Source: Alphaproteobacteria bacterium (GTDB taxonomy: Bacteria > Pseudomonadota > Alphaproteobacteria > GCA-002720895). From it: a DNA stretch of 62,213 bases. The stretch's first letter is position 1, and the number at the start of each line of letters is the position of its first letter. A program made the translations under genes and the position numbers. The stretch spans positions 1 through 62,213 of the forward strand of contig JAKUPP010000002.1 of assembly GCA_022450705.1 (NCBI GenBank), read 5' to 3'. Positions 1-62,213 of the stretch are shown in pieces. Below the pieces are notes generated by a model. The model saw only the letters and a program-made list of their open reading frames with translations. It was not told where the DNA came from and ran no database searches.

Positions 1-1
1 A

Positions 2-862
2 ACAACACTAATTGGATTTGGCTTAATTGGTTCTTCCATAGCAAGAGCATTGAAGAAAAAAAAGGTTACTAAAAAAATTTGTATTTTTTCTAGAACGGAA
101 AGAACAATTAATAAAGCAAAGAAACTTAAATTAGGAAATTTTTATACAAATGATTTAGAAAAAAGCGTTGAAGGAAGTGATTTAATTATTATTTGCACAC
201 CTCTTTCCACATATAAAAATATTTTAGATAAAATATCAAATCATATAATGCCGAATACAATATTGACAGATGTAGGTTCTGCTAAATTAAATGCTGTTAA
301 AATATTTTCTAAACTTAAAAATGTTAAATTTAATATATTGCCAGCCCACCCAATAGCAGGGACAGAAAAGTCAGGTCCTGAGTCAGGTTTTGCTGAATTA
401 TTTAACAAACGATGGTGTGTTATAACCCCAATGGGTAAAAACAACAAACAATCATTAAATAAATTGAAGAAATTATGGAATACTTTTGGATCTAAAGTTC
501 AAATAATGAATGCAAATAATCATGATAAAATTCTTGCAATAACATCTCATATGCCCCATTTAATTTCTTACGCAATTGTTTCCTCTTCATTAAAGGCCAA
601 TGCGAAAGAAAAATCTCAAATAATTAAATTTTCTGCAGGAGGTTTTAGAGATTTTACAAGAATTGCTGCTTCTGATCCAACTATGTGGAGGGATATTTTT
701 ATAGATAATAAAAGAAATTTGCTTAAAATAGTTGTTGAATTTGAAAAGTCACTTAATTTGATAAAACAATATATCAAAAAAAATAAATCTGACAAACTCC
801 AAGAAGTCTTTATCAAAACAAAAAAAATTAGAAAATTAATTGAAAAAGAGAAACAAGAATAA
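2..862 (+). CDS. tyrC: Prephenate/arogenate (cyclohexadienyl) dehydrogenase, 5' end cut by window edge
   Basis: Frame is open from nt 2 (TTLIGFGLIGSSIARALKK = Rossmann GxGxxG) upstream of the listed TTG at 50. HPIAGTEKSGP block and C-terminal helical domain are typical of TyrA-family dehydrogenases. Confidence 0.85.
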   Translation, partial: TTLIGFGLIGSSIARALKKKKVTKKICIFSRTERTINKAKKLKLGNFYTNDLEKSVEGSDLIIICTPLSTYKNILDKISNHIMPNTILTDVGSAKLNAVKIFSKLKNVKFNILPAHPIAGTEKSGPESGFAELFNKRWCVITPMGKNNKQSLNKLKKLWNTFGSKVQIMNANNHDKILAITSHMPHLISYAIVSSSLKANAKEKSQIIKFSAGGFRDFTRIAASDPTMWRDIFIDNKRNLLKIVVEFEKSLNLIKQYIKKNKSDKLQEVFIKTKKIRKLIEKEKQE

Positions 863-866
863 TTTT

Positions 867-1553
867 CTATAATATTTTTTCTAATTTTTTCCTAAATTCA
901 CCAGGGCTTAAACCGGGATGTATCGGTTTTAAAAAATTTACCTTTATTTTTCCTGGATATTTTAAAAATTTATTTCTTCCCCAATATTTTCCTGAATCTA
1001 ATTTTACAGGCACGACTTTCATATTTAGATGTTTATACAGTATAACTACGCCTGATTGTATTTTATTTTTTGAATTGGGTAGAGTTCGAGTTCCGTGCGG
1101 AAAAATCAACACAGTTCTATTATCAAGAACAGCTTTTTTTGTTTTACTTATTATTTTTTTTAAACTATTAGCACCTTTATTTCTAGTAATAATGACCATC
1201 CCTAATTTTAATAAGTGCCAACCAAAAAAAGGGATAAATAAAAGAGATCTTTTATGGAATATAATACAATCTCCAATTAGATAGGGGAGAATAATTGTAT
1301 CCCAAGCAGATTGGTGTTGGCACGCATATATAACATTGTTTAAGCCATTCTTTTTTAATCCTTTAGTTTCATAATTAAGTTTGGTTACTATATTTAGAAT
1401 TTTATTTGTTACTTTAATCCAAAGAAACCATACTTTTACATTATATTTTCTACTAAAAAAGAATACTGGGAAAGAAAAAAAAGCTATTAACAAAGTCCAA
1501 ATATAAAATAAAATATTAAATATTAATGATCTTAGAAAAATTATCATTTTCAA
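867..1553 (-). CDS. plsC: 1-acyl-sn-glycerol-3-phosphate acyltransferase
   Basis: N-terminal TM helix, acyltransferase HX4D block (HQSAWD) and FPHGTR block. Confidence 0.85.
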   Translation of the reverse strand: MKMIIFLRSLIFNILFYIWTLLIAFFSFPVFFFSRKYNVKVWFLWIKVTNKILNIVTKLNYETKGLKKNGLNNVIYACQHQSAWDTIILPYLIGDCIIFHKRSLLFIPFFGWHLLKLGMVIITRNKGANSLKKIISKTKKAVLDNRTVLIFPHGTRTLPNSKNKIQSGVVILYKHLNMKVVPVKLDSGKYWGRNKFLKYPGKIKVNFLKPIHPGLSPGEFRKKLEKIL

Positions 1554-1619
1554 AACTAAAATTTTAAATTACGTTTAATATACATTAAATAAAAAAATTT
1601 TATTTTAAAAAATATTAGA

Positions 1620-2303
1620 ATGATTATTACTTGTCCAAACTGCAATACAAAATATTCCATAAACAAAACTATTTTAGGAACTGATGGAAAAAAAGTTAAA
1701 TGTTTTGATTGTGGACATGAATGGAGTCAAACATTAGATACTAAAGAAAAAAGTTTAGAAACTAAATTGTCAAAAGAAAAAAAAATTGCAAATAATGTTC
1801 ATAAAGAAGAAACGGATCTTAAAAGATTATTTTCTTCAGAGATTCCAAAAAAGAAAAGCTACAAATTTTTATACCTGATTATAGCTACCATTTTAATTTT
1901 ATTTATTTATTTAAATTCAAAATATTTTGATTATAAAATTAAGGATTATTTTTTTAAATTTTATAAACCAGAATTTTTAATTAACAAAAATAACAAAGAT
2001 TCTTTTGATTTAATATTCAACCAAATAGAAAAAGAAGTAAGTATTTTAAACAACAATCAAAAAGTTATTAAAATTTACGGAAAAATTAGTAATACATCAA
2101 ATATGAAGAAGCATAAAATTCCTAAACTTCAAGCAACTTTGTTAGATAGTAAAAATAATATTATAGCAAGCTGGTTTTTTTCTGCCGAAAAAGAAAATTT
2201 AGATCCACAAGAAAGTATAAATTTTAATACTAGTTATATTAATGATAAACAAGATATTTCAGATATTAAAATTGAATTTTATAAAGAGAAAATAAATGAA
2301 TAA
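1620..2303 (+). CDS. MJ0042-type zinc-ribbon membrane protein (DUF3426-like C-terminus)
   Basis: N-terminal CPNC...CFDC zinc ribbon, one central TM helix, C-terminal beta-rich region. 8-nt overlap with the next gene. Confidence 0.6.
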   Translation: MIITCPNCNTKYSINKTILGTDGKKVKCFDCGHEWSQTLDTKEKSLETKLSKEKKIANNVHKEETDLKRLFSSEIPKKKSYKFLYLIIATILILFIYLNSKYFDYKIKDYFFKFYKPEFLINKNNKDSFDLIFNQIEKEVSILNNNQKVIKIYGKISNTSNMKKHKIPKLQATLLDSKNNIIASWFFSAEKENLDPQESINFNTSYINDKQDISDIKIEFYKEKINE

Positions 2304-3345
2304 AACTGGAAAAACAGCAGTAGTATCAATATATCCAGGAATAGGCGATATTATATGGCATCTACCTTTTTTTAGAGCTTTAGCAGAAAAATCAGAAAAA
2401 AAAAAAATATATTTATTTACAAGACAAACTACTTTAGCTAAAGAAATTTTAGAATATGAAGAAACAATTGCTAAGGTTTATTATTTAAACGAGACTAGAA
2501 AATTTTTAAACACAATTCATAATTTTCCTAAATTACTAAAAACTTTAAAAAGAGAAAAATTTCAAACAATTTGGATCTTTCATAGAAGCCCTAGATACGC
2601 TATTGTCGCAAAATTAGCAAAAATAAAGAATATTTACGGATTTGGTTTGGGAGCACAAAAAATTTGGCTGACATCTAAAAAAAATATAGGAGAGGGTTCA
2701 AGAAAAAAAGATAACATTTATAAAGCAAAAAAATTTTTAGATGTAAATGGAGTTAGTTACAAAAAAAATTTTAAACTAAAGCTTCCAAACTTTATTGTAA
2801 ATAAAGAATTAAAAAAATTTAGAAAATTCTCTAAACCCTGGATTACAATCGGTTTTTCCTGTAATAAAACAGCATTCATGAAAAATAATTTGCCTTATTC
2901 ATTTTATAGAACTTGGAGACCAGAATATTTTTCTGATTTAATTAATTTACTTTTTAGAAAAAATAAAAAAAAAAATATTTTTTTAATAGGGGCTGAGAAT
3001 GAGATTAGTTTAGCTAAAAAAATTAAAAATAAATGTGTTTCTCCAAATAATGTAATAATTTCATGTAATCCTATAATAACAAATTTAGCTATTTTGACAA
3101 AAAGCAGGTTTTTTATAGGTAATGACTCAGGCCCTTTAAATTTATCAGGTGCAATGGGAATTAGATCATTTGGTTTATTTGGAGCCTCTCCTCCTTTAAA
3201 GAATGTAAGTAATATTCACGCTTTAGTTCCTCCCAGAGGACCTGTGGATCCTCATAAATATGGTTTTAATCCAATATCTTTGGAAGAAGGTATGGATTTG
3301 ATAAAACCCAAATATGTATATAACAAAGTAAAAAGATTTATTTAA
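2296..3345 (+). CDS. Glycosyltransferase family 9 (heptosyltransferase-like)
   Basis: 349 aa, C-terminal GNDSGPLNLSGAMG motif characteristic of GT9 ADP-heptose:LPS heptosyltransferase-type enzymes. Confidence 0.7.
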   Translation: MNKTGKTAVVSIYPGIGDIIWHLPFFRALAEKSEKKKIYLFTRQTTLAKEILEYEETIAKVYYLNETRKFLNTIHNFPKLLKTLKREKFQTIWIFHRSPRYAIVAKLAKIKNIYGFGLGAQKIWLTSKKNIGEGSRKKDNIYKAKKFLDVNGVSYKKNFKLKLPNFIVNKELKKFRKFSKPWITIGFSCNKTAFMKNNLPYSFYRTWRPEYFSDLINLLFRKNKKKNIFLIGAENEISLAKKIKNKCVSPNNVIISCNPIITNLAILTKSRFFIGNDSGPLNLSGAMGIRSFGLFGASPPLKNVSNIHALVPPRGPVDPHKYGFNPISLEEGMDLIKPKYVYNKVKRFI

Positions 3346-4603
3346 TTTTGGAAACCCAAGAAGGTATTTTTTCTCTTGATATTTGATTAAGAACAGTGTC
3401 CTCCGTTCTAATTATTGAGAAATTTTTTTTGTGAATAATTAATTCCATTATTATCGGCCTAGAATTATATGATGATGACATAGACGCGCCATACGCGCCT
3501 ACATTTTTAAAAAAAAGAATTTCACCTGTATTCAGTCGATTCAATAGTTTATTTTTTGCAAAAGTATCTGCGGTTTCGCATATTGGCCCAACAATAGTAT
3601 ATAAACTCTTTCTACCTATACCTTTTTTAATACTTTGAATATCATGGTAAGCATCATATAAAGCTGGACGCAGCAAATCATTCATTCCGGTATCAATTAT
3701 TGCAAAAGTTTTTTTTTTATTCTTTTTAATAAACAAAACTCTAGTTACTAATATCCCAGACTCTGCAACTAAAATCCTTCCTGGTTCTAATATCAACTTA
3801 CAACCAAGATCATTTGATATATCTGAAATTATTTTTGCATAACTATTAAAATTTATAATTTTTTCATCTTTATAATTAATACCAATTCCACCACCTAGAT
3901 CTAAAAACTTAATTATTTTTTCATTTTTATTAATTTTTTTAATAAAATTTTTTATTTTTAAGAATGCTTTTTTAAATGGGCTTAGAGACATTATTTGAGA
4001 GCCAATATGAACAGACAACCCAACAATATCTAAATTTGGGTTAGATCTATAATTTAAAAAAATTTTTTTTGCTGTTTCAATATTTAAACCAAATTTATCT
4101 TCTTCTCTACCTGTTGAGATCTTAGTATGTGTTTTAGCATCAATATTTGGATTTATCCTAATACCAATTTGAACCTTTTTTCTTAAATTTTTTGCAATTT
4201 TTGTAATTAATTCAAGCTCTTCTATAGATTCAATATTTATTTGCAAAATATTTTTTTCTATAGCAAATTTTATTTCACTAAATTTTTTTCCAACACCTGA
4301 AAAAACTATTTTTTTTGCTTTTATTCCTGCTTTTAAGGCTCTTCTCAATTCTCCTACTGAAACAACTTCTGCACCTGCTCCCAAATTGGATAATATTTTT
4401 AGTATTGCAATATTTGGGTTTGCTTTTACAGCATAACAAATAATTGTATCTGAATTTCTAAATGGCGATTCAAATTTTTTAAATTTATTAATTATTGCAT
4501 TAGATGAATAACAATAAAAAGGCGTTGCAAATTTTCCTGCCAGCTTTTTTATTGATATATCTTCAACAAATAAATCATTTTTTTTTAATTTAAAATTATT
4601 CAC
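3338..4603 (-). CDS. lysA: Diaminopimelate decarboxylase
   Basis: YAVKANPN PLP-lysine motif, GGGIGINY and EPGR blocks. GTG start at 4601-4603. Confidence 0.93.
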   Translation of the reverse strand: MNNFKLKKNDLFVEDISIKKLAGKFATPFYCYSSNAIINKFKKFESPFRNSDTIICYAVKANPNIAILKILSNLGAGAEVVSVGELRRALKAGIKAKKIVFSGVGKKFSEIKFAIEKNILQINIESIEELELITKIAKNLRKKVQIGIRINPNIDAKTHTKISTGREEDKFGLNIETAKKIFLNYRSNPNLDIVGLSVHIGSQIMSLSPFKKAFLKIKNFIKKINKNEKIIKFLDLGGGIGINYKDEKIINFNSYAKIISDISNDLGCKLILEPGRILVAESGILVTRVLFIKKNKKKTFAIIDTGMNDLLRPALYDAYHDIQSIKKGIGRKSLYTIVGPICETADTFAKNKLLNRLNTGEILFFKNVGAYGASMSSSYNSRPIIMELIIHKKNFSIIRTEDTVLNQISREKIPSWVSKIK

Positions 4604-4718
4604 TTGGATATTCCTTTGGATACTCTTTTTCTGGTTTTTCTAAATCACCTTTTTTACCACAACTAGTAAAAGTAATTAAAAATACAAAAAGATAAATAAT
4701 GTAATGAAAATTTTTCAC
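4596..4718 (-). CDS. Small lipoprotein, LptM/LppL(YifL)-like (40 aa), not in ORF track
   Basis: My translation of the minus strand: V/M-KNFHYIIYLFVFLITFTSCGKKGDLEKPEKEYPKEYPSE-stop. Signal peptide plus lipobox Cys followed by GxKGxL, as in E. coli YifL/LptM (CGLKGPL). Stop overlaps the lysA GTG start (GTGAATAA). An lppL-lysA adjacency is known in Pseudomonas. Confidence 0.55.
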   Translation of the reverse strand: MKNFHYIIYLFVFLITFTSCGKKGDLEKPEKEYPKEYPSE

Positions 4719-4728
4719 AATTAAAAAA

Positions 4729-6126
4729 TTAATAAAGCTCTCTTTTAGCGATTTGGATATTTTTTTTAACTTCTTTTGGAGAAGTGCTTCCTGAACTTTG
4801 TTTATAATTTATAGAATTATCTATTTTTAAAAATTTTTTAATTTTTTTTCCTGAATCATTACCAGCTATATTTAGTTCAATAGTAGTTAAATCGTTTATT
4901 TGGCAATTCTTTTTATTAGCAATACTAATAATTCCCGCAATCATTTTATAAGCTTTTCTAAAGGGTAGATTGTAATTTATAACTAGCCAATCTGCCAAAT
5001 CTGTTGCCATTAAATTATTTTTATTACATGCTTTCAACATTTCTTTTTTGTTAATTTTAATTCCTTTAATAATTCCATTTGATACTTCTAACGCTAATAC
5101 TAAATTATCATAACTATCAAAAACAGGCTCCTTATCTTCTTGCAGATCTTTACTATAAGTTAATGGCAAACCTTTAATTGTTGTTAAAAGACTAAAAAAA
5201 TTTCCTGAAAACCTTCCCATTTTACCCCTAATTAGTTCTGCGGAGTCAGGATTTTTCTTTTGTGGCATAATTGAACTACCTGTTGAAAAATCATCTGATA
5301 AATTAACAAATTTAAATTGATCGCTTGCCCAAATTGTTATGTCTTCACCAAATCTTGATAAATGTGAACCGCAAATAGCTATGTTAGATAAAAATTCTAA
5401 AGCATAATCTCTATCAGATACACTATCCATAGAATTAGAGGTTGGTTTTTTAAAACCAAGTTTTTTAGATGTAAAACCTCTATCAATATTGAAAGATGTT
5501 CCAGCCAATGCTGCTGAACCTAATGGACATTCATTCATTCTATTAATGCTATCTAGAAATCTACCTTTATCTCTTTTTAACATTTCATAATAAGCCATTA
5601 AATGATGCGCAAGACTAACTATTTGCGCAGATTGCAAGTGGGTAAAACCAGGCATAATTGTTTTAATATGCAAACTTGATTTTTTAACAATAGTTTTTTG
5701 CAAATCAGTGATTTTTGAACATATTTCTTTTGTAGCTTGAATAATCCATAATTTAAAGTCTGTTACTACCTGATCATTTCTTGATCTTGCTGTATGGAGT
5801 TTTTCCGCAGCCTCTCCAATTAAATTATGTAATTCCATTTCTATATTCATATGAATATCTTCGTATTTTTTATTAAATTCAAATTTATTATTAAGAATTA
5901 AAGCTTTAATTTTTTTTAATCCTTTAAGTATTAATTTATATTCTGAAGATGAAATTATCCTTTTTTTTTGTAGCATTAAAGAATGTACCTCAGATACTTT
6001 TATATCTTGTAAAGCCAATCTTTTGTCGAAATCAATAGAAGAATTGATTTTTTCTAACAAAGGATTACTTTGTTTATTAAAATTACTACCCCATATAGGG
6101 TTTATATTTTTTTTATTTTTTTTCAT
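4729..6126 (-). CDS. argH: Argininosuccinate lyase
   Basis: TARSRNDQV and GSSIMPQKKNPD fumarate-lyase signature. 465 aa. Confidence 0.95.
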   Translation of the reverse strand: MKKNKKNINPIWGSNFNKQSNPLLEKINSSIDFDKRLALQDIKVSEVHSLMLQKKRIISSSEYKLILKGLKKIKALILNNKFEFNKKYEDIHMNIEMELHNLIGEAAEKLHTARSRNDQVVTDFKLWIIQATKEICSKITDLQKTIVKKSSLHIKTIMPGFTHLQSAQIVSLAHHLMAYYEMLKRDKGRFLDSINRMNECPLGSAALAGTSFNIDRGFTSKKLGFKKPTSNSMDSVSDRDYALEFLSNIAICGSHLSRFGEDITIWASDQFKFVNLSDDFSTGSSIMPQKKNPDSAELIRGKMGRFSGNFFSLLTTIKGLPLTYSKDLQEDKEPVFDSYDNLVLALEVSNGIIKGIKINKKEMLKACNKNNLMATDLADWLVINYNLPFRKAYKMIAGIISIANKKNCQINDLTTIELNIAGNDSGKKIKKFLKIDNSINYKQSSGSTSPKEVKKNIQIAKRELY

Positions 6127-6177
6127 TATTTTTTGTTCATTAGATAATATACTTTTTTTAGGTTAAAAGCTTTTTCT

Positions 6178-6729
6178 ATGAAATTTTTTATATTTATATT
6201 GATCATATTAACATCACTATCTTTTAAGTCTTACAATAATAAAGATAACGATTTAATAAGTGAATTTTTAAAAAATGAACTAGAAGATTTTGAGCTTAGT
6301 AAGGAAAAAAAAAATATATCTAATTTAACATTTAAAGATCACAAAGAAAAAGAAATTTCATTCTCAGATTTTAAAGGAAAAATTTTGTTAGTTAATTTTT
6401 GGGCAACTTGGTGTGCTCCTTGTATTAAAGAAATGCCTTCTTTAGATAGACTTGAATCAAAAATAAATGGGGATTTTGACGTTATAGCAATATCTGTAGA
6501 TAGAGATGGAGTAGAGAAAGTAACTGATTTTTTTGATGAAAATAAAATTAGTAATTTAGAGAAATTTTTTGATATAAAAAATTCTTTAGCAAAAGAAATG
6601 AATTTATATGGAGTACCAACAAGCTTTTTTGTAAATAAGGAAGGAGATTTAATTGGATATTATCAAGGTGACATGGAATGGGACAATGACACAGTAATTA
6701 ATTTCATAAATTACTTAATTAAGATTTAA
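6178..6729 (+). CDS. tlpA: Periplasmic thiol:disulfide oxidoreductase, TlpA/ResA-like thioredoxin
   Basis: Signal/anchor helix, WATWCAPC active site, thioredoxin fold length. Confidence 0.75.
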   Translation: MKFFIFILIILTSLSFKSYNNKDNDLISEFLKNELEDFELSKEKKNISNLTFKDHKEKEISFSDFKGKILLVNFWATWCAPCIKEMPSLDRLESKINGDFDVIAISVDRDGVEKVTDFFDENKISNLEKFFDIKNSLAKEMNLYGVPTSFFVNKEGDLIGYYQGDMEWDNDTVINFINYLIKI

Positions 6730-7663
6730 TTTTATCTAATTCTTTTGATAATTCCGGTAATATTTTAAATAAGTCACCAACAATACCATAATCTGCCACT
6801 TGGAAAATAGGCGCTTCCTCATCTTTATTTATTGCAACAATAATTTTACTATCTTTCATTCCAGCTAAATGTTGTATTGCTCCTGATATTCCTACAGCAA
6901 TATATAATTCCGGTGCAACTACCTTACCAGTTTGGCCGACTTGATAATCATTTGGTACAAATCCAGCATCAACAGCTGCTCTAGATGCACCAACAGCTGC
7001 TTTTAATTTATCAGCGATTTCTTCTAGCAAACTAAAGTTCTTACCACTTTCCATACCTCTTCCTCCAGAAATAATAATACCTGCAGAGGTTAATTCAGGT
7101 CTATCAGATTTATTTAATTCATTTTTAACAAACTTAGATAATCCAGGATCATCTTTTTTTTCAATCTTTGTAATTTTTCCGTTTCCCCCACTTATTTTTG
7201 TGGCTTCAAAATTTGTTGTTCTAACTGTTATTATTTTTTTACTATCTGTTGATTGTAATTTTAAATTTGCATTTCCAGCGTAGATTGGTCTTACAAAAGT
7301 ATCATTACTTTCAATAGAAATGATATCTGAAATTTGCGCCACATCTAATAGTGCAGCAACTCTTGGCATTATATTTTTTCCAAAAGTAGATGAAGGAGCA
7401 AGTATATGAGAATATTTATTTGATAGTTCAAAAATTACAGGAGAAATATTTTCTGCTACATGATTTTTAAAAATAGAATTATCAGCAATAAAAACTTCTT
7501 CTATACCTTCACATTTACTTATTTGTTCTCCGACTTTTGAGCAATTTTCTCCTAAGACAATTGCATGTACAGATTTATCAATTTTTTTTGCAGCAGTTAT
7601 AGTGTTAAGTGAAGATGCTTTTATATTTTGATTATCATGTTCTATAAGAACTAATACACTCAT
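6719..7663 (-). CDS. etfA: Electron transfer flavoprotein alpha subunit
   Basis: C-terminal FAD-binding block [37 protein letters not shown]. Confidence 0.93.
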
Positions 7664-7664
7664 T

Positions 7665-8414
7665 TTATATTACCTTTTCCTCATCATGCAGTTTAGACAC
7701 AAGCTCTTGAACACTGTCTATTTTTATACCAGATTCCTTTTTAGGTGGTTCAGTAACTTTTAATGTTTTTAATCTTTGTTTTATTTCTATATTCAAGTCA
7801 CCAGGAGATATTTTTTCTATAGGCTTTTGTTTTGCTTTCATAATGTTTGGTAAAGAGGCATATCTTGGTTCATTTAATCTTAAATCTGTTGTAACAATAG
7901 CCGGTAATTCCATATTAAGAGTTTCTAAACCCCCATCTATTTCTCTTGTTACATTTATTTTTTTTTCATTTATTTCTAATTTTGATGCAAAAGTTCCTTG
8001 TGGCCAACCAAGTAAAGCAGATAACATTTGACCAGTTTGGTTAGAGTCATCATCAATAGCTTGTTTTCCCATCAATACTAAATCAGGACTATTTTTGTTT
8101 ATAATTTCCTTCAAAATCTTAGCAACTTCTAATGGCTGAACATTTTCTTCAGTTTCAACCAAAATTCCTTTATCTGCACCAACAGCAAGAGCAGTTCTCA
8201 AAGTTTCCTCCGATTTTGCAGAACCTATAGATATAGCCGTTATTTCGTTGCAGATTTTTTTTTCTTTTAATCTTACAGCTTCTTCAACAGCAATTTCGTC
8301 AAATGGATTCATTGACATTTTAACATTTTCCAAGTCAACACCTGAATTATCGCTCTTTACTTTAATTTTTACGTTATAGTCTACAACTCTTTTTATTGGC
8401 ACTAAAATTTTCAT
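7665..8414 (-). CDS. etfB: Electron transfer flavoprotein beta subunit
   Basis: [14 protein letters not shown]-terminus and [21 protein letters not shown] block. 1-nt gap to etfA. Confidence 0.93.
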
Positions 8415-8461
8415 GATGATAAATATTTACACTCTAAAAATACAATTTCAATTAAAAAAAA

Positions 8462-9826
8462 TTAAACCTTTTTGTTTCTTAAATTAGTTATTGATAAACA
8501 TAAAGCGATGATAAACCAATTCATAGTTGCATTTCTATTTGAAAAAAAACTACCTGTAGACATAAATGGCCAAAATAAAACGAATAAACTTAAAATTGGA
8601 GCATAAATTAAAGGATCAGCTTTTTTATTAATATTTTTAGTAAAATATTGAAACCAAATAAATAACATAGCTACAAAACCTAACAAACCCAAAACTCCAG
8701 TTTCTAACAACCATTGAATATAAAAATTATGTGGATGGGTTGTGCAAAAAAAATATTTTAAATTTTCTTTATATTTTTCTGATTTACATGCATTTGTATA
8801 ATTTTTGATACCAATGCCAAAAAAAGGATGATCTTTCCATATAATTATTGCTTGGCTATAGGTCTCCCAGTAGGCAGTTTTCGAAAAATTTGTAAGTACT
8901 TCATAAAAAAAAGGTTGAGTTTTAAATTTCTTTTTACAAGTTTGATTTTTATCGTTTTCACAAGGCACTTTAACTTGATAAATCGTTCCATTATGCCATG
9001 GATTTTTCTCAACAATTTCTATTTTATTCCAAACCGGATTAAATTTAACTGTAAGAAAAATTAAAAAAAATAAGGAAATTAGAGAAAAAATTATTTTTTT
9101 TCGAAATTTTTTTTCTAGTAAAAAAAGAATTAATAAGCCTAAACCAATGCTGGCAAAAGACATTGCTTCTCCAGTTAAAAATACCAGAAAAAAAGATAAT
9201 GTTATTAGAGGTATAAATAAAAGATTATGATTTTCTGATTTTTTTAATTGTACGATAGCAAATAAGAAAAATATAAAAAAGAATTTAGATAAATAAGCAC
9301 CTGGTATATTGCTTCTAAAAGGCCCCGTTAGTCTAAAATGATCGTTAGAATAATATCCTAAAATATCAGGACCGTAACCTTTAGCTAAATCAAAATGTAA
9401 AAATTGATAGAATGTATCAATAAAAACAAATATAAATGCAACTGTTATAGAATAAAGAATATATTTCAAAAATCTTTTATTTGATAAAATCCAATATTGC
9501 AAAGCTATTGCAAAAATAAAAAAACGTACAAATAAAATTGAATGTTCTAATGCTATTTTTATGTCTAAAGCAAAAAAACTTGCAAATATTAAATAAATCC
9601 ATAAAAAGAATATTCTTCGTATCCATTTCGTTTTTGTCCAAGACCAATCTTTATTTATTAAAGAATTAACTAAAAACAAAATAGAAATTGTGCTTACAAT
9701 TATATCTGAAGGAGCTTGGCCAATAATAATTGCAAATGGAAGCAATATAAGAAAAAAAAGCGAGATTTTTTTTAGACTTAATAAATTCAAATTTATTTCT
9801 TTTTTAAATTTTTTCCAGGTTTCCAA
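8462..9826 (-). CDS. O-antigen ligase/polymerase-like (Wzy_C-type) polytopic membrane protein
   Basis: About 12 predicted TM helices with a large loop in the C-terminal half. Listed start is TTG and overlaps pduO by 34 nt. An in-frame TTG at 9790 would remove the overlap. Confidence 0.45.
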   Translation of the reverse strand: METWKKFKKEINLNLLSLKKISLFFLILLPFAIIIGQAPSDIIVSTISILFLVNSLINKDWSWTKTKWIRRIFFLWIYLIFASFFALDIKIALEHSILFVRFFIFAIALQYWILSNKRFLKYILYSITVAFIFVFIDTFYQFLHFDLAKGYGPDILGYYSNDHFRLTGPFRSNIPGAYLSKFFFIFFLFAIVQLKKSENHNLLFIPLITLSFFLVFLTGEAMSFASIGLGLLILFLLEKKFRKKIIFSLISLFFLIFLTVKFNPVWNKIEIVEKNPWHNGTIYQVKVPCENDKNQTCKKKFKTQPFFYEVLTNFSKTAYWETYSQAIIIWKDHPFFGIGIKNYTNACKSEKYKENLKYFFCTTHPHNFYIQWLLETGVLGLLGFVAMLFIWFQYFTKNINKKADPLIYAPILSLFVLFWPFMSTGSFFSNRNATMNWFIIALCLSITNLRNKKV

Positions 9827-10359
9827 AGAATATCTTTTTTTCCTTTATTATTCGTGTACCTAGCAAGTACAAAAAGCAAGTCGGATAATCTATTTAAATA
9901 TATAATTGCAACAGGATTTATTCTTTCTTTTTTAGAAAGAGCACAAACTTTTCTTTCAGCTCTTCTTGTTACAGTTCGTGCGATATGTAAATAAGTTGAA
10001 GATTCAGAACCACCTGGAAGTATAAATGAACTTAATGGAGCTAATTCTTTATTAAAACTATCAATTTTTTTTTCGATATAATCTACTCTATCTTTTGTTA
10101 TTTTAAGTTTTTGAATTTTTTTTTTATCAGGCATGCATAAATCTGCCCCTAGATCAAATAAATCATTTTGTATTATCTGAAGTATTTTTTTTATTTTTGT
10201 ATTTGTTCTTAGGATTGATAATCCTATAGTTGCATTTGCTTCATCAACAGACCCATACGCATCAACTCTCAATGAATTTTTATCAACTCTTTTACCATCT
10301 CCTAGCTGCGTAGATCCTTTATCACCGGTTCTAGTATATATTTTATTTAATTTAACCAA
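9793..10359 (-). CDS. pduO: ATP:cob(I)alamin adenosyltransferase, PduO type
   Basis: N-terminal IYTRTGDKGST motif and four-helix-bundle length (188 aa). TTG start. Confidence 0.85.
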   Translation of the reverse strand: MVKLNKIYTRTGDKGSTQLGDGKRVDKNSLRVDAYGSVDEANATIGLSILRTNTKIKKILQIIQNDLFDLGADLCMPDKKKIQKLKITKDRVDYIEKKIDSFNKELAPLSSFILPGGSESSTYLHIARTVTRRAERKVCALSKKERINPVAIIYLNRLSDLLFVLARYTNNKGKKDILWKPGKNLKKK

Positions 10360-10369
10360 TTTTATATTT

Positions 10370-10579
10370 TTAATTTAAGAATTTAATTAAGAATACTAAA
10401 GCGAATATTAAAATAATTATACCTTGTGTTATAACTCTAATTCTCATTAATTTGTTTGAATATTTTTTATTAAAATCACCTTTTAATAGCATTGATACTA
10501 AGCCTATAACCAGGACAACAAAAACTAAAACAAGTCCAATAATTATTAATATTGGTGCGATTTTTGTAAAAAATTCCAT
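10370..10579 (-). CDS. Twin transmembrane helix small protein (HIG1-domain family)
   Basis: 69 aa, two TM helices joined by a KGDFNKKYSNKLMRIRV loop, as in HIG_1_N family proteins. Confidence 0.6.
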   Translation of the reverse strand: MEFFTKIAPILIIIGLVLVFVVLVIGLVSMLLKGDFNKKYSNKLMRIRVITQGIIILIFALVFLIKFLN

Positions 10580-10588
10580 TAATTAAAA

Positions 10589-12262
10589 TTAACTTAACAA
10601 GCCTTTAGCAATTACATGGGCTTGAATTTCAGCTGTTCCTTCAAAAATATTTAAAACTCTTGCATCGCATAGGACACGACTGATGGGGTATTCTAATGCA
10701 TAACCATTTCCACCATGTATTTGTACAGCGTTATCAGCATTTGACCAGGCTACTCTTGCAGCTAATAATTTTCCCATTCCAGCTTCTATATCACATCTTT
10801 TATCCAAATCTTTTTCTCTTGCTGAGAAATATGTAATCTGTCTAGCAATCATAGTTTCAACTGCCATCCAAGCCAATTTATTAGCCACTCTAGGAAAGTC
10901 AAAAATTTTCTTTCCAAATTGTTCTCTTTCTTGTGAATATTGTAAACCAATATCTAAAGCACTTTGAGCAATTCCAACAGCTCTTGCAGCAGTTTGAATT
11001 CTAGCAGATTCAAATGTTTCCATTAATTGTTTAAAACCTTTTCCTTCTTCAGTGCCTAAAAGATTTTCTGCTTTTACTTCAAAATTATCAAAAGCAATTT
11101 CATATTCTTTCATACCTCTATATCCTAATACTTCAATTTCTCCTCCAGTCATTCCTTTAGTTGGAAATGGATCTTTGTCTGTTCCCCTATCTTTTTCTGC
11201 TAGTATAATACTCAAACCTTTATATCCTTTTTCATCAGAATTTGTTCTTACCATCATTGTCATTAAATCTGTACGAGCACCATGAGTAATCCAAGTTTTA
11301 TTTCCTGTGATTTTATAAATCCCACCATCTTTTATTGCTCTAGTTTTTAAACTTCCAAGATCCGATCCTGTATTAGGTTCACTAAAAACTGCCGTTGGTA
11401 AAATTTCTCCAGATGATATTTTTGGTAACCATTTCTTTTTTTGTTCTTCTGTGCCTCCAAGTTTAATTAATTCTGCAGCTATTTCGGCTCTCGTTCCTAT
11501 TGAACCAATACCTATATATCCGCGACTTAATTCTTCTGTAACTACACACATAGCAATTTTTTTCATTCCAAGACCTCCGTACGATTCCGGAATTGTTAAC
11601 CCAAAAACACCTAATTCAGCCATTTGTTTTATTATTTCGAGGGGAATTAATTCATCTTTTAAATGCCATTCATGAGCATTTGGAATAACTTGTTCTTCAG
11701 AAAATTTTTTAAATTGATCTTGTATCATTACTAAAGTTTCATCTTCAAGACCAATATTTCCATAATTTTTATCTGAGATTAATTTAGCAATTCGGATTTT
11801 TACATCATTTGTATTTCCATTTTTAATTAAATCCTTGACATCATCAGTTAAAAAAGAATTTAATTCTTGATCTGTTAAGCCAAAATCATGGGCTCTTATA
11901 ATTTCTGTTTGCCACATTGGTATTCCCCCAATTACTTGCGATAAATATTCGCCAAAGGAGGATTGTAAAATTAATTTTTCCGTTTCATGAATCTTTTTGT
12001 TTTCATTTAATTTTTTTGCCCAATTAAGCATTTCTCTCAATGCTATGTTATATGTTTTTAACCAAGCAAAACCATGACAAATAAATTGTTCTTTTTCTAA
12101 AAGATTTATATCTAAAGATCCATTTTGAAAAACCTTTTCTTTTACATGCTTTTCTGCTTTGTTAACTAACTCATTGAGGGCATTGCTTGAATTCTCGCAT
12201 TTAGTAATAAGATTTTCCAATAGACTATTAGTTTTTTTTATATCTACTGCCGCGTCAGTCAT
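10589..12262 (-). CDS. mcd: Acyl-CoA dehydrogenase with long N-terminal extension, probable (2S)-methylsuccinyl-CoA dehydrogenase
   Basis: C-terminal ACAD fold (IHGGNGYALEYP, FEGTAEIQ) preceded by an extra domain of about 170 aa. 13 nt downstream of ccr on the same strand. Confidence 0.7.
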   Translation of the reverse strand: MTDAAVDIKKTNSLLENLITKCENSSNALNELVNKAEKHVKEKVFQNGSLDINLLEKEQFICHGFAWLKTYNIALREMLNWAKKLNENKKIHETEKLILQSSFGEYLSQVIGGIPMWQTEIIRAHDFGLTDQELNSFLTDDVKDLIKNGNTNDVKIRIAKLISDKNYGNIGLEDETLVMIQDQFKKFSEEQVIPNAHEWHLKDELIPLEIIKQMAELGVFGLTIPESYGGLGMKKIAMCVVTEELSRGYIGIGSIGTRAEIAAELIKLGGTEEQKKKWLPKISSGEILPTAVFSEPNTGSDLGSLKTRAIKDGGIYKITGNKTWITHGARTDLMTMMVRTNSDEKGYKGLSIILAEKDRGTDKDPFPTKGMTGGEIEVLGYRGMKEYEIAFDNFEVKAENLLGTEEGKGFKQLMETFESARIQTAARAVGIAQSALDIGLQYSQEREQFGKKIFDFPRVANKLAWMAVETMIARQITYFSAREKDLDKRCDIEAGMGKLLAARVAWSNADNAVQIHGGNGYALEYPISRVLCDARVLNIFEGTAEIQAHVIAKGLLS

Positions 12263-12275
12263 ATTATATAATATA

Positions 12276-13508
12276 CTATTTTAAAGTCTTCATGCCAGGT
12301 TTCTTTGCTTGAACTAGTACGGCCATATTGCCAGGTTTATGTTCATTTCTTGCCATTTTCATATGTGCTTCTGGTATGTCTTTCCAACTTAGTACTTCGG
12401 ACATACAAGGATTTATATTTTTATTAATAATTAATTTATTTGCCTCTGAAGCTTGTTTTAAAGTTGCAAAATGACTTCCTTGTATTCTTTTTTGATGCAT
12501 CCATCCATAACGCGCATCAAATGTTAAATTATATCCACTTGTAGCTGCACAATAAACAACCATACCACCTCTTTTTACTACAAAACAAGAAACAGGAAAA
12601 GTTTGACCACCTGGATGTTCAAAGACACTATCTACTGCAATATACTTTCCCGTATATTCCCAAATTGCTTTTCCAAATTCTTTAACTTTTTCTATGTACT
12701 CCCCATATGCTTTTACATCATTTACATCTGGTAATTCACCCCAACAATCGAAATTTTTTCTATTGATAACACCTTTTGCTCCAATAGATTTTACATATTT
12801 TATTTTGTCATCGCTTGATACAACTCCTATTGCATTTGCACCAGCAAATTTAACTAATTGTGTTGCAAAAACACCCAAACCTCCAGTTGCTCCCCAAACT
12901 AATACATTTTGACCTGGCTTGAGAGAGTGAGGATCGTGGCCGTATAGCATTCTGTAAGCTGTTGCTAGACATAGAACATAGCAACCACTTTCTTCCCATG
13001 TAAGATGTTTAGGTCTATGCATTATTTGTTGTTGTTGGACTGAAGTAAATTGTGCAAATGATCCATCAGGAGTTTCATATCCCCAAATTCTTTGTGAATT
13101 TGATAGCATTGGATCACCTCCATTACATTCTTCATCATCTCCGTCATCTTGATTACAATGAATTACAACTTCATCTCCAACTTTCCACCTTTTTACTTTT
13201 GAACCAACTGCCCAAATAATTCCAGATGCATCAGATCCTGCAATATGAAATTCTGCTTTATGGTAATCAAATGGGGAAATAGGAACACCTCGAGAAGCCC
13301 AAACACCATTATAGTTAACACCTGCAGCCATAACCATAACAAGCACATCGTTTTCACCTACTTTTGGAGTGTCAACTACTTCTACTTTCATAGCAGCTGT
13401 AGGATCGCCATGTCTTTCTCTTCTAATTAGCCATCCGTACATTTGTTTAGGCACATGCCCTAATGGTGGAATTTCGCCTATTTCATATAATTCTTTTTTT
13501 TCGTTCAT
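12276..13508 (-). CDS. ccr: Crotonyl-CoA carboxylase/reductase
   Basis: 410-aa MDR-family enzyme. N-terminal ELYEIGEIPPLGHVPKQMYGWLIRRERHGDP and VMAAGVNYNGVWA blocks are typical of Ccr. Divergent from ecm. Confidence 0.85.
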   Translation of the reverse strand: MNEKKELYEIGEIPPLGHVPKQMYGWLIRRERHGDPTAAMKVEVVDTPKVGENDVLVMVMAAGVNYNGVWASRGVPISPFDYHKAEFHIAGSDASGIIWAVGSKVKRWKVGDEVVIHCNQDDGDDEECNGGDPMLSNSQRIWGYETPDGSFAQFTSVQQQQIMHRPKHLTWEESGCYVLCLATAYRMLYGHDPHSLKPGQNVLVWGATGGLGVFATQLVKFAGANAIGVVSSDDKIKYVKSIGAKGVINRKNFDCWGELPDVNDVKAYGEYIEKVKEFGKAIWEYTGKYIAVDSVFEHPGGQTFPVSCFVVKRGGMVVYCAATSGYNLTFDARYGWMHQKRIQGSHFATLKQASEANKLIINKNINPCMSEVLSWKDIPEAHMKMARNEHKPGNMAVLVQAKKPGMKTLK

Positions 13509-13600
13509 TTAGATATTTTTAATATAATAGATAATATAAAATCTAATAAATTTTTTTTTTATAACTATATATACTTTTTTTTTGTTATTAAAAACAAAAT

Positions 13601-15580
13601 ATGAATAAAAAAGATAAAAACAACAAAGATAACATATGGTTAATAAGAACCTATTCGGGACATTCTTCTGCAAAAGAATCAAATAAGCTTTATAAAACAA
13701 ACTTAAAAAAAGGGCAAACGGGATTATCAGTTGCTTTTGATCTTCCAACTCAAACAGGATATGACTCTGATCATATTTTGGCTCGAGGAGAAGTAGGTAA
13801 AGTAGGGGTGCCAGTTTGTCATGTTGGAGATATGTTAGAATTATTTAAAAACATTCCAATTGGGAAAATGAATACTTCAATGACAATAAACGCTACAGCT
13901 GCTTGGTTACTTTCATTGTACATTGCTGCTGCCGAAAAGAGAGGTTATAAAAGAAAAGATCTTCAAGGCACTACACAAAATGATGTTATTAAAGAATATC
14001 TATCTAGAGGGACATATATTTTTCCTCCTAAAGAAAGCATGAAAATAACTTCTGATATTATTTCATTTACATATAAAGAAATACCAAAATGGAATCCTAT
14101 TAACATTTGTTCTTATCATCTTCAAGAAGTGGGCGCGACCCCCGAACAAGAAATTTCTTATGCACTTTCAAATGCATGCGAGGTTTTAAACACTTTAAAA
14201 AAAAATGGTCAAATTCCAGAAAAAGACTTCCCTATAGTTGTAGGTAGAATTAGTTTTTTTGTTAATGCAGGAATTAGATTTATTACTGAAGTTTGTAAAA
14301 TGAGAGCAATGACTTCTTTGTGGCACGAGATATGTAGTAAAAAATTTAAAGTTAAAGATGAAAAATTTAAAAGGTTAAGATACGGAGTTCAAGTAAATTC
14401 CCTTGGCTTGACCGAACCTCAACCAGAAAATAATGTTTATAGAATACTATTGGAAATGCTATCAGTGGTTTTGTCAAAGGATTCAAGAGCAAGAGCAGTG
14501 CAACTACCAGCATGGAATGAAGCACTCGGACTACCAAGACCCTGGGATCAACAATGGAGTATTAGATTACAGCAAATAATTGCATACGAAACTGATCTAC
14601 TAGAATATCAAGATATTTTTAATGGATCTAAGGTTATTGATAATAAAGTGAAAAAATTAAAAGAAATAGTTAATAAAGAATTAAAAGTTATTGAAAAAAT
14701 GGGAGGAACCGTAGCAGCTGTAGAAAATAGTTATATGAAAAATAACTTAGTTAAATCTATGTCTAAAAGAGTTTCAGCTATTGAAAATGCGGAACAAATA
14801 GTTGTAGGAGTTAATAAATTTACAGATACTGCGGAATCTCCATTACGAAATGATAAAGAAGGTTTTATAAAAGTGGACCCTAGTGCAGAAAAAGAACAAA
14901 TTAGCAAGCTAATAAATTGGAGAAAAAAAAGAAACGAATCTAAATGTATTAAAGCATTAAAAAAATTGAAAGAAATAGCATCTCTTAACAAAAATATAAT
15001 GGATGCATCTATAGAATGTGCCCATGTAGGAGTTACAACAGGGGAGTGGACGGATACATTGAGAGAAATTTATGGGGAATATAGAGCCCCAACTGGTGTT
15101 GGAAAAACATCTAAAATAGATAAAAAAAATCATAAACAAATTAATGAAAGAATAAATAAAATATCTTTGAAACTAAAAAGAAGAGTAAAGTTATTAATTG
15201 GTAAGCCTGGTTTGGATGGACATTCAAGCGGTGCAGAACAAATATCAGTTGCGGCTAGAGATGTAGGCATGGAAGTTGTTTATCAAGGTATTAGACTTAC
15301 ACCAGAACAAATAGTTAATACTGCCATTGAAGAAAGTGTACATATGATAGCTTTATCAATACTTTCTGGTTCCCACTTATCTTTAACTCAAGAAATTATA
15401 AAATTATTAAAAAAAAATAAAATTTCAAATATTCCTCTTGTTGTTGGAGGTATAATTCCTCGTGAAGATGAAAAAAAAATGTTAAAACTTGGAGTATCAC
15501 GAATATATACTCCTAAAAATTATGATGTAAATTCAATTATGTCAGATTTTGCAAATATACTTGAGAAACATTATCTTTAA
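13601..15580 (+). CDS. ecm: Ethylmalonyl-CoA mutase (single-chain, adenosylcobalamin-dependent acyl-CoA mutase)
   Basis: IRTYSGHSS substrate-barrel motif (His where MCM has Phe), GLSVAFDLPTQTGYDSD block, and C-terminal B12-binding DxHxxG motif (LDGHSSG). 659 aa. Confidence 0.8.
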   Translation: MNKKDKNNKDNIWLIRTYSGHSSAKESNKLYKTNLKKGQTGLSVAFDLPTQTGYDSDHILARGEVGKVGVPVCHVGDMLELFKNIPIGKMNTSMTINATAAWLLSLYIAAAEKRGYKRKDLQGTTQNDVIKEYLSRGTYIFPPKESMKITSDIISFTYKEIPKWNPINICSYHLQEVGATPEQEISYALSNACEVLNTLKKNGQIPEKDFPIVVGRISFFVNAGIRFITEVCKMRAMTSLWHEICSKKFKVKDEKFKRLRYGVQVNSLGLTEPQPENNVYRILLEMLSVVLSKDSRARAVQLPAWNEALGLPRPWDQQWSIRLQQIIAYETDLLEYQDIFNGSKVIDNKVKKLKEIVNKELKVIEKMGGTVAAVENSYMKNNLVKSMSKRVSAIENAEQIVVGVNKFTDTAESPLRNDKEGFIKVDPSAEKEQISKLINWRKKRNESKCIKALKKLKEIASLNKNIMDASIECAHVGVTTGEWTDTLREIYGEYRAPTGVGKTSKIDKKNHKQINERINKISLKLKRRVKLLIGKPGLDGHSSGAEQISVAARDVGMEVVYQGIRLTPEQIVNTAIEESVHMIALSILSGSHLSLTQEIIKLLKKNKISNIPLVVGGIIPREDEKKMLKLGVSRIYTPKNYDVNSIMSDFANILEKHYL

Positions 15581-15595
15581 ATAATTTTTTTTTAA

Positions 15596-16462
15596 ATGTC
15601 TTTCATTCAAAGATTAAAAGATTGTAATACACATAAAGAATCAAATTTTTTTAAATTCTTTATCAACAATTATCACGTTGGTTTTATTAAAAAAAAAAAT
15701 TTAAATATAATCAATAAATTTCCAGAAATCTTTTCTATCAAAGCAAATAAAATTATTCTAAAAAAAGAATTTAACAATTTCAAAAAAAGAACCTACGCAA
15801 TAAATCGAGTTTTTAATTTTTTAGTAAATAAAAAAATAATTTCAGCTAAACACCGAGAACAATTTCCTGTATTTAAATCATTTAAGGACAAGCCTCTTTT
15901 AAAAGTTCAAAGATTAGCAGGCCCATTTTTTGGTTTTCAATTTTTTGGCGTGCACCTAAATGGTTTTTTAAAAAAAAATGATAAGTTTTTTATGTGGGTT
16001 GGAAGAAGATCAGCAAATGGCAATTTTCCAAAAGATTTAGATCAGATCGCAGCAGGAGGCTTGCCGTTTAATGTTACAATTAAAAATAATCTTATTAAAG
16101 AATCTTATGAGGAAGCAAATATTCATAAAAAATTAATATTAAAATCTAAATATTTAGGAACTGTTTCTTATAGAGTTGAAACTAATTTAGGTCTTAGCAG
16201 ACATATTTTATTTTGCTATAACTTAGAATTACCTAAAGACTTTACTCCTAAAAATAATGATGGTGAAATAACAAAATTCTATCTTTGGCCAATAGAAAAA
16301 ATACTAAAAATTATAAAAGAATCTAGGAAGTTTAAATTTGACTGTGCTTTAGTTATTCTTTTATTTGCACAAAATAAAAAAATAATACAAATCAATAAAA
16401 TCCTAAAAAAGTTAAACAACAAATCTGATTTAAGAATTTTAAAAAAAATTAAACAGAATTAA
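15596..16462 (+). CDS. NUDIX hydrolase family protein (DUF4743-type N-terminal domain)
   Basis: Degenerate Nudix box GGLPFNVTIKNNLIKESYEEANI in the C-terminal half. The 3' end is overlapped by uppP by 24 nt. Confidence 0.6.
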   Translation: MSFIQRLKDCNTHKESNFFKFFINNYHVGFIKKKNLNIINKFPEIFSIKANKIILKKEFNNFKKRTYAINRVFNFLVNKKIISAKHREQFPVFKSFKDKPLLKVQRLAGPFFGFQFFGVHLNGFLKKNDKFFMWVGRRSANGNFPKDLDQIAAGGLPFNVTIKNNLIKESYEEANIHKKLILKSKYLGTVSYRVETNLGLSRHILFCYNLELPKDFTPKNNDGEITKFYLWPIEKILKIIKESRKFKFDCALVILLFAQNKKIIQINKILKKLNNKSDLRILKKIKQN

Positions 16463-17248
16463 GAAAATAATTGCTACTACTATCCTATATATAACAAAAA
16501 TCTTAAAATTTATTTTTTTCAATAATTTAATAAAAAAAGAAATTGTAAAATAAGCAATTAAAAAACTTAAAAGAAATACTAGTAAAGTTTCAATCCAAAG
16601 AAAAAGAGAGTTTTGTTTTATAATATCAAAGAACATCATAAATGATGCGCCTAATATAGCTGGAATAGATAAATACATTGAATATTTTGCTGAAGAAATT
16701 CTATTGTATCCCAAAAACCGTGCTCCGGTAATACACAATCCTGCTCTGCTTGATCCAGGCACTAATGCAAATATTTGTAAAATACCTATAAAAAAAGAAT
16801 CTTTAAATGAAATATCAGTAATTTTTTTATTAGTCTTATTTTTATCTGAAAAAAAAAGAAGAAATGAAAAAAAAATTGCAGAGTAAGCAATTAAACTTGG
16901 GTTATATATATAATTTATATTTTGAAGTTTTAGAAATGCACCAAGTATGATAATTGGAATCGAACTGCAAACCAAATTTAAAAACAATTTAAAATTAAAA
17001 GTTTTTTTTTTTTTAAAAACTTCAAGTGGGCCAAAAATTAAATAATTTTTAAAGTCTTGCCAAAAGTAAATTGATACTGCAAATAAAGTTCCTAAATGCG
17101 CTGATATCATTAATGTTAAATTAATATCTTTCCAAGAAAATAATTCATTAACAAAAAAAATATGTCCAGACGAACTTATTGGTAAAAATTCAGTAATTCC
17201 TTGTACAACAGCCGTAATTATTATTTGAAATATATTGCCAACGTCCAT
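16439..17248 (-). CDS. uppP: Undecaprenyl-diphosphate phosphatase
   Basis: BacA/UppP motifs GITEFLPISSSGH and PGSSRAG. 8 TM helices. Confidence 0.9.
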   Translation of the reverse strand: MDVGNIFQIIITAVVQGITEFLPISSSGHIFFVNELFSWKDINLTLMISAHLGTLFAVSIYFWQDFKNYLIFGPLEVFKKKKTFNFKLFLNLVCSSIPIIILGAFLKLQNINYIYNPSLIAYSAIFFSFLLFFSDKNKTNKKITDISFKDSFFIGILQIFALVPGSSRAGLCITGARFLGYNRISSAKYSMYLSIPAILGASFMMFFDIIKQNSLFLWIETLLVFLLSFLIAYFTISFFIKLLKKINFKIFVIYRIVVAIIFLILFNFF

Positions 17249-17308
17249 AAAATTTAATTATAACTTTAATTTATCTTAATAATAGGTCAGTTATACTGAC
17301 TAAATATT

Positions 17309-17330
17309 CGTTGATTTACAACGGTTTTTT
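17309..17330 (+). promoter_or_regulatory. Inverted repeat CGTTG-N5-CAACG followed by GTTTTTT in the gltD leader (terminator-like hairpin or operator)
   Basis: Read directly from the sequence. It lies between the divergent uppP and gltD starts, with no upstream plus-strand gene to terminate. Confidence 0.25.
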
Positions 17331-17385
17331 CAAAAAAATCTTATTTTTACTACAATATTATAAAGGATTAGTTATATTTATATTT

Positions 17386-18798
17386 ATGACAACAAAACTT
17401 TTGCAATTTGTAAATATAAAAAAAGAAATGCCAAAAAAAAGAGGTAGTTCTTTAAGATTAAAAGATTTTAATGAAATATATAACGATTTTAACAAATTAG
17501 AAGGAAAGAAACAGGCAGGAAGATGTTCTCAGTGCGGCATACCATTTTGTCAGGTACATTGTCCATTACAGAACAATATACCTGATTGGTTAAAACTAGC
17601 TGCAGAAAACAGATTAGAAGAAGCATATGAAGTTTCCCATTCAACAAATAATTTTCCAGAAATCTGTGGAAGTATTTGCCCACAAGATCGTTTATGTGAA
17701 GGAAACTGTGTTATAGAAAAAGGTTTTGAATCAGTAACAATTGGCCGAGTTGAAAAACATATAACAGATACAGCTTGGAAAAAAGGATGGATAAAACCTT
17801 TAAATCCACCCAAAGAAATTGATAAATCAATTGGAATTATAGGATCTGGACCTGCAGGATTAGCTGCAGCAGAGGAATTAAGAAAAAAGGGATATAAAAT
17901 TGAAGTATATGATAGATATGACCGTCCAGGAGGATTGTTGATTTATGGCATACCTAATTTTAAACTTGAAAAATATGCAGTAGAAAGAAGAACTCAGATT
18001 CTAAAAAAAGGCGGAATTGTTTTTCATAATAATTTTGAAGTAGGGAATACAAAATCATTTGATTTTTTAAGGAAAAAACATAATGCAATATTAATCGCAA
18101 CTGGAGTTTATAAAGCAAGAGAATTAGATTTTTCAGAAGAAAATTTAACAGGAGTTGTGCCAGCTCTAGATTTTTTAATAACAAGTAATAAAAAAGGACT
18201 GGGAGATAATGTTCCCGAGTTTGATAACGGAGAATTAAATTCCACTGATAAAAATGTAGTTGTTATAGGTGGTGGAGATACTGCTATGGATTGTGTAAGA
18301 ACCGCAGTTAGACAAAATGCAAAAAGTGTTACATGTTTGTATAGAAGAAATAGAGAAAATATGCCTGGTTCAATGAGAGAAGTTTTCCATGCAGAAGAAG
18401 AAGGTATACATTTTTCATGGCTATCAGTTCCAACAAAATTCAGAGGAGTAAACGGCCATGTTAATATTGATGTAGCTAAAGTTGCTTTAGGAGAATCTGA
18501 TGCTTCTGGACGGATGATTCCAAAAACTTTATTAAATAAAACACATACTTTAAAAGCCGATTTAATAATAAAAGCATTAGGATTTAATCCAGAAAATATT
18601 CCAAAAATGTTTGATGAACCAAAATTAAAAGTTACGAATTGGGGAACCTTAAAAATTGATCATAATACTATGATGACTAGCGAACCAGGTGTTTTTGCAG
18701 CAGGGGATATTGTCAGAGGAGCATCTTTAGTTGTATGGGCTATTAAAGATGGAAGAGATGCAGCGGAATCTATACATAAATATTTAATTAAATGTTAG
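17386..18798 (+). CDS. gltD: Glutamate synthase (NADPH) small subunit
   Basis: From the ATG at 17386, MTTKLLQFVNIKKEMPKKR aligns with the E. coli GltD N-terminus. Fe-S cysteines CSQCGIPFC and CPQDRLCEGNC, GSGPAGL and GGGDTAMDC dinucleotide motifs. Confidence 0.93.
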   Translation: MTTKLLQFVNIKKEMPKKRGSSLRLKDFNEIYNDFNKLEGKKQAGRCSQCGIPFCQVHCPLQNNIPDWLKLAAENRLEEAYEVSHSTNNFPEICGSICPQDRLCEGNCVIEKGFESVTIGRVEKHITDTAWKKGWIKPLNPPKEIDKSIGIIGSGPAGLAAAEELRKKGYKIEVYDRYDRPGGLLIYGIPNFKLEKYAVERRTQILKKGGIVFHNNFEVGNTKSFDFLRKKHNAILIATGVYKARELDFSEENLTGVVPALDFLITSNKKGLGDNVPEFDNGELNSTDKNVVVIGGGDTAMDCVRTAVRQNAKSVTCLYRRNRENMPGSMREVFHAEEEGIHFSWLSVPTKFRGVNGHVNIDVAKVALGESDASGRMIPKTLLNKTHTLKADLIIKALGFNPENIPKMFDEPKLKVTNWGTLKIDHNTMMTSEPGVFAAGDIVRGASLVVWAIKDGRDAAESIHKYLIKC

Positions 18799-21700
18799 AA
18801 AAAAAAAATAAAAATTTTAAAAAACTTTTTAAATCAGGTATTTATAATACATCCCAAGAACATGACAGCTGTGGAGTTGGATTGGTTGCCTCCATTAACG
18901 GACAACATAATAGGGATGTTGTAGAAGCAGGAATAAAAGCATTAAAAGCAGTGTGGCACAGAGGTGCAGTTGATGCAGATGGTAAAACTGGAGATGGAGC
19001 AGGCATACAAATTTCATTTCCGCAAGAATTTTTTAAAGATTACATAAGATCTCTAGGAGTAGTTCCTTCAAAAAAAAATATTGGAGTTGGAATGATTTTT
19101 TTACCAAGAACTGATATGGTTTCCCAAGAAATATGTAGAACAATAACTGAGAGAGAGATTATTAATTCAGGCAATAAGATCTATTGCTGGAGATCTGTTC
19201 CTGTTAATTTAACTGCTGTAGGACAAAAGGCAAATGATAATAGGCCTGAAATTGAACAAATATTTTTTGAAAATTCTAAAAATTTAAAGGACGATGAATT
19301 TGAAAAAGAATTATTTATTTTAAGAAGAAAAATTGAAAAAAGAATTCCTCCAAATGCAAAAAAAGATTTTTATATATGTTCTTTATCATCAAAATCGATC
19401 ATATACAAAGGAATGTTTCTTGCCGAACAAATTGATAAATTTTATCCTGATTTAAATCATAAAGCATTCATTTCAAATTTTGCAATTTTTCATCAAAGGT
19501 ATTCAACTAATACTTTTCCAACTTGGTCTTTAGCTCAACCTTTTCGTGTTTTGTCACATAATGGTGAAATAAATACAATCCAAGGAAATATTAATTGGTC
19601 AATAATTCATGAATCAAAAATGTTTTCTGAAAATTTAGGAGAAAATATAAAAGAAATTTTTCCTATAATTCAAGATGGAGCATCTGACTCGGCTGCTTTA
19701 GATTCTTTTTATGAATTATTATTACATTCTGGAAAGGATTTACCCATGATAAAAGCACTAACTATTCCTGAAGCAAAAAATAAAAATCAAAATAAAAAAA
19801 TTAAAGATTTTTATGAATATTGTTATTCAGTTTTAGAACCTTGGGATGGCCCAGCAGCTATTGCTGCTTATGGAAAAGATTGGGTTATAGCTGGTATGGA
19901 TAGGAATGGATTTAGACCAATGAGATATACTATTACAAATAAAAATATTTTATTTGTTGGTTCAGAAACAGGAATGGTTCAGATAAATAATGCTGATGTT
20001 GTAAAAAAAGGTCATATTGGTCCAGGTCAAATAGTAGGAGTAAATCTTAAAGAAGGTAGATTTTATAATTCAGAGGCTATTAAAAATGATTTAGTTAATC
20101 GACATCCTTATCATAAATGGTTAAAAAGAATTAAAAAATTTATAGCACAAAATAATATTTCTCAAAATAATTCTTTATATTTCAAAGAAGACGATTTGAA
20201 AAAGCGACAAATGGCTGCGGGTTGGAATATAGAAGATTTAGAATTAATTTTAGATCCAATGACATTTGATAAAATTGAAGCTGTAGGCTCCATGGGGGAT
20301 GATACACCTATAACTTTATTATCAAAAAATTATCGTGGTTTGTATCCATTCTTTAGACAGAATTTTAGTCAAGTAACTAATCCACCTATGGATTCATTAA
20401 GAGAAACCAATGTTATGTCATTAAACACAAGGCTTGGCAATTTGTGTAATATTTTAGAAGAAAGCGAATCTCAATGTAATTTTATATTACTTCAATCTCC
20501 TTTTCTTTTAACATCAGAATATGAATATTTAAAAAAAAAATTAAAAAATAAATCTAAAGAAATTGATTGTATTTTTAGTGTTAATAAAAAAAGTGAGAAT
20601 TTAGAAAAATCTTTAAAAAAAATACAAGAGGAAGCAGAGGAATTAGTAAGAAGTGGTGTTGAACATATTTTATTAACAGATCGTAAGGTTAATTTAAAAA
20701 CTGCTGCAATACCAATGCCTTTAGCAGTTGGAGCAATCCATACCCATTTAGTTAATGAAGGTCTTAGAAGTTTTGTATCAATTAATGTACAGGCAGCTGA
20801 TATTTTAGATGTACATTCTTTTGCTGTTTTAATTGGAGTTGGCGCTACAACCATAAATCCGTATTTAGCTGAAAGAACAATTTTAAATAGATATAAAAAA
20901 AATAATTCTTTAGGTATAAATTCAAAAGAAGTTGTAGAAAATTATAAATCATCAATTGAAAAAGGACTTTTAAAAATAATGTCTAAAATGGGCATTTCTG
21001 TTTTAAGTTCATATAGAGCAGGGTATAACTTTGAAGTTGTTGGATTGAACAGAACATTAGTAGCGGACTTATTTCCTGGTATGCCATCAAGGATATCAGG
21101 CTTAAGATTCAATGAAATAGAAAATAAAGTTATCAATTTACATACCAAAGCTTTTAAGGAGCAATTTTTGTCTTTACCAATTGGCGGATATTATAAATTT
21201 AGAAAAAATGGAGAAAATCATTATTATCAACCAACATTAATTCATACTTTACAAAATGCTGTAAATAATAATTCATATGAAAAATTTAAAGTTTATAGCA
21301 AAGGTATAGATAATCTTCCATTAATTAATATCAGAGATTTATTTGCATTTAGAAATTTGAAAAAAGAAGTTTCATTAAGCAAAGTTGAACCTGAAGAAAA
21401 TATTTATAAAAGATTTGGGAGTGGTAGCATGTCTCATGGAGCATTGTCTAAAGAAGCTCACGAAACTTTAGCAATTGCAATGAATAGAATGGGAGCATAT
21501 TCCTGTAGTGGTGAAGGAGGAGAAGATGAAAAAAGATTTATAAGTCTACCAAATGGAGATAGTAAAAATTCTAGAGTAAAACAAATAGCATCTGGAAGGT
21601 TTGGCGTTACGGCAAAATATTTAAATAATTGTAAAGAAATTGAAATTAAAATGGCCCAAGGAGCAAAACCTGGAGAAGGTGGACAATTACCAGGTTTTAA

Positions 21701-23309
21701 AGTGTCTGAAGAAATTGCACAATTAAGACATTCAACCAAAGGAGTAACATTGATTTCTCCCCCACCTCACCATGATATTTATTCAATTGAAGATCTTGCG
21801 CAACTTATTTATGATTTAAAACAAATAAATCCTGAAGCTAGAGTATGTGTAAAATTAGTTTCTCGATCTGGAATCGGAACAATCGCAGCAGGTGTGGCAA
21901 AAGCGAAAGCAGATACAATTTTAATATCGGGACATTCAGGAGGAACCGGAGCTAGTCCTCAAACAAGTATTAAATATGCAGGTACACCATGGGAATTAGG
22001 TTTATCTGAAGTCCATCAAATTTTAGTTGCTAATAATTTACGTCATAAAGTTCGTTTACGAACTGACGGGGGTATAAAAACTGGAAGAGATGTTATTATA
22101 GCTTCTATATTAGGAGCGGAAGAATATGGTATTGGAACAACCTCTTTAGTTGCAATGGGTTGTATACTTGTTAGACAATGTCATAGCGATGTATGTCCTG
22201 TCGGTATATGCACACAAAAACCTGAATTAAGAAAGAAATTTGAAGGTACGCCAGAAAAAGTTATAAATCTTTTTTCATTTATAGCAAGAGAGTCTAGGGA
22301 ATTATTATCACGATTAGGATTTAATTCTATAAATGAAATTATTGGAAGAACAGAATTATTAAGACAAATTAGCAAAGAAAATATAACAGTTGACACTATT
22401 GATTTAAATTCATTATTAGTCAAAGCAGAGTCTAAAAATCCTGTATACTGTACAATAAAGAAACGAAACGAAGTTCCTGAAAGTTTAGATAAAGAAATTA
22501 TTAATGATCTATTAGTTAAAAGAAAAAATAATAAATTAGGAAAAATTAATTTAAATTATTTTATAAAAAATACAGATAGGGCTATCGGAGCAAAATTATC
22601 ATCATTTATTACTAATAAAAAATTAGAAATAAATGAAAAAGAAATAATACAAGTTAAATTAAAAGGTAGCGCAGGTCAGTCTTTAGGTGCTTTTTTAGTA
22701 AAACAAATTGAAATTTTTGTTGAAGGAGATGCGAATGATTATGTAGGTAAAGGATTAAGTGGAGGAAAAATAATAATTAAACCTGGTGCAAATTCAAACT
22801 TTCTTCCGGATGAAAATATAATTATTGGTAATACAGTTTTATATGGAGCTACAAGCGGAGAACTTTTTGCAAATGGTCAAGCAGGCGAAAGATTTGCAGT
22901 AAGGAATTCAGGAGCCAATGCTGTTATTGAAGGTTGTAGTAATAATGGTTGCGAATATATGACTGGTGGAACAGTGGTGATTTTAGGTAAAGTTGGTGAA
23001 AATTTTGCTGCTGGTATGACAGGTGGAATGGCTTTTATATATGATATCGATAATATTTTTCCTAATTACATAAATACTGATTCTGTGATTTATTGTAAAT
23101 TAAATAAGTCTTATTGGGAAAATATTTTAAAAGACTTAATTCTTCGCCATATAAAATTTACTAACTCAGAGCTAGCAAAAAAAATAATTGCAAAATGGTC
23201 AACCGAGAAAAAAAATTTTTGGCAAGTAGTGCCATTAGAAATAATTGATAAATTAGAAAAACCTATATTAACTGAAAAAAATACAGTTTTACAAAAAAAA
23301 TTAGCTTAA
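18792..23309 (+). CDS. gltB: Glutamate synthase large subunit
   Basis: 1505 aa. N-terminal Ntn amidotransferase Cys (HDSCGVG), FMN/3Fe-4S central domains, C-terminal GXGXG repeats. 7-nt overlap with gltD. Confidence 0.97.
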   Translation: MLEKKNKNFKKLFKSGIYNTSQEHDSCGVGLVASINGQHNRDVVEAGIKALKAVWHRGAVDADGKTGDGAGIQISFPQEFFKDYIRSLGVVPSKKNIGVGMIFLPRTDMVSQEICRTITEREIINSGNKIYCWRSVPVNLTAVGQKANDNRPEIEQIFFENSKNLKDDEFEKELFILRRKIEKRIPPNAKKDFYICSLSSKSIIYKGMFLAEQIDKFYPDLNHKAFISNFAIFHQRYSTNTFPTWSLAQPFRVLSHNGEINTIQGNINWSIIHESKMFSENLGENIKEIFPIIQDGASDSAALDSFYELLLHSGKDLPMIKALTIPEAKNKNQNKKIKDFYEYCYSVLEPWDGPAAIAAYGKDWVIAGMDRNGFRPMRYTITNKNILFVGSETGMVQINNADVVKKGHIGPGQIVGVNLKEGRFYNSEAIKNDLVNRHPYHKWLKRIKKFIAQNNISQNNSLYFKEDDLKKRQMAAGWNIEDLELILDPMTFDKIEAVGSMGDDTPITLLSKNYRGLYPFFRQNFSQVTNPPMDSLRETNVMSLNTRLGNLCNILEESESQCNFILLQSPFLLTSEYEYLKKKLKNKSKEIDCIFSVNKKSENLEKSLKKIQEEAEELVRSGVEHILLTDRKVNLKTAAIPMPLAVGAIHTHLVNEGLRSFVSINVQAADILDVHSFAVLIGVGATTINPYLAERTILNRYKKNNSLGINSKEVVENYKSSIEKGLLKIMSKMGISVLSSYRAGYNFEVVGLNRTLVADLFPGMPSRISGLRFNEIENKVINLHTKAFKEQFLSLPIGGYYKFRKNGENHYYQPTLIHTLQNAVNNNSYEKFKVYSKGIDNLPLINIRDLFAFRNLKKEVSLSKVEPEENIYKRFGSGSMSHGALSKEAHETLAIAMNRMGAYSCSGEGGEDEKRFISLPNGDSKNSRVKQIASGRFGVTAKYLNNCKEIEIKMAQGAKPGEGGQLPGFKVSEEIAQLRHSTKGVTLISPPPHHDIYSIEDLAQLIYDLKQINPEARVCVKLVSRSGIGTIAAGVAKAKADTILISGHSGGTGASPQTSIKYAGTPWELGLSEVHQILVANNLRHKVRLRTDGGIKTGRDVIIASILGAEEYGIGTTSLVAMGCILVRQCHSDVCPVGICTQKPELRKKFEGTPEKVINLFSFIARESRELLSRLGFNSINEIIGRTELLRQISKENITVDTIDLNSLLVKAESKNPVYCTIKKRNEVPESLDKEIINDLLVKRKNNKLGKINLNYFIKNTDRAIGAKLSSFITNKKLEINEKEIIQVKLKGSAGQSLGAFLVKQIEIFVEGDANDYVGKGLSGGKIIIKPGANSNFLPDENIIIGNTVLYGATSGELFANGQAGERFAVRNSGANAVIEGCSNNGCEYMTGGTVVILGKVGENFAAGMTGGMAFIYDIDNIFPNYINTDSVIYCKLNKSYWENILKDLILRHIKFTNSELAKKIIAKWSTEKKNFWQVVPLEIIDKLEKPILTEKNTVLQKKLA

Positions 23310-25438
23310 TTATAAAATAATTTAGATTTTTTTCTTTCTAGTTTAACTCTATCAAAAATAAAAAATAAAACTATAAACTGCATAATTCCATGTTCTTTAT
23401 CCATATAATTTGGTGAAATAGCTAAAATTTCTTCTAAATTTTTTGAGATTTTCTTTAATTCTGATTTAAAATTTTTTAAAATCATATCCTTAGAATTTAA
23501 TTCAATACTTAAATAATTTTTTTCTTCTTTATATTTAAAATTTTTAAAAATTTTTGAGATTACATTCTTTAGTAAACTTGTATTTATTTCTTTTTTTATT
23601 AAGAATTTAATTTTTGTTTCTACCCATTCATTATTATATTCTTTTTTCACATTCTTTTCATTTAAAGAATTAATTTGAAAAATAATATCCGCATATTTTT
23701 TTTGTTTTTTTATATAAAGATCTGAATCTTTTTTTCTTCTTTTAATTTCGTGAATTATTTCTTTTTTTTTATATTTTCTTCTTTTTATATCACGATTAAT
23801 TTTAAAATATTTTCTTAAATTTTCATTTACATCTAAAAAAATAGAAATGTCTGTAATATTTCTTACTTTTTGGCAATACAATGAATGGAGTCCTATTATT
23901 AAAACAAAATCTTTTTTCCTTATTTTTTTTTTGTAGGTAAATTTTCCTGTTTCGTGGTCATATTCTCTACAGATTACCGTCTTACCATTTTTTAAAGAAA
24001 TACAATCTTTTTCAAATTGTTTTAAATTATTAGCTTTAGGATTTAAATGAGTTAACTTCCCCCATTTTTTTGAATTTCTTTCATAAAGATGGTAATCGTC
24101 TCCGCTTAATGAAGCTACGGAGTTTTCTCCAAAGACACCACCAATAGCCTTTCCTAAAGTATCTTTTCCAGCGGCCGAATCTCCTGCGATTCCAATTAAT
24201 ATTGGTTTATAAACTAATCTAAAGAATTCATTTTCAAAAATATTTTTTTTAATCATAATATAAACTAAAATTAATCCAGTAATTGACAATATTGCTAAAC
24301 TCCCATCTTTTGCTAAATCAAATGATAATTTTTCTAGGTTTGTTAATAAAATAGTAGATAAATCTTTATTTATGTAATAGTAATCCATTTTAAAAAAATG
24401 AATTATAGATCCATCATCTATAATAAGTTTGTTAAAAACAAAAATTATTGAAAATATTAAAACTCCATTTTTAAAAAAAATTGAATTTGTATTTATTTGG
24501 AAAGCAACTAAAAAGGGTACAACCCACAAATACCAACCTATTTCAGCTGGTGTAAAAATAAGTATAATAAAGAAAGCAATACCAAGAAAAGAGTACAATA
24601 AATTAAAATTCATCCGCCCAATTTTGTAAGCAGCAAAAACTAAAATTAAATAAAGAATAGGCGCGATATATAAGATAATATTATTAAATAAAGTTGTACT
24701 TCTAAAAACTGTATCAAAGGCAGGATTATTTAAAGTCATTTCCTGAAATCCTAATGTGTTAAAGAAAGGACCTTGAATAACAAATATTGTTAGCAGAATA
24801 GTTAAAGTAAATTTCCAGAAAATTTTATAATACCTATTATTCAATAGTAAATAAAAACAAATAAATGGAACTGAAATAATCATGCTTAATTTACAAGCAA
24901 CTGTTAAACCAAGGGTTATTGCAGATATAAAAAAAAATTTTTCTTTTAAAAGATATAAAGAAAGTATTAGTAGAAAAGTAGGAAATATGTCTAACTGACC
25001 ATGCCAGTATGAAATATATAAAACAATAGGTGAGAGCCAATAAAAAAGAATAATTTTTTCTACTTTTTCTCTAAATAATTTTCCTAAAATAAATAAAATA
25101 GATAAGTCTGCAGCAAGTATACTTGATTTAAAACCAATACTTAAAAAATAATTTTGAGCTTGGGATGCAAAATTTAAATTATCGATAATAGAACCAATAA
25201 AACTTAAAGGTAACTGTAAAACTAACATTATTGGTCCATAAGGATAAGATAAAGGATCTTGGCCTGTATTATAAAAATTAGTCCACGGATCAAATGAAAA
25301 ATTTTCTATTGTAAAACTTATAAATTTTAGAAACCATTTATCTTGAATTACTGGTGCTAAAAAAATTATAGCAGTAATTTTAATTAGAAAACCAAACCAA
25401 AAAAATTTGTTATTTTTTATTTGATAAAATAAATTCAT
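23306..25438 (-). CDS. Fusion protein: polytopic GT-C-like membrane domain (aa 1-400) plus uridine kinase/phosphoribulokinase-family P-loop kinase domain (aa 410-600) plus K-rich C-terminal tail
   Basis: At least 10 TM helices with an early loop motif SYPYGP. The kinase half aligns block by block with E. coli Udk: ILIGIAGDSAAGKD (Walker A), GDDYH, VLIIGLHSLY, ISIFLDV, KKYADIIF. Confidence 0.6.
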   Translation of the reverse strand: MNLFYQIKNNKFFWFGFLIKITAIIFLAPVIQDKWFLKFISFTIENFSFDPWTNFYNTGQDPLSYPYGPIMLVLQLPLSFIGSIIDNLNFASQAQNYFLSIGFKSSILAADLSILFILGKLFREKVEKIILFYWLSPIVLYISYWHGQLDIFPTFLLILSLYLLKEKFFFISAITLGLTVACKLSMIISVPFICFYLLLNNRYYKIFWKFTLTILLTIFVIQGPFFNTLGFQEMTLNNPAFDTVFRSTTLFNNIILYIAPILYLILVFAAYKIGRMNFNLLYSFLGIAFFIILIFTPAEIGWYLWVVPFLVAFQINTNSIFFKNGVLIFSIIFVFNKLIIDDGSIIHFFKMDYYYINKDLSTILLTNLEKLSFDLAKDGSLAILSITGLILVYIMIKKNIFENEFFRLVYKPILIGIAGDSAAGKDTLGKAIGGVFGENSVASLSGDDYHLYERNSKKWGKLTHLNPKANNLKQFEKDCISLKNGKTVICREYDHETGKFTYKKKIRKKDFVLIIGLHSLYCQKVRNITDISIFLDVNENLRKYFKINRDIKRRKYKKKEIIHEIKRRKKDSDLYIKKQKKYADIIFQINSLNEKNVKKEYNNEWVETKIKFLIKKEINTSLLKNVISKIFKNFKYKEEKNYLSIELNSKDMILKNFKSELKKISKNLEEILAISPNYMDKEHGIMQFIVLFFIFDRVKLERKKSKLFYN

Positions 25439-25440
25439 TT

Positions 25441-26043
25441 TTATTTATTCCATATTTCAGGATTTTTTGTACACACAGCATCAATATGTATATTTTTTTT
25501 TTGGATAGAATTTTTTAGTTTTTTTAAATTTTGTATCGATGTTTTTTTTACTATTTCAGGAGAAACTATACATATTTTTATATTTTTTTTCTTAAGGCTA
25601 TTTGAAATTGATTTATTTAAAGGAAACTTAGAAAAATGATCTACCCATACCCAATTAATTTTTTTTTTTAAATTATTTATAGTTTTTATATCTTCATATT
25701 CGGAAAATCTTATAGCACACCTCGTTTCATTTGAATTTAATGTTTTTATAAGAAAAGGAAAAGATTGATCAAGAAAGAAAAAGTCTTTTATTTTTTTATT
25801 CTTTAAGATTTTTATAATATATTTTTCCAGACCTTCTTCTTTAATATTAATTATTAAAAATTTATGATTATATTTTCTTATCCAATTATCTAGAAATTCT
25901 CCATTTTTCATTGGATCATGGTTTAAAATAATTTTGTTATTGTAACTTCTAACATCTATTTCTACCCCATATTCTGTAGGAGTATCAATTAATTGTTTAA
26001 TTGTGTTTTTTCTATGACAAATTATTAATGGTTTTAAATACAA
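25441..26043 (-). CDS. Glycerophosphodiester phosphodiesterase (GDPD)/PLC-like TIM-barrel protein, short form
   Basis: IICHRKN ... GVEIDVR ... ILNHDP ... LIINIKEEG match the GDPD HR / E-x-D / HD / E-x-K catalytic blocks (compare UgpQ). Confidence 0.5.
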   Translation of the reverse strand: MYLKPLIICHRKNTIKQLIDTPTEYGVEIDVRSYNNKIILNHDPMKNGEFLDNWIRKYNHKFLIINIKEEGLEKYIIKILKNKKIKDFFFLDQSFPFLIKTLNSNETRCAIRFSEYEDIKTINNLKKKINWVWVDHFSKFPLNKSISNSLKKKNIKICIVSPEIVKKTSIQNLKKLKNSIQKKNIHIDAVCTKNPEIWNK

Positions 26044-26051
26044 AATACTAT

Positions 26052-26750
26052 TTACAATTCTTTTTTTAATTGAAAACTATATTTTATAGTTCTTTTTATA
26101 AATTTCATTTTATTTTTAAAATCCGTGTTCCAATGTGATACACCAAACTTTCTTTCAGGATATTTAACAGGGAACCGGAGTATTTTTAATTTTTTTTTTT
26201 TGGCATTAAAGTAAAAAAATAAATCAAAAGAAAAATCTAATGGAATTTTTTCTAACATATTAAAAAAATTTTTATGAAAAATATTTGGTTGAGCATTAAC
26301 ATCCCAAAAAAATTTTTTTAGTAGAATTGTTTCAAAAATAGACATTCCTATTGTAAAAATAATATCTTTTAAAGGCCTACCCAGCCTATTTCCTTTAATA
26401 AAAATTTTAGGAGACAATTCTTTTTCAAATTTCTCAAAACCTATAATTACATCATATGGATCTGTTTGTAAATCAGCATGGGTCCATGAAATATATTTTC
26501 CTTTTGCTTTTTTTAAACCTTGAAGAATACCATTCCCATATCCATTATTTTTTTTTAACTTTATCATTTTAAGAAAATTATAATCTTTTTTTAAATTTGA
26601 TATGATTGTTTCAGTTGAATCATTTGATCCATTATTAACAAGAATTAATTCTACATCTTTTCGTTTTAATTTTTTTGAGAAATCTTTTACAAGTTTTGGC
26701 AAACTTTTTGCTTCATTAAAACATGGAATTACTATTGATAAATTTATCAT
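26052..26750 (-). CDS. Glycosyltransferase family 2 (polyprenol-phosphate glycosyltransferase-like, soluble form)
   Basis: LSIVIPCFNE, ELILVNNGSNDST and downstream D-x-D-region spacing typical of DPM1/ArnC-type GT2. Confidence 0.75.
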   Translation of the reverse strand: MINLSIVIPCFNEAKSLPKLVKDFSKKLKRKDVELILVNNGSNDSTETIISNLKKDYNFLKMIKLKKNNGYGNGILQGLKKAKGKYISWTHADLQTDPYDVIIGFEKFEKELSPKIFIKGNRLGRPLKDIIFTIGMSIFETILLKKFFWDVNAQPNIFHKNFFNMLEKIPLDFSFDLFFYFNAKKKKLKILRFPVKYPERKFGVSHWNTDFKNKMKFIKRTIKYSFQLKKEL

Positions 26751-26752
26751 TT

Positions 26753-28327
26753 TTATATTGGATTATTTATTTTGTACGAATGGTTTTTCCATAAATTAAA
26801 ATATTCTTGCCAATATTTAAAAGTTTTTAATTCATTAGGGGTTCCCCAAGGCAAGTAATCATCTACTAAGAAAATTTTACATTTGTAACCGAGTTTAATA
26901 GCGTCATTTATAGATGTATCGATATAAAATTCATTATTAACTAAAGCTTTTCGTTTAATCATTTCATTAACAGAATTAATAAAATACTCTATTTTTTTGA
27001 AAGTAAAAGTGCCTAATACTACAGGACTGTCTTTAATATTTTTTAAAGGTTTTTTTACTGATATATAATCTATATTTTCTTTATTTTTTGTTTTAACCCA
27101 ACCAAATTGTTTTGGATTTCTAATAGATTCAAAATGATTTTTTGCCGCCCATACAATTATGTCAGTATTCAATTTATTGTAAAGATTTAGAAATTTTTTT
27201 TCATTAAATATTAAGCCTGTATCACACGAACCTATTGTTACTGGTATTTCTTTATTTTCTTTTTTTAATGTTTCAAGACATGTAATAGCTTGTCCATTCG
27301 TATGCTTATTTAATGAAAATATTTTTACTTTCGGAAAATGTTTTTTTATTTTTTTCTTTAGGGATTTAGAAGAATTATTTTTTTTTGATATTATTACTTT
27401 GGAATAATAATGTTTAGGATGGGTTAACATACTTTGAACTATCATTGGCTTTCCAGAAATCTCTATAAGAGGTTTATGTGTTTTGTAACCTTCTTCAATA
27501 AATCTTAGACCCTTGCCTGCTGCCGGTATAACTAAAACTCCTTTTAATTTTTTTTTTTTAAACTTCTGAATTTTTGAGAATTTTTCTGACCAATTTTTAT
27601 ATTCATTAAAATCCTCTGGCGTTCCCCACTGACTAAAAAAATTAATTTTATAAAACCCAACTTTCTCAGAGTTATTGATCATCGGTTTATAAATCATACT
27701 TATATAATATTCACCTTTTGTCTTTAAGTTATTTTTAAATGATTTATCTAGACAATTCTCAAGAATTTCTTTGTTTTTGAAATAATATGTTCCACTAGAT
27801 GTATATTCATTTATAGGATTCTTGGTAAATGGCTTTTTTTCTTGAATTGCTAAAACTTTTTCTCCCCTTTTTTTTATATATGCAAAATAAGATTTATTTA
27901 TTGTGCTTGGATGAAAATCTTTATAAACAACCACACATCCATCATATTTCTTTTTTTTAACAACCTTTTTAAAATTTTTATAGTTCCAATAACAATTAAA
28001 ATCACAATAATTTATTATTATTGGTCCTTTATTACTTATTTGATTTAATACTTTTGATACACTAAAAGCTGGTCCAAGATTATGAGAATTAATACTAACA
28101 ATTTTTCCAGTAGGGCATTTTTTTTTTAAAATAGAAGATAATTTTATTTTTTTATTTGATAATTGTTTTTTATCACAAATAAATAAAAAATTCTTTTCGC
28201 CTGGAAATAAATCTATAACATGCTCAATTACAAATTTATTATTTATTTTTAATAAAAATTTTGGAGTTTTAAAACCCGCCTTTTTAAAACGGATACTTTT
28301 TCCTACCATTGGAATTATTATTTGCAT
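26753..28327 (-). CDS. Tandem (duplicated) sugar/polyol-phosphate nucleotidyltransferase
   Basis: Two homologous halves. Each starts with a G-x-G-x-RF NTP-binding loop (IIIPMVGKSIRF...TPKFLL; VLVIPAAGKGLRF...HKPLI) and ends with WGTPEDFNEYKNW / WGTPNELKTFKYW. Confidence 0.65.
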   Translation of the reverse strand: MQIIIPMVGKSIRFKKAGFKTPKFLLKINNKFVIEHVIDLFPGEKNFLFICDKKQLSNKKIKLSSILKKKCPTGKIVSINSHNLGPAFSVSKVLNQISNKGPIIINYCDFNCYWNYKNFKKVVKKKKYDGCVVVYKDFHPSTINKSYFAYIKKRGEKVLAIQEKKPFTKNPINEYTSSGTYYFKNKEILENCLDKSFKNNLKTKGEYYISMIYKPMINNSEKVGFYKINFFSQWGTPEDFNEYKNWSEKFSKIQKFKKKKLKGVLVIPAAGKGLRFIEEGYKTHKPLIEISGKPMIVQSMLTHPKHYYSKVIISKKNNSSKSLKKKIKKHFPKVKIFSLNKHTNGQAITCLETLKKENKEIPVTIGSCDTGLIFNEKKFLNLYNKLNTDIIVWAAKNHFESIRNPKQFGWVKTKNKENIDYISVKKPLKNIKDSPVVLGTFTFKKIEYFINSVNEMIKRKALVNNEFYIDTSINDAIKLGYKCKIFLVDDYLPWGTPNELKTFKYWQEYFNLWKNHSYKINNPI

Positions 28328-29314
28328 TTATATTTTATTAAATTTTTGTCTTATTTTTTCTTTTTTCCAATTAATAAGTTCATTTTTTTCTTTCTTACTA
28401 AGAAATGATAAAATAAAGCTTTCAGGAATAACTATTAATAATTCAGCTAAACAAAGCAACATATCATATTCCGTTTTTGATATATTATTTTTTAGAAACA
28501 CACCGGTATTTTTTATAACTATAATCTTTTTTTCATTTTTTTTTTTTAAAAAATCATTAATTGAATTATAAGTTTTGATTTTATTATTTAAAAAAACAGT
28601 ATTATCAGGATATAAAGAATTATTATTTTTAATAATTTCAAAAGATTTTTTCTTCAGTGCTAAAATTTCAATAATTTTATCCTTTGGTTTTTTAAAGTTT
28701 TTTATAAGAAAGTTATTTTTTTTAATTTTTTTTAAATTAAAAGATATTTTTCTTTTTAATTTTGTTTCAATTTTCTTCAAGAGCGAGTTGATTTTTGTTA
28801 GAGTATCTGAAGCAATTATAATTCCATGGTTTTGTAATATATAAATATTTATATCATCTGACATTTTTTTTTCTATTTCTTTTGCTAAATTTAATCCTGG
28901 TTTTTTGTACTTTATCCAAATCCATTTCATGCCTTTTAATTTACTTTCTAAAAGTTTTTTACCATTTTTTAAAATGGCATATGATAAAACTGATATAGAA
29001 TGTAAATGCACAATATATTTTTTATTAATTATTGCATGCATAGTTGTTTCTATCGAAGGATAGCTTGCCGATTTGTAATAGATCCATTTTTTCTCATTTT
29101 CTATATTTTTTTTTATAGAATTTAAATTTATTTTTAAAAATGATTTTTTTTTTAATGAATCTTTTAACCAAGTTCCTGATGATTTTACATAAATTGAATC
29201 ATCTATTTTAATTGAAGTGTTTCCACCAGGCCCGTGAAATAAATTTTTTTTTTTACTAAGATTTTGAGAAAATTTAAAAAATTTTGTTAATTCTAATTTA
29301 ATTTTGATCCTCTT
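28328..29314 (-). CDS. Class II aldolase/adducin-fold protein with C-terminal extension (start codon unresolved)
   Basis: My translation upstream of the listed ATG (29041) stays open to 29314. It encodes HGPGGNTSIK, YVKSSG and PSIETTMH, followed by VHLHS and LQNHG, matching FucA blocks GNVS, TPTG, PSSE..H, HNH and HHG. No ATG/GTG/TTG occurs in frame upstream of 29041. Confidence 0.6.
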   Translation of the reverse strand, partial: KRIKIKLELTKFFKFSQNLSKKKNLFHGPGGNTSIKIDDSIYVKSSGTWLKDSLKKKSFLKINLNSIKKNIENEKKWIYYKSASYPSIETTMHAIINKKYIVHLHSISVLSYAILKNGKKLLESKLKGMKWIWIKYKKPGLNLAKEIEKKMSDDINIYILQNHGIIIASDTLTKINSLLKKIETKLKRKISFNLKKIKKNNFLIKNFKKPKDKIIEILALKKKSFEIIKNNNSLYPDNTVFLNNKIKTYNSINDFLKKKNEKKIIVIKNTGVFLKNNISKTEYDMLLCLAELLIVIPESFILSFLSKKEKNELINWKKEKIRQKFNKI

Positions 29315-29413
29315 TTAAAAATAACAATTTAATTATTAATTCCATACAATATATTATAAATCAATAGAATATCTTTTTTTTTAAATTTTTTAAAATATTT
29401 AGGTTTAAAAATA

Positions 29414-30577
29414 ATGACTAATATAGAAAATAAAAAAATAATTCTTCAAATTATACCTTCGATGGAAATGGGTGGCGCTGAAATGGGAACATTAGAGATT
29501 TCACGTTATATGAAAAAAAAAGGATGGAATGTGATAGTTGCTTCATCTGGTGGTTCGTTAGTAAAAAAATTAACTATAAAAAATATTCTTCATATTAAAC
29601 TACCATTAAAGTCTAAAAATCCATTAATTATTTTTTTTAATATTTTTAGAATAGCTTGGGTTATAAAAAAAAATAAAATCAAAATAGTGCATCTTAGAAG
29701 TAGAGCACCTGCTTGGAGCGCTTATTACGCATGTTCAATGTTTAGAGGGATAAAAATAGTTTCTACTATTCATGGAGCATACAGTGTCCAGAACTTTTTT
29801 AAAAAAATTTATAACTCAATTATGTTAAAACCAACATCTATCATTGCAATTTCTAAATATGTTAAAAATTATTTACTTACAAATTATAAATTTTCAAAAA
29901 GAAAAAAAGAATCAATATTTATTATTCCTAGAGGTGTGGATCTAGAAAGATTTGATCCAAAAAACGTTGATTCTCAAAGACTTTTTTTTCTTTCAAATAA
30001 TTGGCAACTACCTGACGGAATTCCAATTATATTATTTCCATCAAGAATAGCTCCATTTAAAGGTCACAAAACTCTTTTAAAAGCAATTGCAATATTAAAA
30101 AAAGATCCAAAAATTCCGTTCATTTGTTTAATGCCAGGTCTAGTGAAAAAAAATTCTAATTACGAAAATGAGTTAAATTCAATTATTCAAGATAATGAAC
30201 TTGCTGATTATATAAGATTTCCAGGGCTTTGTTTTGATATGCCCGCAGCATATAAAATATCTGACATTGTTGTATCCGCAGCTGATAAACCAGAAGGGTT
30301 TGGTAGAATAATTATTGAATCTCAGTCTATGGAAAGACCTGTAATTGCAAGCGCGCATGGAGGTTCATTAGAATTAATTAAAAATAATTATAATGGGCTA
30401 CTTTTTAAACCTAAAAATGAACAAGATTTAGCAGATAAAATTAAATATTTACTTCGTTTATCTCAAAAAGAAAAAAAAAAGATTGTAAAAAGAGCAAAGG
30501 AAATTGTTAATAAAAAATACAATATCGATAATATGTGCGAATCAAACTTTAAATTATATAACTCTATTGTCCGATAA
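29414..30577 (+). CDS. Glycosyltransferase family 4 (GT-B, retaining)
   Basis: N-terminal MGGAEMGTLEISRYM and C-terminal EGFGRIIIESQSMERPVIAS (E-x7-E region). Confidence 0.8.
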   Translation: MTNIENKKIILQIIPSMEMGGAEMGTLEISRYMKKKGWNVIVASSGGSLVKKLTIKNILHIKLPLKSKNPLIIFFNIFRIAWVIKKNKIKIVHLRSRAPAWSAYYACSMFRGIKIVSTIHGAYSVQNFFKKIYNSIMLKPTSIIAISKYVKNYLLTNYKFSKRKKESIFIIPRGVDLERFDPKNVDSQRLFFLSNNWQLPDGIPIILFPSRIAPFKGHKTLLKAIAILKKDPKIPFICLMPGLVKKNSNYENELNSIIQDNELADYIRFPGLCFDMPAAYKISDIVVSAADKPEGFGRIIIESQSMERPVIASAHGGSLELIKNNYNGLLFKPKNEQDLADKIKYLLRLSQKEKKKIVKRAKEIVNKKYNIDNMCESNFKLYNSIVR

Positions 30578-30586
30578 AATAAAGAA

Positions 30587-31540
30587 ATGGCTTTAAAAAA
30601 AAATCTTTTAATTATTAAACATGGAGCATTAGGAGATTTTATTTTATCTTTTGGTCCTTTTAAAGCTATAAGAGATTATCATTTAAATGATCATATAGTT
30701 TTGTTAACAAACAGTATTTTTAAAGAATTTGCCGAGGAAAGTAATTATTTTGATGAAATAATAATAGATGACAGAGCATCTATTTGGAATACACAAAAAA
30801 TATTTAAGTTAGCAAATTTATTAAGAAAGAAGAATTTTTATAGAATTTATGATCTTCAAACTTCACAAAGAAGTTCTTTTTATTATAATTTTTTTAGATT
30901 TAAAAATAATATTGAATGGTCAGGAGTCGCGCATGGGTGCTCACATCCTGATAGGAATCCTGATAGAAACAAAATTCATACAATAGAGAGGCATAAAATA
31001 CAGCTAGAAGAAATTGGAATCAAGAATGTAAAGTTGAGTGACTTTTCTTGGGTAAAGAGTACTAATAATTATAAGATTGAAGAACCTTATATATTATTTT
31101 CTCCGGGCGGCTCTTTACATAGATTAAAAAAAAGATGGCCAGTAGAAAATTATGTAGAAATAGCAAAAAAATTTTTACGAAAAAAAATAACTCCAGTTAT
31201 ATTAGGCACTTCTGAAGATTTGGAAATGGGAAATTTTATTTTGATGAATGCAAACGGTTGTATAAATTTAGTGAACAAAACAACAATACAAGACCTTTGT
31301 ATTTTAGCTAAAGATGCGCAATTAGCTATTGGCAATGATACAGGCCCCATGCATGCATTTTCAATGTGCGGTTGTAACTCATTAGTTTTATTTTCAGATG
31401 ATTCTAATCCTAAACGATGCGCACCTAGGGCAATAAATAAAAAGAAATTAGTTAAGATTATACAAAAAAATGATTTAAGAAATCTTACAGTTGATGAGGT
31501 TTTACATTCTTTACGTAATGACTTTAGATACGATTTGTAA
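30587..31540 (+). CDS. Glycosyltransferase family 9 (heptosyltransferase-like), second copy in window
   Basis: KHGALGDFILS N-terminus and GNDTGPMHAFSMCG C-terminal GT9 motif. Confidence 0.7.
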   Translation: MALKKNLLIIKHGALGDFILSFGPFKAIRDYHLNDHIVLLTNSIFKEFAEESNYFDEIIIDDRASIWNTQKIFKLANLLRKKNFYRIYDLQTSQRSSFYYNFFRFKNNIEWSGVAHGCSHPDRNPDRNKIHTIERHKIQLEEIGIKNVKLSDFSWVKSTNNYKIEEPYILFSPGGSLHRLKKRWPVENYVEIAKKFLRKKITPVILGTSEDLEMGNFILMNANGCINLVNKTTIQDLCILAKDAQLAIGNDTGPMHAFSMCGCNSLVLFSDDSNPKRCAPRAINKKKLVKIIQKNDLRNLTVDEVLHSLRNDFRYDL

Positions 31541-31560
31541 TTTGTTATAATTTAATTGTT

Positions 31561-33462
31561 ATGGTTTCAATAAAACTTTCTGATGGCTCAAAAAAAAAAT
31601 TTTCTAGCCCAATACAAGGCCGTGAGCTTGCAAAAAAAATAAGTTCTAGTTTGTCAAAATCAGCAATTGCAATTTCAGTTGACGGAGAATTAAAAGATTT
31701 AAATTATGAAATAAATAAAGATTGTAATGCAATAATTATAACTAAAGATAGTGATTTAGGAATTGAAATATTAAGACATGACGCAGCCCATGTAATGGCA
31801 GAAGCTGTAAAAATATTATATCCTGAAGTTCAAGTTACAATAGGCCCTCCGATAGAAAACGGATTTTATTATGATTTTTCAAAAAAAGAACCGTTTACAC
31901 CAGAAGATTTAAAAAAAATAGAAGCAAAAATGTTAGAAATAATTAATAAAAATGAGCGTTTTGACAGAGAAATTTGGGATAGAAAGAAAGCAATTGATTA
32001 TTTTAAAAAACAAGGGGAATTGTATAAAGTTGAAATTATAAAAGATATTCCTTCTAAGGAAGAAATATCAGTTTATAAACAAGGCAAGTTTCTTGATCTT
32101 TGTAGAGGCCCACATTCTCAATCCACGGGAAAAATTGGAAAATTTTTTAAACTTATCAAATTAGCAGGAGCTTATTGGAAAGGAGACTCTAATAATGAAA
32201 TGCTACAAAGAATTTACGGAACTGCTTGGACAACAAAAAAAGATTTGGACAATTATTTAGAAATTTTAGAGGAAGCAGATAAAAGAGATCACAGAAAATT
32301 AGGACGTGAAATGGATTTATTCCATTTCCAAGAAGAAAGCCCAGGATCTATCTTTTGGCACAATAAAGGATGGGATGTTTTTATGAGATTGCAAAATTAC
32401 TTGAGAAACAAACAAACAAAAGCAGGATACGAAGAAATAAACACCCCAGATATGTTAGATAGATCTTTGTGGGAGAAATCAGGTCATTGGGAGAAATTTA
32501 AAGAAAACATGTTTACAATTGATACAGAGGATGAAAGAGTTTTTGCACTTAAACCAATGAACTGCCCAGGTTGTATACAAGTTTTTAATCAGGGTATAAA
32601 AAGTTATAAAGATTTACCAATTAAAATGTCTGAGTTTGGAAAAGTTCATAGATATGAACCTTCAGGAGCTGTACACGGTATGATGAGAGTTAGATCTTTT
32701 ACTCAAGATGATGCACACATATTTTGTACTGAAGATCAAATAACTAATGAGTGCATTGAAGTAACAAATTTGATTTTAGAAATATATAAATATTTTGGAT
32801 TCTCTAATATAAAGATCAATTATGCAGATAGACCAAAGAAAAGAGTTGGAAAAGATGATATTTGGGATAAATCAGAAGAAGCTTTATTAAAAGCTGTTAA
32901 AAAAGCGGGGGTAGAATATGAAATTAATAAAGGAGAAGGAGCGTTTTACGGACCAAAAATTGAGTTTGTGTTAAAAGATGCAATTAATAGAGAATGGCAA
33001 TGTGGAACAGTCCAAGTCGACTTTAATTTACCAGAAAGACTAAATGCAAATTATGTTAATGAAAAGGGAGAAAAACAAAGACCAGTATTAATACATCGTG
33101 CATTATTTGGTTCTCTAGAAAGATTTTTAGGAATTTTAATTGAACATTATAATGGTAAGCTCCCTTTCTGGTTAGCTCCTACGCAAATTAGCATATGTAC
33201 TATTACTGAAAAATTTAATGATTTTGGAAATGAGATTTATAAAAAATTGTCAGAATTAAATTTAAAAATTGATTTTGATTCACGCAATGAGAAAATTAAT
33301 TATAAAATTAGAGAGCATAGTTTTAAAAAAGTTCCAATAATATTAATTGTTGGAGAAAAAGAAAAAAAAGAAAATTCTGTTACTATTAGAGAATTGTCTG
33401 TAGATAAACAAAAGTTTTTAAAATTAGATAAAGCTATAGAATATATAAAAAAAAAAATTTGA
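31561..33462 (+). CDS. thrS: Threonyl-tRNA synthetase
   Basis: TGS domain, editing-domain HDAAH, class II core FTQDDAHIF, anticodon-binding C-terminus. Confidence 0.96.
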   Translation: MVSIKLSDGSKKKFSSPIQGRELAKKISSSLSKSAIAISVDGELKDLNYEINKDCNAIIITKDSDLGIEILRHDAAHVMAEAVKILYPEVQVTIGPPIENGFYYDFSKKEPFTPEDLKKIEAKMLEIINKNERFDREIWDRKKAIDYFKKQGELYKVEIIKDIPSKEEISVYKQGKFLDLCRGPHSQSTGKIGKFFKLIKLAGAYWKGDSNNEMLQRIYGTAWTTKKDLDNYLEILEEADKRDHRKLGREMDLFHFQEESPGSIFWHNKGWDVFMRLQNYLRNKQTKAGYEEINTPDMLDRSLWEKSGHWEKFKENMFTIDTEDERVFALKPMNCPGCIQVFNQGIKSYKDLPIKMSEFGKVHRYEPSGAVHGMMRVRSFTQDDAHIFCTEDQITNECIEVTNLILEIYKYFGFSNIKINYADRPKKRVGKDDIWDKSEEALLKAVKKAGVEYEINKGEGAFYGPKIEFVLKDAINREWQCGTVQVDFNLPERLNANYVNEKGEKQRPVLIHRALFGSLERFLGILIEHYNGKLPFWLAPTQISICTITEKFNDFGNEIYKKLSELNLKIDFDSRNEKINYKIREHSFKKVPIILIVGEKEKKENSVTIRELSVDKQKFLKLDKAIEYIKKKI

Positions 33463-33525
33463 ATAAATTAAAATTTAAGCGATAATTTATGTTAATTAAA
33501 AAATTAGAAAGGAAGGAGCATAAGA

Positions 33526-34065
33526 ATACAACAACATCGTAAGAAATTCTATAGGTCACGCGGTCCACGGGTAAATCATTACATAAGAGCGGAAAAAATA
33601 AAACTAATAGATCATCAAGGAGAGATGTTAGGTATATTTTCAGTTAATGATGGAATAAAAAAAGCAAAAGATCTTGGTTTAGATTTAGTTGAAATATCAC
33701 CGAACACCAAACCACCTATTTGTAAAATATTAGATCTAGGAAAATATAGATACCGTCAACAGAAAAAAGAAAGTCAAATAAAAAAGAAACAAAAAATTTC
33801 AGTAACTAAAGAAGTGCGTTTTAGACCAGGAATAGATGATCATGATTATCAAATTAAAATGAAGCATATCCAAAAATTTTTACAGAAAGGCGATAAAGTC
33901 AAAGTTACATTGAGGTGGAAAGGTAGAGAATTTTACGGAAATAGGGATCTGGGGAATAAACTTTTTATTAGAATAAAAGAAGATATTAAAGATAGTGCCA
34001 CAATTGAGCAAGAACCTAAAATGTTAGGGAGACAGTTGGTAATGGTATTAAATCCAAATAATTAA
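33526..34065 (+). CDS. infC: Translation initiation factor IF-3 (non-AUG start, probably ATA)
   Basis: Frame is open from 33508. The conserved N-terminal block VNHYIRAEKIKLIDHQGE lies upstream of the first ATG (33625). AAGGAG at 33513-33518 sits 7 nt before the ATA at 33526. Confidence 0.85.
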   Translation: MQQHRKKFYRSRGPRVNHYIRAEKIKLIDHQGEMLGIFSVNDGIKKAKDLGLDLVEISPNTKPPICKILDLGKYRYRQQKKESQIKKKQKISVTKEVRFRPGIDDHDYQIKMKHIQKFLQKGDKVKVTLRWKGREFYGNRDLGNKLFIRIKEDIKDSATIEQEPKMLGRQLVMVLNPNN

Positions 34066-34122
34066 TTCTATTGATTTCAGATTAAATACTGAGTATATTT
34101 CTAACTCTTTAAGGTTAATTTA

Positions 34123-34323
34123 ATGCCAAAACTTAAGACAAAAAGCGCTGTAAAAAAAAGATTTAGTTTCACAGGTTCAGGTAAACTTAAAAGAAGCTTT
34201 GCTTTTAAAAGGCATAATTTAAGAAAAAGATCACAATCAATGAAAAGAAAAGCGAGAGGAACAACAATTTTAAAAAAGTCTGATTTTCAAACTATAAGGG
34301 ATTATTTACCATATAATAATTAA
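34123..34323 (+). CDS. rpmI: 50S ribosomal protein L35
   Basis: [14 protein letters not shown] signature N-terminus, 66 aa. Confidence 0.95.
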
Positions 34324-34331
34324 TAAACATT

Positions 34332-34685
34332 ATGGCTAGAGTAAAAAGAGGAGTTCAAGCAAGAGCAAAACACAAAAAAGTAATAAAACAAGCCAAAGGA
34401 TATAGAGGTAGATCAAAAAATGTTTTTAGGATTGCTATAGAGAAAGTCGAAAAAGGATTGCAGTACGCCTATAGAGACAGAAGAGCAAAAAAAAGAAATT
34501 TTAGAGGTCTTTGGATACAAAGAATTAATGCTGGTGTTAGAGAACATGGAATGAGTTACAGCCAATTTATTAATGGAATAAAAAAGGCAGAAATAGATAT
34601 TGACAGAAAAATTCTTGCAGATATTGCTAAAAATAATCCAACTACGTTCAAATTTATTGTAGATAAAATTCGTCAAACTAAATAA
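34332..34685 (+). CDS. rplT: 50S ribosomal protein L20
   Basis: [17 protein letters not shown] signature N-terminus, 117 aa. Confidence 0.96.
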
Positions 34686-34755
34686 AAAAAATTAATAAAA
34701 AACTTTTTATAAAACTGTTAAAATAAATTTTTTATAAGAGTTTTTTTTTTAATCC

Positions 34756-35808
34756 ATGTCAGAAGAATTAGAAAAACTAGAAAAACAGATAGAAGAAAAG
34801 ATATCTAATGCTAATAATTTAGAGCATTTAAATTCTATAAAAATAGAGGTATTTGGAAAAAAAGGGTTAATTACTAATCATTTAAAGCTATTATCTGGAC
34901 TATCTGAAAATGAGAGAAAAATAAAAGGAAAAGTAATTAATGATATTAAAAATAAAATAAATCAGCTACTTCAAGAAAAAAACAAGACTTTAAATGATAA
35001 TGAAATATCAAAAAAACTGGAAAAAGAAGAAATAGATATAACTTTGTCACCAAGACCATTTGATGAAGGTAAGTTAAATCCAATAACTCAAACTATAGCT
35101 GAAGTTACAACAATTTTTCAAAAAATGGGTTTTGAAACAGCTTTAGGGCCAGATATTGAAGATGATTATCATAATTTTACCGCTTTAAACATTCCACCTG
35201 AACATCCAGCACGACAACTTCACGATACTTTTTATTTAAAAAATAATAGTAAACTTTTAAGAACTCACACTTCTCCAGTTCAAATTAGAACTTTAGAAAA
35301 AATAAAACCTCCACTAAAAATCATAGCACCTGGAAGAACATACCGAGCAGATTCAGACATGACTCACACTCCCATGTTTCACCAAATAGAAGGATTGTCT
35401 TTAGATATAAACATAAATATGAGCCATTTAAAAGGTTGTATAATGGATTTTTGTAGAGAGTTTTTTGAAATAGATGATTTACCCGTACGATTTAGACCTA
35501 GTTTTTTCCCATTTACAGAACCTTCTGCTGAAATAGATATAGGTTGTTTTAAAGATAAAAAAGAAATTAAAATTGGAAACGGAGGAAGCTGGCTTGAAAT
35601 TATGGGCTGCGGTATGGTTCACAGCAAAGTTTTGAAATATTGTAAAGTTGATTCTAATAAATATCAAGGATTTGCATTTGGAGTAGGTGTAGAAAGATTA
35701 GCAATGCTAAAATACGGGATTCCAGATTTAAGAAGTTTTTTTGAATCAGACATTAAATGGTTAAATAACTTTGGATTTTCTATTTTTGAAAATATAGAAA
35801 AAATATAA
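34756..35808 (+). CDS. pheS: Phenylalanyl-tRNA synthetase alpha subunit
   Basis: Class II motifs including FRPSFFPFTEPSAE and GFAFGVGVERLAML. Confidence 0.96.
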   Translation: MSEELEKLEKQIEEKISNANNLEHLNSIKIEVFGKKGLITNHLKLLSGLSENERKIKGKVINDIKNKINQLLQEKNKTLNDNEISKKLEKEEIDITLSPRPFDEGKLNPITQTIAEVTTIFQKMGFETALGPDIEDDYHNFTALNIPPEHPARQLHDTFYLKNNSKLLRTHTSPVQIRTLEKIKPPLKIIAPGRTYRADSDMTHTPMFHQIEGLSLDININMSHLKGCIMDFCREFFEIDDLPVRFRPSFFPFTEPSAEIDIGCFKDKKEIKIGNGGSWLEIMGCGMVHSKVLKYCKVDSNKYQGFAFGVGVERLAMLKYGIPDLRSFFESDIKWLNNFGFSIFENIEKI

Positions 35809-35812
35809 AAAA

Positions 35813-38191
35813 ATGAAATTTACATTTTCGTGGTTACAAAAATATTTAAAAACAAAAAAAAATCTTAGCAATATTTGTGAAAAGCTAACAATGTTGGGAA
35901 TTGAAGTTGCTGAAGTTATTGATAATCAGAATTTTTTTAAACAATTCAGAATTGCGGAAATTATTGATATTCAAAATCATCCCAACGCTGACCGATTGAA
36001 GTTATGTAAAGTTAGTGATGGTAAGTCAAATTTAAACATTGTCTGTGGAGCGCCTAATGTGAAAAAGGGTATGAAAGCAGTTCTTGCACCAATTGGAACC
36101 AAAATGCTAGATGAAGATTTTATAATAAAAAAATCAAAAATTCGCGGAGTTGAGAGTGAAGGAATGCTTTGTTCTGAAAAGGAGATTGGTCTTGGAACGG
36201 ATAGTGACGGTATAATAAATTTAGACCAAAAAATAAAAACGGGTAGTTTGTTATCAAGCCTTTATCCTTCAGAAAAAATTATTGATGTAGAAATTACTCC
36301 TAATAGATCTGATTGTTTAGGAGTTTATGGTATTGCAAGAGACTTAGCTGCAAGTGGAGATGGTGTTTTTATAGAAAAAAAAATTTCCAAAATTAAAGGG
36401 AAATTTAAAAGTAAAATTAATATAAGAATTGCAAAGGAAGCTAAATCCGTTTGCCCTGTATTTTATGGCCGTTATATAAAAAATGTTAAAAATTGTGAAA
36501 GTCCTGCCTGGTTAAAAAAACAATTACAATCAGTAGGATTAAAATCTATTTCAGCTTTAGTAGATATTACTAATTATTTAACTATCGATTATAACAGACC
36601 TCTACATGTATTTGATGCTGATAAAATAAATGGAAATTTAGAAATTTTTTTGACAAAAGGAGGAGAAAATTTAAAAGCTTTAGATGAAAAGGATTATAAG
36701 TTATCTAAAGAAATGATAGCTATTAAAGATAATAAAAATTTGCTAAGCGTTGGAGGAGTAATTGGCGGCGTTTCTTCAATGTGCGATTTAAACACTAAGA
36801 ATGTATTTTTAGAGTCTGCATATTTTGATCCTATATCTATAGCAAAAACAGGTCGATTATTAAATATTGAGACAGATGCAAGACAACGATTTGAAAGAGG
36901 AGTAGATCCAGAAAGTGTTTCTACAGGAATAGAACAAGCAACAGAATTAATATTAAAAATTTGTGGGGGTCAAGTTAGTGAAATTACTTCAGATGGAAAA
37001 ATTCCGATAAATAAAAAAAAAATTATTTTTGATATAAATAAAATTGAGAATTTTGTCGGTTTAAAAATTTCAGATAAAATTATTCAAAGTATTTTAAATA
37101 AATTAGGCTTTAAAATTTCAAAAAATGGATCTAAATATAAAGTATTTCCACCTACATGGAGACATGATATAGAAAATGAGGCAGATATTATTGAAGAAAT
37201 TATTCGTATCTATGGTTATGATAAAATTCCATCTCAGTCCATATATGTTACTAATGAAAAAAAAGTAAATAACCTTTGTCAAACTAGAGAATTGAATATG
37301 AAGAGATCTTTAGCGCAAAGAGGATTAACTGAAACGATAACATGGTCCTTTATGTCAAATAAAAATGCCCAAATTTTTGGTATGAATAATAATTTACAAA
37401 TACAAAATCCAATTAGCAGTGATTTGGATGTTATGAGACAATCAATAATTCCTAATTTACTAGATGCTGCTTCTTATAACATTGATAATGGAGAAGAAAA
37501 AATTTGTATATTTGAATTAGGACCAATTTTTAATAGTGAATTTGAAAATAATCAACAAATATTTTTATCAGGAATTAGATGTGGCCAAAGAAAAAAACAT
37601 TGGTTAAAAAAAGAAAGACCATACGATGTTTTTGATGTAAAACTTGATGTAGAGACAGTTCTTAGGTGTTGTAAACTTCCTCCAAAATCATATGTATTAA
37701 ATAATGACGCCCCAAGTTATTATCATCCAAAAAAATCTGGCTCTATAAACTTTCTAAACAAATCAAAAGGAGGATTTTTTGGTGAAGTTCATCCTGATAT
37801 AACAAAAAAATTTCAAATTAATTATCCTGTCTATGCTTTTGAATTAAATTTAAATACTTTACCGCATGAATTTGTAGAAAATAAAAAAAGTTTTAATAGC
37901 AAAAATTTTCAAAAAGTTGAAAGAGATTTTGCATTTATTATTGATAAAAAAATTCAATCACAAGTTATAATTGATTTAATCAATAAAGTAGAAAGTAAAT
38001 TAATTAATGAAGTTAATATCTTCGATGTATATGAAGGAGAAGGTATACCAGAAGAAAAAAAGTCTATAGCTGTTTCAATAGTTTTACAGCCTGAAGATAG
38101 AACTTTAAAAGATACAGAAATAGAAATAATTTGTAAAAAAATTATTTCAAATGTAGTAGAAAATACAGGTGCAATTCTAAGAGAAAAATAA
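35813..38191 (+). CDS. pheT: Phenylalanyl-tRNA synthetase beta subunit
   Basis: N-terminal tRNA-binding (OB) domain, B3/4, B5 and C-terminal FDX-ACB domains. 792 aa. Confidence 0.96.
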   Translation: MKFTFSWLQKYLKTKKNLSNICEKLTMLGIEVAEVIDNQNFFKQFRIAEIIDIQNHPNADRLKLCKVSDGKSNLNIVCGAPNVKKGMKAVLAPIGTKMLDEDFIIKKSKIRGVESEGMLCSEKEIGLGTDSDGIINLDQKIKTGSLLSSLYPSEKIIDVEITPNRSDCLGVYGIARDLAASGDGVFIEKKISKIKGKFKSKINIRIAKEAKSVCPVFYGRYIKNVKNCESPAWLKKQLQSVGLKSISALVDITNYLTIDYNRPLHVFDADKINGNLEIFLTKGGENLKALDEKDYKLSKEMIAIKDNKNLLSVGGVIGGVSSMCDLNTKNVFLESAYFDPISIAKTGRLLNIETDARQRFERGVDPESVSTGIEQATELILKICGGQVSEITSDGKIPINKKKIIFDINKIENFVGLKISDKIIQSILNKLGFKISKNGSKYKVFPPTWRHDIENEADIIEEIIRIYGYDKIPSQSIYVTNEKKVNNLCQTRELNMKRSLAQRGLTETITWSFMSNKNAQIFGMNNNLQIQNPISSDLDVMRQSIIPNLLDAASYNIDNGEEKICIFELGPIFNSEFENNQQIFLSGIRCGQRKKHWLKKERPYDVFDVKLDVETVLRCCKLPPKSYVLNNDAPSYYHPKKSGSINFLNKSKGGFFGEVHPDITKKFQINYPVYAFELNLNTLPHEFVENKKSFNSKNFQKVERDFAFIIDKKIQSQVIIDLINKVESKLINEVNIFDVYEGEGIPEEKKSIAVSIVLQPEDRTLKDTEIEIICKKIISNVVENTGAILREK

Positions 38192-38197
38192 TCTGAT

Positions 38198-40000
38198 ATG
38201 AAAATTTCTAATATTAGAAACTTTGCGATTATTGCGCATATAGATCATGGAAAATCGACTTTAGCTGATAGATTAATCCAGTTTTGTGGAGGAATATCAC
38301 AAAGAGAATTTAGAGAACAATTACTAGACTCTATGGATATTGAGAGAGAAAGAGGAATTACTATTAAGGCTCAAACTGTACAACTAAATTATAAATATGA
38401 GAATGAAGAATATAAATTAAATTTAATTGATACCCCAGGACATGTAGATTTTGCTTATGAAGTAAATAGATCATTAGCGGCTTGTGAAGGCTCAATTTTA
38501 GTTGTAGATAGCACTCAAGGAGTTGAAGCTCAAACTTTGGCAAATTCCTATCAAGCTATTTCTAATAATCATGAAATAATACCTGTTCTTAATAAAATAG
38601 ATTTACCAGCAGCGAATCCTGAAAATGTTATTAAACAAATTGAAGATATAATAGGTATTGAAGCAAAAGATGCGATTAAGATTTCTGCTAAGACAGGAGA
38701 AGGTGTTAAAGATTTATTAAATTTGTTGGTTAAAAATTTACCAGCACCCGAGGGAATTGACGAAAACCCACTACAAGTTTTTGTTATTGATAGTTGGTAT
38801 GATAAATATCTTGGAGTAATTACTTTAGTAAGAGTAAAAAATGGAATTCTTAAAGTAGGACAAAAAATTCAAATGATGTCTAACAAAGTATCTTACGATA
38901 TTGAGAAAGTTGGAGTATTTACACCCAAATTAAAGTATGTAGATAAATTAACTGCAGGCGAAATAGGATTTATTACAGCAGGCATTAAAAGAGTTGCCGA
39001 TTCCAAAATAGGAGATACGTTAACAGAAGAAAAAGAACCGTGTGATAAAGCACTTCCAGGTTTTAAACCTTCACAACCCGTTGTTTTTTGTGGGTTATTT
39101 CCATACGATAGTTCACAATTTAATGATTTTAAAGATAGTTTAGAAAAATTAAGTTTAAATGACTCTAGTTTTTCTTATGAACAAGAATCTTCTGCTGCTT
39201 TAGGACAAGGATTTCGTTGTGGTTTTTTGGGATTACTGCATATGGAAGTAATAAGGGAAAGATTAGAAAGAGAATTTAATTTACAACTTATAACAACCGC
39301 ACCCAGCGTCGTTTATCAAATAACAGATAATAATAATAAAATAAAGAAAATACAAAACCCCATTGATTTTCCTGATCCATCTCTAATAAGTAAAATGGAA
39401 GAACCATGGGTTACTTCAACAATTATTGTTCCCCAGAATTATTTAGGCAGTGTTTTTGAATTATGTGAATCAAGAAGAGGAAAACAGATCGATCATAATT
39501 TTATTGGGAAAACAGCAGTTGTAAAATATAAACTTCCTTTAGCTGAGACCATTATTGATTTTTATGATCGTTTAAAATCAATAACAACAGGTTATGCAAG
39601 TTTTGATTATCAAATAGATGGATATAAAGAAAGTAAATTAATAAAATTAAATATTTTAGTTAATCAAGAAATAGTTGAACCATTGTCAATTATTATCCAT
39701 GCAACCCATGCTGAACAAAGAGGAAGAGAAATTTGCAAAAGGTTAAAAGATGTTCTTCCTAGACAGCAATATAAATTGCCGATTCAAGCAGCTATAGGTG
39801 GAAAAATTATTGCAAGAGAAACAGTTCCAGCATATAGAAAAGATGTAACAGGAAGTTTATATGGCGGAGATAGAACAAGAAAAGATAAATTACTAAAAAA
39901 ACAAAAAAAAGGAAAACAACGTTTGAAACAATTTGGTAAAGTCGATATCCCGCAATCTGCATTTTTAGAAGCTCTTAAAACTAGCGAAAATAATAAATAA
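38198..40000 (+). CDS. lepA: Elongation factor 4 (translational GTPase LepA)
   Basis: G motifs [22 protein letters not shown], and the LepA-specific C-terminal domain. Confidence 0.96.
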
Positions 40001-40020
40001 TATTATTATATATTTATTTA

Positions 40021-40110
40021 GGACAGGTGTCAGAGTGGTCGATTGTGCATCCTTGGAAAGGATGTGTTCTAGCAATAGAACCGGGAGTTCGAATCTCCCC
40101 CTGTCCGCCA
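40021..40110 (+). tRNA. tRNA-Ser (anticodon GGA), CCA encoded
   Basis: Manual fold: acceptor GGACAGG/CCTGTCC, anticodon arm CATCC-TTGGAAA-GGATG, long variable arm TGTTCTAGCAATAGAACC, T-arm GGGAG-TTCGAAT-CTCCC. Confidence 0.9.
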
Positions 40111-40114
40111 TTTT

Positions 40115-40190
40115 TGGTGCCCCCTACGAGTTTCGAACTCGTGTTTCCGCGTTGAGAACGCAGCGTCCTAGACCACTAGACGAAGGGGAC
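40115..40190 (-). tRNA. tRNA-Glu (anticodon CUC), CCA encoded
   Basis: The reverse complement GTCCCCTTCGTCTAGTGGTCTAGGACGCTGCGTTCTCAACGCGGAAACACGAGTTCGAAACTCGTAGGGGGCACCA aligns position by position with E. coli tRNA-Glu. Anticodon loop is TT-CTC-AA. Confidence 0.85.
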
Positions 40191-40255
40191 GAATCTATTA
40201 ATATTTTAGTTTTTTTTACTAGAAATTAAATTTTAAAATATTACTCTTATTTTCT

Positions 40256-40666
40256 ATGACCAAGGCATTAATATTATCTTCAGGAATAGCTTTTGTTCTT
40301 TTTTTAATTATAGACTTTGTTTGGTTGTCAATTGCAGTTAAATATATTTATAAACCTGCTTTAGGCTCTCTATTATTAAATAAGCCAATTCTATCCGCAG
40401 CTTTATTATTTTATGTTTTATATATATTTGGACTCACATTTCTTATTTTATTACCTAATTTAAAGGACTTTCAAATTTTTAATGCATTTTGGATGGGAGC
40501 TATATTTGGTTTAGTTGCGTATGGAACATATGATTTAACAAATCTTGCAACAATTAAAGGATGGTCTTTGAAAGTGACAATTATTGATTTAATTTGGGGT
40601 GGCATTTTAACATCAACTGTATCAGGCTTAACTATATGGATTATGAGCAAAATTAATCCTATATAA
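40256..40666 (+). CDS. DUF2177-family integral membrane protein
   Basis: 136 aa, four TM helices, N-terminal IIDFVWLS and central YGTYDLTN blocks typical of DUF2177. Confidence 0.6.
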   Translation: MTKALILSSGIAFVLFLIIDFVWLSIAVKYIYKPALGSLLLNKPILSAALLFYVLYIFGLTFLILLPNLKDFQIFNAFWMGAIFGLVAYGTYDLTNLATIKGWSLKVTIIDLIWGGILTSTVSGLTIWIMSKINPI

Positions 40667-40671
40667 TATAT

Positions 40672-41451
40672 ATGTTAGATATTAATAAATGTATTTGGAT
40701 CACTGGAGCCAGCACAGGAATTGGCAAAACGCTTGCATTAAAATTAGCTCGAGAAGGATTTAAAGTCGCTGCCAGCGCAAGATCAATAGAAAATTTAAAA
40801 AAATTAAGTAATGAATCTAAATCCTTAAAAGGATCTATAAACATTTATAGTTTAGATATAAATATTAGAAAGAATGTAGTCTCAACTTTTAACAAAATTG
40901 AAAAAGATTTAGGAAGTATAGGAACAGTAATTTTAAATGCTGCAATTAACCAACCAACAAATAGTCAGAATTTTTCATCTCAAAAAATGGAGAATATAAT
41001 GAATACCAATTATGTAGGAACAGTTAACTGTCTCGAACCAGTTATAAAAAATTTTACAAAAAGAAAGAATGGTAAAATAGCAATAGTTGCATCTTTGGCT
41101 GGTTATATTGGTTTTCCATATTCATCAGCTTATTGTCCTACTAAAGCAGCATTAATTAGTTTATGTGAATCTTTGAGATCTGATTTACAACAATATAATG
41201 TAACTTTACAACTTATAAATCCAGGTTTTGTTAAAACACCTATGACAGATAAAAATGAATTTTATATGCCTTTTTTAATTTCTAGTGAGAAATCTGCAAA
41301 ATATATTTATAACGGTTTACAAACAAATCGTTTCGAAATTTTTTATCCTAAAATATTTGGATATATATTAAAAGTTTTAAGAATTCTTCCTTATTTTTTA
41401 TTACTTCCAGTTTTAAAATCAATGCTAAAAAAATATAGTATGAGAAAATAA
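40672..41451 (+). CDS. Short-chain dehydrogenase/reductase (classical SDR)
   Basis: TGASTGIGK cofactor motif and catalytic S...YCPTK tetrad region. Confidence 0.85.
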   Translation: MLDINKCIWITGASTGIGKTLALKLAREGFKVAASARSIENLKKLSNESKSLKGSINIYSLDINIRKNVVSTFNKIEKDLGSIGTVILNAAINQPTNSQNFSSQKMENIMNTNYVGTVNCLEPVIKNFTKRKNGKIAIVASLAGYIGFPYSSAYCPTKAALISLCESLRSDLQQYNVTLQLINPGFVKTPMTDKNEFYMPFLISSEKSAKYIYNGLQTNRFEIFYPKIFGYILKVLRILPYFLLLPVLKSMLKKYSMRK

Positions 41452-42618
41452 TTATTCTTTATTTTTGATTCCTATTTGGACAACATCAAGAGTTCCTTGT
41501 TCAAATCCAGTTTCACAATAATTTAAATAATATTCCCACATTCTTTTAAATCTCTCATCAAATCCAAGATGCTTTATAGATTTCCATGAATTTCTAAATC
41601 TTAAAAACCATTCTCTTAAAGTTTTTGAATAATCTTTACCAAAATCTTTCATAGATGTTTGTGAAAGACCATTACGCAAAATTATTTTTTGTAGAATTTC
41701 TTTTGATGGCAACATTCCACCTGGAAAAATATATTTTTGTATAAAATCTAAATTATTTTTTTTGTAATTTAAAAATCTTTTATTTTGAATAGTTATTATC
41801 TGAAAAGCCGCAAAACCATTTGGTTTTAACAATTGTTTAATTTTTTTAAAATATAAATCCCAATATTTTTCACCAACTGCTTCAAACATTTCTATTGAAG
41901 CGATCCTATCAAATTTTCCTTCAAGATTTCTGTAATCTATTAATTTCACATTAATTTTTTTTTTTAAATTTAGATTTTGCACTTTATTTTTAACATATAA
42001 AAATTGTCTTTTACTTAAAGTAATACATGTTACTTTACATTTATATTTTTTGGCTACATAAATAGCAAAACTACCCCAACCACACCCTATTTCTAAGATG
42101 TGATGATTAGATTTTAATTTTAGTAATTTACAAATTTTTTCTAATTTATTAATCTGCGCAGTTTCTAAATCATTTTTTTCAGCACTATAAATTCCTGATG
42201 AATATGTTAAATTTTTATCTAACCAGTGTTTAAAAAAATCATTTCCTAAATCGTAGTGATATGAAATATTTCTTTTATTTTGATATACTGTATTTTCTGT
42301 TAGTTTTTTTCTTACATAACCCAAGATTCTTATAAATAAATTTTTTTTAAAAATAAAATTTAGATATTTCTCGTTTTTTACAAAAAAAGTCATTAAGGTT
42401 TTTAAGTCTTCAGTGTGTATATGTCCATCCAAATAAGACTCTGCAAAACCTAGAGAGCCATTACTTAAAATTTTGTTTATTGATTCATAAGATTTAATTT
42501 CAATTTTTGCTTTAGGCTCTTTTGTATTTCCAAAAAATTTATATTTTTTTTTCTCAGGCGTGATAATTTCTATTTTTCCATATTTAATCTTTGAAATTTG
42601 CTTTAAGAACTCGTTCAT
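41452..42618 (-). CDS. Cyclopropane-fatty-acyl-phospholipid synthase-like SAM-dependent methyltransferase
   Basis: CMAS-family length (388 aa), SAM motif ILEIGCGWGSFAIYVA, C-terminal WEYYLNYCETGF block. Confidence 0.8.
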   Translation of the reverse strand: MNEFLKQISKIKYGKIEIITPEKKKYKFFGNTKEPKAKIEIKSYESINKILSNGSLGFAESYLDGHIHTEDLKTLMTFFVKNEKYLNFIFKKNLFIRILGYVRKKLTENTVYQNKRNISYHYDLGNDFFKHWLDKNLTYSSGIYSAEKNDLETAQINKLEKICKLLKLKSNHHILEIGCGWGSFAIYVAKKYKCKVTCITLSKRQFLYVKNKVQNLNLKKKINVKLIDYRNLEGKFDRIASIEMFEAVGEKYWDLYFKKIKQLLKPNGFAAFQIITIQNKRFLNYKKNNLDFIQKYIFPGGMLPSKEILQKIILRNGLSQTSMKDFGKDYSKTLREWFLRFRNSWKSIKHLGFDERFKRMWEYYLNYCETGFEQGTLDVVQIGIKNKE

Positions 42619-43400
42619 TTTTTTATAATTGTAAAATTTTTTTTTAGAACAGGTTTTTTATAATACTTTGCACCTTTGAATATAAAGATTTTAAAAGCTT
42701 CAAAATATATTGCCAAAATAACTTTAATAGTTAAAAAAGGAAACTTAATTAACAATGATAAAAAATTATTAAAATTTAATTCTTGATATTTACAATCGAG
42801 TATCGCTTGAAAGACTTTTTTTTTATTTTTTTCCATAATTATAGAGGAATAAAATTTATTTGAAGGTTTGAAAGTTAAAAAATTATATTTTCCACGCATA
42901 TCCCATAAAGGTGAAACATGAAAATTTTTTTTGCATGAATGTTTATAATATTTTTTTTTTGAATGATCTTTTATTTTAAAAACATAACAGTATTGCTCGT
43001 TAAAAGTATTTTTAACTTGATATATAAGAGCTTTTAAATTTCCATCAAAATCATAGCAAAAAAAAATGCTTAAAGGATTAAACACATAACCAAATATTCT
43101 AGGGATGCTTAAAAGAAATATTTTTGTATTCATATGATTAATATTTATTTTTTTTAATATATTTTTAACCCAGTCTTTAATCTTTTTGTTATTTCTGAAA
43201 CCGTGATCTTTATCATAAATACTAAAAAAATTAAATTTATTATAAGAAAAAAAAGTATATTTTTTTTTTAAATCGTCAAGGTCATCTATATCTATGAAAG
43301 AATAAAAAATATTATAAGTAAATTTATGATTTTTTGGCACAAAACGATTGTGCATTAGAGTTCCTTTATAAAAACAATTATTAGGTAATTTCATTATCAA
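42615..43400 (-). CDS. DUF1365-family protein
   Basis: N-terminal GTLMHNRFVPKNHKFTYNIFY block typical of DUF1365. 4-nt overlap with the CFA-synthase-like gene, 20-nt overlap with the upstream oxidoreductase. Confidence 0.7.
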   Translation of the reverse strand: MIMKLPNNCFYKGTLMHNRFVPKNHKFTYNIFYSFIDIDDLDDLKKKYTFFSYNKFNFFSIYDKDHGFRNNKKIKDWVKNILKKININHMNTKIFLLSIPRIFGYVFNPLSIFFCYDFDGNLKALIYQVKNTFNEQYCYVFKIKDHSKKKYYKHSCKKNFHVSPLWDMRGKYNFLTFKPSNKFYSSIIMEKNKKKVFQAILDCKYQELNFNNFLSLLIKFPFLTIKVILAIYFEAFKIFIFKGAKYYKKPVLKKNFTIIKK

Positions 43401-44625
43401 ATAATTTTGAAATTTTTATTGATGATTTAACACCGTCTTCATGAAAACCATAAGAAAAATAACTCCCACAAAACCATATTTTATTTTTTCCTTGAATTTT
43501 ATTTAATTGATTAGGTATTTCCATACTTTTTTTTGTAAATATTGGGTGAGTGTAGGTAGTTTGGTAAAAAATTTTTTTTGGTTTAATCGGCGAATTTAAA
43601 GTTAAAAAAAAAGGATATTTATTATCAATATTTTGTAATTTATTCATCCAGTAGGTAAATGAAATATAATTCTTATTCTTTTTTTTAAATGATAAATAGT
43701 TCCAACTGGACCATATTTTTTTATTCCTTGGCATTAATCTTTGATCAGAATGTAAATAAACTTTATTTTTACTGTAATGAAAATTTTTTAATAATGATGA
43801 AATTTGAGGATCAATATTTTTTAAAAGATCAGATGCTTCATTAGCATGACATGCACAAACAACATGATCAAATTTAATTATATTTTTATTTGTTAAAACT
43901 AAAATTTTATTTTTTTCTTTTTTAAGTTTAAGAACTTTTATATTTTTTTTAAAATTTGCTGGCGTATTTTGTATTAATTTTTTTACATAATTTTTACTTC
44001 CTCCTTTAACTGTGTACCATTGAGGTCTATTAAAAAATTTAAATAATCCATGATTGTTAAAAAAATTAATAAAAGATATAACTGGCATTTTATTTATATC
44101 ATTTTTTTTTGTTGACCAGATAGCAGAAGCTATTGGATAAATATGTTTTTCCTTAAAAAATTCTGAATAATTTTTTTTATCTAGAAACTCTTTTAAAGTT
44201 AAAGAGCTCTTTTTTTTAAGTTCTAAAGGAGCTTTTATATAAAAATTTATAATTTCTATTAGCATTATCCAATAACTCTTTTTTATTAAATTTCTTTTTT
44301 GAGCAAACAATCCTTTTAAAGTTCCCGAATAATAAAAGTCTTGATTTTTTAGGTCTATTGCAAAGGACATATTACTTTTTTCTATACTAATATTTAATTT
44401 TTTAAACAGATTTACAAGATTGGGATAATTTTTTTTATTAAAAACAATAAAACCTGTATCCACAGGTATTTTTTTTTCTAATTTAACATTTATTGTATTA
44501 CTATGACCGCCAAAATAATTATTCTTTTCATAAACAGTAACGTTAAATTTCTTAGATATTTTCCAGGCTAAATATAATCCAGAGATACCAGAACCTATAA
44601 TTGCAATTTTTTTTTTAGGTTTCAT
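43381..44625 (-). CDS. NAD(P)/FAD-dependent oxidoreductase (amine-oxidase fold)
   Basis: KKIAIIGSGISGLYLAW ... VYEKNNYFGGHSNT dinucleotide-binding motif. 414 aa. Confidence 0.75.
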   Translation of the reverse strand: MKPKKKIAIIGSGISGLYLAWKISKKFNVTVYEKNNYFGGHSNTINVKLEKKIPVDTGFIVFNKKNYPNLVNLFKKLNISIEKSNMSFAIDLKNQDFYYSGTLKGLFAQKRNLIKKSYWIMLIEIINFYIKAPLELKKKSSLTLKEFLDKKNYSEFFKEKHIYPIASAIWSTKKNDINKMPVISFINFFNNHGLFKFFNRPQWYTVKGGSKNYVKKLIQNTPANFKKNIKVLKLKKEKNKILVLTNKNIIKFDHVVCACHANEASDLLKNIDPQISSLLKNFHYSKNKVYLHSDQRLMPRNKKIWSSWNYLSFKKKNKNYISFTYWMNKLQNIDNKYPFFLTLNSPIKPKKIFYQTTYTHPIFTKKSMEIPNQLNKIQGKNKIWFCGSYFSYGFHEDGVKSSIKISKLFDNEIT

Positions 44626-44700
44626 AATTACAAAAATATTTAAGACGTACTTATCCTAGATTCTAAAAAATAGAATTGAATAAATAATATATGTAAGGAA

Positions 44701-44910
44701 TTATATTTGTTTTATATTAACAGCGCTTTGTCTGCCATTTTCCTCTTCAACGTCGTATGATATTTTATCACCTTCGTTAAGTACAGAAATATTGGCTTTT
44801 TGTAACGCAGTAATATGCAAGAACATATCCTTCTCATCGTCATCTTGATCTACAAATCCGTAACCTTTTTTTGGATTAAACCATTTGACTTTGCCGGTTT
44901 TTGAACTCAT
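44701..44910 (-). CDS. cspA: Cold-shock protein (CspA family)
   Basis: GKVKWFNPKKGYGFV (RNP1) and FLHITAL (RNP2-like). 69 aa. Confidence 0.93.
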   Translation of the reverse strand: MSSKTGKVKWFNPKKGYGFVDQDDDEKDMFLHITALQKANISVLNEGDKISYDVEEENGRQSAVNIKQI

Positions 44911-45061
44911 TCTTTCGTTATCTCTATAGTAAAAGTTAATAAATTAATAAGTACCTATTTAAGCAATAATTTAATTTAATGCAATACTTTTAATTTAAAA
45001 AAAGTCTTTATTTTTTTTTTTAAATTTTTGTTATTTTACATTTAATTTGTAAGATATTTTA

Positions 45062-46225
45062 ATGGTCTTAAGAAGTGTAATTAGAAATTTTGTTAAGTTA
45101 GAGTCTTCAAGTGGGATAATTCTTCTTTTTGCAGCTCTGGTTGCTTTAATTTTAAGTAATTCAAGCTTTGCAGATTTATTCAATCATATTCTTCATTTAA
45201 AATTATATCTTGGGACAAACTTACCATTGTTTTACAAATCGATCCAGCATTGGATAAATGATGGAGCGATGGTAATATTTTTTTTCTGTATTGGTTTAGA
45301 AATTAAAAGAGAATTTTTAGAAGGCGAACTTTCCATGCCATCACAGGCTATACTACCAGTTATAGCAGCAGTTGGAGGAATGGCTGTTCCAGCAATCTTT
45401 TATCTATTATTTAATTTTAATAATCCAGAAACATTTCAAGGATGGGCCGTCCCTGCAGCGACTGACATTGCTTTTTCTTTAGGGGTTCTTAGTCTTCTTG
45501 GAAAAAGAGTTCCAATATCATTAAAAATTTTTTTAATGGCGCTTGCAATTATTGATGATTTAGGAGCTATTATAATTATAGCATTATTTTATAGTTCTGA
45601 CTTAGACTTACCCTCTTTGTTTGTTGTTTTGTTTATTTTATTTTTTCTTTATTTATGTAATAAAAGAAATTTACAAAATATTTGGATATATATTGTTCTA
45701 GGTTTCTTGCTTTGGATTTTTATTCAAAATGCTGGATTTCATGCGACCATATCTGGGGTCTTGTTAGCAGCATTTATTCCTCATGAAAAAACAAAACAAG
45801 AATCTTTGCTTACATGTGCTGAAAATAAACTTCATCCCTGGGTTGCTTATTTAATTATGCCATTATTTGCACTAACTAACGCCGGAGTCTATTTGGGCGA
45901 TGTGTCTTTAGCATCCTTATCTAATCCAGTCCCTTTAGGAATTATGGCAGGACTTTTTTTTGGCAAGCAAATTGGAGTTTTTTTTACAACTTTTTTATTA
46001 ATAAAAATGGGCTATGCAAGGTTACCTTCAGAATCTAATTGGATTCAAATGTATGGCATTGCAGTCCTAACAGGAATAGGCTTTACAATGGCAATGTTTA
46101 TAAATTTTCTAGCATTTGATTCTGATATATATATAAATCAAGCTAAGATAGCTATTTTAATTGCTTCATTTCTTGCAGCAGTTTTAGGTTATATCTTACT
46201 TAATTTCAAGAGCAGCAGAAATTAA
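45062..46225 (+). CDS. nhaA: Na+/H+ antiporter NhaA
   Basis: 12-TM protein with ALAIIDDLGAIIIIALFY (conserved Asp pair) and the NhaA N-terminal SSSGIILL block. Confidence 0.93.
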   Translation: MVLRSVIRNFVKLESSSGIILLFAALVALILSNSSFADLFNHILHLKLYLGTNLPLFYKSIQHWINDGAMVIFFFCIGLEIKREFLEGELSMPSQAILPVIAAVGGMAVPAIFYLLFNFNNPETFQGWAVPAATDIAFSLGVLSLLGKRVPISLKIFLMALAIIDDLGAIIIIALFYSSDLDLPSLFVVLFILFFLYLCNKRNLQNIWIYIVLGFLLWIFIQNAGFHATISGVLLAAFIPHEKTKQESLLTCAENKLHPWVAYLIMPLFALTNAGVYLGDVSLASLSNPVPLGIMAGLFFGKQIGVFFTTFLLIKMGYARLPSESNWIQMYGIAVLTGIGFTMAMFINFLAFDSDIYINQAKIAILIASFLAAVLGYILLNFKSSRN

Positions 46226-47803
46226 TTGTTTTGTATACTTTTGTTTAGGAGATTTAAATATTTTGTCAGAGCTTCCACTTTCAACCACTTTACCATTTTT
46301 TAAAACAATTAATTCATGTGCAAGTGATTGCACAACTCTTAAGTCGTGTGAAATAAAAACATAACCCAAATTATTTTCTTTTTGTAATTTTTTTAAAAGA
46401 TTAACAATTTGTGATTGTACGGATAAATCTAATGCAGAAGTTGGCTCATCTAGAATAAGAAAACGTGGTTTTAAAACAACGGCTCTTGCTATGGCTATAC
46501 GTTGTCTTTGACCGCCACTAAACTCATGTGGGTAACGATTTAAAATATTTGTATCAAGTTCGACTTTTTTCAATGTATCTAAAATTAAATTTTCTCTATC
46601 CTTTGAAGTTAAATCATTTTTATGAATTTCTAATCCTTCCTCTATAATTTCTTTTATACTCAATCTTGGCGATAAAGATCCAAATGGGTCCTGGAAAACA
46701 ACTTGAATCTCGCTTCTTAATGGCTTCATTTGTTTAAAATCAAACTTATTAATATTTAATTTATGTTTTTTTTGAAAAAAATTAATGTCTCCATCACTTT
46801 TTATTAATCTTAGAACAGCCATTCCCAAAGTTGTTTTTCCAGATCCAGATTCTCCAACTATTCCTAAAGTTTGCCCTTCAAAAACATTTATATTCACTTT
46901 ATTAACAGCTTTTATAAAACCAGTTGTTTTTCTTAAAAAACCTTTTTTAATTGGATACCATACTTTCAAATCTTTTGTTGATAATAACGGATTTTTATTT
47001 TTAATTTTTACAGGCTTTCCTTTTGGTTCCGAAGCTAAAAGTTTTTTAGTATAGTTATGTTTAGGTTTAGAAAAAATTAGTTTTGTTTTTCCAGATTCAA
47101 CGATTTTCCCGTTTGTCATAACAACAACCTTGTCTGTTATATTTTTAACAATTGTTAAATCATGGGTAATTATTATTAAACTCATTTTTAATTTAGTTTG
47201 TAATTTTTTTAATAAGTTTAAAATTTGGGCTTGGATAGTTACATCTAAAGCAGTAGTTGGTTCGTCAGCAATTAATAAATCCGGATCGTTTGCAAGTGCC
47301 ATTGCAATCATAACTCTTTGTTTTTGGCCGCCTGATAATTGGTGCGGATAATCTTTTAATCTGTTTTTTCCATCTTGAAAACCTACTAAATCTAAAAGTT
47401 CTAGAGCTCTATTCTCTGCTTCTTTATTTGATAACTTTTTATGTAGAAAGAGTACTTCAGTTATTTGTTTTTTAATATTGTGAAGCGGATTAAGAGAAGT
47501 CATGGGTTCTTGAAAAATCATAGATATATTATTCCCTCTAATTTTTTGTAGTTCTTCTTCACTACATTTTAAAATATTTTTGTTTTTATAAAAAATTTCA
47601 CCAGTTGGATGAGAAGCTTTTGGGTAAGGCAATAACTTAAGAACTGAAAGTGCCGTAACAGATTTACCACTTCCTGATTCTCCAACAATTCCAAGCGCTT
47701 CTCCTTTTGCAACATCTAAAGAAATATTCTTTACCGCTGAAGAGATTTTATTTTCAATATTAAATGAAACAGATAAATTATTTATTTTTAAAAGTTTATC
47801 CAT
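46196..47803 (-). CDS. yejF: ABC transporter ATP-binding protein with duplicated ATPase domains (YejF-like)
   Basis: Two Walker A loops (GESGSGKS, GESGSGKT) and two signature motifs (LSGGQKQR, FSGGQRQR). Confidence 0.85.
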   Translation of the reverse strand: MDKLLKINNLSVSFNIENKISSAVKNISLDVAKGEALGIVGESGSGKSVTALSVLKLLPYPKASHPTGEIFYKNKNILKCSEEELQKIRGNNISMIFQEPMTSLNPLHNIKKQITEVLFLHKKLSNKEAENRALELLDLVGFQDGKNRLKDYPHQLSGGQKQRVMIAMALANDPDLLIADEPTTALDVTIQAQILNLLKKLQTKLKMSLIIITHDLTIVKNITDKVVVMTNGKIVESGKTKLIFSKPKHNYTKKLLASEPKGKPVKIKNKNPLLSTKDLKVWYPIKKGFLRKTTGFIKAVNKVNINVFEGQTLGIVGESGSGKTTLGMAVLRLIKSDGDINFFQKKHKLNINKFDFKQMKPLRSEIQVVFQDPFGSLSPRLSIKEIIEEGLEIHKNDLTSKDRENLILDTLKKVELDTNILNRYPHEFSGGQRQRIAIARAVVLKPRFLILDEPTSALDLSVQSQIVNLLKKLQKENNLGYVFISHDLRVVQSLAHELIVLKNGKVVESGSSDKIFKSPKQKYTKQLISAALEIK

Positions 47804-47806
47804 AAT

Positions 47807-48850
47807 TTATAAATCTTTTTCTAAATATTTTTTTGGATCAAAAGCATCTCTTACTGCCTCACCAACAAAAATTAATAAACTAAGCATAATTCCTAAAGTA
47901 ATAAATACTGTAATACCTAACCAAGGGGCATTTAAATTTGCTTTTCCTTGAGCTAATAATTCTCCTAAACTCGGGGATCCTGGAGGTAAACCAAATCCTA
48001 AAAAATCTAAACTTGTCAGAGTAGTAATTGATCCATTTAAAATAAAAGGTAAAAAAGTTAATGTTGCAACCATTGCATTTGGTAGTATGTGTCTTTTCAT
48101 TATTGTTAGATTGTCTAAGCCTAATGCACGAGCAGCATGAACATATTCAAAATTTCTTGTTCTAAGAAATTCAGCTCTTACTACACCAACTAGAGACATC
48201 CAAGAAAACAACAACATAATTCCTAATAACCAAAAAATATTTGGTTCTACAATACTTGCTAGAATTATTAATATATATAGGACTGGTAACCCAGACCAAA
48301 TTTCAATAATTCTTTGAAATATAAGATCTGTTATACCACCAAAGAAACCCTGAACAGCTCCAGCTGCAATACCAATTATGGAACTAAAAATCGTTAATGA
48401 TAAACCAAATAAAACACTTATACGAAAACCATAAATCAATCTTGCTAGAACATCACGGCCCTGATCATCAGTACCCAGTAAATTCTCGGAGTCAGGAGAG
48501 GAAGGGGCTGGCGTAGGAATTACATAATTAATAGTATCATGGGAATAGGGTATTAATGGCCAAATCATCCAACCTTTATTTTCTATTTTTTTTTTTATAT
48601 AGGAATCTTTGTAATCAGTATAAGTTTCAAAATCACCATCGAAAGTTTTCTCACTATAATTTTTAAAAATTGGAAAATAAAAAGAATTATCATACTTTAC
48701 TAACAAAGGTTTATCATTTGATATAAATTCTGCAAATAGTGTAAAAAAAAATAAAAATAAAAAAATTTTAAAAGATCTATAACCTCTTTTATTTGCCTTA
48801 AAATTTTGGAGTCTTCTATAATTTAATTCAGATATATTAAAACCGAGCAT
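47807..48850 (-). CDS. yejE: Peptide/opine-type ABC transporter permease (YejE-like)
   Basis: BPD-transporter permease with EAA-region AARALGLDNLTIMKRHILPN. Confidence 0.8.
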   Translation of the reverse strand: MLGFNISELNYRRLQNFKANKRGYRSFKIFLFLFFFTLFAEFISNDKPLLVKYDNSFYFPIFKNYSEKTFDGDFETYTDYKDSYIKKKIENKGWMIWPLIPYSHDTINYVIPTPAPSSPDSENLLGTDDQGRDVLARLIYGFRISVLFGLSLTIFSSIIGIAAGAVQGFFGGITDLIFQRIIEIWSGLPVLYILIILASIVEPNIFWLLGIMLLFSWMSLVGVVRAEFLRTRNFEYVHAARALGLDNLTIMKRHILPNAMVATLTFLPFILNGSITTLTSLDFLGFGLPPGSPSLGELLAQGKANLNAPWLGITVFITLGIMLSLLIFVGEAVRDAFDPKKYLEKDL

Positions 48851-48853
48851 TTT

Positions 48854-49969
48854 TTATGTATCCCTCGTTTCAAAATCAATCCTAGGGTCTATCACAACGT
48901 AGGTAAGATCGGTAATAAGGTGTAAAATAAGGCCAAAAAAAGTAAAAATATAAAGAGTCCCAAAAACTACCGGATAATCTCTATTTAAAACGCTTTCATA
49001 ACCAAGCAATCCAAGACCATCTAATGAAAATATAACCTCTATTAGCAAGCTACCAGTAAAAAGTACTGATATAAATGCCGCAGGAAAGCCAGCTATAACA
49101 ATTAACATTGCATTTCTAAACACATGACCATATAAAACTTTTTTTTCTGAAAGTCCTTTTGCTTTGGCAGTCGAAACATACAATTTACTAATTTCATCCA
49201 TAAAAGAATTTTTTGTAAGCATTGTTAGAGTTGCAAAACCCGCAATGACTAAACTTAGAACTGGTAAAGTCATATGCCACAAATAATCTAAAATTTTCTC
49301 AAAAAGATTTAAATTTTCCCAATTATTTGAAACCAAACCTCTTAAGGGAAAAATATCTAAAAAACTACCTCCAGCTAAAAAAACAACTAAAGCTATAGCA
49401 AATAAAAAAGAAGGTATGGCATACCCAATAATAATTGCCGTGCTTGTCCATATATCAAATTTTGAGCCATCTCTTATAGCTTTTTTGATACCTAAGGGAA
49501 TAGATATTAAATAAACTATTAAAGTTGTCCATAAACCTAGTGAAATAGAAACAGGCATTTTTTCTATTATTAGTTCAATTACTTTCTTCCCTTTAAAATA
49601 ACTATCACCAAAATCAAATTTTAAATAATTTTTTAACATAATATAAAAACGCTCGTGTGCAGGCTTATCAAAACCATAATATTTTTCTAATTCAGCAATG
49701 AATTCGGGATCAAGACCTTGAGATCCTCTATATTTACTAGACATATCAGCAGATTGATTTGTTTGAATGTTAGTGCTTTGAGAAGATACATCGCCTTTAT
49801 CAGTTCCAGCAATTCTAGAAGTAGAATCTATGTTGTGACCCTTAATTTGAGAAATCATTTGCTCAACCGGTCCACCAGGAGCTGCTTGAACAATTATAAA
49901 GTTTATAAGTAGTATGCCTAGTAAAGTAGGGATAATTAGCAACAGTCTTCTTATAATATATGACAGCAT
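48854..49969 (-). CDS. yejB: Peptide/opine-type ABC transporter permease (YejB-like)
   Basis: DppB/OppB-type N-terminus [24 protein letters not shown] and EAA-region [21 protein letters not shown]. Confidence 0.8.
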
Positions 49970-49984
49970 ATATAAATAATTATA

Positions 49985-51796
49985 TTATTTTATTTTGGTT
50001 TCTAATAGTTTAACCTTGTTTGTATCTATCCACCAAGTATCTAGACCTAAATCATATTTTGGATTTATTTTAGGCTGACCAAATTTGTCCCAATAAGCAA
50101 TTCTGAAATTTTGTATATGCCAATGTGGAACAACATAATATCCAAATAACAATACTCTGTCTAAAGCTTGTGTAGCAGATACTAAACTTTTTCTATCTTT
50201 AGCTCCAATTATTTTATCAATTAAAAAGTCAACAGCAGGATTAGATACACCTGAATAATTTCTACTACCATTGATTGTAGCAGAAGTAGAATGCCAAAAG
50301 TCCCTTTGTTCATTTCCTGGACTCAAACTTTGACCAAGTGATACAACTGCCATATCGAATGAAAAATTTTCTAATCTTCTTTCATATTGAGCGCTATCAA
50401 CTGTTCTTACCTTTGCTTCAATTCCAATTTTTTTTAAATTTCTAGCAAAAGGTAAAGCAATTCTTTCAAATTCTGGGCTAACTAGAAGTATAGTAAATTT
50501 TAAAGGGATTCCTGTAACTTTGTTTATTCTTTTACCATCTTTGATAATCCACCCGGCATCGAAAAGCAACTTATCTGCAATTCGTAAATTCTTTCTTATT
50601 TCACCCGAACCATCATTAACTGGATTTTGATACGTCGCATTAAAAACTTCATTTGGCAATTTTTTCTTAAAAGGATTTAACAATTTGAACTCTTCGTTCG
50701 ACGGCAAGTTAGTTGAGGCTAAATCGGAGTTAGAAAAAAAACTATTTGTTCTTTTATATTGATCAAAGAAAAGTATTTTATTCGTCCATTCAAAATCAAA
50801 AGCATAATTAAGCGCTTTTCTAACAATTCTATCCTTAAAAATTTCTTTTCTTGAATTTATATAAAAACCTTGCATTCCAGTAGGTATTTCATGTTTTACA
50901 GATTCTTTTTTAACATTACCATTTTCTATTGCTGTAAAATTATAAGCATTAGCCCATCTTTTTGCCTGGTTTTCTTCTCTAAAGTCGTAGTCCCCACTTT
51001 TAAATGCTTCTAATGCAACTGTAGCATCTCTAAAATATTCTATTACCACCTTCTCAAAATTAAATTTACCTTGGTTAACTGAAAGATTTTTTCCCCAGTA
51101 ATTGTCAACTCTTTCAAATTCAATTGTCCTTCCAGCCTTAAAATTTTTTACACGGTATGGTCCAGATCCAATAGGACTTTCTAATAAAACATCTTTAAAT
51201 TTATCTTTCCAATATTTTTCTGACAATATTTTCATTTGTCCTATGATTAAAGGCAATTCTAAATTTCTTTCACCTTGAAAAATAAATTTTACTTCATTAT
51301 CACTAATCTTTTCTGCTGTTTTAATATTTCCATAATAAAATTTAAAAAAAGGATGTCCCTTTTCTTTTAATGTGTTTAAAGTCCAAATAATATCTTCTAC
51401 TCTTATAGGATTTCCATCATGGAATTTAGCTTCTTTTCTAATTTTGAAAATTACCCAAGATCTATCTTCAGGAACACTAATAGACTCAGCTACCAAACCA
51501 TACATAGTAAATGGCTCATCAAAAGATTGTGTTAAAAGACTATCATGAACTTGGTTTAAATATGCAGCTGGACTTCCTTTTAAAATAAAATTATTCAAAG
51601 TATCAAAACTTCCAATTTGATGAAGTTTAATTATCCCACCTTTTGGCGCATTAATATTAACATAATCAAAATTTTTAAAATCTTTAGAATACTTAGGCGA
51701 TCCATGCATGCTTATAGCATGAGCATTTTCTAATTTTTCAATTGCATAAGTATTAGAAAAGAATAAAAAAAATAATAAACTAAGAAAAATTCTCAT
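49985..51796 (-). CDS. yejA: Family-5 periplasmic substrate-binding protein (YejA-like)
   Basis: Signal peptide, 603 aa, SBP_bac_5 architecture. First transporter gene of the operon. Confidence 0.8.
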   Translation of the reverse strand: MRIFLSLLFFLFFSNTYAIEKLENAHAISMHGSPKYSKDFKNFDYVNINAPKGGIIKLHQIGSFDTLNNFILKGSPAAYLNQVHDSLLTQSFDEPFTMYGLVAESISVPEDRSWVIFKIRKEAKFHDGNPIRVEDIIWTLNTLKEKGHPFFKFYYGNIKTAEKISDNEVKFIFQGERNLELPLIIGQMKILSEKYWKDKFKDVLLESPIGSGPYRVKNFKAGRTIEFERVDNYWGKNLSVNQGKFNFEKVVIEYFRDATVALEAFKSGDYDFREENQAKRWANAYNFTAIENGNVKKESVKHEIPTGMQGFYINSRKEIFKDRIVRKALNYAFDFEWTNKILFFDQYKRTNSFFSNSDLASTNLPSNEEFKLLNPFKKKLPNEVFNATYQNPVNDGSGEIRKNLRIADKLLFDAGWIIKDGKRINKVTGIPLKFTILLVSPEFERIALPFARNLKKIGIEAKVRTVDSAQYERRLENFSFDMAVVSLGQSLSPGNEQRDFWHSTSATINGSRNYSGVSNPAVDFLIDKIIGAKDRKSLVSATQALDRVLLFGYYVVPHWHIQNFRIAYWDKFGQPKINPKYDLGLDTWWIDTNKVKLLETKIK

Positions 51797-52575
51797 TTTA
51801 CTTTTTGAATTATTTTTAGAAGTTGTTTATGAATTTTAGGATCACCTGCTGCTACAATTTTTCCATCACTATTTATATTTAAATCATTACCATTCCAGTC
51901 TGTAAATTTGCCACCAGCACCAGAAACAATAGCAGCACTGGCAATGTAATCATATGGTTTAAGATTAGCTTCTAATAAAACATCAACAAATCCAGATGCC
52001 ATCAACCCATGCGCATAGCAATCTGCACCAAAAAGCGTTTCTCCTATTTTATATCTGACATTCCTATATACTTTTTGACTTTTTCCAATAAACATCATTG
52101 GGCTAGTTGCATACATTTTTGATCCTTTTAGTTTTTTACATTTTCTTGTTCTTATTTTAACATTATTATATCTAGTTTCTTTATTTGCTATCCCAATCCA
52201 TCGTTCTTTTAGAATTGGTTGATTTAATACTCCAAGATATGGCTTATTGTTTTTCATTAATCCAATTAAAGTTCCAAAAAGAGGCTTTCCAGTGATAAAA
52301 CCTTTTGTTCCATCTATAGGATCCACTACCCAAACATACTCATTATTAGTATTTAATTTACCAGTCTCCTCTCCAAAAAAACCACATTCTGACGCTTTTT
52401 TCATTATTATATTTCTAATTATTTTTTCAGCTTCTTTGTCAGCTTTTGTTACAGGCGTATTGTCGCTTTTAGTTTCGATTTTAATTTTTTTTCTAAAAAA
52501 CTTCTTTATTATTTTGCCACTAGCTTCCGCACATTCATTTGCTATTTTTATATATTTGTTTTCTAGTTTTTTCAT
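51793..52575 (-). CDS. Inositol-monophosphatase-family phosphatase (possible histidinol-phosphatase HisN)
   Basis: IMPase motifs GEE and WVVDPIDGT. 260 aa, as in alphaproteobacterial HisN. ATGA overlap with yejA. Confidence 0.65.
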   Translation of the reverse strand: MKKLENKYIKIANECAEASGKIIKKFFRKKIKIETKSDNTPVTKADKEAEKIIRNIIMKKASECGFFGEETGKLNTNNEYVWVVDPIDGTKGFITGKPLFGTLIGLMKNNKPYLGVLNQPILKERWIGIANKETRYNNVKIRTRKCKKLKGSKMYATSPMMFIGKSQKVYRNVRYKIGETLFGADCYAHGLMASGFVDVLLEANLKPYDYIASAAIVSGAGGKFTDWNGNDLNINSDGKIVAAGDPKIHKQLLKIIQKVK

Positions 52576-52649
52576 ATATTTTGTAATAATTAATTTAAAA
52601 TTTAAAAATTCATAATATATATATAGCTTCGAAACACTAAGGAAAATTT

Positions 52650-53492
52650 ATGAATATTAAAAATATAAATACAGTTTCATTTCAAGGTATAGAAGGAGCT
52701 AATTCACATTTAGCTTCTAAAAAATTGTTTCCCAAAGCTAAAATTATAACATGTGAAACATTTGAACAGGTATTTGAAAATGTAAGAAAAAATAAGTCTG
52801 ATTTAGGACTGATTCCAGTAGAAAATTCAGTTGCAGGAAGAGTGGCTGAAATACACAGTCTTATGCATAAAACACCTTTAAAAATTGTAGGAGAATATTT
52901 CATGAAAGTAGAACTGCATTTATTAGGTACAGAAAAAATTAATATAAAACAAATTAAGAATGTAAGAAGCCATATACACGCATTATCTCAGTGCAAAAAG
53001 TTTATAAAAAAAAATAAGGTAAAAACAATTATTTCTGCTGACACAGCTTTAGCTGCTAAAGAAATTAGGGAAGAGAATGATCCTTCAGAATCAGCGATTG
53101 CCAGTAAACTTGCAGCTAAAATCTACAATTTAAAAATTTTAAAAAAAAATGTGGAGGATAGTCTTCAAAATATAACACGATTTATTTTACTGCAAAAAAA
53201 ACAAATTAAAATAAATCCATCTAAAGGAAAAATTTTAACAAGTTTAATTTTTGCTGTTAACAATGTTCCCGCGGCTTTACATAAAGCACTTGGGTGTTTT
53301 GCAATTAATAATGTAAATATGACCAAACTGGAGTCTTATGTGAATGAAACATTTAAACAAGCCGAGTTTTATGTTGATATAGAAGGAGATACTAAAGATA
53401 TCAATGTTACTTCTGCGCTTAAAGAAATAAAAGAATATACTAGATTTGTAAGAATTCTTGGTACTTATTACGCAGATAAATTCCGCAAATAA
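52650..53492 (+). CDS. pheA: Prephenate dehydratase
   Basis: PDT domain (FQGIEGANSH, NITRFILL = TRF motif) plus C-terminal ACT domain. Confidence 0.9.
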   Translation: MNIKNINTVSFQGIEGANSHLASKKLFPKAKIITCETFEQVFENVRKNKSDLGLIPVENSVAGRVAEIHSLMHKTPLKIVGEYFMKVELHLLGTEKINIKQIKNVRSHIHALSQCKKFIKKNKVKTIISADTALAAKEIREENDPSESAIASKLAAKIYNLKILKKNVEDSLQNITRFILLQKKQIKINPSKGKILTSLIFAVNNVPAALHKALGCFAINNVNMTKLESYVNETFKQAEFYVDIEGDTKDINVTSALKEIKEYTRFVRILGTYYADKFRK

Positions 53493-53522
53493 TTTTTTTT
53501 TTTAATAAATTCTTTCTTCTGC

Positions 53523-53528
53523 TATAAT
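53523..53528 (+). promoter_or_regulatory. Candidate -10 box (TATAAT) for the SRP RNA gene
   Basis: Perfect TATAAT ending 5 nt before the GGGGAG that opens the terminal helix of ffs. Confidence 0.3.
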
Positions 53529-53532
53529 AGTT

Positions 53533-53611
53533 TGGGGAGGACGCTATTGTTAGTTAATCGGGTCAGAGGAGGAATCCAGCAGCCCTACCTAGTAATTGTG
53601 GGTCTCCCCAA
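53533..53611 (+). ncRNA. ffs: Signal recognition particle RNA (small 4.5S type)
   Basis: Terminal helix GGGGAG (53534-53539) pairs with CTCCCC (53604-53609). Apical domain IV motif GGTCAGAGGA-GGAA-TCCAGCAGCC with GNRA tetraloop. Conserved position immediately upstream of dnaX. Confidence 0.75.
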
Positions 53612-53629
53612 TATATAAAATATAAAAAA

Positions 53630-55291
53630 ATGACTGAATCCTTCCTTGCACTTGCAAGAAAATATAGACCTAAAAAGTTGTCTGAATTAATTGGACAAAA
53701 TATATTTGTTTCAACGATTCAAAATGCTCTTAAAAACAACAGATTAGCACATGCATATTTATTCTCTGGAGTAAGAGGGGTTGGTAAAACTACAACTGCA
53801 AGAATTTTAGCCCACTTATTTAATGGCGAAGAAGAAGTAAAAGGTAATCCAATTGATCTTTTTGAAGTAGATGCTGCTAGATATACTACAGTTGATACAA
53901 TGAGGGAACTATTAGATGGAATTAAATACAGACCATCAAATTGGAAATATAAAGTGTATATTTTGGATGAAGTACACATGCTATCTAACTCTGCAGTAAG
54001 CTCGCTTTTAAAAAATCTGGAAGAACCACCAGAACACGTAAAATTTATTTTTTGCACAACTGAGCCAAGAAAAATTCCTGCAACTATAATATCAAGATGC
54101 CAAAGATTTGATTTAAAAAGAATACCTTTTGATATTTTAGCAAAATATTTAAACGATATTGCAAAAAAAGAAAAATCAGAAATTGATATAAATGCAGCCA
54201 GTATGATTGCTCGAGCATCTGATGGAAGTGTAAGAGATGCGCTTTCAATTTTAGATAAATCATTATCTTTAGGTGAAAAAAAAGTAACAGAAAAACATAT
54301 TCAAGAATTACTCGGTTTAGTTGACAGGAGCAATATTTATTTATTATTTGAAAATCTGATGAATGGAAAAACAAAAGAAGGATTAGAAAAATTTAATGAT
54401 CTTTATAATTCTGGCGGTGAACCAGGAATAATAATTCAGGATTTGTTGGAAGTTGTACATTGGTTAAGCAGATTGGTTTTAACACCTGAAATTTCTAGAG
54501 AACCAGGCGTATCTCAGATAGACAAAGAAAAAGGTCTAGAATTATCCAAAAAACTAAGTATGTCAGAGCTTTCACAAACTTGGCAAATTCTTCTTAAAGG
54601 ATATCAGGAGTTACAAAGTCACGAAATGCCACATATAGTTGCTGAGATGGTTCTTATACGCCTTGCATTTGCATCTGAACTCCCATCTTTAGACGAAGTT
54701 TCTAATAATTTAAAAACTACAAAGCAAGAGGAGGGGGTAAAAACTAGTGAAAATAAACCCATTATTACAACTGAAGAAAAAAAAGAGAATGTATCAAAAA
54801 ATAAAAAGCAAACTGGAATAGGTACGGATACTGTAATGGAAATGAAAAATGTAGAAACAGTTAAAAAAAAAATTTTTGAAGAAAGTAATAGAAAAAATAT
54901 AAAATTTGATAAAAATATAATTGTTAATAATTTTAAAGAAGTAGCTGATTTGTTTTTAGAAAAAAAAGAAATTTTATTGTTTAATAATTTGTTTTCACAT
55001 GTACATTTGGTTAATTTTAAAAAAGGAAAAATAGAATTAAATCCAACAAATGATGCTCCAAAGGACCTTGGTCCTAAAGTAGGTCAGTTATTGACTGAGT
55101 GGACCAAAGAAAAATGGCATATTCTAATGACTCAAGAAAAAGGAGAACCCACTTTAGAAGAACAAAGTGATAAAGAAAAAGAGAGTATAATCAATAATTT
55201 ATCAAAGAATGAGCATATAAAAGAAATTTTAAATAATTTCCCAGGTGCTAAAATAGAAGAAGTAAAAGATAAAGGAGAAGAAGATGAATAA
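53630..55291 (+). CDS. dnaX: DNA polymerase III subunit tau (gamma/tau)
   Basis: Walker A GVRGVGKTT, DEVHML, SRC motif ISRCQRF, alphaproteobacterial-type C-terminal tau domains. Confidence 0.93.
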   Translation: MTESFLALARKYRPKKLSELIGQNIFVSTIQNALKNNRLAHAYLFSGVRGVGKTTTARILAHLFNGEEEVKGNPIDLFEVDAARYTTVDTMRELLDGIKYRPSNWKYKVYILDEVHMLSNSAVSSLLKNLEEPPEHVKFIFCTTEPRKIPATIISRCQRFDLKRIPFDILAKYLNDIAKKEKSEIDINAASMIARASDGSVRDALSILDKSLSLGEKKVTEKHIQELLGLVDRSNIYLLFENLMNGKTKEGLEKFNDLYNSGGEPGIIIQDLLEVVHWLSRLVLTPEISREPGVSQIDKEKGLELSKKLSMSELSQTWQILLKGYQELQSHEMPHIVAEMVLIRLAFASELPSLDEVSNNLKTTKQEEGVKTSENKPIITTEEKKENVSKNKKQTGIGTDTVMEMKNVETVKKKIFEESNRKNIKFDKNIIVNNFKEVADLFLEKKEILLFNNLFSHVHLVNFKKGKIELNPTNDAPKDLGPKVGQLLTEWTKEKWHILMTQEKGEPTLEEQSDKEKESIINNLSKNEHIKEILNNFPGAKIEEVKDKGEEDE

Positions 55292-55607
55292 TTTTAATGA
55301 CATGATGAAAAAAGCTCAGGAAATGCAGAAAAAAATGCAGGAGATTCAAGAAAGCCTAGCGAATTTAGAGGTTGAGGGAACAGCAGGAGGTGGAATGGTT
55401 AAGATTATTATGAATTGTAAGAATGAGGTTAAAAAAATAGAACTGGATCCTAGTATAATTAAAGAAGAGGAGAAACAAATGATGGAGGATTTGATAGTAG
55501 CTGCTTTAAATGACGCAAAAACTAAAGCTGAAGAAAAAAGCAAAGAAGAGATGGCAAAATTAACTGGTGATTTAGGTTTGCCACCTGGAATGAAAATGCC
55601 TTTTTAA
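55284..55607 (+). CDS. ybaB: Nucleoid-associated protein YbaB/EbfC
   Basis: 107 aa, MMKKAQEMQKKMQE N-terminus. 8-nt overlap with dnaX. Confidence 0.9.
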   Translation: MNNFNDMMKKAQEMQKKMQEIQESLANLEVEGTAGGGMVKIIMNCKNEVKKIELDPSIIKEEEKQMMEDLIVAALNDAKTKAEEKSKEEMAKLTGDLGLPPGMKMPF

Positions 55608-55619
55608 AAAAAAAAAAAT

Positions 55620-56213
55620 ATGCACGACGATGCACTTCAAGAATTGATTCAATTATTTTCCAAACTACCTGGTATTGGGCCAAAGTCAGCAAGCAGGATG
55701 GTTCTTTTTCTTTTAAAAAATAAAGAAAAGCTTATGTATCCTTTAAGCAGATCATTATTATCATCAGGACAATCGATAAAAAAATGTAAAACTTGCGGAA
55801 ATCTTGGTGTCAAACACCCTTGTAAGATTTGTAGTAATCCCAAAAGAGATAAATCTGTTGTTTGTGTAGTTGAAGATATATCTGATTTATGGGCTCTTGA
55901 AAAAACAGGATCTTTTAAAGGACTTTATCATGTTTTAGGCGGATCATTATCTGCGTTGGATAATATAACTCCCGACGATCTAATGATAAAAGAATTAATA
56001 CAAAGAGCCCAATCAAACGATATTAAAGAAATAATTCTTGCTCTAAACTCAACAGTTAATTCACAAACAACTCTTCACTATATTACTGATAAATTAAATG
56101 GTAGTGATGTAAAAATTACAAAAATTGCACAGGGTATGCCATTCGGTGCAGAACTTAATTATGTAGATGAAGGTACATTAACTACAGCGATGAAAGCAAG
56201 AAAGCCAATTTAA
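55620..56213 (+). CDS. recR: Recombination protein RecR
   Basis: HhH motif LPGIGPKSA, C4 zinc finger CKTCGNLGVKHPCKIC, Toprim domain. Confidence 0.95.
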   Translation: MHDDALQELIQLFSKLPGIGPKSASRMVLFLLKNKEKLMYPLSRSLLSSGQSIKKCKTCGNLGVKHPCKICSNPKRDKSVVCVVEDISDLWALEKTGSFKGLYHVLGGSLSALDNITPDDLMIKELIQRAQSNDIKEIILALNSTVNSQTTLHYITDKLNGSDVKITKIAQGMPFGAELNYVDEGTLTTAMKARKPI

Positions 56214-56217
56214 ATAA

Positions 56218-57642
56218 ATGAATTACGTATTCTACGACTTTGAAACTAGTGGAAATAACAAAGATTTTGATCAGATACTTCAAATCGGTGCTGTTTTAAC
56301 TAATAATAATTTTCAAATTAAAGACAAAATAAATATTTCATGTAGATTAAAAAAAAATATTATTCCTGCACCTCAAGCTTTATTAATTAATAAAATATCA
56401 ATTGATCAATTAAAATCTAATGAGGTTTCACATTATAGTTTAATTGAACAATTAAAAAATAAATTTGAGGAATGGTCCCCTGCTTGCTTTGTAGGATTTA
56501 ATAGCATAGGATTTGACGAAGATGTTTTACGTCAAGGATTGTTTCAATCCTTAAATTACCCATATCTTACAACCTCAAAAGACAATCGAAGACTTGATGT
56601 ATTAAAACTAGCTAGAGGCGTGAGCGCATTTGCTCCTAATTCTATCGTTATTCCTATAGGAGAGGATAATAAACAAAGTTTTAAATTAGAAAATTTAACT
56701 AAAGTGAATCAAATTGATCATAGCAATGCCCATGATGCAATTGCTGATGTTACCGCTACTCTAGAACTTGCAAAAAAAATGAAAACCGCTGCCCCTGAAG
56801 TTTGGGATTCACTTCTTATTTACAAAAAAGGAGATGATATAGGTAAAAAGATTTTTAAAGAAGATTTTGTCTGTTACCAAGATCTTGTATTTGGAAAATT
56901 ATATAATTTTGCAGCCTGTTTTGTTTGTTTTCATCCAGCTTATGGTAAATCATGGCTAGCTGCCTTTGATTTAAAGCATGATCCAAGATCACTTCTAGAT
57001 TTAGGTTTTAGTGAATTGAAACAAGCACTATTTTCTTCACCTGTAAAAATTAGACAAATATCATTAAATAAGATGCCTATTGTATTATCTAAAGAATATT
57101 TTGCTTCACTTGATGATTATAAAGATATTGGTTTAGAAGAAATATCAAAAAGAGCAAAGCTTGTTAAAGAAAACCAAGAATTTTGTAATAAGGTTTTTGA
57201 GATACTTGCAGAAAAAGTTAAAGAAAAAAAAGAAACCTCTAGCCAAGATGAAGAAGACTATTTTCCCGAACAATTCATTCACGAATCTTCAATTAAAATG
57301 TCAAAAGATGATAGAGTTATATTTTATCAGTTTCAGAAAGGTAGTTGGGAGGAAAAAGCAAAACTTTACAATAGTTTTCAAGATAATGTTCTTAAACATT
57401 TTAGTAGATTATTAATATTTGAAGAAAATTCAGACTCTTTATCTAAAGAAGAACTAACTTTAGTAAAGAAAGAAATTGCAGAAAAACTATTAACAACCGA
57501 CCAAAAACCGTGGATTACAATTCCTGATGCTATGAAAAAAATCGATGACTTAAGAGCTGAAGAAAATACAGATAAGAAATTTTTAAACGATTATGATTTA
57601 TTTATTCAAGATTTAGAATCTCAGCATAAAAAAAATCTATAG
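56218..57642 (+). CDS. sbcB: Exodeoxyribonuclease I
   Basis: DEDDh exonuclease motifs YDFETSG, FNSIGFDE and HDAIADV, plus the SH3-like/helical C-terminal region. 474 aa. Confidence 0.85.
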   Translation: MNYVFYDFETSGNNKDFDQILQIGAVLTNNNFQIKDKINISCRLKKNIIPAPQALLINKISIDQLKSNEVSHYSLIEQLKNKFEEWSPACFVGFNSIGFDEDVLRQGLFQSLNYPYLTTSKDNRRLDVLKLARGVSAFAPNSIVIPIGEDNKQSFKLENLTKVNQIDHSNAHDAIADVTATLELAKKMKTAAPEVWDSLLIYKKGDDIGKKIFKEDFVCYQDLVFGKLYNFAACFVCFHPAYGKSWLAAFDLKHDPRSLLDLGFSELKQALFSSPVKIRQISLNKMPIVLSKEYFASLDDYKDIGLEEISKRAKLVKENQEFCNKVFEILAEKVKEKKETSSQDEEDYFPEQFIHESSIKMSKDDRVIFYQFQKGSWEEKAKLYNSFQDNVLKHFSRLLIFEENSDSLSKEELTLVKKEIAEKLLTTDQKPWITIPDAMKKIDDLRAEENTDKKFLNDYDLFIQDLESQHKKNL

Positions 57643-57689
57643 TATTTTTATAGAAAATAGACACAATTTTTGTAATATAATTACTTAAA

Positions 57690-58856
57690 TTGTTAGATTC
57701 ATTCATAAAAAAAATAAATATTCTTCAAATTACCTTTCTATCTTTTGTTTTAAGATTCTTGAGTCTTATTTTTTATAAAAACCAGAATTTACCAGACACT
57801 TATACTTATGAAAGAATAGGCCAAGAAATATTTTCTGGAAGTATTATACAAACCCCTTTACACATGCCTGGTTATGGGATTTGGATGTATTTATTAAATT
57901 TTGTAACTCAAAATTCTTATGGTGTTATTTTTGGCGATATATTGATTTCCTGTCTTACTGTCTATGTGATTTATTTATTATGTATAGAAATTTTTAAGTC
58001 AGAAATGATAGCAAAAATAGCAGCTATAATTTTTGCAGTTTATCCTTTTTCTATTTTTTATTCATTTAACGCTGTTAGCGAGACCTTATTTATTTTTCTT
58101 TTATATTCATCTATTTTGATGTTCTATAGAAAAAAACTTTTATATGCGTATATCTTAATTATTCTAAGTATTTATGTTAAACCAACTGCTGACATATTTG
58201 CACCATTTTTGATACTGTGTTTTTGTTTTTTAATATACAAATACTCAAAAAAAGAAACATTACGCGAATTATTTATTTTTTATATTTTATATTCTTTATT
58301 ATTGTCTCCGTGGTGGGTTCATAATTGGAATAAATACGATGGTTTTGTTAAACTCAATTTAGCTGGCGGTTATCATTTATATTCTGGAAATAATCCTGAG
58401 AATTTATCTGGAGGAGGTATTGGTGGGGTCGATGTTAATCATGGATGGACTGATGAAGATATTGAAAAAAGAGGTATTAAATTCGAAAAAAAGTTTAAAA
58501 GAGATGCGTTTAATTTTATTAAAGAAAATCCTAAAACTTTTATAAAACTATCAGTTACAAAATTTAAAAGATTTTGGCAGATGTATCCTTATGCCGAGGA
58601 GTACAAAGGAATATCCTATAAAATTTTATCCATTGCTTCTTATGGTTTGGTTTTAATATTTTCATTACTCTTTTTAATATCAAATTTTAAAAAATTTTTT
58701 TTAAGGATTTCTCCTTTAATTACTATTATTTTTTTAACTACAGCAATTCATTGCGTTACGATTGCTTCTGTTAGATATAGATTTCCTATAGAACCAATAT
58801 TAATAATATTTGCTTCATACTATATATTTGAGCGCTTTAAAGTAATAAAGAATTAA
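57690..58856 (+). CDS. GT-C-fold (ArnT/PMT-like) polytopic membrane glycosyltransferase-like protein
   Basis: About 10 TM helices, with an early loop after TM1 and a soluble loop near aa 230-300. TTG start. Assignment rests on topology and composition only. Confidence 0.4.
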   Translation: MLDSFIKKINILQITFLSFVLRFLSLIFYKNQNLPDTYTYERIGQEIFSGSIIQTPLHMPGYGIWMYLLNFVTQNSYGVIFGDILISCLTVYVIYLLCIEIFKSEMIAKIAAIIFAVYPFSIFYSFNAVSETLFIFLLYSSILMFYRKKLLYAYILIILSIYVKPTADIFAPFLILCFCFLIYKYSKKETLRELFIFYILYSLLLSPWWVHNWNKYDGFVKLNLAGGYHLYSGNNPENLSGGGIGGVDVNHGWTDEDIEKRGIKFEKKFKRDAFNFIKENPKTFIKLSVTKFKRFWQMYPYAEEYKGISYKILSIASYGLVLIFSLLFLISNFKKFFLRISPLITIIFLTTAIHCVTIASVRYRFPIEPILIIFASYYIFERFKVIKN

Positions 58857-59602
58857 TATTTTATAGAATGTAGAAACAAGCCCCAAGGTGGAGCTGTTTG
58901 TCCAGCGACCCCTCTTTTTTTAGCTTTTAAAATATTTTCAATATCTTTTGCGCTCCATTTTTCTTTTCCAACCATTGCTAAACTACCTACGATAATTCTA
59001 CATTGATTCATTAAAAAGGATTTTGCTTTAATCCATATTTCAAGTTCTGATGATTTTCTGACTATTTTTATAGAGTTTATAGTTTTTATAGGAGACTTTG
59101 CTTGACATTCAGTCGAGCGAAAACTTGTAAAATCATGTTTGCCTATTAAAACTTTTGCGGCTTTTTTCATTAATTTATTATCTAACTTTTTTTTAACATG
59201 CCAGACTCTTTTATTTTGAATTGCAGGAGCCGGTCGCCTATCAAGTATTTTATATAAATAAGTTCTTTCTTTAGCATCAAATCTAGCATTAAAATTTTTT
59301 TTAGTTTTTTGACATTTTAAAACAGAGACATTGTATTTTTTATATAGATTTTTTATGTGAAAATTTAACCCGTCTCTTATTGCATCTGTTTTTATTTTTT
59401 TATGTAGATCAAAATGCCCTACTTGATTTAAAGCGTGCACACCAGCGTCAGTTCGACCAGATCCTTGGATTGTTTCTTTTTCACCTGATAATTTGTAAAG
59501 TGAATTTTCCAAGATTTCTTGTATAGAGAGACCATTTTTTTGTTTTTGCCAACCTACTAAGTTCGTTCCATCATACTCAATATTTATTTTATATCGCGTC
59601 AT
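58853..59602 (-). CDS. truA: tRNA pseudouridine(38-40) synthase
   Basis: Catalytic-Asp motif GSGRTDAGVHA. 249 aa. Confidence 0.93.
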   Translation of the reverse strand: MTRYKINIEYDGTNLVGWQKQKNGLSIQEILENSLYKLSGEKETIQGSGRTDAGVHALNQVGHFDLHKKIKTDAIRDGLNFHIKNLYKKYNVSVLKCQKTKKNFNARFDAKERTYLYKILDRRPAPAIQNKRVWHVKKKLDNKLMKKAAKVLIGKHDFTSFRSTECQAKSPIKTINSIKIVRKSSELEIWIKAKSFLMNQCRIIVGSLAMVGKEKWSAKDIENILKAKKRGVAGQTAPPWGLFLHSIKY

Positions 59603-59604
59603 TT

Positions 59605-60519
59605 TTATTCAACTTTTTGGTTTATTTCAAAACGAAAACCTCTTAAGAATGTATGAATATCCATTTTAGTCCCACCTGATTTTTGTAAAATTGTAGGCTT
59701 AATTATATCTCCATTACCACAAGAAATTGAAAAGTTCTTATCTACAATTAAACCAGGAGATTTATTTTTTGTTGAAGAAATATCCGCATCAAAAATTTTT
59801 ATTCTTTGTTTGTTTATTATTAACCACCCACCAAATGCCTTTATTTGTCTTAATATTTCTTTTGCGCTTTTATTCCAATTAATTTTTGTTTCTTCTGTTG
59901 TAATTTTTTGTGCATAGGTCACTTTTTTTTCATCTTGGGGCGTTAATTTTATTTGTTCTCCTTTTTCTATTTTCTTTAATACATCATTGATTAATTTTCC
60001 TCCTATATTAGCTAACTTGTCATGAATTTCTTGAGCAGTATTATTTTCTTTTATTTCTATTTCTTTTTGTAAAATAATTTCTCCCGCATCTAATTTTTCG
60101 TTCATTTGCATTATTGTAATGCCAGTTTTTTTTTCGCCAGCTAAAATAGCTCGTTGAATAGGAGCAGCTCCTCTGTATCTTGGAAGTAGAGATGCATGAA
60201 TATTTAATGCTCCAAATCTAGGTATTTTTAAGATATCTTTTGACAATATTATTCCATAGGCTGCTACAACTAAAACATCACAATTTATTTTTTTTAATCG
60301 ATCAATCTCACTTCCCTCTTTAAAATTTTCTGGAGTAAAAACTGGAATATTATTTTGTATACAAAAATTTTTAACTGGGGAATGAGATATTTTTTGCCCT
60401 CTCCCAGATGGTCTAGACGGTTGAGTATAGCAACCAATTAAATTAAAATTTTTATAAATGGTTTTTAACCCAGATAGAGCAAATTCAGGAGTGCCCATAA
60501 AGACAACTTTTAATTTCAT
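59605..60519 (-). CDS. fmt: Methionyl-tRNA formyltransferase
   Basis: HASLLPRYRGAAPIQ formyltransferase motif. 304 aa. Confidence 0.95.
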   Translation of the reverse strand: MKLKVVFMGTPEFALSGLKTIYKNFNLIGCYTQPSRPSGRGQKISHSPVKNFCIQNNIPVFTPENFKEGSEIDRLKKINCDVLVVAAYGIILSKDILKIPRFGALNIHASLLPRYRGAAPIQRAILAGEKKTGITIMQMNEKLDAGEIILQKEIEIKENNTAQEIHDKLANIGGKLINDVLKKIEKGEQIKLTPQDEKKVTYAQKITTEETKINWNKSAKEILRQIKAFGGWLIINKQRIKIFDADISSTKNKSPGLIVDKNFSISCGNGDIIKPTILQKSGGTKMDIHTFLRGFRFEINQKVE

Positions 60520-60521
60520 AT

Positions 60522-61079
60522 TTAAGTCGTTTGTTTTTTTTCCATTAATTGTTTTTTAATTTTGCGTAAGATCATATCCTTTTTAGTTTTAGATAAACGA
60601 TCTATAAATAATATGCCTTGAATATGATCGTTTTCATGTTGTATACACCTTGCTAAAAGCCCTTCAGCACGTAGTTCTTTTGATTCGCCATTTTTATCTA
60701 AATACTTTACTTTGCAGGAAGACGGTCTTGTTATATTTGCCATAAAACCAGGAATAGATAAACATCCTTCTTGGTCTGTATCTTTTTTCTCAGAAACCCA
60801 AGTTATTTCCGGATTAATCATTTGAATAGGATTTGGTTTGATTTCTTCTTCTTTCTCATCTTTTTCTACTTGATAACGCTTTAAACCAGCTCTTGGAGAT
60901 ACATCCATAACAATCAATCTTTTACTTATTCCAATTTGTGGTGCTGCCAAGCCAATCCCAGGCGCTTTGTACATCGTACTAAGCATATCATCTAAAAGCT
61001 TTCTAATCTCATCATTAACTTCTGTGACTGGTTCACATTTTTTTTTTAATATAGGATTTGGTAATGTTATAATTTTCAT
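60522..61079 (-). CDS. def: Peptide deformylase
   Basis: Three PDF motifs GIGLAAPQ, EGCLS and HENDH. Contains an acidic insertion (EKDEKEEEIK). Confidence 0.95.
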   Translation of the reverse strand: MKIITLPNPILKKKCEPVTEVNDEIRKLLDDMLSTMYKAPGIGLAAPQIGISKRLIVMDVSPRAGLKRYQVEKDEKEEEIKPNPIQMINPEITWVSEKKDTDQEGCLSIPGFMANITRPSSCKVKYLDKNGESKELRAEGLLARCIQHENDHIQGILFIDRLSKTKKDMILRKIKKQLMEKKQTT

Positions 61080-61116
61080 ATTGCAAATAAATATTATTTA
61101 GTTCGTTTTATAATAT

Positions 61117-61734
61117 ATGTTGTTGTTAAGACTTTTTCTAATATTATTTATTTTAACTTCATTTGCTTCACTACAAAGCTGTGTATCTACTCCTTCACAT
61201 GCAGCTAATGCTTGCGAAGTATTTTCTCAAAAGTATTTTTGGTTTAAAGCAGCAAAAAAGAGTTCAAAAAAATGGAAAGTTCCAATTGCAACTTTAATGA
61301 GCATTATAAACCAAGAAAGCGCTTATAAACAATATGCCAAGCCTCCAAGAAAAAAACTATTTGGTTTTATACCTTTGTTAAAACGAGAGTCCAGTTCATT
61401 AGGATATTCACAAGCTACAAAAGGAACATGGGAACAATATAAAAAAGAAACTGGAAAAAGATTTGTTACACGTATAAGTTTTAAAAATTCTGTCGATTTT
61501 GTTGGCTGGTATATTTCTACAGCTAATAAAGAATTAGGTATATCAAAAAAAGACACTTACAGTATTTACCTAGCCTATCACGAGGGTATTAATGGCTATA
61601 GAAAAAAAACATATAAGAAAAAAATTCAACTTTTAAAAACTGCAAGTAAAGTAGAAAAACGAGCCCAAACCTATAATAACCAACTTTCTAAATGTATGAG
61701 CAAATTAGATAGAAATAAATATATACTTTTCTAA
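61117..61734 (+). CDS. Lipoprotein with lytic transglycosylase (SLT-like) domain
   Basis: Lipobox SLQSC, catalytic-Glu context MSIINQESAY, GYSQATKGTW block. Confidence 0.6.
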   Translation: MLLLRLFLILFILTSFASLQSCVSTPSHAANACEVFSQKYFWFKAAKKSSKKWKVPIATLMSIINQESAYKQYAKPPRKKLFGFIPLLKRESSSLGYSQATKGTWEQYKKETGKRFVTRISFKNSVDFVGWYISTANKELGISKKDTYSIYLAYHEGINGYRKKTYKKKIQLLKTASKVEKRAQTYNNQLSKCMSKLDRNKYILF

Positions 61735-61737
61735 TTT

Positions 61738-61872
61738 TTAAATATCATCTATTTCTTCAGGTTTGAGTTTTTTTCTTACATATTTCTTTTTAGATTGAAT
61801 AACCTTTGGTCTAAATGTAGGAGTTCTTAAAGCTTTTGCTGAAGGATTTTTTATAACTTTTCTTTTTTTCAT
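61738..61872 (-). CDS. 44-aa basic micro-protein, ArfA-like (alternative ribosome-rescue factor A family candidate), not in ORF track
   Basis: My translation: MKKRKVIKNPSAKALRTPTFRPKVIQSKKKYVRKKLKPEEIDDI. It resembles the E. coli ArfA core [32 protein letters not shown]. Its start overlaps the dapE stop (ATGA). Confidence 0.35.
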   Translation of the reverse strand: MKKRKVIKNPSAKALRTPTFRPKVIQSKKKYVRKKLKPEEIDDI

Positions 61873-62213
61873 TTAAAATATTCTTCTAAAATTAACTTAT
61901 AAATTTTAGTTAAATTTTTTAAATCTTTTAACGAGACTTTTTCAGAATTAGTATGCATTGTTTTTCCAACTAAACCAAATTCAACTACATTAATTCCTTC
62001 TGCATTAATAAATCTTGCATCAGATGTACCACCATCAGTTGCATATTTTGGATTTTTTTTTGTTATTTTTTTGACACATCTTTTAATAAGTTCAGAAAAT
62101 TTTCCAGGTTTTGTTAAAAAAGCGTTTCCAGAAACATAAAGATTCAATTTATATTTAAAACCGATTTTATTAAATTCTTTTTTTATCCATCTCGTTAATG
62201 ATTTGGTTGTATG
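61869..62213 (-). CDS. dapE: Succinyl-diaminopimelate desuccinylase, C-terminal part (5' end beyond window)
   Basis: Frame is open to the window edge upstream of the listed TTG. M20 peptidase C-terminus DGGTSDARFI...VEFGLVGKTMH. Confidence 0.85.
   Translation of the reverse strand, partial: HTTKSLTRWIKKEFNKIGFKYKLNLYVSGNAFLTKPGKFSELIKRCVKKITKKNPKYATDGGTSDARFINAEGINVVEFGLVGKTMHTNSEKVSLKDLKNLTKIYKLILEEYFK

What the first reader, a model, noticed from the sequence alone, without database searches (positions are those of the whole stretch)
23306..31540. Eight-gene envelope glycan/phosphoglycan locus whose enzyme combination matches no pathway I can name
Seen: six minus-strand genes are packed with 0-8 nt gaps. 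They are a class II aldolase-like protein, a tandem nucleotidyltransferase, a GT2, a GDPD/PLC-like phosphodiesterase, and a polytopic membrane domain fused to a kinase. They diverge across a 99-nt AT-only spacer from a GT4 and a GT9 gene. Established: class II aldolase-fold enzymes act on ketose phosphates. Nucleotidyltransferases activate sugar or polyol phosphates. DPM1-type GT2 enzymes load polyprenol phosphate. GT-C enzymes use polyprenol-P-linked donors at the periplasmic face. GDPD folds make or break glycerophosphodiesters. GT9 enzymes act on LPS inner core. Inference: this looks like a self-contained route from a sugar or polyol phosphate to a periplasmically attached, possibly phosphodiester-linked, surface decoration of LOS or a capsule-like polymer. 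It is not a recognisable rfa, tar/tag, lic or arn set. In a genome this streamlined, keeping about 8 kb for it argues for importance, for example in phage or grazer interaction.
Basis: partly seen in the sequence, partly recalled or inferred. Interest (0 to 1): 0.7.

Follow-up and report, generated by a model that had tools for sequence, protein, structure and literature searches.

The report
Mobile surface-sugar decoration cassette in SAR11
Five of the eight genes are an uncharacterised, horizontally mobile cassette found in many bacteria; it most likely turns a pentose-phosphate intermediate into an unusual sugar for decorating cell-surface glycans, while the other two sugar-transferase genes are just conserved neighbours.

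Summary
The genes and domain calls are real, but the "eight-gene locus" is two separate things. (1) A 6-kb operon of five genes, not six, on the minus strand (23306-29302). It encodes a class II aldolase, a two-domain nucleotidyltransferase, a DPM1/GtrB-like GT2, a GDPD-fold phosphodiesterase-like TIM barrel, and a GT-C-like membrane domain fused to a phosphoribulokinase (PRK)-type kinase. (2) A GT4-GT9 pair that belongs to the conserved gltB/GT4/GT9/thrS backbone. Close relatives have gltB followed directly by GT4, so the cassette is a low-GC presence/absence insertion, not a core trait. The same cassette is conserved in at least 80 species of Proteobacteria, Acidobacteria, Nitrospira and Geobacter, usually with a HAD phosphatase and a GtrA flippase. 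It lies in or beside O-antigen or polysaccharide gene clusters in the loci examined. It also sits between IS26 copies on an E. coli plasmid. The HAD best matches archaeal ribulose-1,5-bisphosphate 5-phosphatase. Best reading: a Gtr/Arn-like periplasmic glycan decoration system. Its donor sugar would be made from ribulose-5-phosphate via RuBP and ribulose-1-phosphate. The sugar itself is unknown, and no paper describing the cassette was found. Verdict: a new variant of a known kind, of moderate to high interest.

The parts
23306..25438 (-). Fusion protein (710 aa). The N-terminal part is a membrane domain of about 10 TM helices, GT-C-like (GT87/PIG-M-like). The C-terminal 300 aa are a full phosphoribulokinase-fold kinase. 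Its stop overlaps the convergent gltB stop by 4 nt.
   Evidence: Pfam PRK E=5e-36 and GT87 E=0.007. NCBIfam phosphoribulokinase subfamily 194.5 bits, against a cut-off of 236. Best PDB sequence hits are PRKs at 120-127 bits, against uridine kinases at about 50 bits. AF2 model pLDDT 88.6; Foldseek top hits are PRKs with TM(target) 0.8. A profile of the membrane domain hits GPI mannosyltransferase 1 at E=5e-6. Homologues carry Pfam GT87, ALG3 and ALG6/8 hits. The fusion is conserved in 73 of 83 non-redundant loci.
25441..26043 (-). Cytoplasmic 200-aa TIM-barrel protein with a GDPD/PI-PLC-like fold and catalytic motif. It is the best marker of the cassette.
   Evidence: No Pfam, NCBIfam or PDB sequence hit. 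AF2 pLDDT 93.6. Foldseek top hits are GDPDs at E=1e-6 to 1e-5, TM 0.66-0.76. Invariant H10 R11 N13 E28 D30 R32 H42 P44 and others. 2081 homologues found. PGAP names the E. coli homologue a PI-PLC/GDPD family protein.
26052..26750 (-). Short soluble GT2 (232 aa), of the DPM1/GtrB/ArnC/PpgS type that makes polyprenyl-phosphate sugars.
   Evidence: Pfam Glycos_transf_2 E=1.9e-24. NCBIfam partial hits to PgfS, ArnC and PpgS. In Lysobacter the orthologue is fused to a GtrA_DPMS_TM domain. In many other loci a separate GtrA gene precedes it.
26753..28327 (-). Tandem sugar-phosphate nucleotidyltransferase (524 aa). Both halves keep the catalytic motifs.
   Evidence: Pfam NTP_transferase and NTP_transf_3; NCBIfam GlmU/RmlA-type hits over 1-246 and IspD/G1P-CT-type hits over 265-445. 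A family profile matches PDB 4evw with domain 2 and the HddC-like 6jq8/5xhw with domain 1. GxGxR, PKPL, CD, (E/V)KxP and WGTPxD are invariant or nearly so in both halves across 29-60 sequences.
28328..29302 (-). Class II (FucA/RhaD-type) aldolase-fold enzyme with a conserved C-terminal extension of about 140 aa. Probable ATT start codon.
   Evidence: Pfam Aldolase_II E=4e-18. The best NCBIfam hits are to the aldolase half of RhaD-type aldolase/dehydrogenases; the hit to ribulose-1-phosphate aldolase is weak. A family profile matches 3m4r and L-fuculose-1-P aldolases in the PDB. Invariant N29, S43-G44, S84-x-E86, H100/H102 and H160. In-frame N-terminus without a canonical start; SD AAGAGG plus ATT is conserved in relatives.
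29303..29413 (.). AT-rich divergent intergenic region between the cassette and GT4. It is also the right-hand insertion junction.
   Evidence: 9% G+C over 29315-29413. The promoter scan found no more sites than in shuffled sequence.
29414..30577 (+). GT4 glycosyltransferase. A conserved backbone neighbour, NOT part of the cassette.
   Evidence: Pfam Glycos_transf_1 and Glyco_transf_4. It follows gltB directly in the cassette-less relatives L094, L096 and L097. It is not linked to the cassette outside SAR11-type loci.
30587..31540 (+). GT9-family glycosyltransferase. A conserved backbone neighbour, NOT part of the cassette.
   Evidence: Pfam Glyco_transf_9 E=6e-17. The heptosyltransferase equivalogs score below their cut-offs (61 against 135 bits). 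It is always followed by thrS, with or without the cassette.

Best explanation
Window 23306-29302 is an accessory, horizontally acquired operon that decorates a surface glycan (LOS/O-antigen-like or another envelope polysaccharide) from the periplasmic side. It uses a lipid-linked donor whose sugar it makes itself from the pentose-phosphate pool.

Proposed steps. Only the family assignments are shown; every substrate is inferred.
1. The cytoplasmic PRK-type kinase domain phosphorylates ribulose-5-phosphate, or a close ketose phosphate, at C1 to give a 1,5-bisphosphate.
2. In most lineages a HAD phosphatase related to archaeal RuBP 5-phosphatase removes the 5-phosphate to give ribulose-1-phosphate. 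The SAR11 version lacks this gene.
3. The FucA/RhaD-type class II aldolase acts on that ketose-1-phosphate, by epimerisation through retro-aldol/aldol chemistry or by cleavage.
4. The two-domain nucleotidyltransferase and the GDPD-fold phosphodiesterase-like enzyme convert the sugar phosphate into a nucleotide-activated glycosyl donor.
5. The DPM1/GtrB-like GT2 transfers the sugar to polyprenyl phosphate. A GtrA flippase is present in other lineages but absent here.
6. The GT-C-like membrane domain fused to the kinase transfers it to the acceptor in the periplasm.

GT4 and GT9 are separate, conserved envelope genes that happen to flank the insertion site.
For: The cassette is a unit:
- The same genes, in two fixed orders, surround the GDPD-like marker in 80 genome loci from Alpha-, Beta- and Gammaproteobacteria, Acidobacteria, Nitrospira, Geobacter and Dehalococcoidia.
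- Loci per gene, out of 83 non-redundant loci clustered (the first 88 fetched minus five duplicates): GDPD-like 81, fusion 73, NT 69, GT2 65, aldolase 63, HAD 60, GtrA 33, methyltransferase 22.
- On E. coli plasmid NZ_CP145712 the eight-gene version lies between two IS26 copies.

It is an insertion:
- L094, L096 and L097 have gltB, then about 60 nt, then GT4-GT9-thrS. L005, L010, L011, L090 and L092 carry the cassette at that point.
- G+C is 0.219 in the cassette against 0.27-0.29 in the flanks.

Glycan context:
- In Erwinia mallotivora it follows rmlA-rmlC-GT2-RgpF-wzm-wzt-gnd, before the his operon.
- In Azospirillum brasilense it sits beside wzm/wzt, gmd and GT1/GT4 genes.
- In Ca. Pseudothioglobus and Teichococcus it lies inside polysaccharide clusters with Wzz, rml and Bac_transf genes.

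Pentulose-bisphosphate branch:
- The kinase is PRK-type by sequence and by fold. The GDSGxGK, DDYHxxDR, YxHxxG, GLH, KxxRDxxxRG and PQxxAD segments are conserved.
- The cassette HAD scores best against NF053830, ribulose-1,5-bisphosphate 5-phosphatase: E=6e-50 and 170 bits, with the next family at 101 bits. That enzyme forms Ru1P and is encoded in an operon with a class II Ru1P aldolase in haloarchaea (PMC9700705).
- The aldolase keeps the FucA-type zinc, phosphate and Glu residues.

Lipid-linked route:
- The GT2 gives partial matches (all below cut-off, weaker than its PgaC match) to the polyprenyl-P-sugar synthases PgfS, ArnC and PpgS, and is fused or adjacent to GtrA elsewhere.
- The membrane domain gives GT87, ALG3, ALG6/8 and PIG-M hits.
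- A rough topology of about 10 TM helices, N-terminus in, puts the kinase in the cytoplasm.

Variant L009: an RhaI-type isomerase and an FGGY kinase sit between the NT and GT2 genes, and the aldolase and the fusion are absent. This fits a ketose phosphate as the entry metabolite.
Against: - No enzyme here has been assayed and every substrate is inferred from family resemblance.
- All the hits to characterised NCBIfam families cited here (PRK 194 against 236; RuBP phosphatase 170 against 330; Ru1P aldolase 16-19 against 300; and the NT, GT2, GT4 and GT9 matches) are below their curated cut-offs.
- The window lacks the HAD, GtrA and methyltransferase genes found elsewhere, so steps 2 and 5 are incomplete in this organism.
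- Ribulose-1-phosphate carries its phosphate on C1, not on the anomeric C2. A standard NT plus GT2 route therefore needs an extra, undemonstrated rearrangement.
- GT-C membership of the membrane domain rests on weak hits. hhalign against the Lysobacter GT87 paralogue gives only 9.9% probability, and Foldseek returned only PRK and uridine-kinase hits in its top 50.
- Most non-SAR11 cassettes carry a second, lineage-variable polytopic membrane protein. That protein might be the real acceptor-specific transferase, which would leave the role of the conserved membrane domain open.
- Roseomonas-type loci lack an adjacent GT2.
- The acceptor in SAR11 is unknown.
Confidence: 0.55

Rival explanations
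1. The decoration is phosphodiester-linked, which is. One NT domain makes an NDP-(1)-pentulose or NDP-polyol-type donor from the ketose-1-phosphate. The GDPD/PI-PLC-like enzyme acts as a phosphotransferase and attaches pentulose phosphate to a cytoplasmic acceptor, either nascent ABC-transporter-type O-polysaccharide or the lipid-linked sugar. The second NT domain, the GT2 and the GT-C handle an ordinary hexose.
For: - The GDPD-type catalytic motif is invariant and the protein has no signal peptide or TM segment.
- Both NT domains look active.
- Ru1P is not an anomeric phosphate (established chemistry).
- The associated O-antigen loci in Erwinia and Azospirillum are of the ABC-transporter type, which assembles the polymer in the cytoplasm.
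- Distant paralogues of the GDPD-like protein pair with HAD phosphatases in other ABC-transporter glycan clusters that have no NT or kinase.
Against: - To my knowledge, no GDPD-fold enzyme acts as a biosynthetic phosphotransferase in glycan assembly.
- None of the usual phosphotransferase families (LicD, TagF, Stealth, CDP-alcohol phosphotransferase) is present.
- It does not explain why the kinase is fused to the GT-C domain.
Confidence: 0.15
2. [quoted passage not shown] On this reading they are only co-located with unrelated glycosylation genes.
For: A PRK-type kinase, a RuBP-phosphatase-like HAD and a FucA-type aldolase are exactly the enzymes needed for that shunt.
Against: - The kinase is covalently fused to the membrane GT-C-like domain in 73 of 83 non-redundant loci.
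- These genes keep fixed positions among the NT, GT2, GtrA and GDPD-like genes across phyla, with overlapping or abutting reading frames.
- The whole set travels together between IS26 copies and sits in or beside polysaccharide or O-antigen gene clusters in the loci examined.
- The shunt would waste one ATP to do what transketolase and transaldolase already do.
Confidence: 0.07
3. The kinase is a uridine/cytidine kinase, as PGAP names the E. coli and JGI homologues. It would support local nucleotide supply for NDP-sugar synthesis. The sugar would then be a common hexose, and the aldolase and GDPD-like genes would be accessory.
For: - The source annotations read 'uridine kinase'.
- The Pfam family PF00485 covers both kinds of enzyme.
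Against: - PRKs score 120-134 bits against uridine kinases at 50-68 bits. NCBIfam gives PRK 192-194 bits and Udk 78-88 bits.
- The model superposes on whole PRK chains of about 300 residues, including the C-terminal sheet that Udk lacks (TM 0.8).
- The PRK-type DDYHxxDR and YxHxxG segments are invariant.
- The linked RuBP-phosphatase-like HAD makes no sense with a nucleoside kinase.
Confidence: 0.08
4. All eight genes form one LOS or capsule pathway, as the finding was originally framed.
For: - In the window and in L010, L011, L090 and L092 the GT4 gene diverges directly from the aldolase gene.
- All eight genes are envelope-related.
Against: - GT4-GT9 occur without the cassette in L094, L096 and L097, directly after gltB.
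- M23 peptidase and bactofilin genes separate the two parts in L005.
- Only 2 of the 76 cassette loci outside the SAR11 group have even a weak (27% identity) GT4 match nearby, not at the divergent position, and none has a GT9 match.
- G+C differs between the two parts.
Confidence: 0.05

Closest known systems
GtrA/GtrB/GtrC O-antigen glucosylation systems of Shigella and Salmonella phages, and the related CsbB-GtcA-YfhO systems
   Same: - A GT2 that loads a sugar onto polyprenyl phosphate, a small GtrA-family flippase (present in most homologous cassettes), and a polytopic membrane transferase acting in the periplasm.
- Accessory and horizontally mobile.
- Associated with O-antigen loci.
   Different: - Gtr systems use housekeeping UDP-glucose. 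This cassette carries four or five extra cytoplasmic enzymes (PRK-type kinase, HAD, class II aldolase, tandem NT, GDPD-like) to build its own donor.
- The conserved membrane domain is fused to the kinase.
- It is not phage-borne: no hit in 50,697 phage records and 4 hits in IMG/VR.
- The SAR11 version lacks GtrA.
Arn (PmrF) pathway, ArnC and ArnT, for L-Ara4N on lipid A; also the mycobacterial PpgS-Rv3632-Rv3779 and decaprenyl-P-arabinose systems
   Same: - A dedicated cytoplasmic sugar-modification branch feeds a short DPM1-like GT2 and then a GT-C transferase.
- The GT2 gives partial ArnC and PpgS hits.
- The membrane domain gives hits to GT87, a mycobacterial family.
- The donor comes from pentose-phosphate metabolism, as it does for DPA (own knowledge).
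   Different: - There are no ArnA/B/D, UbiA-type or DprE homologues.
- The GT-C family is not GT83.
- The precursor branch starts with a PRK-type kinase rather than UDP-GlcA or PRPP.
Non-carboxylating pentose bisphosphate pathway of haloarchaea (Sato et al. 2022, PMC9700705)
   Same: RuBP is dephosphorylated to Ru1P by a HAD phosphatase that is encoded next to a class II (FucA-type) aldolase. The bacterial cassette HAD scores best against that phosphatase family, and the aldolase is FucA-like.
   Different: - In the archaea RuBP comes from nucleosides via R1P kinase and R15P isomerase, and the pathway is catabolic.
- Here RuBP would come from a PRK-type kinase, and the genes are embedded in a glycosylation operon.
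- Scores are below the family cut-offs.
- The window itself has no HAD.
Nucleotide-heptose pathways (GmhA, HldE or HddA, GmhB, HddC) and the lincosamide GDP-octose pathway
   Same: - The logic is the same: a sugar omega-phosphate receives a second phosphate at C1 from a kinase, a HAD phosphatase removes the omega-phosphate, and an NT activates the sugar.
- NT domain 1 matches HddC-like structures.
   Different: - The kinase family differs: PRK-type P-loop rather than PfkB or GHMP.
- The substrate is a ketopentose, so the C1 phosphate is not anomeric.
- There are two NT domains plus a GDPD-fold enzyme, with no counterpart in those pathways.
Calvin-cycle phosphoribulokinase (cyanobacterial, plant and archaeal type)
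   Same: Same fold over about 300 residues (TM 0.8). The P-loop and the PRK-specific sequence segments are conserved.
   Different: - It is fused behind a membrane domain of about 400 aa.
- No RuBisCO gene turned up among the window genes I annotated (about 20 of 55 ORFs) or in the cassette loci examined; no dedicated search was made.
- It scores below the NCBIfam PRK cut-off.

Membership tests
Gtr-type three-component glycan modification system | GtrB/DPM1-like GT2 that makes a polyprenyl-phosphate sugar | tested here: inconclusive
   Pfam GT2 E=1.9e-24. Partial hits to PgfS, ArnC and PpgS, all far below the equivalog cut-offs. The orthologue is fused to GtrA_DPMS_TM in Lysobacter. Activity is not testable here.
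Gtr-type three-component glycan modification system | GtrA-family small membrane flippase | tested here: not met
   No GtrA homologue anywhere in the 62-kb window (tblastn). A GtrA gene or domain is present in 33 of 83 non-redundant homologous loci.
Gtr-type three-component glycan modification system | Polytopic GT-C-type transferase with a periplasmic catalytic loop | tested here: inconclusive
   - About 10 predicted TM helices, with a D50-P51-W52 motif (P51 and W52 invariant, D50 strongly conserved) in the first loop.
- Pfam GT87 is below cut-off in the window protein (16.5 against 25 bits) but above it in homologue P0117 (32.9 bits).
- The profile hits PIG-M at E=5e-6.
- hhalign against a bona fide GT87 paralogue gives only 9.9% probability.
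Gtr-type three-component glycan modification system | Carried on a temperate phage next to the integrase and attP | tested here: not met
   No match in the phage collection and 4 matches in IMG/VR. No integrase or flanking repeats at the insertion.
Phosphoribulokinase (EC 2.7.1.19) | Sequence above the curated family threshold, with the PRK signature segments | tested here: inconclusive
   NF005655 scores 194.5 bits against a cut-off of 236. The segments shared with Synechococcus PRK (GDSGxGK, DDYHxxDR, YxHxxG, GLH, KIxRDxxxRG, PQxxAD) are conserved across the family. In the window protein the G of RG is K.
Phosphoribulokinase (EC 2.7.1.19) | Full PRK fold, including the C-terminal sheet | tested here: met
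   Foldseek top 19 hits are all PRKs, aligned over 302-363 columns, with target TM 0.57-0.82.
Phosphoribulokinase (EC 2.7.1.19) | ATP-dependent phosphorylation of Ru5P to RuBP | not testable with these tools
   Requires an enzyme assay.
Non-carboxylating pentose bisphosphate pathway (RuBP phosphatase plus Ru1P aldolase) | HAD-type RuBP 5-phosphatase | tested here: not met
   Absent from the window. In the homologous cassette of Erwinia the HAD's best family is NF053830, at 170 bits, below the cut-off of 330.
Non-carboxylating pentose bisphosphate pathway (RuBP phosphatase plus Ru1P aldolase) | Class II Ru1P aldolase | tested here: inconclusive
   The class II aldolase fold and the FucA-type Zn, phosphate and Glu residues are present. 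NF053831 scores only 16-19 bits against a cut-off of 300.
Glycerophosphodiester phosphodiesterase / PI-PLC-like superfamily | Match to the family HMM (Pfam GDPD or PI-PLC-X) | tested here: not met
   None of 26 family members hits a GDPD or PI-PLC model at E<=1.
Glycerophosphodiester phosphodiesterase / PI-PLC-like superfamily | TIM-barrel fold with the HR, ExD and HD catalytic and metal-binding residues | tested here: met
   AF2 pLDDT 93.6. The best PDB neighbours are GDPDs, TM 0.66-0.76. H10, R11, E28, D30 and H42 are invariant. The roles of these residues are assigned from my own knowledge of GDPD structures.
LPS inner-core heptosyltransferases (GT9: WaaC/WaaF) | Score above the equivalog cut-off | tested here: not met
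   Pfam GT9 is met (62 bits against 22). Heptosyltransferase I and II score 49-61 bits against cut-offs of 135-185. It is a GT9 member of unknown specificity, and it lies outside the cassette.
tar/tag, lic, arn, rfa sets | Presence of the signature enzymes (TagF/TarL, LicA/LicD, ArnA/B/T, WaaA/C/F) | tested here: not met
   Apart from sub-threshold GT9 matches to heptosyltransferases I, II and RfaF (49-61 bits; cut-offs 135-569), no such family appears among the Pfam or NCBIfam hits of the seven proteins.

The most novel reading that the evidence does not exclude
The cassette is the missing route that activates a ketopentofuranose (ribulose or xylulose) for glycan synthesis.

Proposed route:
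1. Ru5P is converted to RuBP (PRK domain) and then to Ru1P (HAD).
2. NT domain 1 makes NDP-1-ribulose.
3. The GDPD/PI-PLC-like enzyme uses the anomeric 2-OH to expel NMP. This forms a 1,2-cyclic phosphate, which is opened to the 2-(anomeric) phosphate.
4. NT domain 2 makes the true NDP-2-ketofuranose donor.
5. GT2, GtrA and GT-C place it on the O-antigen or LOS.
6. The aldolase interconverts the D-erythro and L-threo pentulose-1-phosphates.

This would give PRK and RuBP a biosynthetic role outside carbon fixation. It would also explain why two active NT domains and a phosphodiesterase always travel together. A closely related alternative is that the product is polyprenyl-P-D-arabinofuranose or -ribofuranose, made by a non-mycobacterial route.
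Probability: 0.12. Interest if true: 0.85.

Novelty: new variant of a known kind. Interest (0 to 1): 0.62.

Why it matters
- It defines a widespread, mobile and still unnamed glycan-decoration cassette, confirmed in 300 species-level genomes. Its conserved core is a PRK-type kinase fused to a GT-C-like membrane protein. I found no report of that architecture in the literature searches I ran.
- It suggests that ribulose-1,5-bisphosphate, normally thought of only as the RuBisCO substrate, is a precursor for a cell-surface sugar in heterotrophs.
- It may bear on an open question. The nucleotide precursors and genes for pentulofuranose (Xulf) residues in bacterial O-antigens are unknown (PMC7685785).
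- For SAR11 it is a clean example of a presence/absence surface-glycan island at a fixed site in the core genome. This is the kind of variation expected to affect phage adsorption and grazing.
- The IS26-bounded copy on an E. coli plasmid makes all of this testable in a tractable host.

Tried and rejected
- Literature: nine full-text searches found no description of the cassette. They combined PRK, GT87, GT-C, O-antigen, GtrA, class II aldolase, pentuloses, SAR11 LPS and the new cyanobacterial PRK structures (one search found the haloarchaeal pathway paper).
- Sequence searches with the 200-aa protein gave nothing useful against Pfam, NCBIfam or the PDB. Only the fold search and the motif analysis were informative.
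- The fold search with the whole fusion returned only PRK and uridine-kinase hits in the 50 rows shown. The membrane domain therefore could not be placed structurally. I substituted a sequence profile against the PDB and hhalign against a GT87 paralogue, which was weak.
- I looked for direct or inverted repeats flanking the insertion. Only low-complexity AT-rich matches appeared.
- The promoter and terminator scan found no more sites than in shuffled sequence.
- The HAD, GtrA, methyltransferase, second GT87 and DUF5916 genes were searched for in the window. All are absent.
- Phage carriage: none in GenBank phages and 4 contigs in IMG/VR, not followed up.
- Link to E. coli O95/O97, the O-antigens that contain Xulf: a blastn search with the Erwinia cassette against 5,426 complete E. 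coli genomes hit only two plasmids, so no link was shown.
- Rejected the idea of a frameshifted or truncated aldolase. The N-terminal GGNxS motif is in frame, and the ATT-plus-SD arrangement is conserved in relatives.

Full report
OBSERVATION

The region holds five tightly packed minus-strand ORFs: 23306-25438, 25441-26043, 26052-26750, 26753-28327 and 28328-29041 as listed. The gaps between them are 2, 8, 2 and 0 nt. They diverge from two plus-strand ORFs at 29414-30577 and 30587-31540. I count five minus-strand genes, not six.

The fifth ORF continues in frame upstream of its first ATG and encodes the aldolase phosphate-binding motif (HGPGGNTS) there. There is no ATG, GTG or TTG before the upstream stop. 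An ATT at 29302-29300 lies 6 nt after an AAGAGG Shine-Dalgarno sequence. The same arrangement is kept in relatives L010 and L011. I therefore place the start there.

The "AT-only" spacer (29315-29413) is 91% A+T.

GENE CONTENT

The 200-aa protein has no sequence-level hit in any library.
- It has more than 2,000 homologues.
- Its AlphaFold model (pLDDT 93.6) is a TIM barrel, and the best PDB neighbours are glycerophosphodiester phosphodiesterases.
- H10-R11, E28-x-D30 and H42-x-P44 are invariant (position 43 is D or E). From my knowledge of GDPD structures these are the catalytic His/Arg and metal ligands.

The kinase is PRK-type rather than Udk-type.
- PRKs score 120-134 bits and uridine kinases 50-68 bits.
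- NCBIfam PRK scores 194 bits, against a cut-off of 236.
- The AF2 model of the whole fusion (pLDDT 88.6, pTM 0.87) superposes on entire PRK chains at TM 0.8.

A profile of the membrane domain matches GPI mannosyltransferase 1, a GT-C enzyme, at E=5e-6. Homologues carry GT87, ALG3 and ALG6/8 Pfam hits. hhalign against a clear GT87 paralogue is weak. GT-C membership is therefore likely but not proven. A hydropathy count of about 10 TM helices with the N-terminus inside puts the kinase in the cytoplasm and the conserved D-P-W loop (residues 50-52) outside (heuristic).

WHAT BELONGS TOGETHER

Full-length homologues of the fusion (33-37% identity) occur in Lysobacter, Teichococcus/Roseomonas, Ca. 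Pseudothioglobus, Dehalococcoidia and others. Their neighbourhoods repeat the same genes.

I scanned one genome per species using the GDPD-like protein as marker. It found 300 confirmed loci. In the 80 loci fetched, tblastn mapping shows the cassette in two fixed orders, aldolase-NT-(GtrA)-GT2-(methyltransferase)-GDPD-like-fusion-HAD or NT-...-HAD-aldolase.

Clustering all ORFs of the 83 non-redundant loci (the first 88 fetched minus five duplicates) gave these counts:

| Gene | Loci |
|---|---|
| GDPD-like | 81 |
| Fusion | 73 |
| NT | 69 |
| GT2 | 65 |
| Aldolase | 63 |
| HAD | 60 |
| GtrA | 33 |
| Methyltransferase | 22 |
| Second GT87 | 18 |

No other widely shared neighbour appeared. GT4 and GT9 are linked to the cassette only in the SAR11-type loci (L005, L009-L011).

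THE CASSETTE IS AN INSERTION

A metagenome scan with GT9 gave nine SAR11-type loci. Mapping them shows the following:
- L094, L096 and L097 have gltB, then 59-68 nt of AT-rich spacer, then GT4-GT9-thrS.
- L090, L092, L010, L011 and L005 have the five genes at exactly that point.
- In L005, M23-peptidase and bactofilin genes are inserted as well.

Genomes with and without the cassette are equally distant from the window in gltB and thrS (78-88% identity), so its distribution is patchy. The cassette has 0.219 G+C, against 0.27-0.29 for gltB, GT4, GT9 and thrS. The surrounding genes are core housekeeping genes: bacA, gltD, gltB on one side and thrS, infC, rplT, pheST, lepA on the other. No flanking repeats or integrase were found. 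The window has no HAD, GtrA or methyltransferase homologue.

CONTEXT ELSEWHERE

- In Erwinia mallotivora the cassette follows rmlA-rmlC-GT2-RgpF-wzm-wzt-gnd and precedes the his operon. This is the classical enterobacterial O-antigen region.
- In Azospirillum brasilense MTCC4039 it is on a plasmid beside wzm/wzt, gmd, a GDP-fucose-synthase-like gene and GT1/GT4 genes.
- In Ca. Pseudothioglobus and Teichococcus it lies in polysaccharide clusters with Wzz, rml and Bac_transf genes.
- On E. coli plasmid NZ_CP145712 an eight-gene version sits between two IS26 copies. It comprises NT, GtrA, GT2, PI-PLC/GDPD-family protein, "uridine kinase" (the fusion), HAD, class II aldolase and a 586-aa polytopic hypothetical protein. 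All carry only generic names.
- Each lineage outside SAR11 ends the cassette with a different polytopic membrane protein. This recalls the variable GtrC of Gtr systems.

MECHANISTIC CLUES

The cassette HAD scores best against NCBIfam "ribulose-1,5-bisphosphate 5-phosphatase" (E=6e-50, 170 bits). The next family scores 101 bits. That enzyme was characterised in haloarchaea. It makes ribulose-1-phosphate from RuBP with strict specificity, and it is encoded in an operon with a class II Ru1P aldolase (PMC9700705).

The cassette aldolase keeps the FucA-type residues N29, S43-G44, S84-x-E86, H100/H102 and H160. Its profile matches FucA structures. From established knowledge, FucA also cleaves D-ribulose-1-phosphate.

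A PRK-type kinase, a RuBP-phosphatase-like HAD and a ketose-1-phosphate aldolase together point to Ru5P, then RuBP, then Ru1P as the precursor branch.

Both NT halves retain the GxGxR, PKPL, CD, (E/V)KxP and WGTPxD motifs. They match different PDB relatives: HddC-like for domain 1 and 4evw for domain 2. Two nucleotidyl transfers are therefore plausible.

The variant locus L009 keeps NT, GT2 and GDPD-like intact but lacks the aldolase and the fusion. Between NT and GT2 it carries an RhaI-type aldose-ketose isomerase (556 bits), an ASRT-family protein and an FGGY kinase. This is an alternative way to supply a ketose phosphate.

INTERPRETATION

The best-supported reading is a Gtr/Arn-like system. 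A dedicated cytoplasmic branch makes an unusual, pentulose-phosphate-derived nucleotide sugar. The GT2 loads it on polyprenyl phosphate, and the GT-C-like domain transfers it to a surface glycan in the periplasm.

What is shown:
- the family and fold assignments;
- conservation of the cassette;
- its mobility;
- its status as an insertion;
- its location in glycan loci.

What is inferred: every substrate, the order of steps, the acceptor, and the roles of the aldolase and the GDPD-like enzyme.

One chemical gap remains. Ru1P is not an anomeric phosphate. The ever-present GDPD-fold enzyme and the second NT domain could close that gap through a cyclic phosphodiester (the novel case). Alternatively the decoration could be phosphodiester-linked (rival 1). 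The SAR11 version is a minimal form without HAD and GtrA. How it completes the pathway is unknown.

COMPARISON AND NOVELTY

The cassette shares its lipid-carrier logic with the Gtr, Arn and mycobacterial PpgS/DPA systems. It shares its kinase-phosphatase-NT logic with the nucleotide-heptose pathways. It shares a possible RuBP-to-Ru1P step with the haloarchaeal pathway.

It fails or leaves open defining features of each of these (see the membership table), so I do not file it as a member of any. No paper in the searchable library describes it.

A review of E. coli O-antigens states that precursor genes for Xulf residues are unknown. My search did not connect the cassette to O95/O97.

I rate it a new variant of a known kind, with interest about 0.6. 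It is a widespread, uncharacterised and experimentally tractable cassette with an unprecedented PRK/GT-C fusion.

Noticed in passing
window 29297-29314 (minus strand); L010 and L011 equivalents: The aldolase gene has no ATG, GTG or TTG start. A conserved ATT six bases after an AAGAGG Shine-Dalgarno sequence is the likely initiation codon in three SAR11-type lineages. An A11 homopolymer lies about 45 nt downstream, at about 29247-29257.
   Followed up: partly
L009 4645-10603 (uncultured Alphaproteobacteria SAG AG-464-G09): Variant island at the same gltB/GT4 site. NT, GT2 and the GDPD-like gene are intact, but the aldolase and the GT-C/PRK fusion are missing. An RhaI-type isomerase, an ASRT-family protein and an FGGY sugar kinase are inserted on the opposite strand between NT and GT2.
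   Followed up: partly
L098 (E. coli plasmid NZ_CP145712.1) 4986-17325: An eight-gene version of the cassette is bracketed by IS26 copies on a 33-kb plasmid from a human stool isolate. A second E. coli strain (ES3, from a bullfrog) carries the same segment. It looks like a ready-made composite transposon.
   Followed up: partly
L005 4704-6172: In one SAR11-type lineage, M23-peptidase and bactofilin genes lie between GT4 and the cassette. The insertion site therefore accumulates other envelope and cell-shape genes.
   Followed up: no
L101 (Scandinavium plasmid) 9001-10270; L102 (Rhizobium rhizoryzae plasmid) 9001-10399: Distant paralogues (about 30% identity) of the GDPD-like protein sit next to HAD phosphatases in other glycan clusters that have no NT or kinase (with an O-antigen-ligase family gene, WavE and an ABC transporter in Scandinavium; glycosyltransferase genes only in Rhizobium). 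GDPD-like plus HAD may be a recurrent two-enzyme unit.
   Followed up: no
window 33625-34065: The infC ORF, as listed from its first ATG, lacks the first 18 or so positions of the IF3 N-terminal domain. The real start is probably an upstream non-ATG codon, as is usual for infC.
   Followed up: no
window 23306-23309: The convergent genes gltB and the fusion gene overlap by 4 nt at their stop codons. This leaves no room for a terminator between them.
   Followed up: no
L100 (Hirschia baltica pHbal01) 8655-24090: The Hirschia locus places the GT2/GDPD-like/PRK-fusion/HAD core beside a UDP-glucuronate decarboxylase-family gene, two GtrA genes, and a 753-aa protein annotated as GT2 next to the aldolase. 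That protein may be a fused form of the NT.
   Followed up: no
L103-L106 (IMG/VR contigs): Four contigs classed as viral encode relatives of the GDPD-like protein (34-47% identity). I did not check whether these are prophage-adjacent host DNA or genuine phage cargo.
   Followed up: no

What the first reader, a model, noticed from the sequence alone, without database searches (positions are those of the whole stretch)
23306..25438. Single ORF fusing a GT-C-like polytopic membrane domain to a uridine-kinase/phosphoribulokinase-family kinase
Seen: one uninterrupted 710-aa frame. The first 400 aa or so are at least 10 hydrophobic helices with an early SYPYGP loop. Residues 410-600 or so align block by block with E. 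coli Udk (Walker A ILIGIAGDSAAGKD, GDDYH, VLIIGLHSLY, ISIFLDV, KKYADIIF). A Lys-rich tail follows. Established: the PRK/Udk/CoaA family phosphorylates small metabolites such as ribulose-5-P, uridine and pantothenate in the cytosol. GT-C enzymes are lipid-linked-donor transferases. Inference: tethering such a kinase to a membrane transferase suggests substrate channelling, or phosphorylation of a lipid-linked or sugar intermediate at the membrane. I do not know a characterised example of this architecture. The neighbouring class II aldolase-fold gene (a pentulose-phosphate enzyme family) hints at ribulose/ribitol-phosphate chemistry, which is speculative.
Basis: partly seen in the sequence, partly recalled or inferred. 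Interest (0 to 1): 0.65.

Follow-up and report, generated by a model that had tools for sequence, protein, structure and literature searches.

The report
Membrane glycosyltransferase fused to phosphoribulokinase-like kinase
This is a real, widely conserved but uncharacterised gene that joins a membrane sugar-transferase to a complete phosphoribulokinase-like kinase, and it marks a mobile gene cassette that probably builds an unusual five-carbon sugar and attaches it to the bacterial cell surface.

Summary
The 710-aa ORF (23306-25438, minus strand) is real and uninterrupted. Four independent marine metagenomes tile it without indels. The same architecture occurs in at least 488 genome species.

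The N-terminal ~400 aa form a GT-C glycosyltransferase of the GT87/PIG-M type. About 12 membrane passes are predicted, with the conserved acidic and basic residues facing the periplasm.

Residues ~410-710 are a complete type-II phosphoribulokinase (PRK) homologue, not a uridine kinase with a Lys-rich tail. The P-loop, the Asp/His catalytic dyad and the Ru5P-phosphate-binding Arg/His residues are invariant. Only the Walker-B Glu is lost.

The gene is the signature of a tightly conserved, horizontally mobile cassette:
- class II aldolase-like protein
- tandem nucleotidyltransferase
- GT2 (± GtrA)
- an orphan GDPD-fold protein
- the GT-C/PRK fusion
- a HAD phosphatase
- often a second polytopic membrane protein

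An E. coli plasmid carries it between IS26 copies.

Best model: a Gtr-like periplasmic glycan-modification system with its own precursor pathway, starting from a pentulose 5-phosphate. The sugar is unknown; xylulofuranose is only a lead. I found no characterised example. Databases call it "uridine kinase" or "hypothetical".

The parts
24236..25438 (-). GT-C glycosyltransferase domain of the fusion (residues 1-~401). About 12 membrane passes, N-terminus in the cytoplasm. Periplasmic first loop with D50-P-W52 and the SYPYGP motif. Conserved YWxSP (133-137), GQxD150 and K183.
   Evidence: AF2 model pLDDT 90.7. GT87 Pfam above cutoff in homologues. Profile hit to PIG-M/Gpi14 at E 3.6e-6. Invariant residues. 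Positive-inside charge pattern over 95 homologues.
23306..24211 (-). Complete type-II phosphoribulokinase-like kinase domain (residues ~410-710), predicted cytoplasmic. P-loop GIAGDSAAGKDT. Catalytic dyad D447/H495. Phosphate-binding H450, R454, K546, R549, D550, R554. C-terminal PRK helix GIMQ.
   Evidence: Pfam PRK E 5e-36. NCBIfam PRK07429 194.5 bits, below its 236 cutoff. PDB phmmer: PRKs E ~1e-36, Udk 5e-13. Foldseek top hits are PRKs (9qkp/9qko/9qkn, 5b3f, 6kev). Residue conservation. Dyad as described in PMC9978339.
25441..26043 (-). 200-aa orphan protein with a glycerophosphodiester-phosphodiesterase (GDPD/PI-PLC-like) TIM-barrel fold. It lies immediately upstream of the fusion with a 2-nt gap. 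Invariant H10, R11, N13, E28, D30, R32, H42.
   Evidence: No Pfam or PDB sequence hit. AF2 pLDDT 92.4. Foldseek top hits are all GDPDs, E 6e-7, TMq 0.69-0.75. 43-51% identical across bacterial classes. Adjacent to the fusion in 79 of 85 loci. PGAP names the E. coli homologue 'PI-PLC/GDPD family protein'.
26052..26750 (-). GT2 glycosyltransferase of the polyprenyl-phosphate-sugar-synthase type (GtrB/ArnC/DPM1-like). It has no GtrA domain in this window.
   Evidence: Pfam Glycos_transf_2 E 2e-24. Orthologues in Lysobacter are fused to a GtrA_DPMS_TM domain, and the E. coli and Yersinia cassettes have a separate GtrA. 45-53% identical to the cassette GT2 of L001 and L004.
26753..28327 (-). Tandem (double) sugar-phosphate nucleotidyltransferase, 524 aa. 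Both halves keep the G-x-G-x-R...K signature.
   Evidence: Pfam NTP_transferase. Family alignment invariants in both halves. The C-terminal half resembles 4evw (E 5e-14) and the N-terminal half resembles heptose-1-P guanylyltransferase HddC 6jq8 (E 2e-6).
28328..29302 (-). Class II aldolase/epimerase-like protein (~325 aa) with a C-terminal extension. The Zn-binding His residues and the catalytic Glu are conserved. It probably starts at ATT 29302 after an AAGAGG Shine-Dalgarno sequence, because there is no ATG/GTG/TTG upstream of the conserved N-terminus.
   Evidence: Pfam Aldolase_II. Homology extends upstream of the listed ATG. The same start region is present in the independent MAG L005. 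Closest PDB entries are 3m4r and L-fuculose-1-P aldolases. Invariants E89, H103, H105, H164 in alignment A7 numbering.

Best explanation
The ORF encodes a bifunctional inner-membrane enzyme.

The N-terminal domain (~12 transmembrane passes) is a GT-C glycosyltransferase related to GT87/PimE, ALG3 and PIG-M. Its conserved D50, YWxSP, D150 and K183 face the periplasm. It most likely takes a polyprenyl-phosphate-linked sugar and transfers it to an envelope glycan. In this genome the operon sits next to LPS-core GT4 and GT9 genes.

The C-terminal domain is a complete, probably active, cytoplasmic type-II phosphoribulokinase homologue. It most likely phosphorylates C1 of a pentulose 5-phosphate (ribulose-5-P or a close analogue).

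The protein is the signature of a conserved, horizontally mobile cassette. I infer that the cassette works like a Gtr/Arn-type three-component periplasmic glycosylation system with its own precursor pathway. The kinase makes a ketose 1,5-bisphosphate. The class II aldolase-like enzyme belongs to a family whose aldolase and dehydratase members act on ketose 1-phosphates, and it would remodel or epimerise that product. A HAD phosphatase (absent from this streamlined genome) would remove one phosphate. The tandem nucleotidyltransferase would make the nucleotide sugar, with the GDPD-fold enzyme taking part in the activation. GT2 would load the sugar onto polyprenyl phosphate, GtrA (where present) would flip it, and the GT-C domain would transfer it.

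Shown here: the architecture, the folds, residue conservation, synteny and mobility. Inferred: topology, substrates, order of steps, acceptor, and the reason for the fusion (co-localisation or fixed stoichiometry of the first and last steps).
For: - ORF intact in the window and in independent runs.
- Architecture conserved in more than 480 species and nearly obligatory for this GT-C subfamily.
- GT-C assignment: GT87 above cutoff in homologues, PIG-M hit E 3.6e-6, invariant D111, D150 and K183, near-invariant D50.
- PRK assignment: E ~1e-36 to solved PRKs against 5e-13 to Udk; Foldseek TM-score 0.8 over ~300 residues; P-loop, D447/H495 dyad, H450, R454, R549, D550 and R554 invariant in 95/95.
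- High-confidence AF2 model.
- Positive-inside charge pattern puts the N-terminus and the kinase linker in the cytoplasm.
- Cassette synteny in 85 loci from Alpha-, Beta- and Gammaproteobacteria, Acidobacteria, Dehalococcoidia and Bacteroidota.
- IS26-flanked copy on an E. coli plasmid, and an island beside the hut genes in Yersinia.
- All cassette enzymes keep their catalytic signatures.
- The kinase -> HAD -> nucleotidyltransferase logic parallels the HddA/GmhB/HddC heptose pathway, and the N-terminal half of the nucleotidyltransferase resembles HddC.
- Weak metatranscriptome coverage, including contigs that span the junction between the GDPD-like gene and the fusion.
Against: - No biochemical data exist for any member.
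- The Walker-B Glu of PRK/Udk ('EGLH') is Ser, Thr or Ile in most members and Ile in this window, so catalysis might be impaired or altered.
- A PRK-type kinase phosphorylates the non-anomeric C1 of a ketose, so an extra and unprecedented step is needed to reach a glycosyl donor.
- This window lacks the HAD phosphatase and GtrA that are near-universal elsewhere.
- Most other lineages carry a second polytopic membrane protein that could be the real acceptor-specific transferase.
- Structural neighbours of the GT-C domain could not be retrieved, because the Foldseek list was filled by kinase hits.
- Topology rests on the charge rule only.
Confidence: 0.6

Rival explanations
1. The kinase domain acts at the membrane on a lipid-linked intermediate. 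For example, it could phosphorylate the distal hydroxyl of a polyprenyl-phospho-pentose made by GT2, using the PRK '5-phosphate' pocket to bind the phosphodiester. The fusion would exist to hold the kinase at its membrane substrate.
For: Permanent tethering to a polytopic membrane domain in nearly all members. The phosphate-binding Arg/His residues are conserved, and they could equally bind a phosphodiester. The GDPD-fold neighbour acts on phosphodiesters.
Against: The whole set of PRK sugar-phosphate and catalytic residues is retained. The conserved HAD phosphatase and tandem nucleotidyltransferase point to a soluble sugar-phosphate route. I know of no PRK-family enzyme that acts on a lipid.
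Confidence: 0.12
2. The PRK-like domain is a non-catalytic nucleotide- or sugar-phosphate-binding regulatory module (a pseudokinase). It would gate the GT-C domain according to cytoplasmic ATP or pentose-phosphate status.
For: The Mg-coordinating Walker-B Glu of PRK/Udk is not conserved: Ser 60, Glu 11, Thr 10 and Ile 7 of 95 sequences. The score is below the NCBIfam PRK subfamily cutoff, 194.5 against 236.
Against: The P-loop G/S/G/K, the catalytic dyad D447/H495 and D550 are 95/95 invariant, which is unusual for a pseudokinase. The cassette contains downstream enzymes (HAD, nucleotidyltransferases) that need a phosphorylated sugar.
Confidence: 0.1
3. The N-terminal membrane domain is not a transferase. 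It would be a flippase or scaffold for the lipid-linked sugar, and the variable second polytopic protein found in most lineages (GT87 paralogue, 580-590-aa proteins) would do the transfer.
For: A second, lineage-specific polytopic membrane protein follows the cassette in Lysobacter, Yersinia, E. coli and Pseudothioglobus. This window lacks GtrA, so something else must flip the lipid-linked sugar.
Against: This window and its relative L005 have no second polytopic protein, yet keep the cassette. The domain has GT-C family hits and invariant acidic and basic residues typical of GT-C active sites.
Confidence: 0.08
4. It is a uridine kinase that supplies UMP/UTP for UDP-sugar synthesis, as most database annotations say.
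For: Source annotations read 'uridine kinase'. The domain belongs to Pfam PF00485, which is shared with Udk.
Against: The udk equivalog models fail badly: 77.6 and 66 bits against cutoffs of 180 and 220. PRKs score about 23 orders of magnitude better than Udk. The PRK-specific C-terminal half is present.
Confidence: 0.02
5. The fusion is an assembly or frameshift artefact that joins two genes.
For: None found. Unitig branch points at 24248 reflect an in-frame divergent allele, not an indel.
Against: No indels in four independent runs. The same architecture occurs in complete genomes and plasmids of many phyla.
Confidence: 0.01

Closest known systems
Gtr-type three-component O-antigen glucosylation (GtrA flippase, GtrB GT2, GtrC/GtrV GT-C) and the related ArnC/ArnT and PpgS/Rv3630 systems
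   Same: A GT2 polyprenyl-phosphate-sugar synthase, a GtrA-family protein (in most cassettes) and a polytopic GT-C transferase are encoded together. The module is mobile and sits outside the main glycan locus (E. coli plasmid between IS26 copies; Yersinia island).
   Different: Four extra conserved enzymes are present: a PRK-like kinase, a class II aldolase-like protein, a tandem nucleotidyltransferase and a GDPD-fold protein, plus a HAD phosphatase. Together they imply a dedicated route to a non-standard sugar. The GT-C is covalently fused to the kinase. This window has neither GtrA nor HAD.
Type-II (plant/cyanobacterial/archaeal) phosphoribulokinase, e.g. PDB 6gve, 6kev, 5b3f and the 'cyanobacteria-specific PRK' 9qko/9qkp/9qkn
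   Same: Full-length fold. P-loop GxAxDSxxGK. DDYH...DR, YxHxTG, GLH and KIxRDxxxRG motifs. Catalytic Asp/His dyad. C-terminal helix.
   Different: It is fused behind a 400-aa membrane domain. The Walker-B Glu is replaced. There are no redox Cys pairs. It occurs in heterotrophs in a glycan-modification cassette, and no RuBisCO gene was annotated in any locus examined. It scores below the NCBIfam PRK cutoff.
GT87 (mycobacterial PimE and alpha-1,2-mannosyltransferases) and GT50 PIG-M/Gpi14, which are polyprenyl/dolichyl-phosphate-mannose-dependent GT-C enzymes
   Same: Polytopic topology. An acidic residue in the first extracytoplasmic loop. A conserved core region (residues ~93-204) that aligns to PIG-M. 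Pfam GT87, ALG3 and Alg6/8 hits in homologues.
   Different: Similarity is weak (E ~1e-6 to 1e-8). The donor sugar and the acceptor are unknown. It carries a cytoplasmic kinase domain.
NDP-heptose pathway (HddA/HldE kinase, GmhB HAD phosphatase, HddC/HldE nucleotidyltransferase)
   Same: The logic of sugar-phosphate kinase -> bisphosphate -> HAD phosphatase -> nucleotidyltransferase. The N-terminal half of the cassette's nucleotidyltransferase resembles HddC.
   Different: The kinase belongs to a different superfamily (PRK rather than GHMP or ribokinase) and would phosphorylate a ketose C1, not an anomeric hydroxyl. There is no GmhA-type isomerase. A class II aldolase-like protein and a GDPD-fold protein are extra.

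Membership tests
Phosphoribulokinase (type II, Pfam PF00485 / NCBIfam PRK07429) | Pfam PRK domain above the gathering score | tested here: met
   124.7 bits against a cutoff of 22, residues 414-591.
Phosphoribulokinase (type II, Pfam PF00485 / NCBIfam PRK07429) | NCBIfam phosphoribulokinase subfamily model at or above its curated cutoff | tested here: not met
   194.5 bits against a cutoff of 236. It is PRK-like but not a curated PRK.
Phosphoribulokinase (type II, Pfam PF00485 / NCBIfam PRK07429) | P-loop, catalytic Asp/His dyad and Ru5P-phosphate-binding His/Arg residues | tested here: met
   G419, S421, G424, K425, D447, H495, H450, R454, R549, D550 and R554 are invariant in 95/95 homologues. 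The dyad is as defined in PMC9978339. The mapping to R. sphaeroides D42, H45, R49, R168, D169 and R173 is from memory.
Phosphoribulokinase (type II, Pfam PF00485 / NCBIfam PRK07429) | Walker-B acidic residue (Glu of 'EGLH') | tested here: not met
   Ile515 in the window. Across the family: Ser 60, Glu 11, Thr 10, Ile 7 of 95.
Phosphoribulokinase (type II, Pfam PF00485 / NCBIfam PRK07429) | Full PRK fold including the C-terminal sheet and helix | tested here: met
   Foldseek aligns 300-350 columns to PRK structures, TMt 0.6-0.82. AF2 pLDDT is ~90 over residues 410-700.
Phosphoribulokinase (type II, Pfam PF00485 / NCBIfam PRK07429) | ATP-dependent conversion of Ru5P to RuBP | not testable with these tools
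   Needs an enzyme assay.
Uridine kinase (Udk) | NCBIfam udk equivalog models at or above cutoff | tested here: not met
   77.6 bits against 180 (NF004018) and 66 bits against 220.3 (TIGR00235). PDB Udk entries score E 5e-13, against 1e-36 for PRKs.
GT-C glycosyltransferases (GT87-like) | Family HMM above the gathering score | tested here: inconclusive
   The window protein scores 16.5 bits against a cutoff of 25. Orthologues P0063, P0117 and P0005 score 30.6, 32.9 and 28.4 bits. The family profile hits PIG-M at E 3.6e-6.
GT-C glycosyltransferases (GT87-like) | Polytopic membrane domain with a conserved acidic residue in the first extracytoplasmic loop | tested here: met
   12-13 predicted helices. 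EL1 (residues 30-68) has a net charge of -2.5 across the family. D50 is present in 74/95 sequences and in at least 90% of alignment A6. P51 and W52 are near-invariant and invariant.
GT-C glycosyltransferases (GT87-like) | Use of a polyprenyl-phosphate-linked sugar donor | not testable with these tools
   Supported only by context: an adjacent GT2, with a GtrA_DPMS_TM domain or a separate GtrA in orthologous cassettes.
Three-component (Gtr-like) periplasmic glycosylation systems | Co-encoded GT2 synthase, GtrA-family flippase and GT-C transferase | tested here: inconclusive
   All three are present in E. coli, Yersinia, Lysobacter and Pseudothioglobus cassettes. GtrA is absent from this window.
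Glycerophosphodiester phosphodiesterase fold (the 200-aa neighbour) | TIM-barrel GDPD fold with catalytic His/Arg...Glu/Asp...His | tested here: met
   The top 13 Foldseek hits are GDPDs, E 6e-7 to 3e-5. H10, R11, E28, D30 and H42 are invariant. No sequence-level Pfam or PDB hit was found, so it is not a member of Pfam GDPD by HMM.

The most novel reading that the evidence does not exclude
The cassette is the missing route to an activated pent-2-ulofuranose such as xylulofuranose, whose precursor genes are unknown for Y. enterocolitica O:10 and for E. coli O95/O97. The proposed steps are as follows. The PRK domain phosphorylates Ru5P or Xu5P at C1. The class II aldolase-like enzyme epimerises the ketose 1-phosphate. 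HAD removes the 5-phosphate so that the furanose ring can close. One nucleotidyltransferase half makes an NDP-1-ketose. The GDPD-fold enzyme uses the neighbouring anomeric hydroxyl to form a 1,2-cyclic phosphate and so moves the phosphate to the anomeric C2. The second nucleotidyltransferase half makes the true glycosyl donor for GT2, and the GT-C domain performs the final transfer. This scheme gives every conserved gene a role, including the otherwise puzzling tandem nucleotidyltransferase and the phosphodiesterase.
Probability: 0.12. Interest if true: 0.9.

Novelty: new variant of a known kind. Interest (0 to 1): 0.68.

Why it matters
PRK is textbook-linked to RuBisCO and CO2 fixation. Here a complete PRK homologue is hard-wired to a membrane glycosyltransferase in hundreds of heterotrophic species, including abundant marine plankton, Yersinia, Pseudomonas, Burkholderia, Lysobacter and an E. 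coli plasmid. That points to an unrecognised use of pentulose bisphosphate chemistry in making cell-surface glycans.

The cassette is compact and mobile, and every enzyme appears catalytically intact, so the whole pathway can be reconstituted directly. It may answer a stated open question in O-antigen genetics: reviews note that no genes or nucleotide precursors are known for xylulofuranose in O antigens (PMC7685785; PMC11380512). It also shows that the database labels 'uridine kinase' and 'phosphoribulokinase' for this family are misleading.

Tried and rejected
- Literature searches for GT-C or GT87 together with phosphoribulokinase, for 'PRK-like' with glycosyltransferase, and for a paper on the cyanobacteria-specific PRK found nothing relevant.
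- Sequence searches of the 200-aa neighbour against Pfam and the PDB found nothing. Only structure prediction plus Foldseek identified its fold.
- Foldseek of the full fusion model returned only kinase-domain neighbours in the 50 rows listed.
- The xylulose link was pursued through papers. These confirmed that the precursor genes are unknown and lie outside the O-antigen clusters. I could not check whether xylulose-bearing strains (Y. enterocolitica O:5,27 and O:10, E. coli O95/O97, Devosia submarina, C. jejuni RM1221) carry the cassette.
- The uridine-kinase annotation and the assembly-artefact idea were rejected.
- A 13-pass topology, which would put the kinase in the periplasm, was considered. 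I rejected it in favour of 12 passes, with residues 122-150 lying in the periplasm, because of the family-wide charge pattern. This is not a structural proof.
- Metatranscriptome evidence is only fragmentary.

Full report
**Observation**

The window is very AT-rich (about 21-33% GC). It carries one uninterrupted 710-aa ORF at 23306..25438 on the minus strand.

Pfam places a PRK/uridine-kinase family domain at residues 414-591 (E 5e-36) and a weak GT87 match at residues 65-219.

The ORF is not an assembly artefact. Contigs from four independent marine metagenome runs tile 23000-26200 without any insertion or deletion. A database search returns hundreds of full-length (690-715 aa) homologues. 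A scan of one genome per species finds relatives in at least 488 species. These include complete genomes such as Lysobacter firmicutimachus CP159925. When only the N-terminal 405 aa are searched against 1.84 billion representative proteins, 123 of the best 150 hits are at least 600 aa long. This GT-C subfamily therefore almost always carries the kinase.

**The two domains**

*N-terminal domain.* An AlphaFold2 model built on 95 homologues is confident (pLDDT 90.7, pTM 0.89). Orthologues pass the Pfam GT87 gathering score, with secondary ALG3, Alg6/8 and PMT_2 hits. A profile of the domain hits GPI mannosyltransferase 1 (PIG-M/Gpi14) in the PDB at E 3.6e-6. Conserved positions are D50-P51-W52 and the SYPYG68 motif in the first loop, D111, Y133-W-x-S-P137, G147-Q-x-D150, K183, and a P297..G301-W..W305..P308 motif.

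The family-wide charge pattern runs as follows:

| Segment | Net charge | Inferred side |
|---|---|---|
| N-terminus | +0.7 | cytoplasm |
| Loop 30-68 | -2.5 | periplasm |
| 146-151 | -1.0 | periplasm |
| 165-169 | +1.8 | cytoplasm |
| 199-204 | +2.5 | cytoplasm |
| 273-278 | +1.4 | cytoplasm |
| 341-369 | -1.2 | periplasm |
| Linker 402-412 | +1.2 | cytoplasm |

This fits 12 membrane passes. The N-terminus and the kinase would be cytoplasmic, and the conserved acidic and basic residues would face the periplasm. It is an inference from the positive-inside rule, not a structural proof.

*C-terminal domain.* It is much closer to phosphoribulokinase than to uridine kinase:
- Solved PRKs score E 1e-36 to 1e-34, against 5e-13 for Udk.
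- The best NCBIfam model is cyanobacterial-type PRK at 194.5 bits, below its cutoff of 236.
- Both udk equivalog models fail by a wide margin.
- Foldseek aligns 300-350 columns to PRK structures, with a target-normalised TM-score up to 0.82.

The P-loop (G419, S421, G424, K425) is invariant. So is the Asp/His catalytic dyad (D447 and H495, as described for plant-type PRK in PMC9978339). The residues that I map from memory onto the Ru5P-phosphate-binding residues of R. sphaeroides PRK (H450, R454, K546, R549, D550, R554) are also invariant or nearly so in 95 homologues.

There is one exception. The Walker-B Glu of the 'EGLH' motif is Ile here and mostly Ser in the family.

**Genomic context**

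The gene is the last of a tightly packed minus-strand operon, with intergenic gaps of 0-8 nt:

| Coordinates | Product |
|---|---|
| 28328-29302 | class II aldolase-like protein |
| 26753-28327 | tandem nucleotidyltransferase |
| 26052-26750 | GT2 |
| 25441-26043 | 200-aa protein with no Pfam hit |
| 23306-25438 | the GT-C/PRK fusion |

It runs convergently into gltB and divergently from LPS-core-type GT4 and GT9 genes.

The same set of genes surrounds the fusion in Lysobacter, Teichococcus and Pseudothioglobus, with a HAD phosphatase directly downstream. I ran a scripted survey of 85 loci from many phyla:

| Neighbour | Loci (of 85) |
|---|---|
| 200-aa protein | 79 |
| HAD phosphatase | 77 |
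| Class II aldolase-like protein | 62 |
| Tandem nucleotidyltransferase | 62 |
| GT2, often fused to or next to GtrA | ~65 |

Most of the misses are at contig ends.

In E. coli the whole set lies between two IS26 copies on a 33-kb plasmid. PGAP names its genes: sugar phosphate nucleotidyltransferase, GtrA, GT2, PI-PLC/GDPD family protein, 'uridine kinase', HAD hydrolase, class II aldolase, and a 586-aa hypothetical membrane protein. In Yersinia proxima it is an island beside the hut genes. Close homologues (~70% identity) are spread over Yersinia, Pseudomonas, Paraburkholderia, Burkholderia, Janthinobacterium and Polaromonas, which indicates horizontal transfer.

Most lineages add a variable second polytopic membrane protein: a GT87 paralogue, or 580-590-aa proteins with no Pfam hit. 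This window and its 91%-identical relative L005 have a reduced five-gene form without HAD, GtrA or a second membrane protein.

**The neighbours**

- *200-aa protein.* It is an orphan by sequence but highly conserved (43-51% identity across classes). Its AF2 model (pLDDT 92.4) matches glycerophosphodiester phosphodiesterase TIM barrels (E 6e-7, TMq 0.69-0.75). It keeps the His-Arg...Glu-x-Asp...His catalytic set.
- *Aldolase-like protein.* It keeps the catalytic Glu and the three Zn-binding His residues. Its closest PDB entries are 3m4r and fuculose-1-phosphate aldolases.
- *Tandem nucleotidyltransferase.* Both halves keep the G-x-G-x-R...K signature. One half resembles HddC.
- *HAD protein.* It keeps the DxD motif. 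It resembles PH1655 and N-acylneuraminate-9-phosphatase.

**Mechanism (inference)**

GT2 plus GtrA plus GT-C is the known three-component logic for periplasmic glycan modification (summarised for Gtr in PMC7685785). The extra enzymes look like a dedicated precursor pathway.

A PRK-type kinase makes a ketose 1,5-bisphosphate from a pentulose 5-phosphate. Ketose 1-phosphates are the usual substrates of the aldolase and dehydratase members of the class II aldolase family (FucA, RhaD, MtnB). Kinase -> HAD phosphatase -> nucleotidyltransferase mirrors the NDP-heptose pathway.

The fusion would tie the first cytoplasmic step to the last periplasmic step. I cannot tell whether this gives channelling, membrane recruitment or simply fixed stoichiometry.

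One difficulty remains. C1 of a ketose is not anomeric, so an extra step is needed to make a glycosyl donor. The GDPD-fold enzyme and the second nucleotidyltransferase half are the obvious candidates. This leads to the speculative scheme given as the novel case.

**Sugar identity**

It is unknown. Reviews state that xylulofuranose occurs in E. coli O95/O97 and that no precursor genes are found in the O-antigen clusters (PMC7685785). Y. enterocolitica O:10 has an L-Xulf side branch with no xylulose genes in its O-antigen cluster (PMC11380512).

The cassette occurs in several Yersinia species. I could not test whether it co-occurs with xylulose-bearing serotypes, so this is a lead and not evidence.

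**Rivals**

- The kinase acts on a lipid-linked intermediate.
- The kinase is a regulatory pseudokinase, as the lost Walker-B Glu might suggest.
- The membrane domain is a flippase or scaffold, and the variable second membrane protein does the transfer.

All three remain possible but are less well supported. The uridine-kinase annotation and the artefact idea are effectively refuted.

**Expression**

Metatranscriptome contigs cover only fragments. They include pieces inside the kinase domain and two that span the junction between the GDPD-like gene and the fusion. This is weak evidence for co-transcription.

**Verdict**

The protein is an uncharacterised but widespread GT-C/PRK bifunctional enzyme that marks a conserved, mobile glycan-modification cassette. 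It is a new variant of the three-component periplasmic glycosylation systems, with potentially new sugar-activation chemistry.

Noticed in passing
window 29296-29320 (minus strand); L005 6060-6410: The class II aldolase-like gene has no ATG, GTG or TTG between the upstream stop (TAA at 29317-29315) and its conserved N-terminus. AAGAGG at 29314-29309 is followed six nucleotides later by ATT at 29302, so an ATT (or ATC at 29308) start is likely. The independent MAG L005 has the identical start region, so this is not a sequencing error. A short ATG ORF (MELIIKLLFLKEDQN) in another frame ends just there.
   Followed up: partly
window 24248-24249: In all four metagenome runs some unitigs follow the kinase-domain sequence up to 24248 and then diverge. 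This point is codon ~397, exactly the GT-C/kinase junction. One consensus translates in frame to a different TM12 sequence (GITISEKIL instead of GLILVYIMI). Co-occurring strains therefore seem to share a near-identical kinase half but carry divergent membrane halves. This could reflect faster divergence or recombination at the domain boundary.
   Followed up: partly
window 23306-29302 compared with L001, L003, L004, L078, L085: The marine (SAR11-like, ~27% GC) version of the cassette lacks three components that are near-universal elsewhere: the HAD phosphatase, GtrA and the second polytopic membrane protein. No homologue of any of them occurs anywhere in the 62-kb window.
   Followed up: yes
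L085 (E. coli plasmid NZ_CP145712.1) 4986-17325: The complete eight-gene cassette lies between a frameshifted IS26 and an intact IS26 on a 33-kb plasmid from a human stool E. coli isolate. A second E. coli (strain ES3, from a bullfrog) carries the same region. Only 2 of 5426 complete E. coli genomes have it at a level detectable by DNA search.
   Followed up: partly
L001 12932-14515; L004 12950-14722; L078 13820-15562; L085 13224-14984; L003 12927-15379: The cassette is followed by a lineage-specific polytopic membrane protein. This is a GT87 paralogue in Lysobacter, and ~580-590-aa proteins with ~10 TM helices and no Pfam hit in E. coli, Yersinia and Pseudothioglobus. In Roseomonas-type loci it is a soluble 374-aa protein plus a 442-aa multi-pass membrane protein. 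These may set acceptor specificity.
   Followed up: partly
window residue 515 of the fusion (codon at ~23894-23896): The Walker-B Glu of PRK/Udk ('EGLH') is Ile here and mostly Ser across the family, while all other catalytic residues are invariant. It is unclear how Mg-ATP is coordinated.
   Followed up: partly
window 29414-31540 (+): GT4 and GT9 (heptosyltransferase-like) genes are divergently transcribed from the cassette. They suggest that LPS core is the local glycan context.
   Followed up: no
window 41452-44625 (-): There is a three-gene minus-strand cluster of cyclopropane-fatty-acyl-phospholipid synthase (CMAS), DUF1365 and a flavin amine-oxidase-like protein. Elsewhere in the window are a tRNA at 40118-40190 (-) and SRP RNA at 53530-53616 (+).
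   Followed up: no
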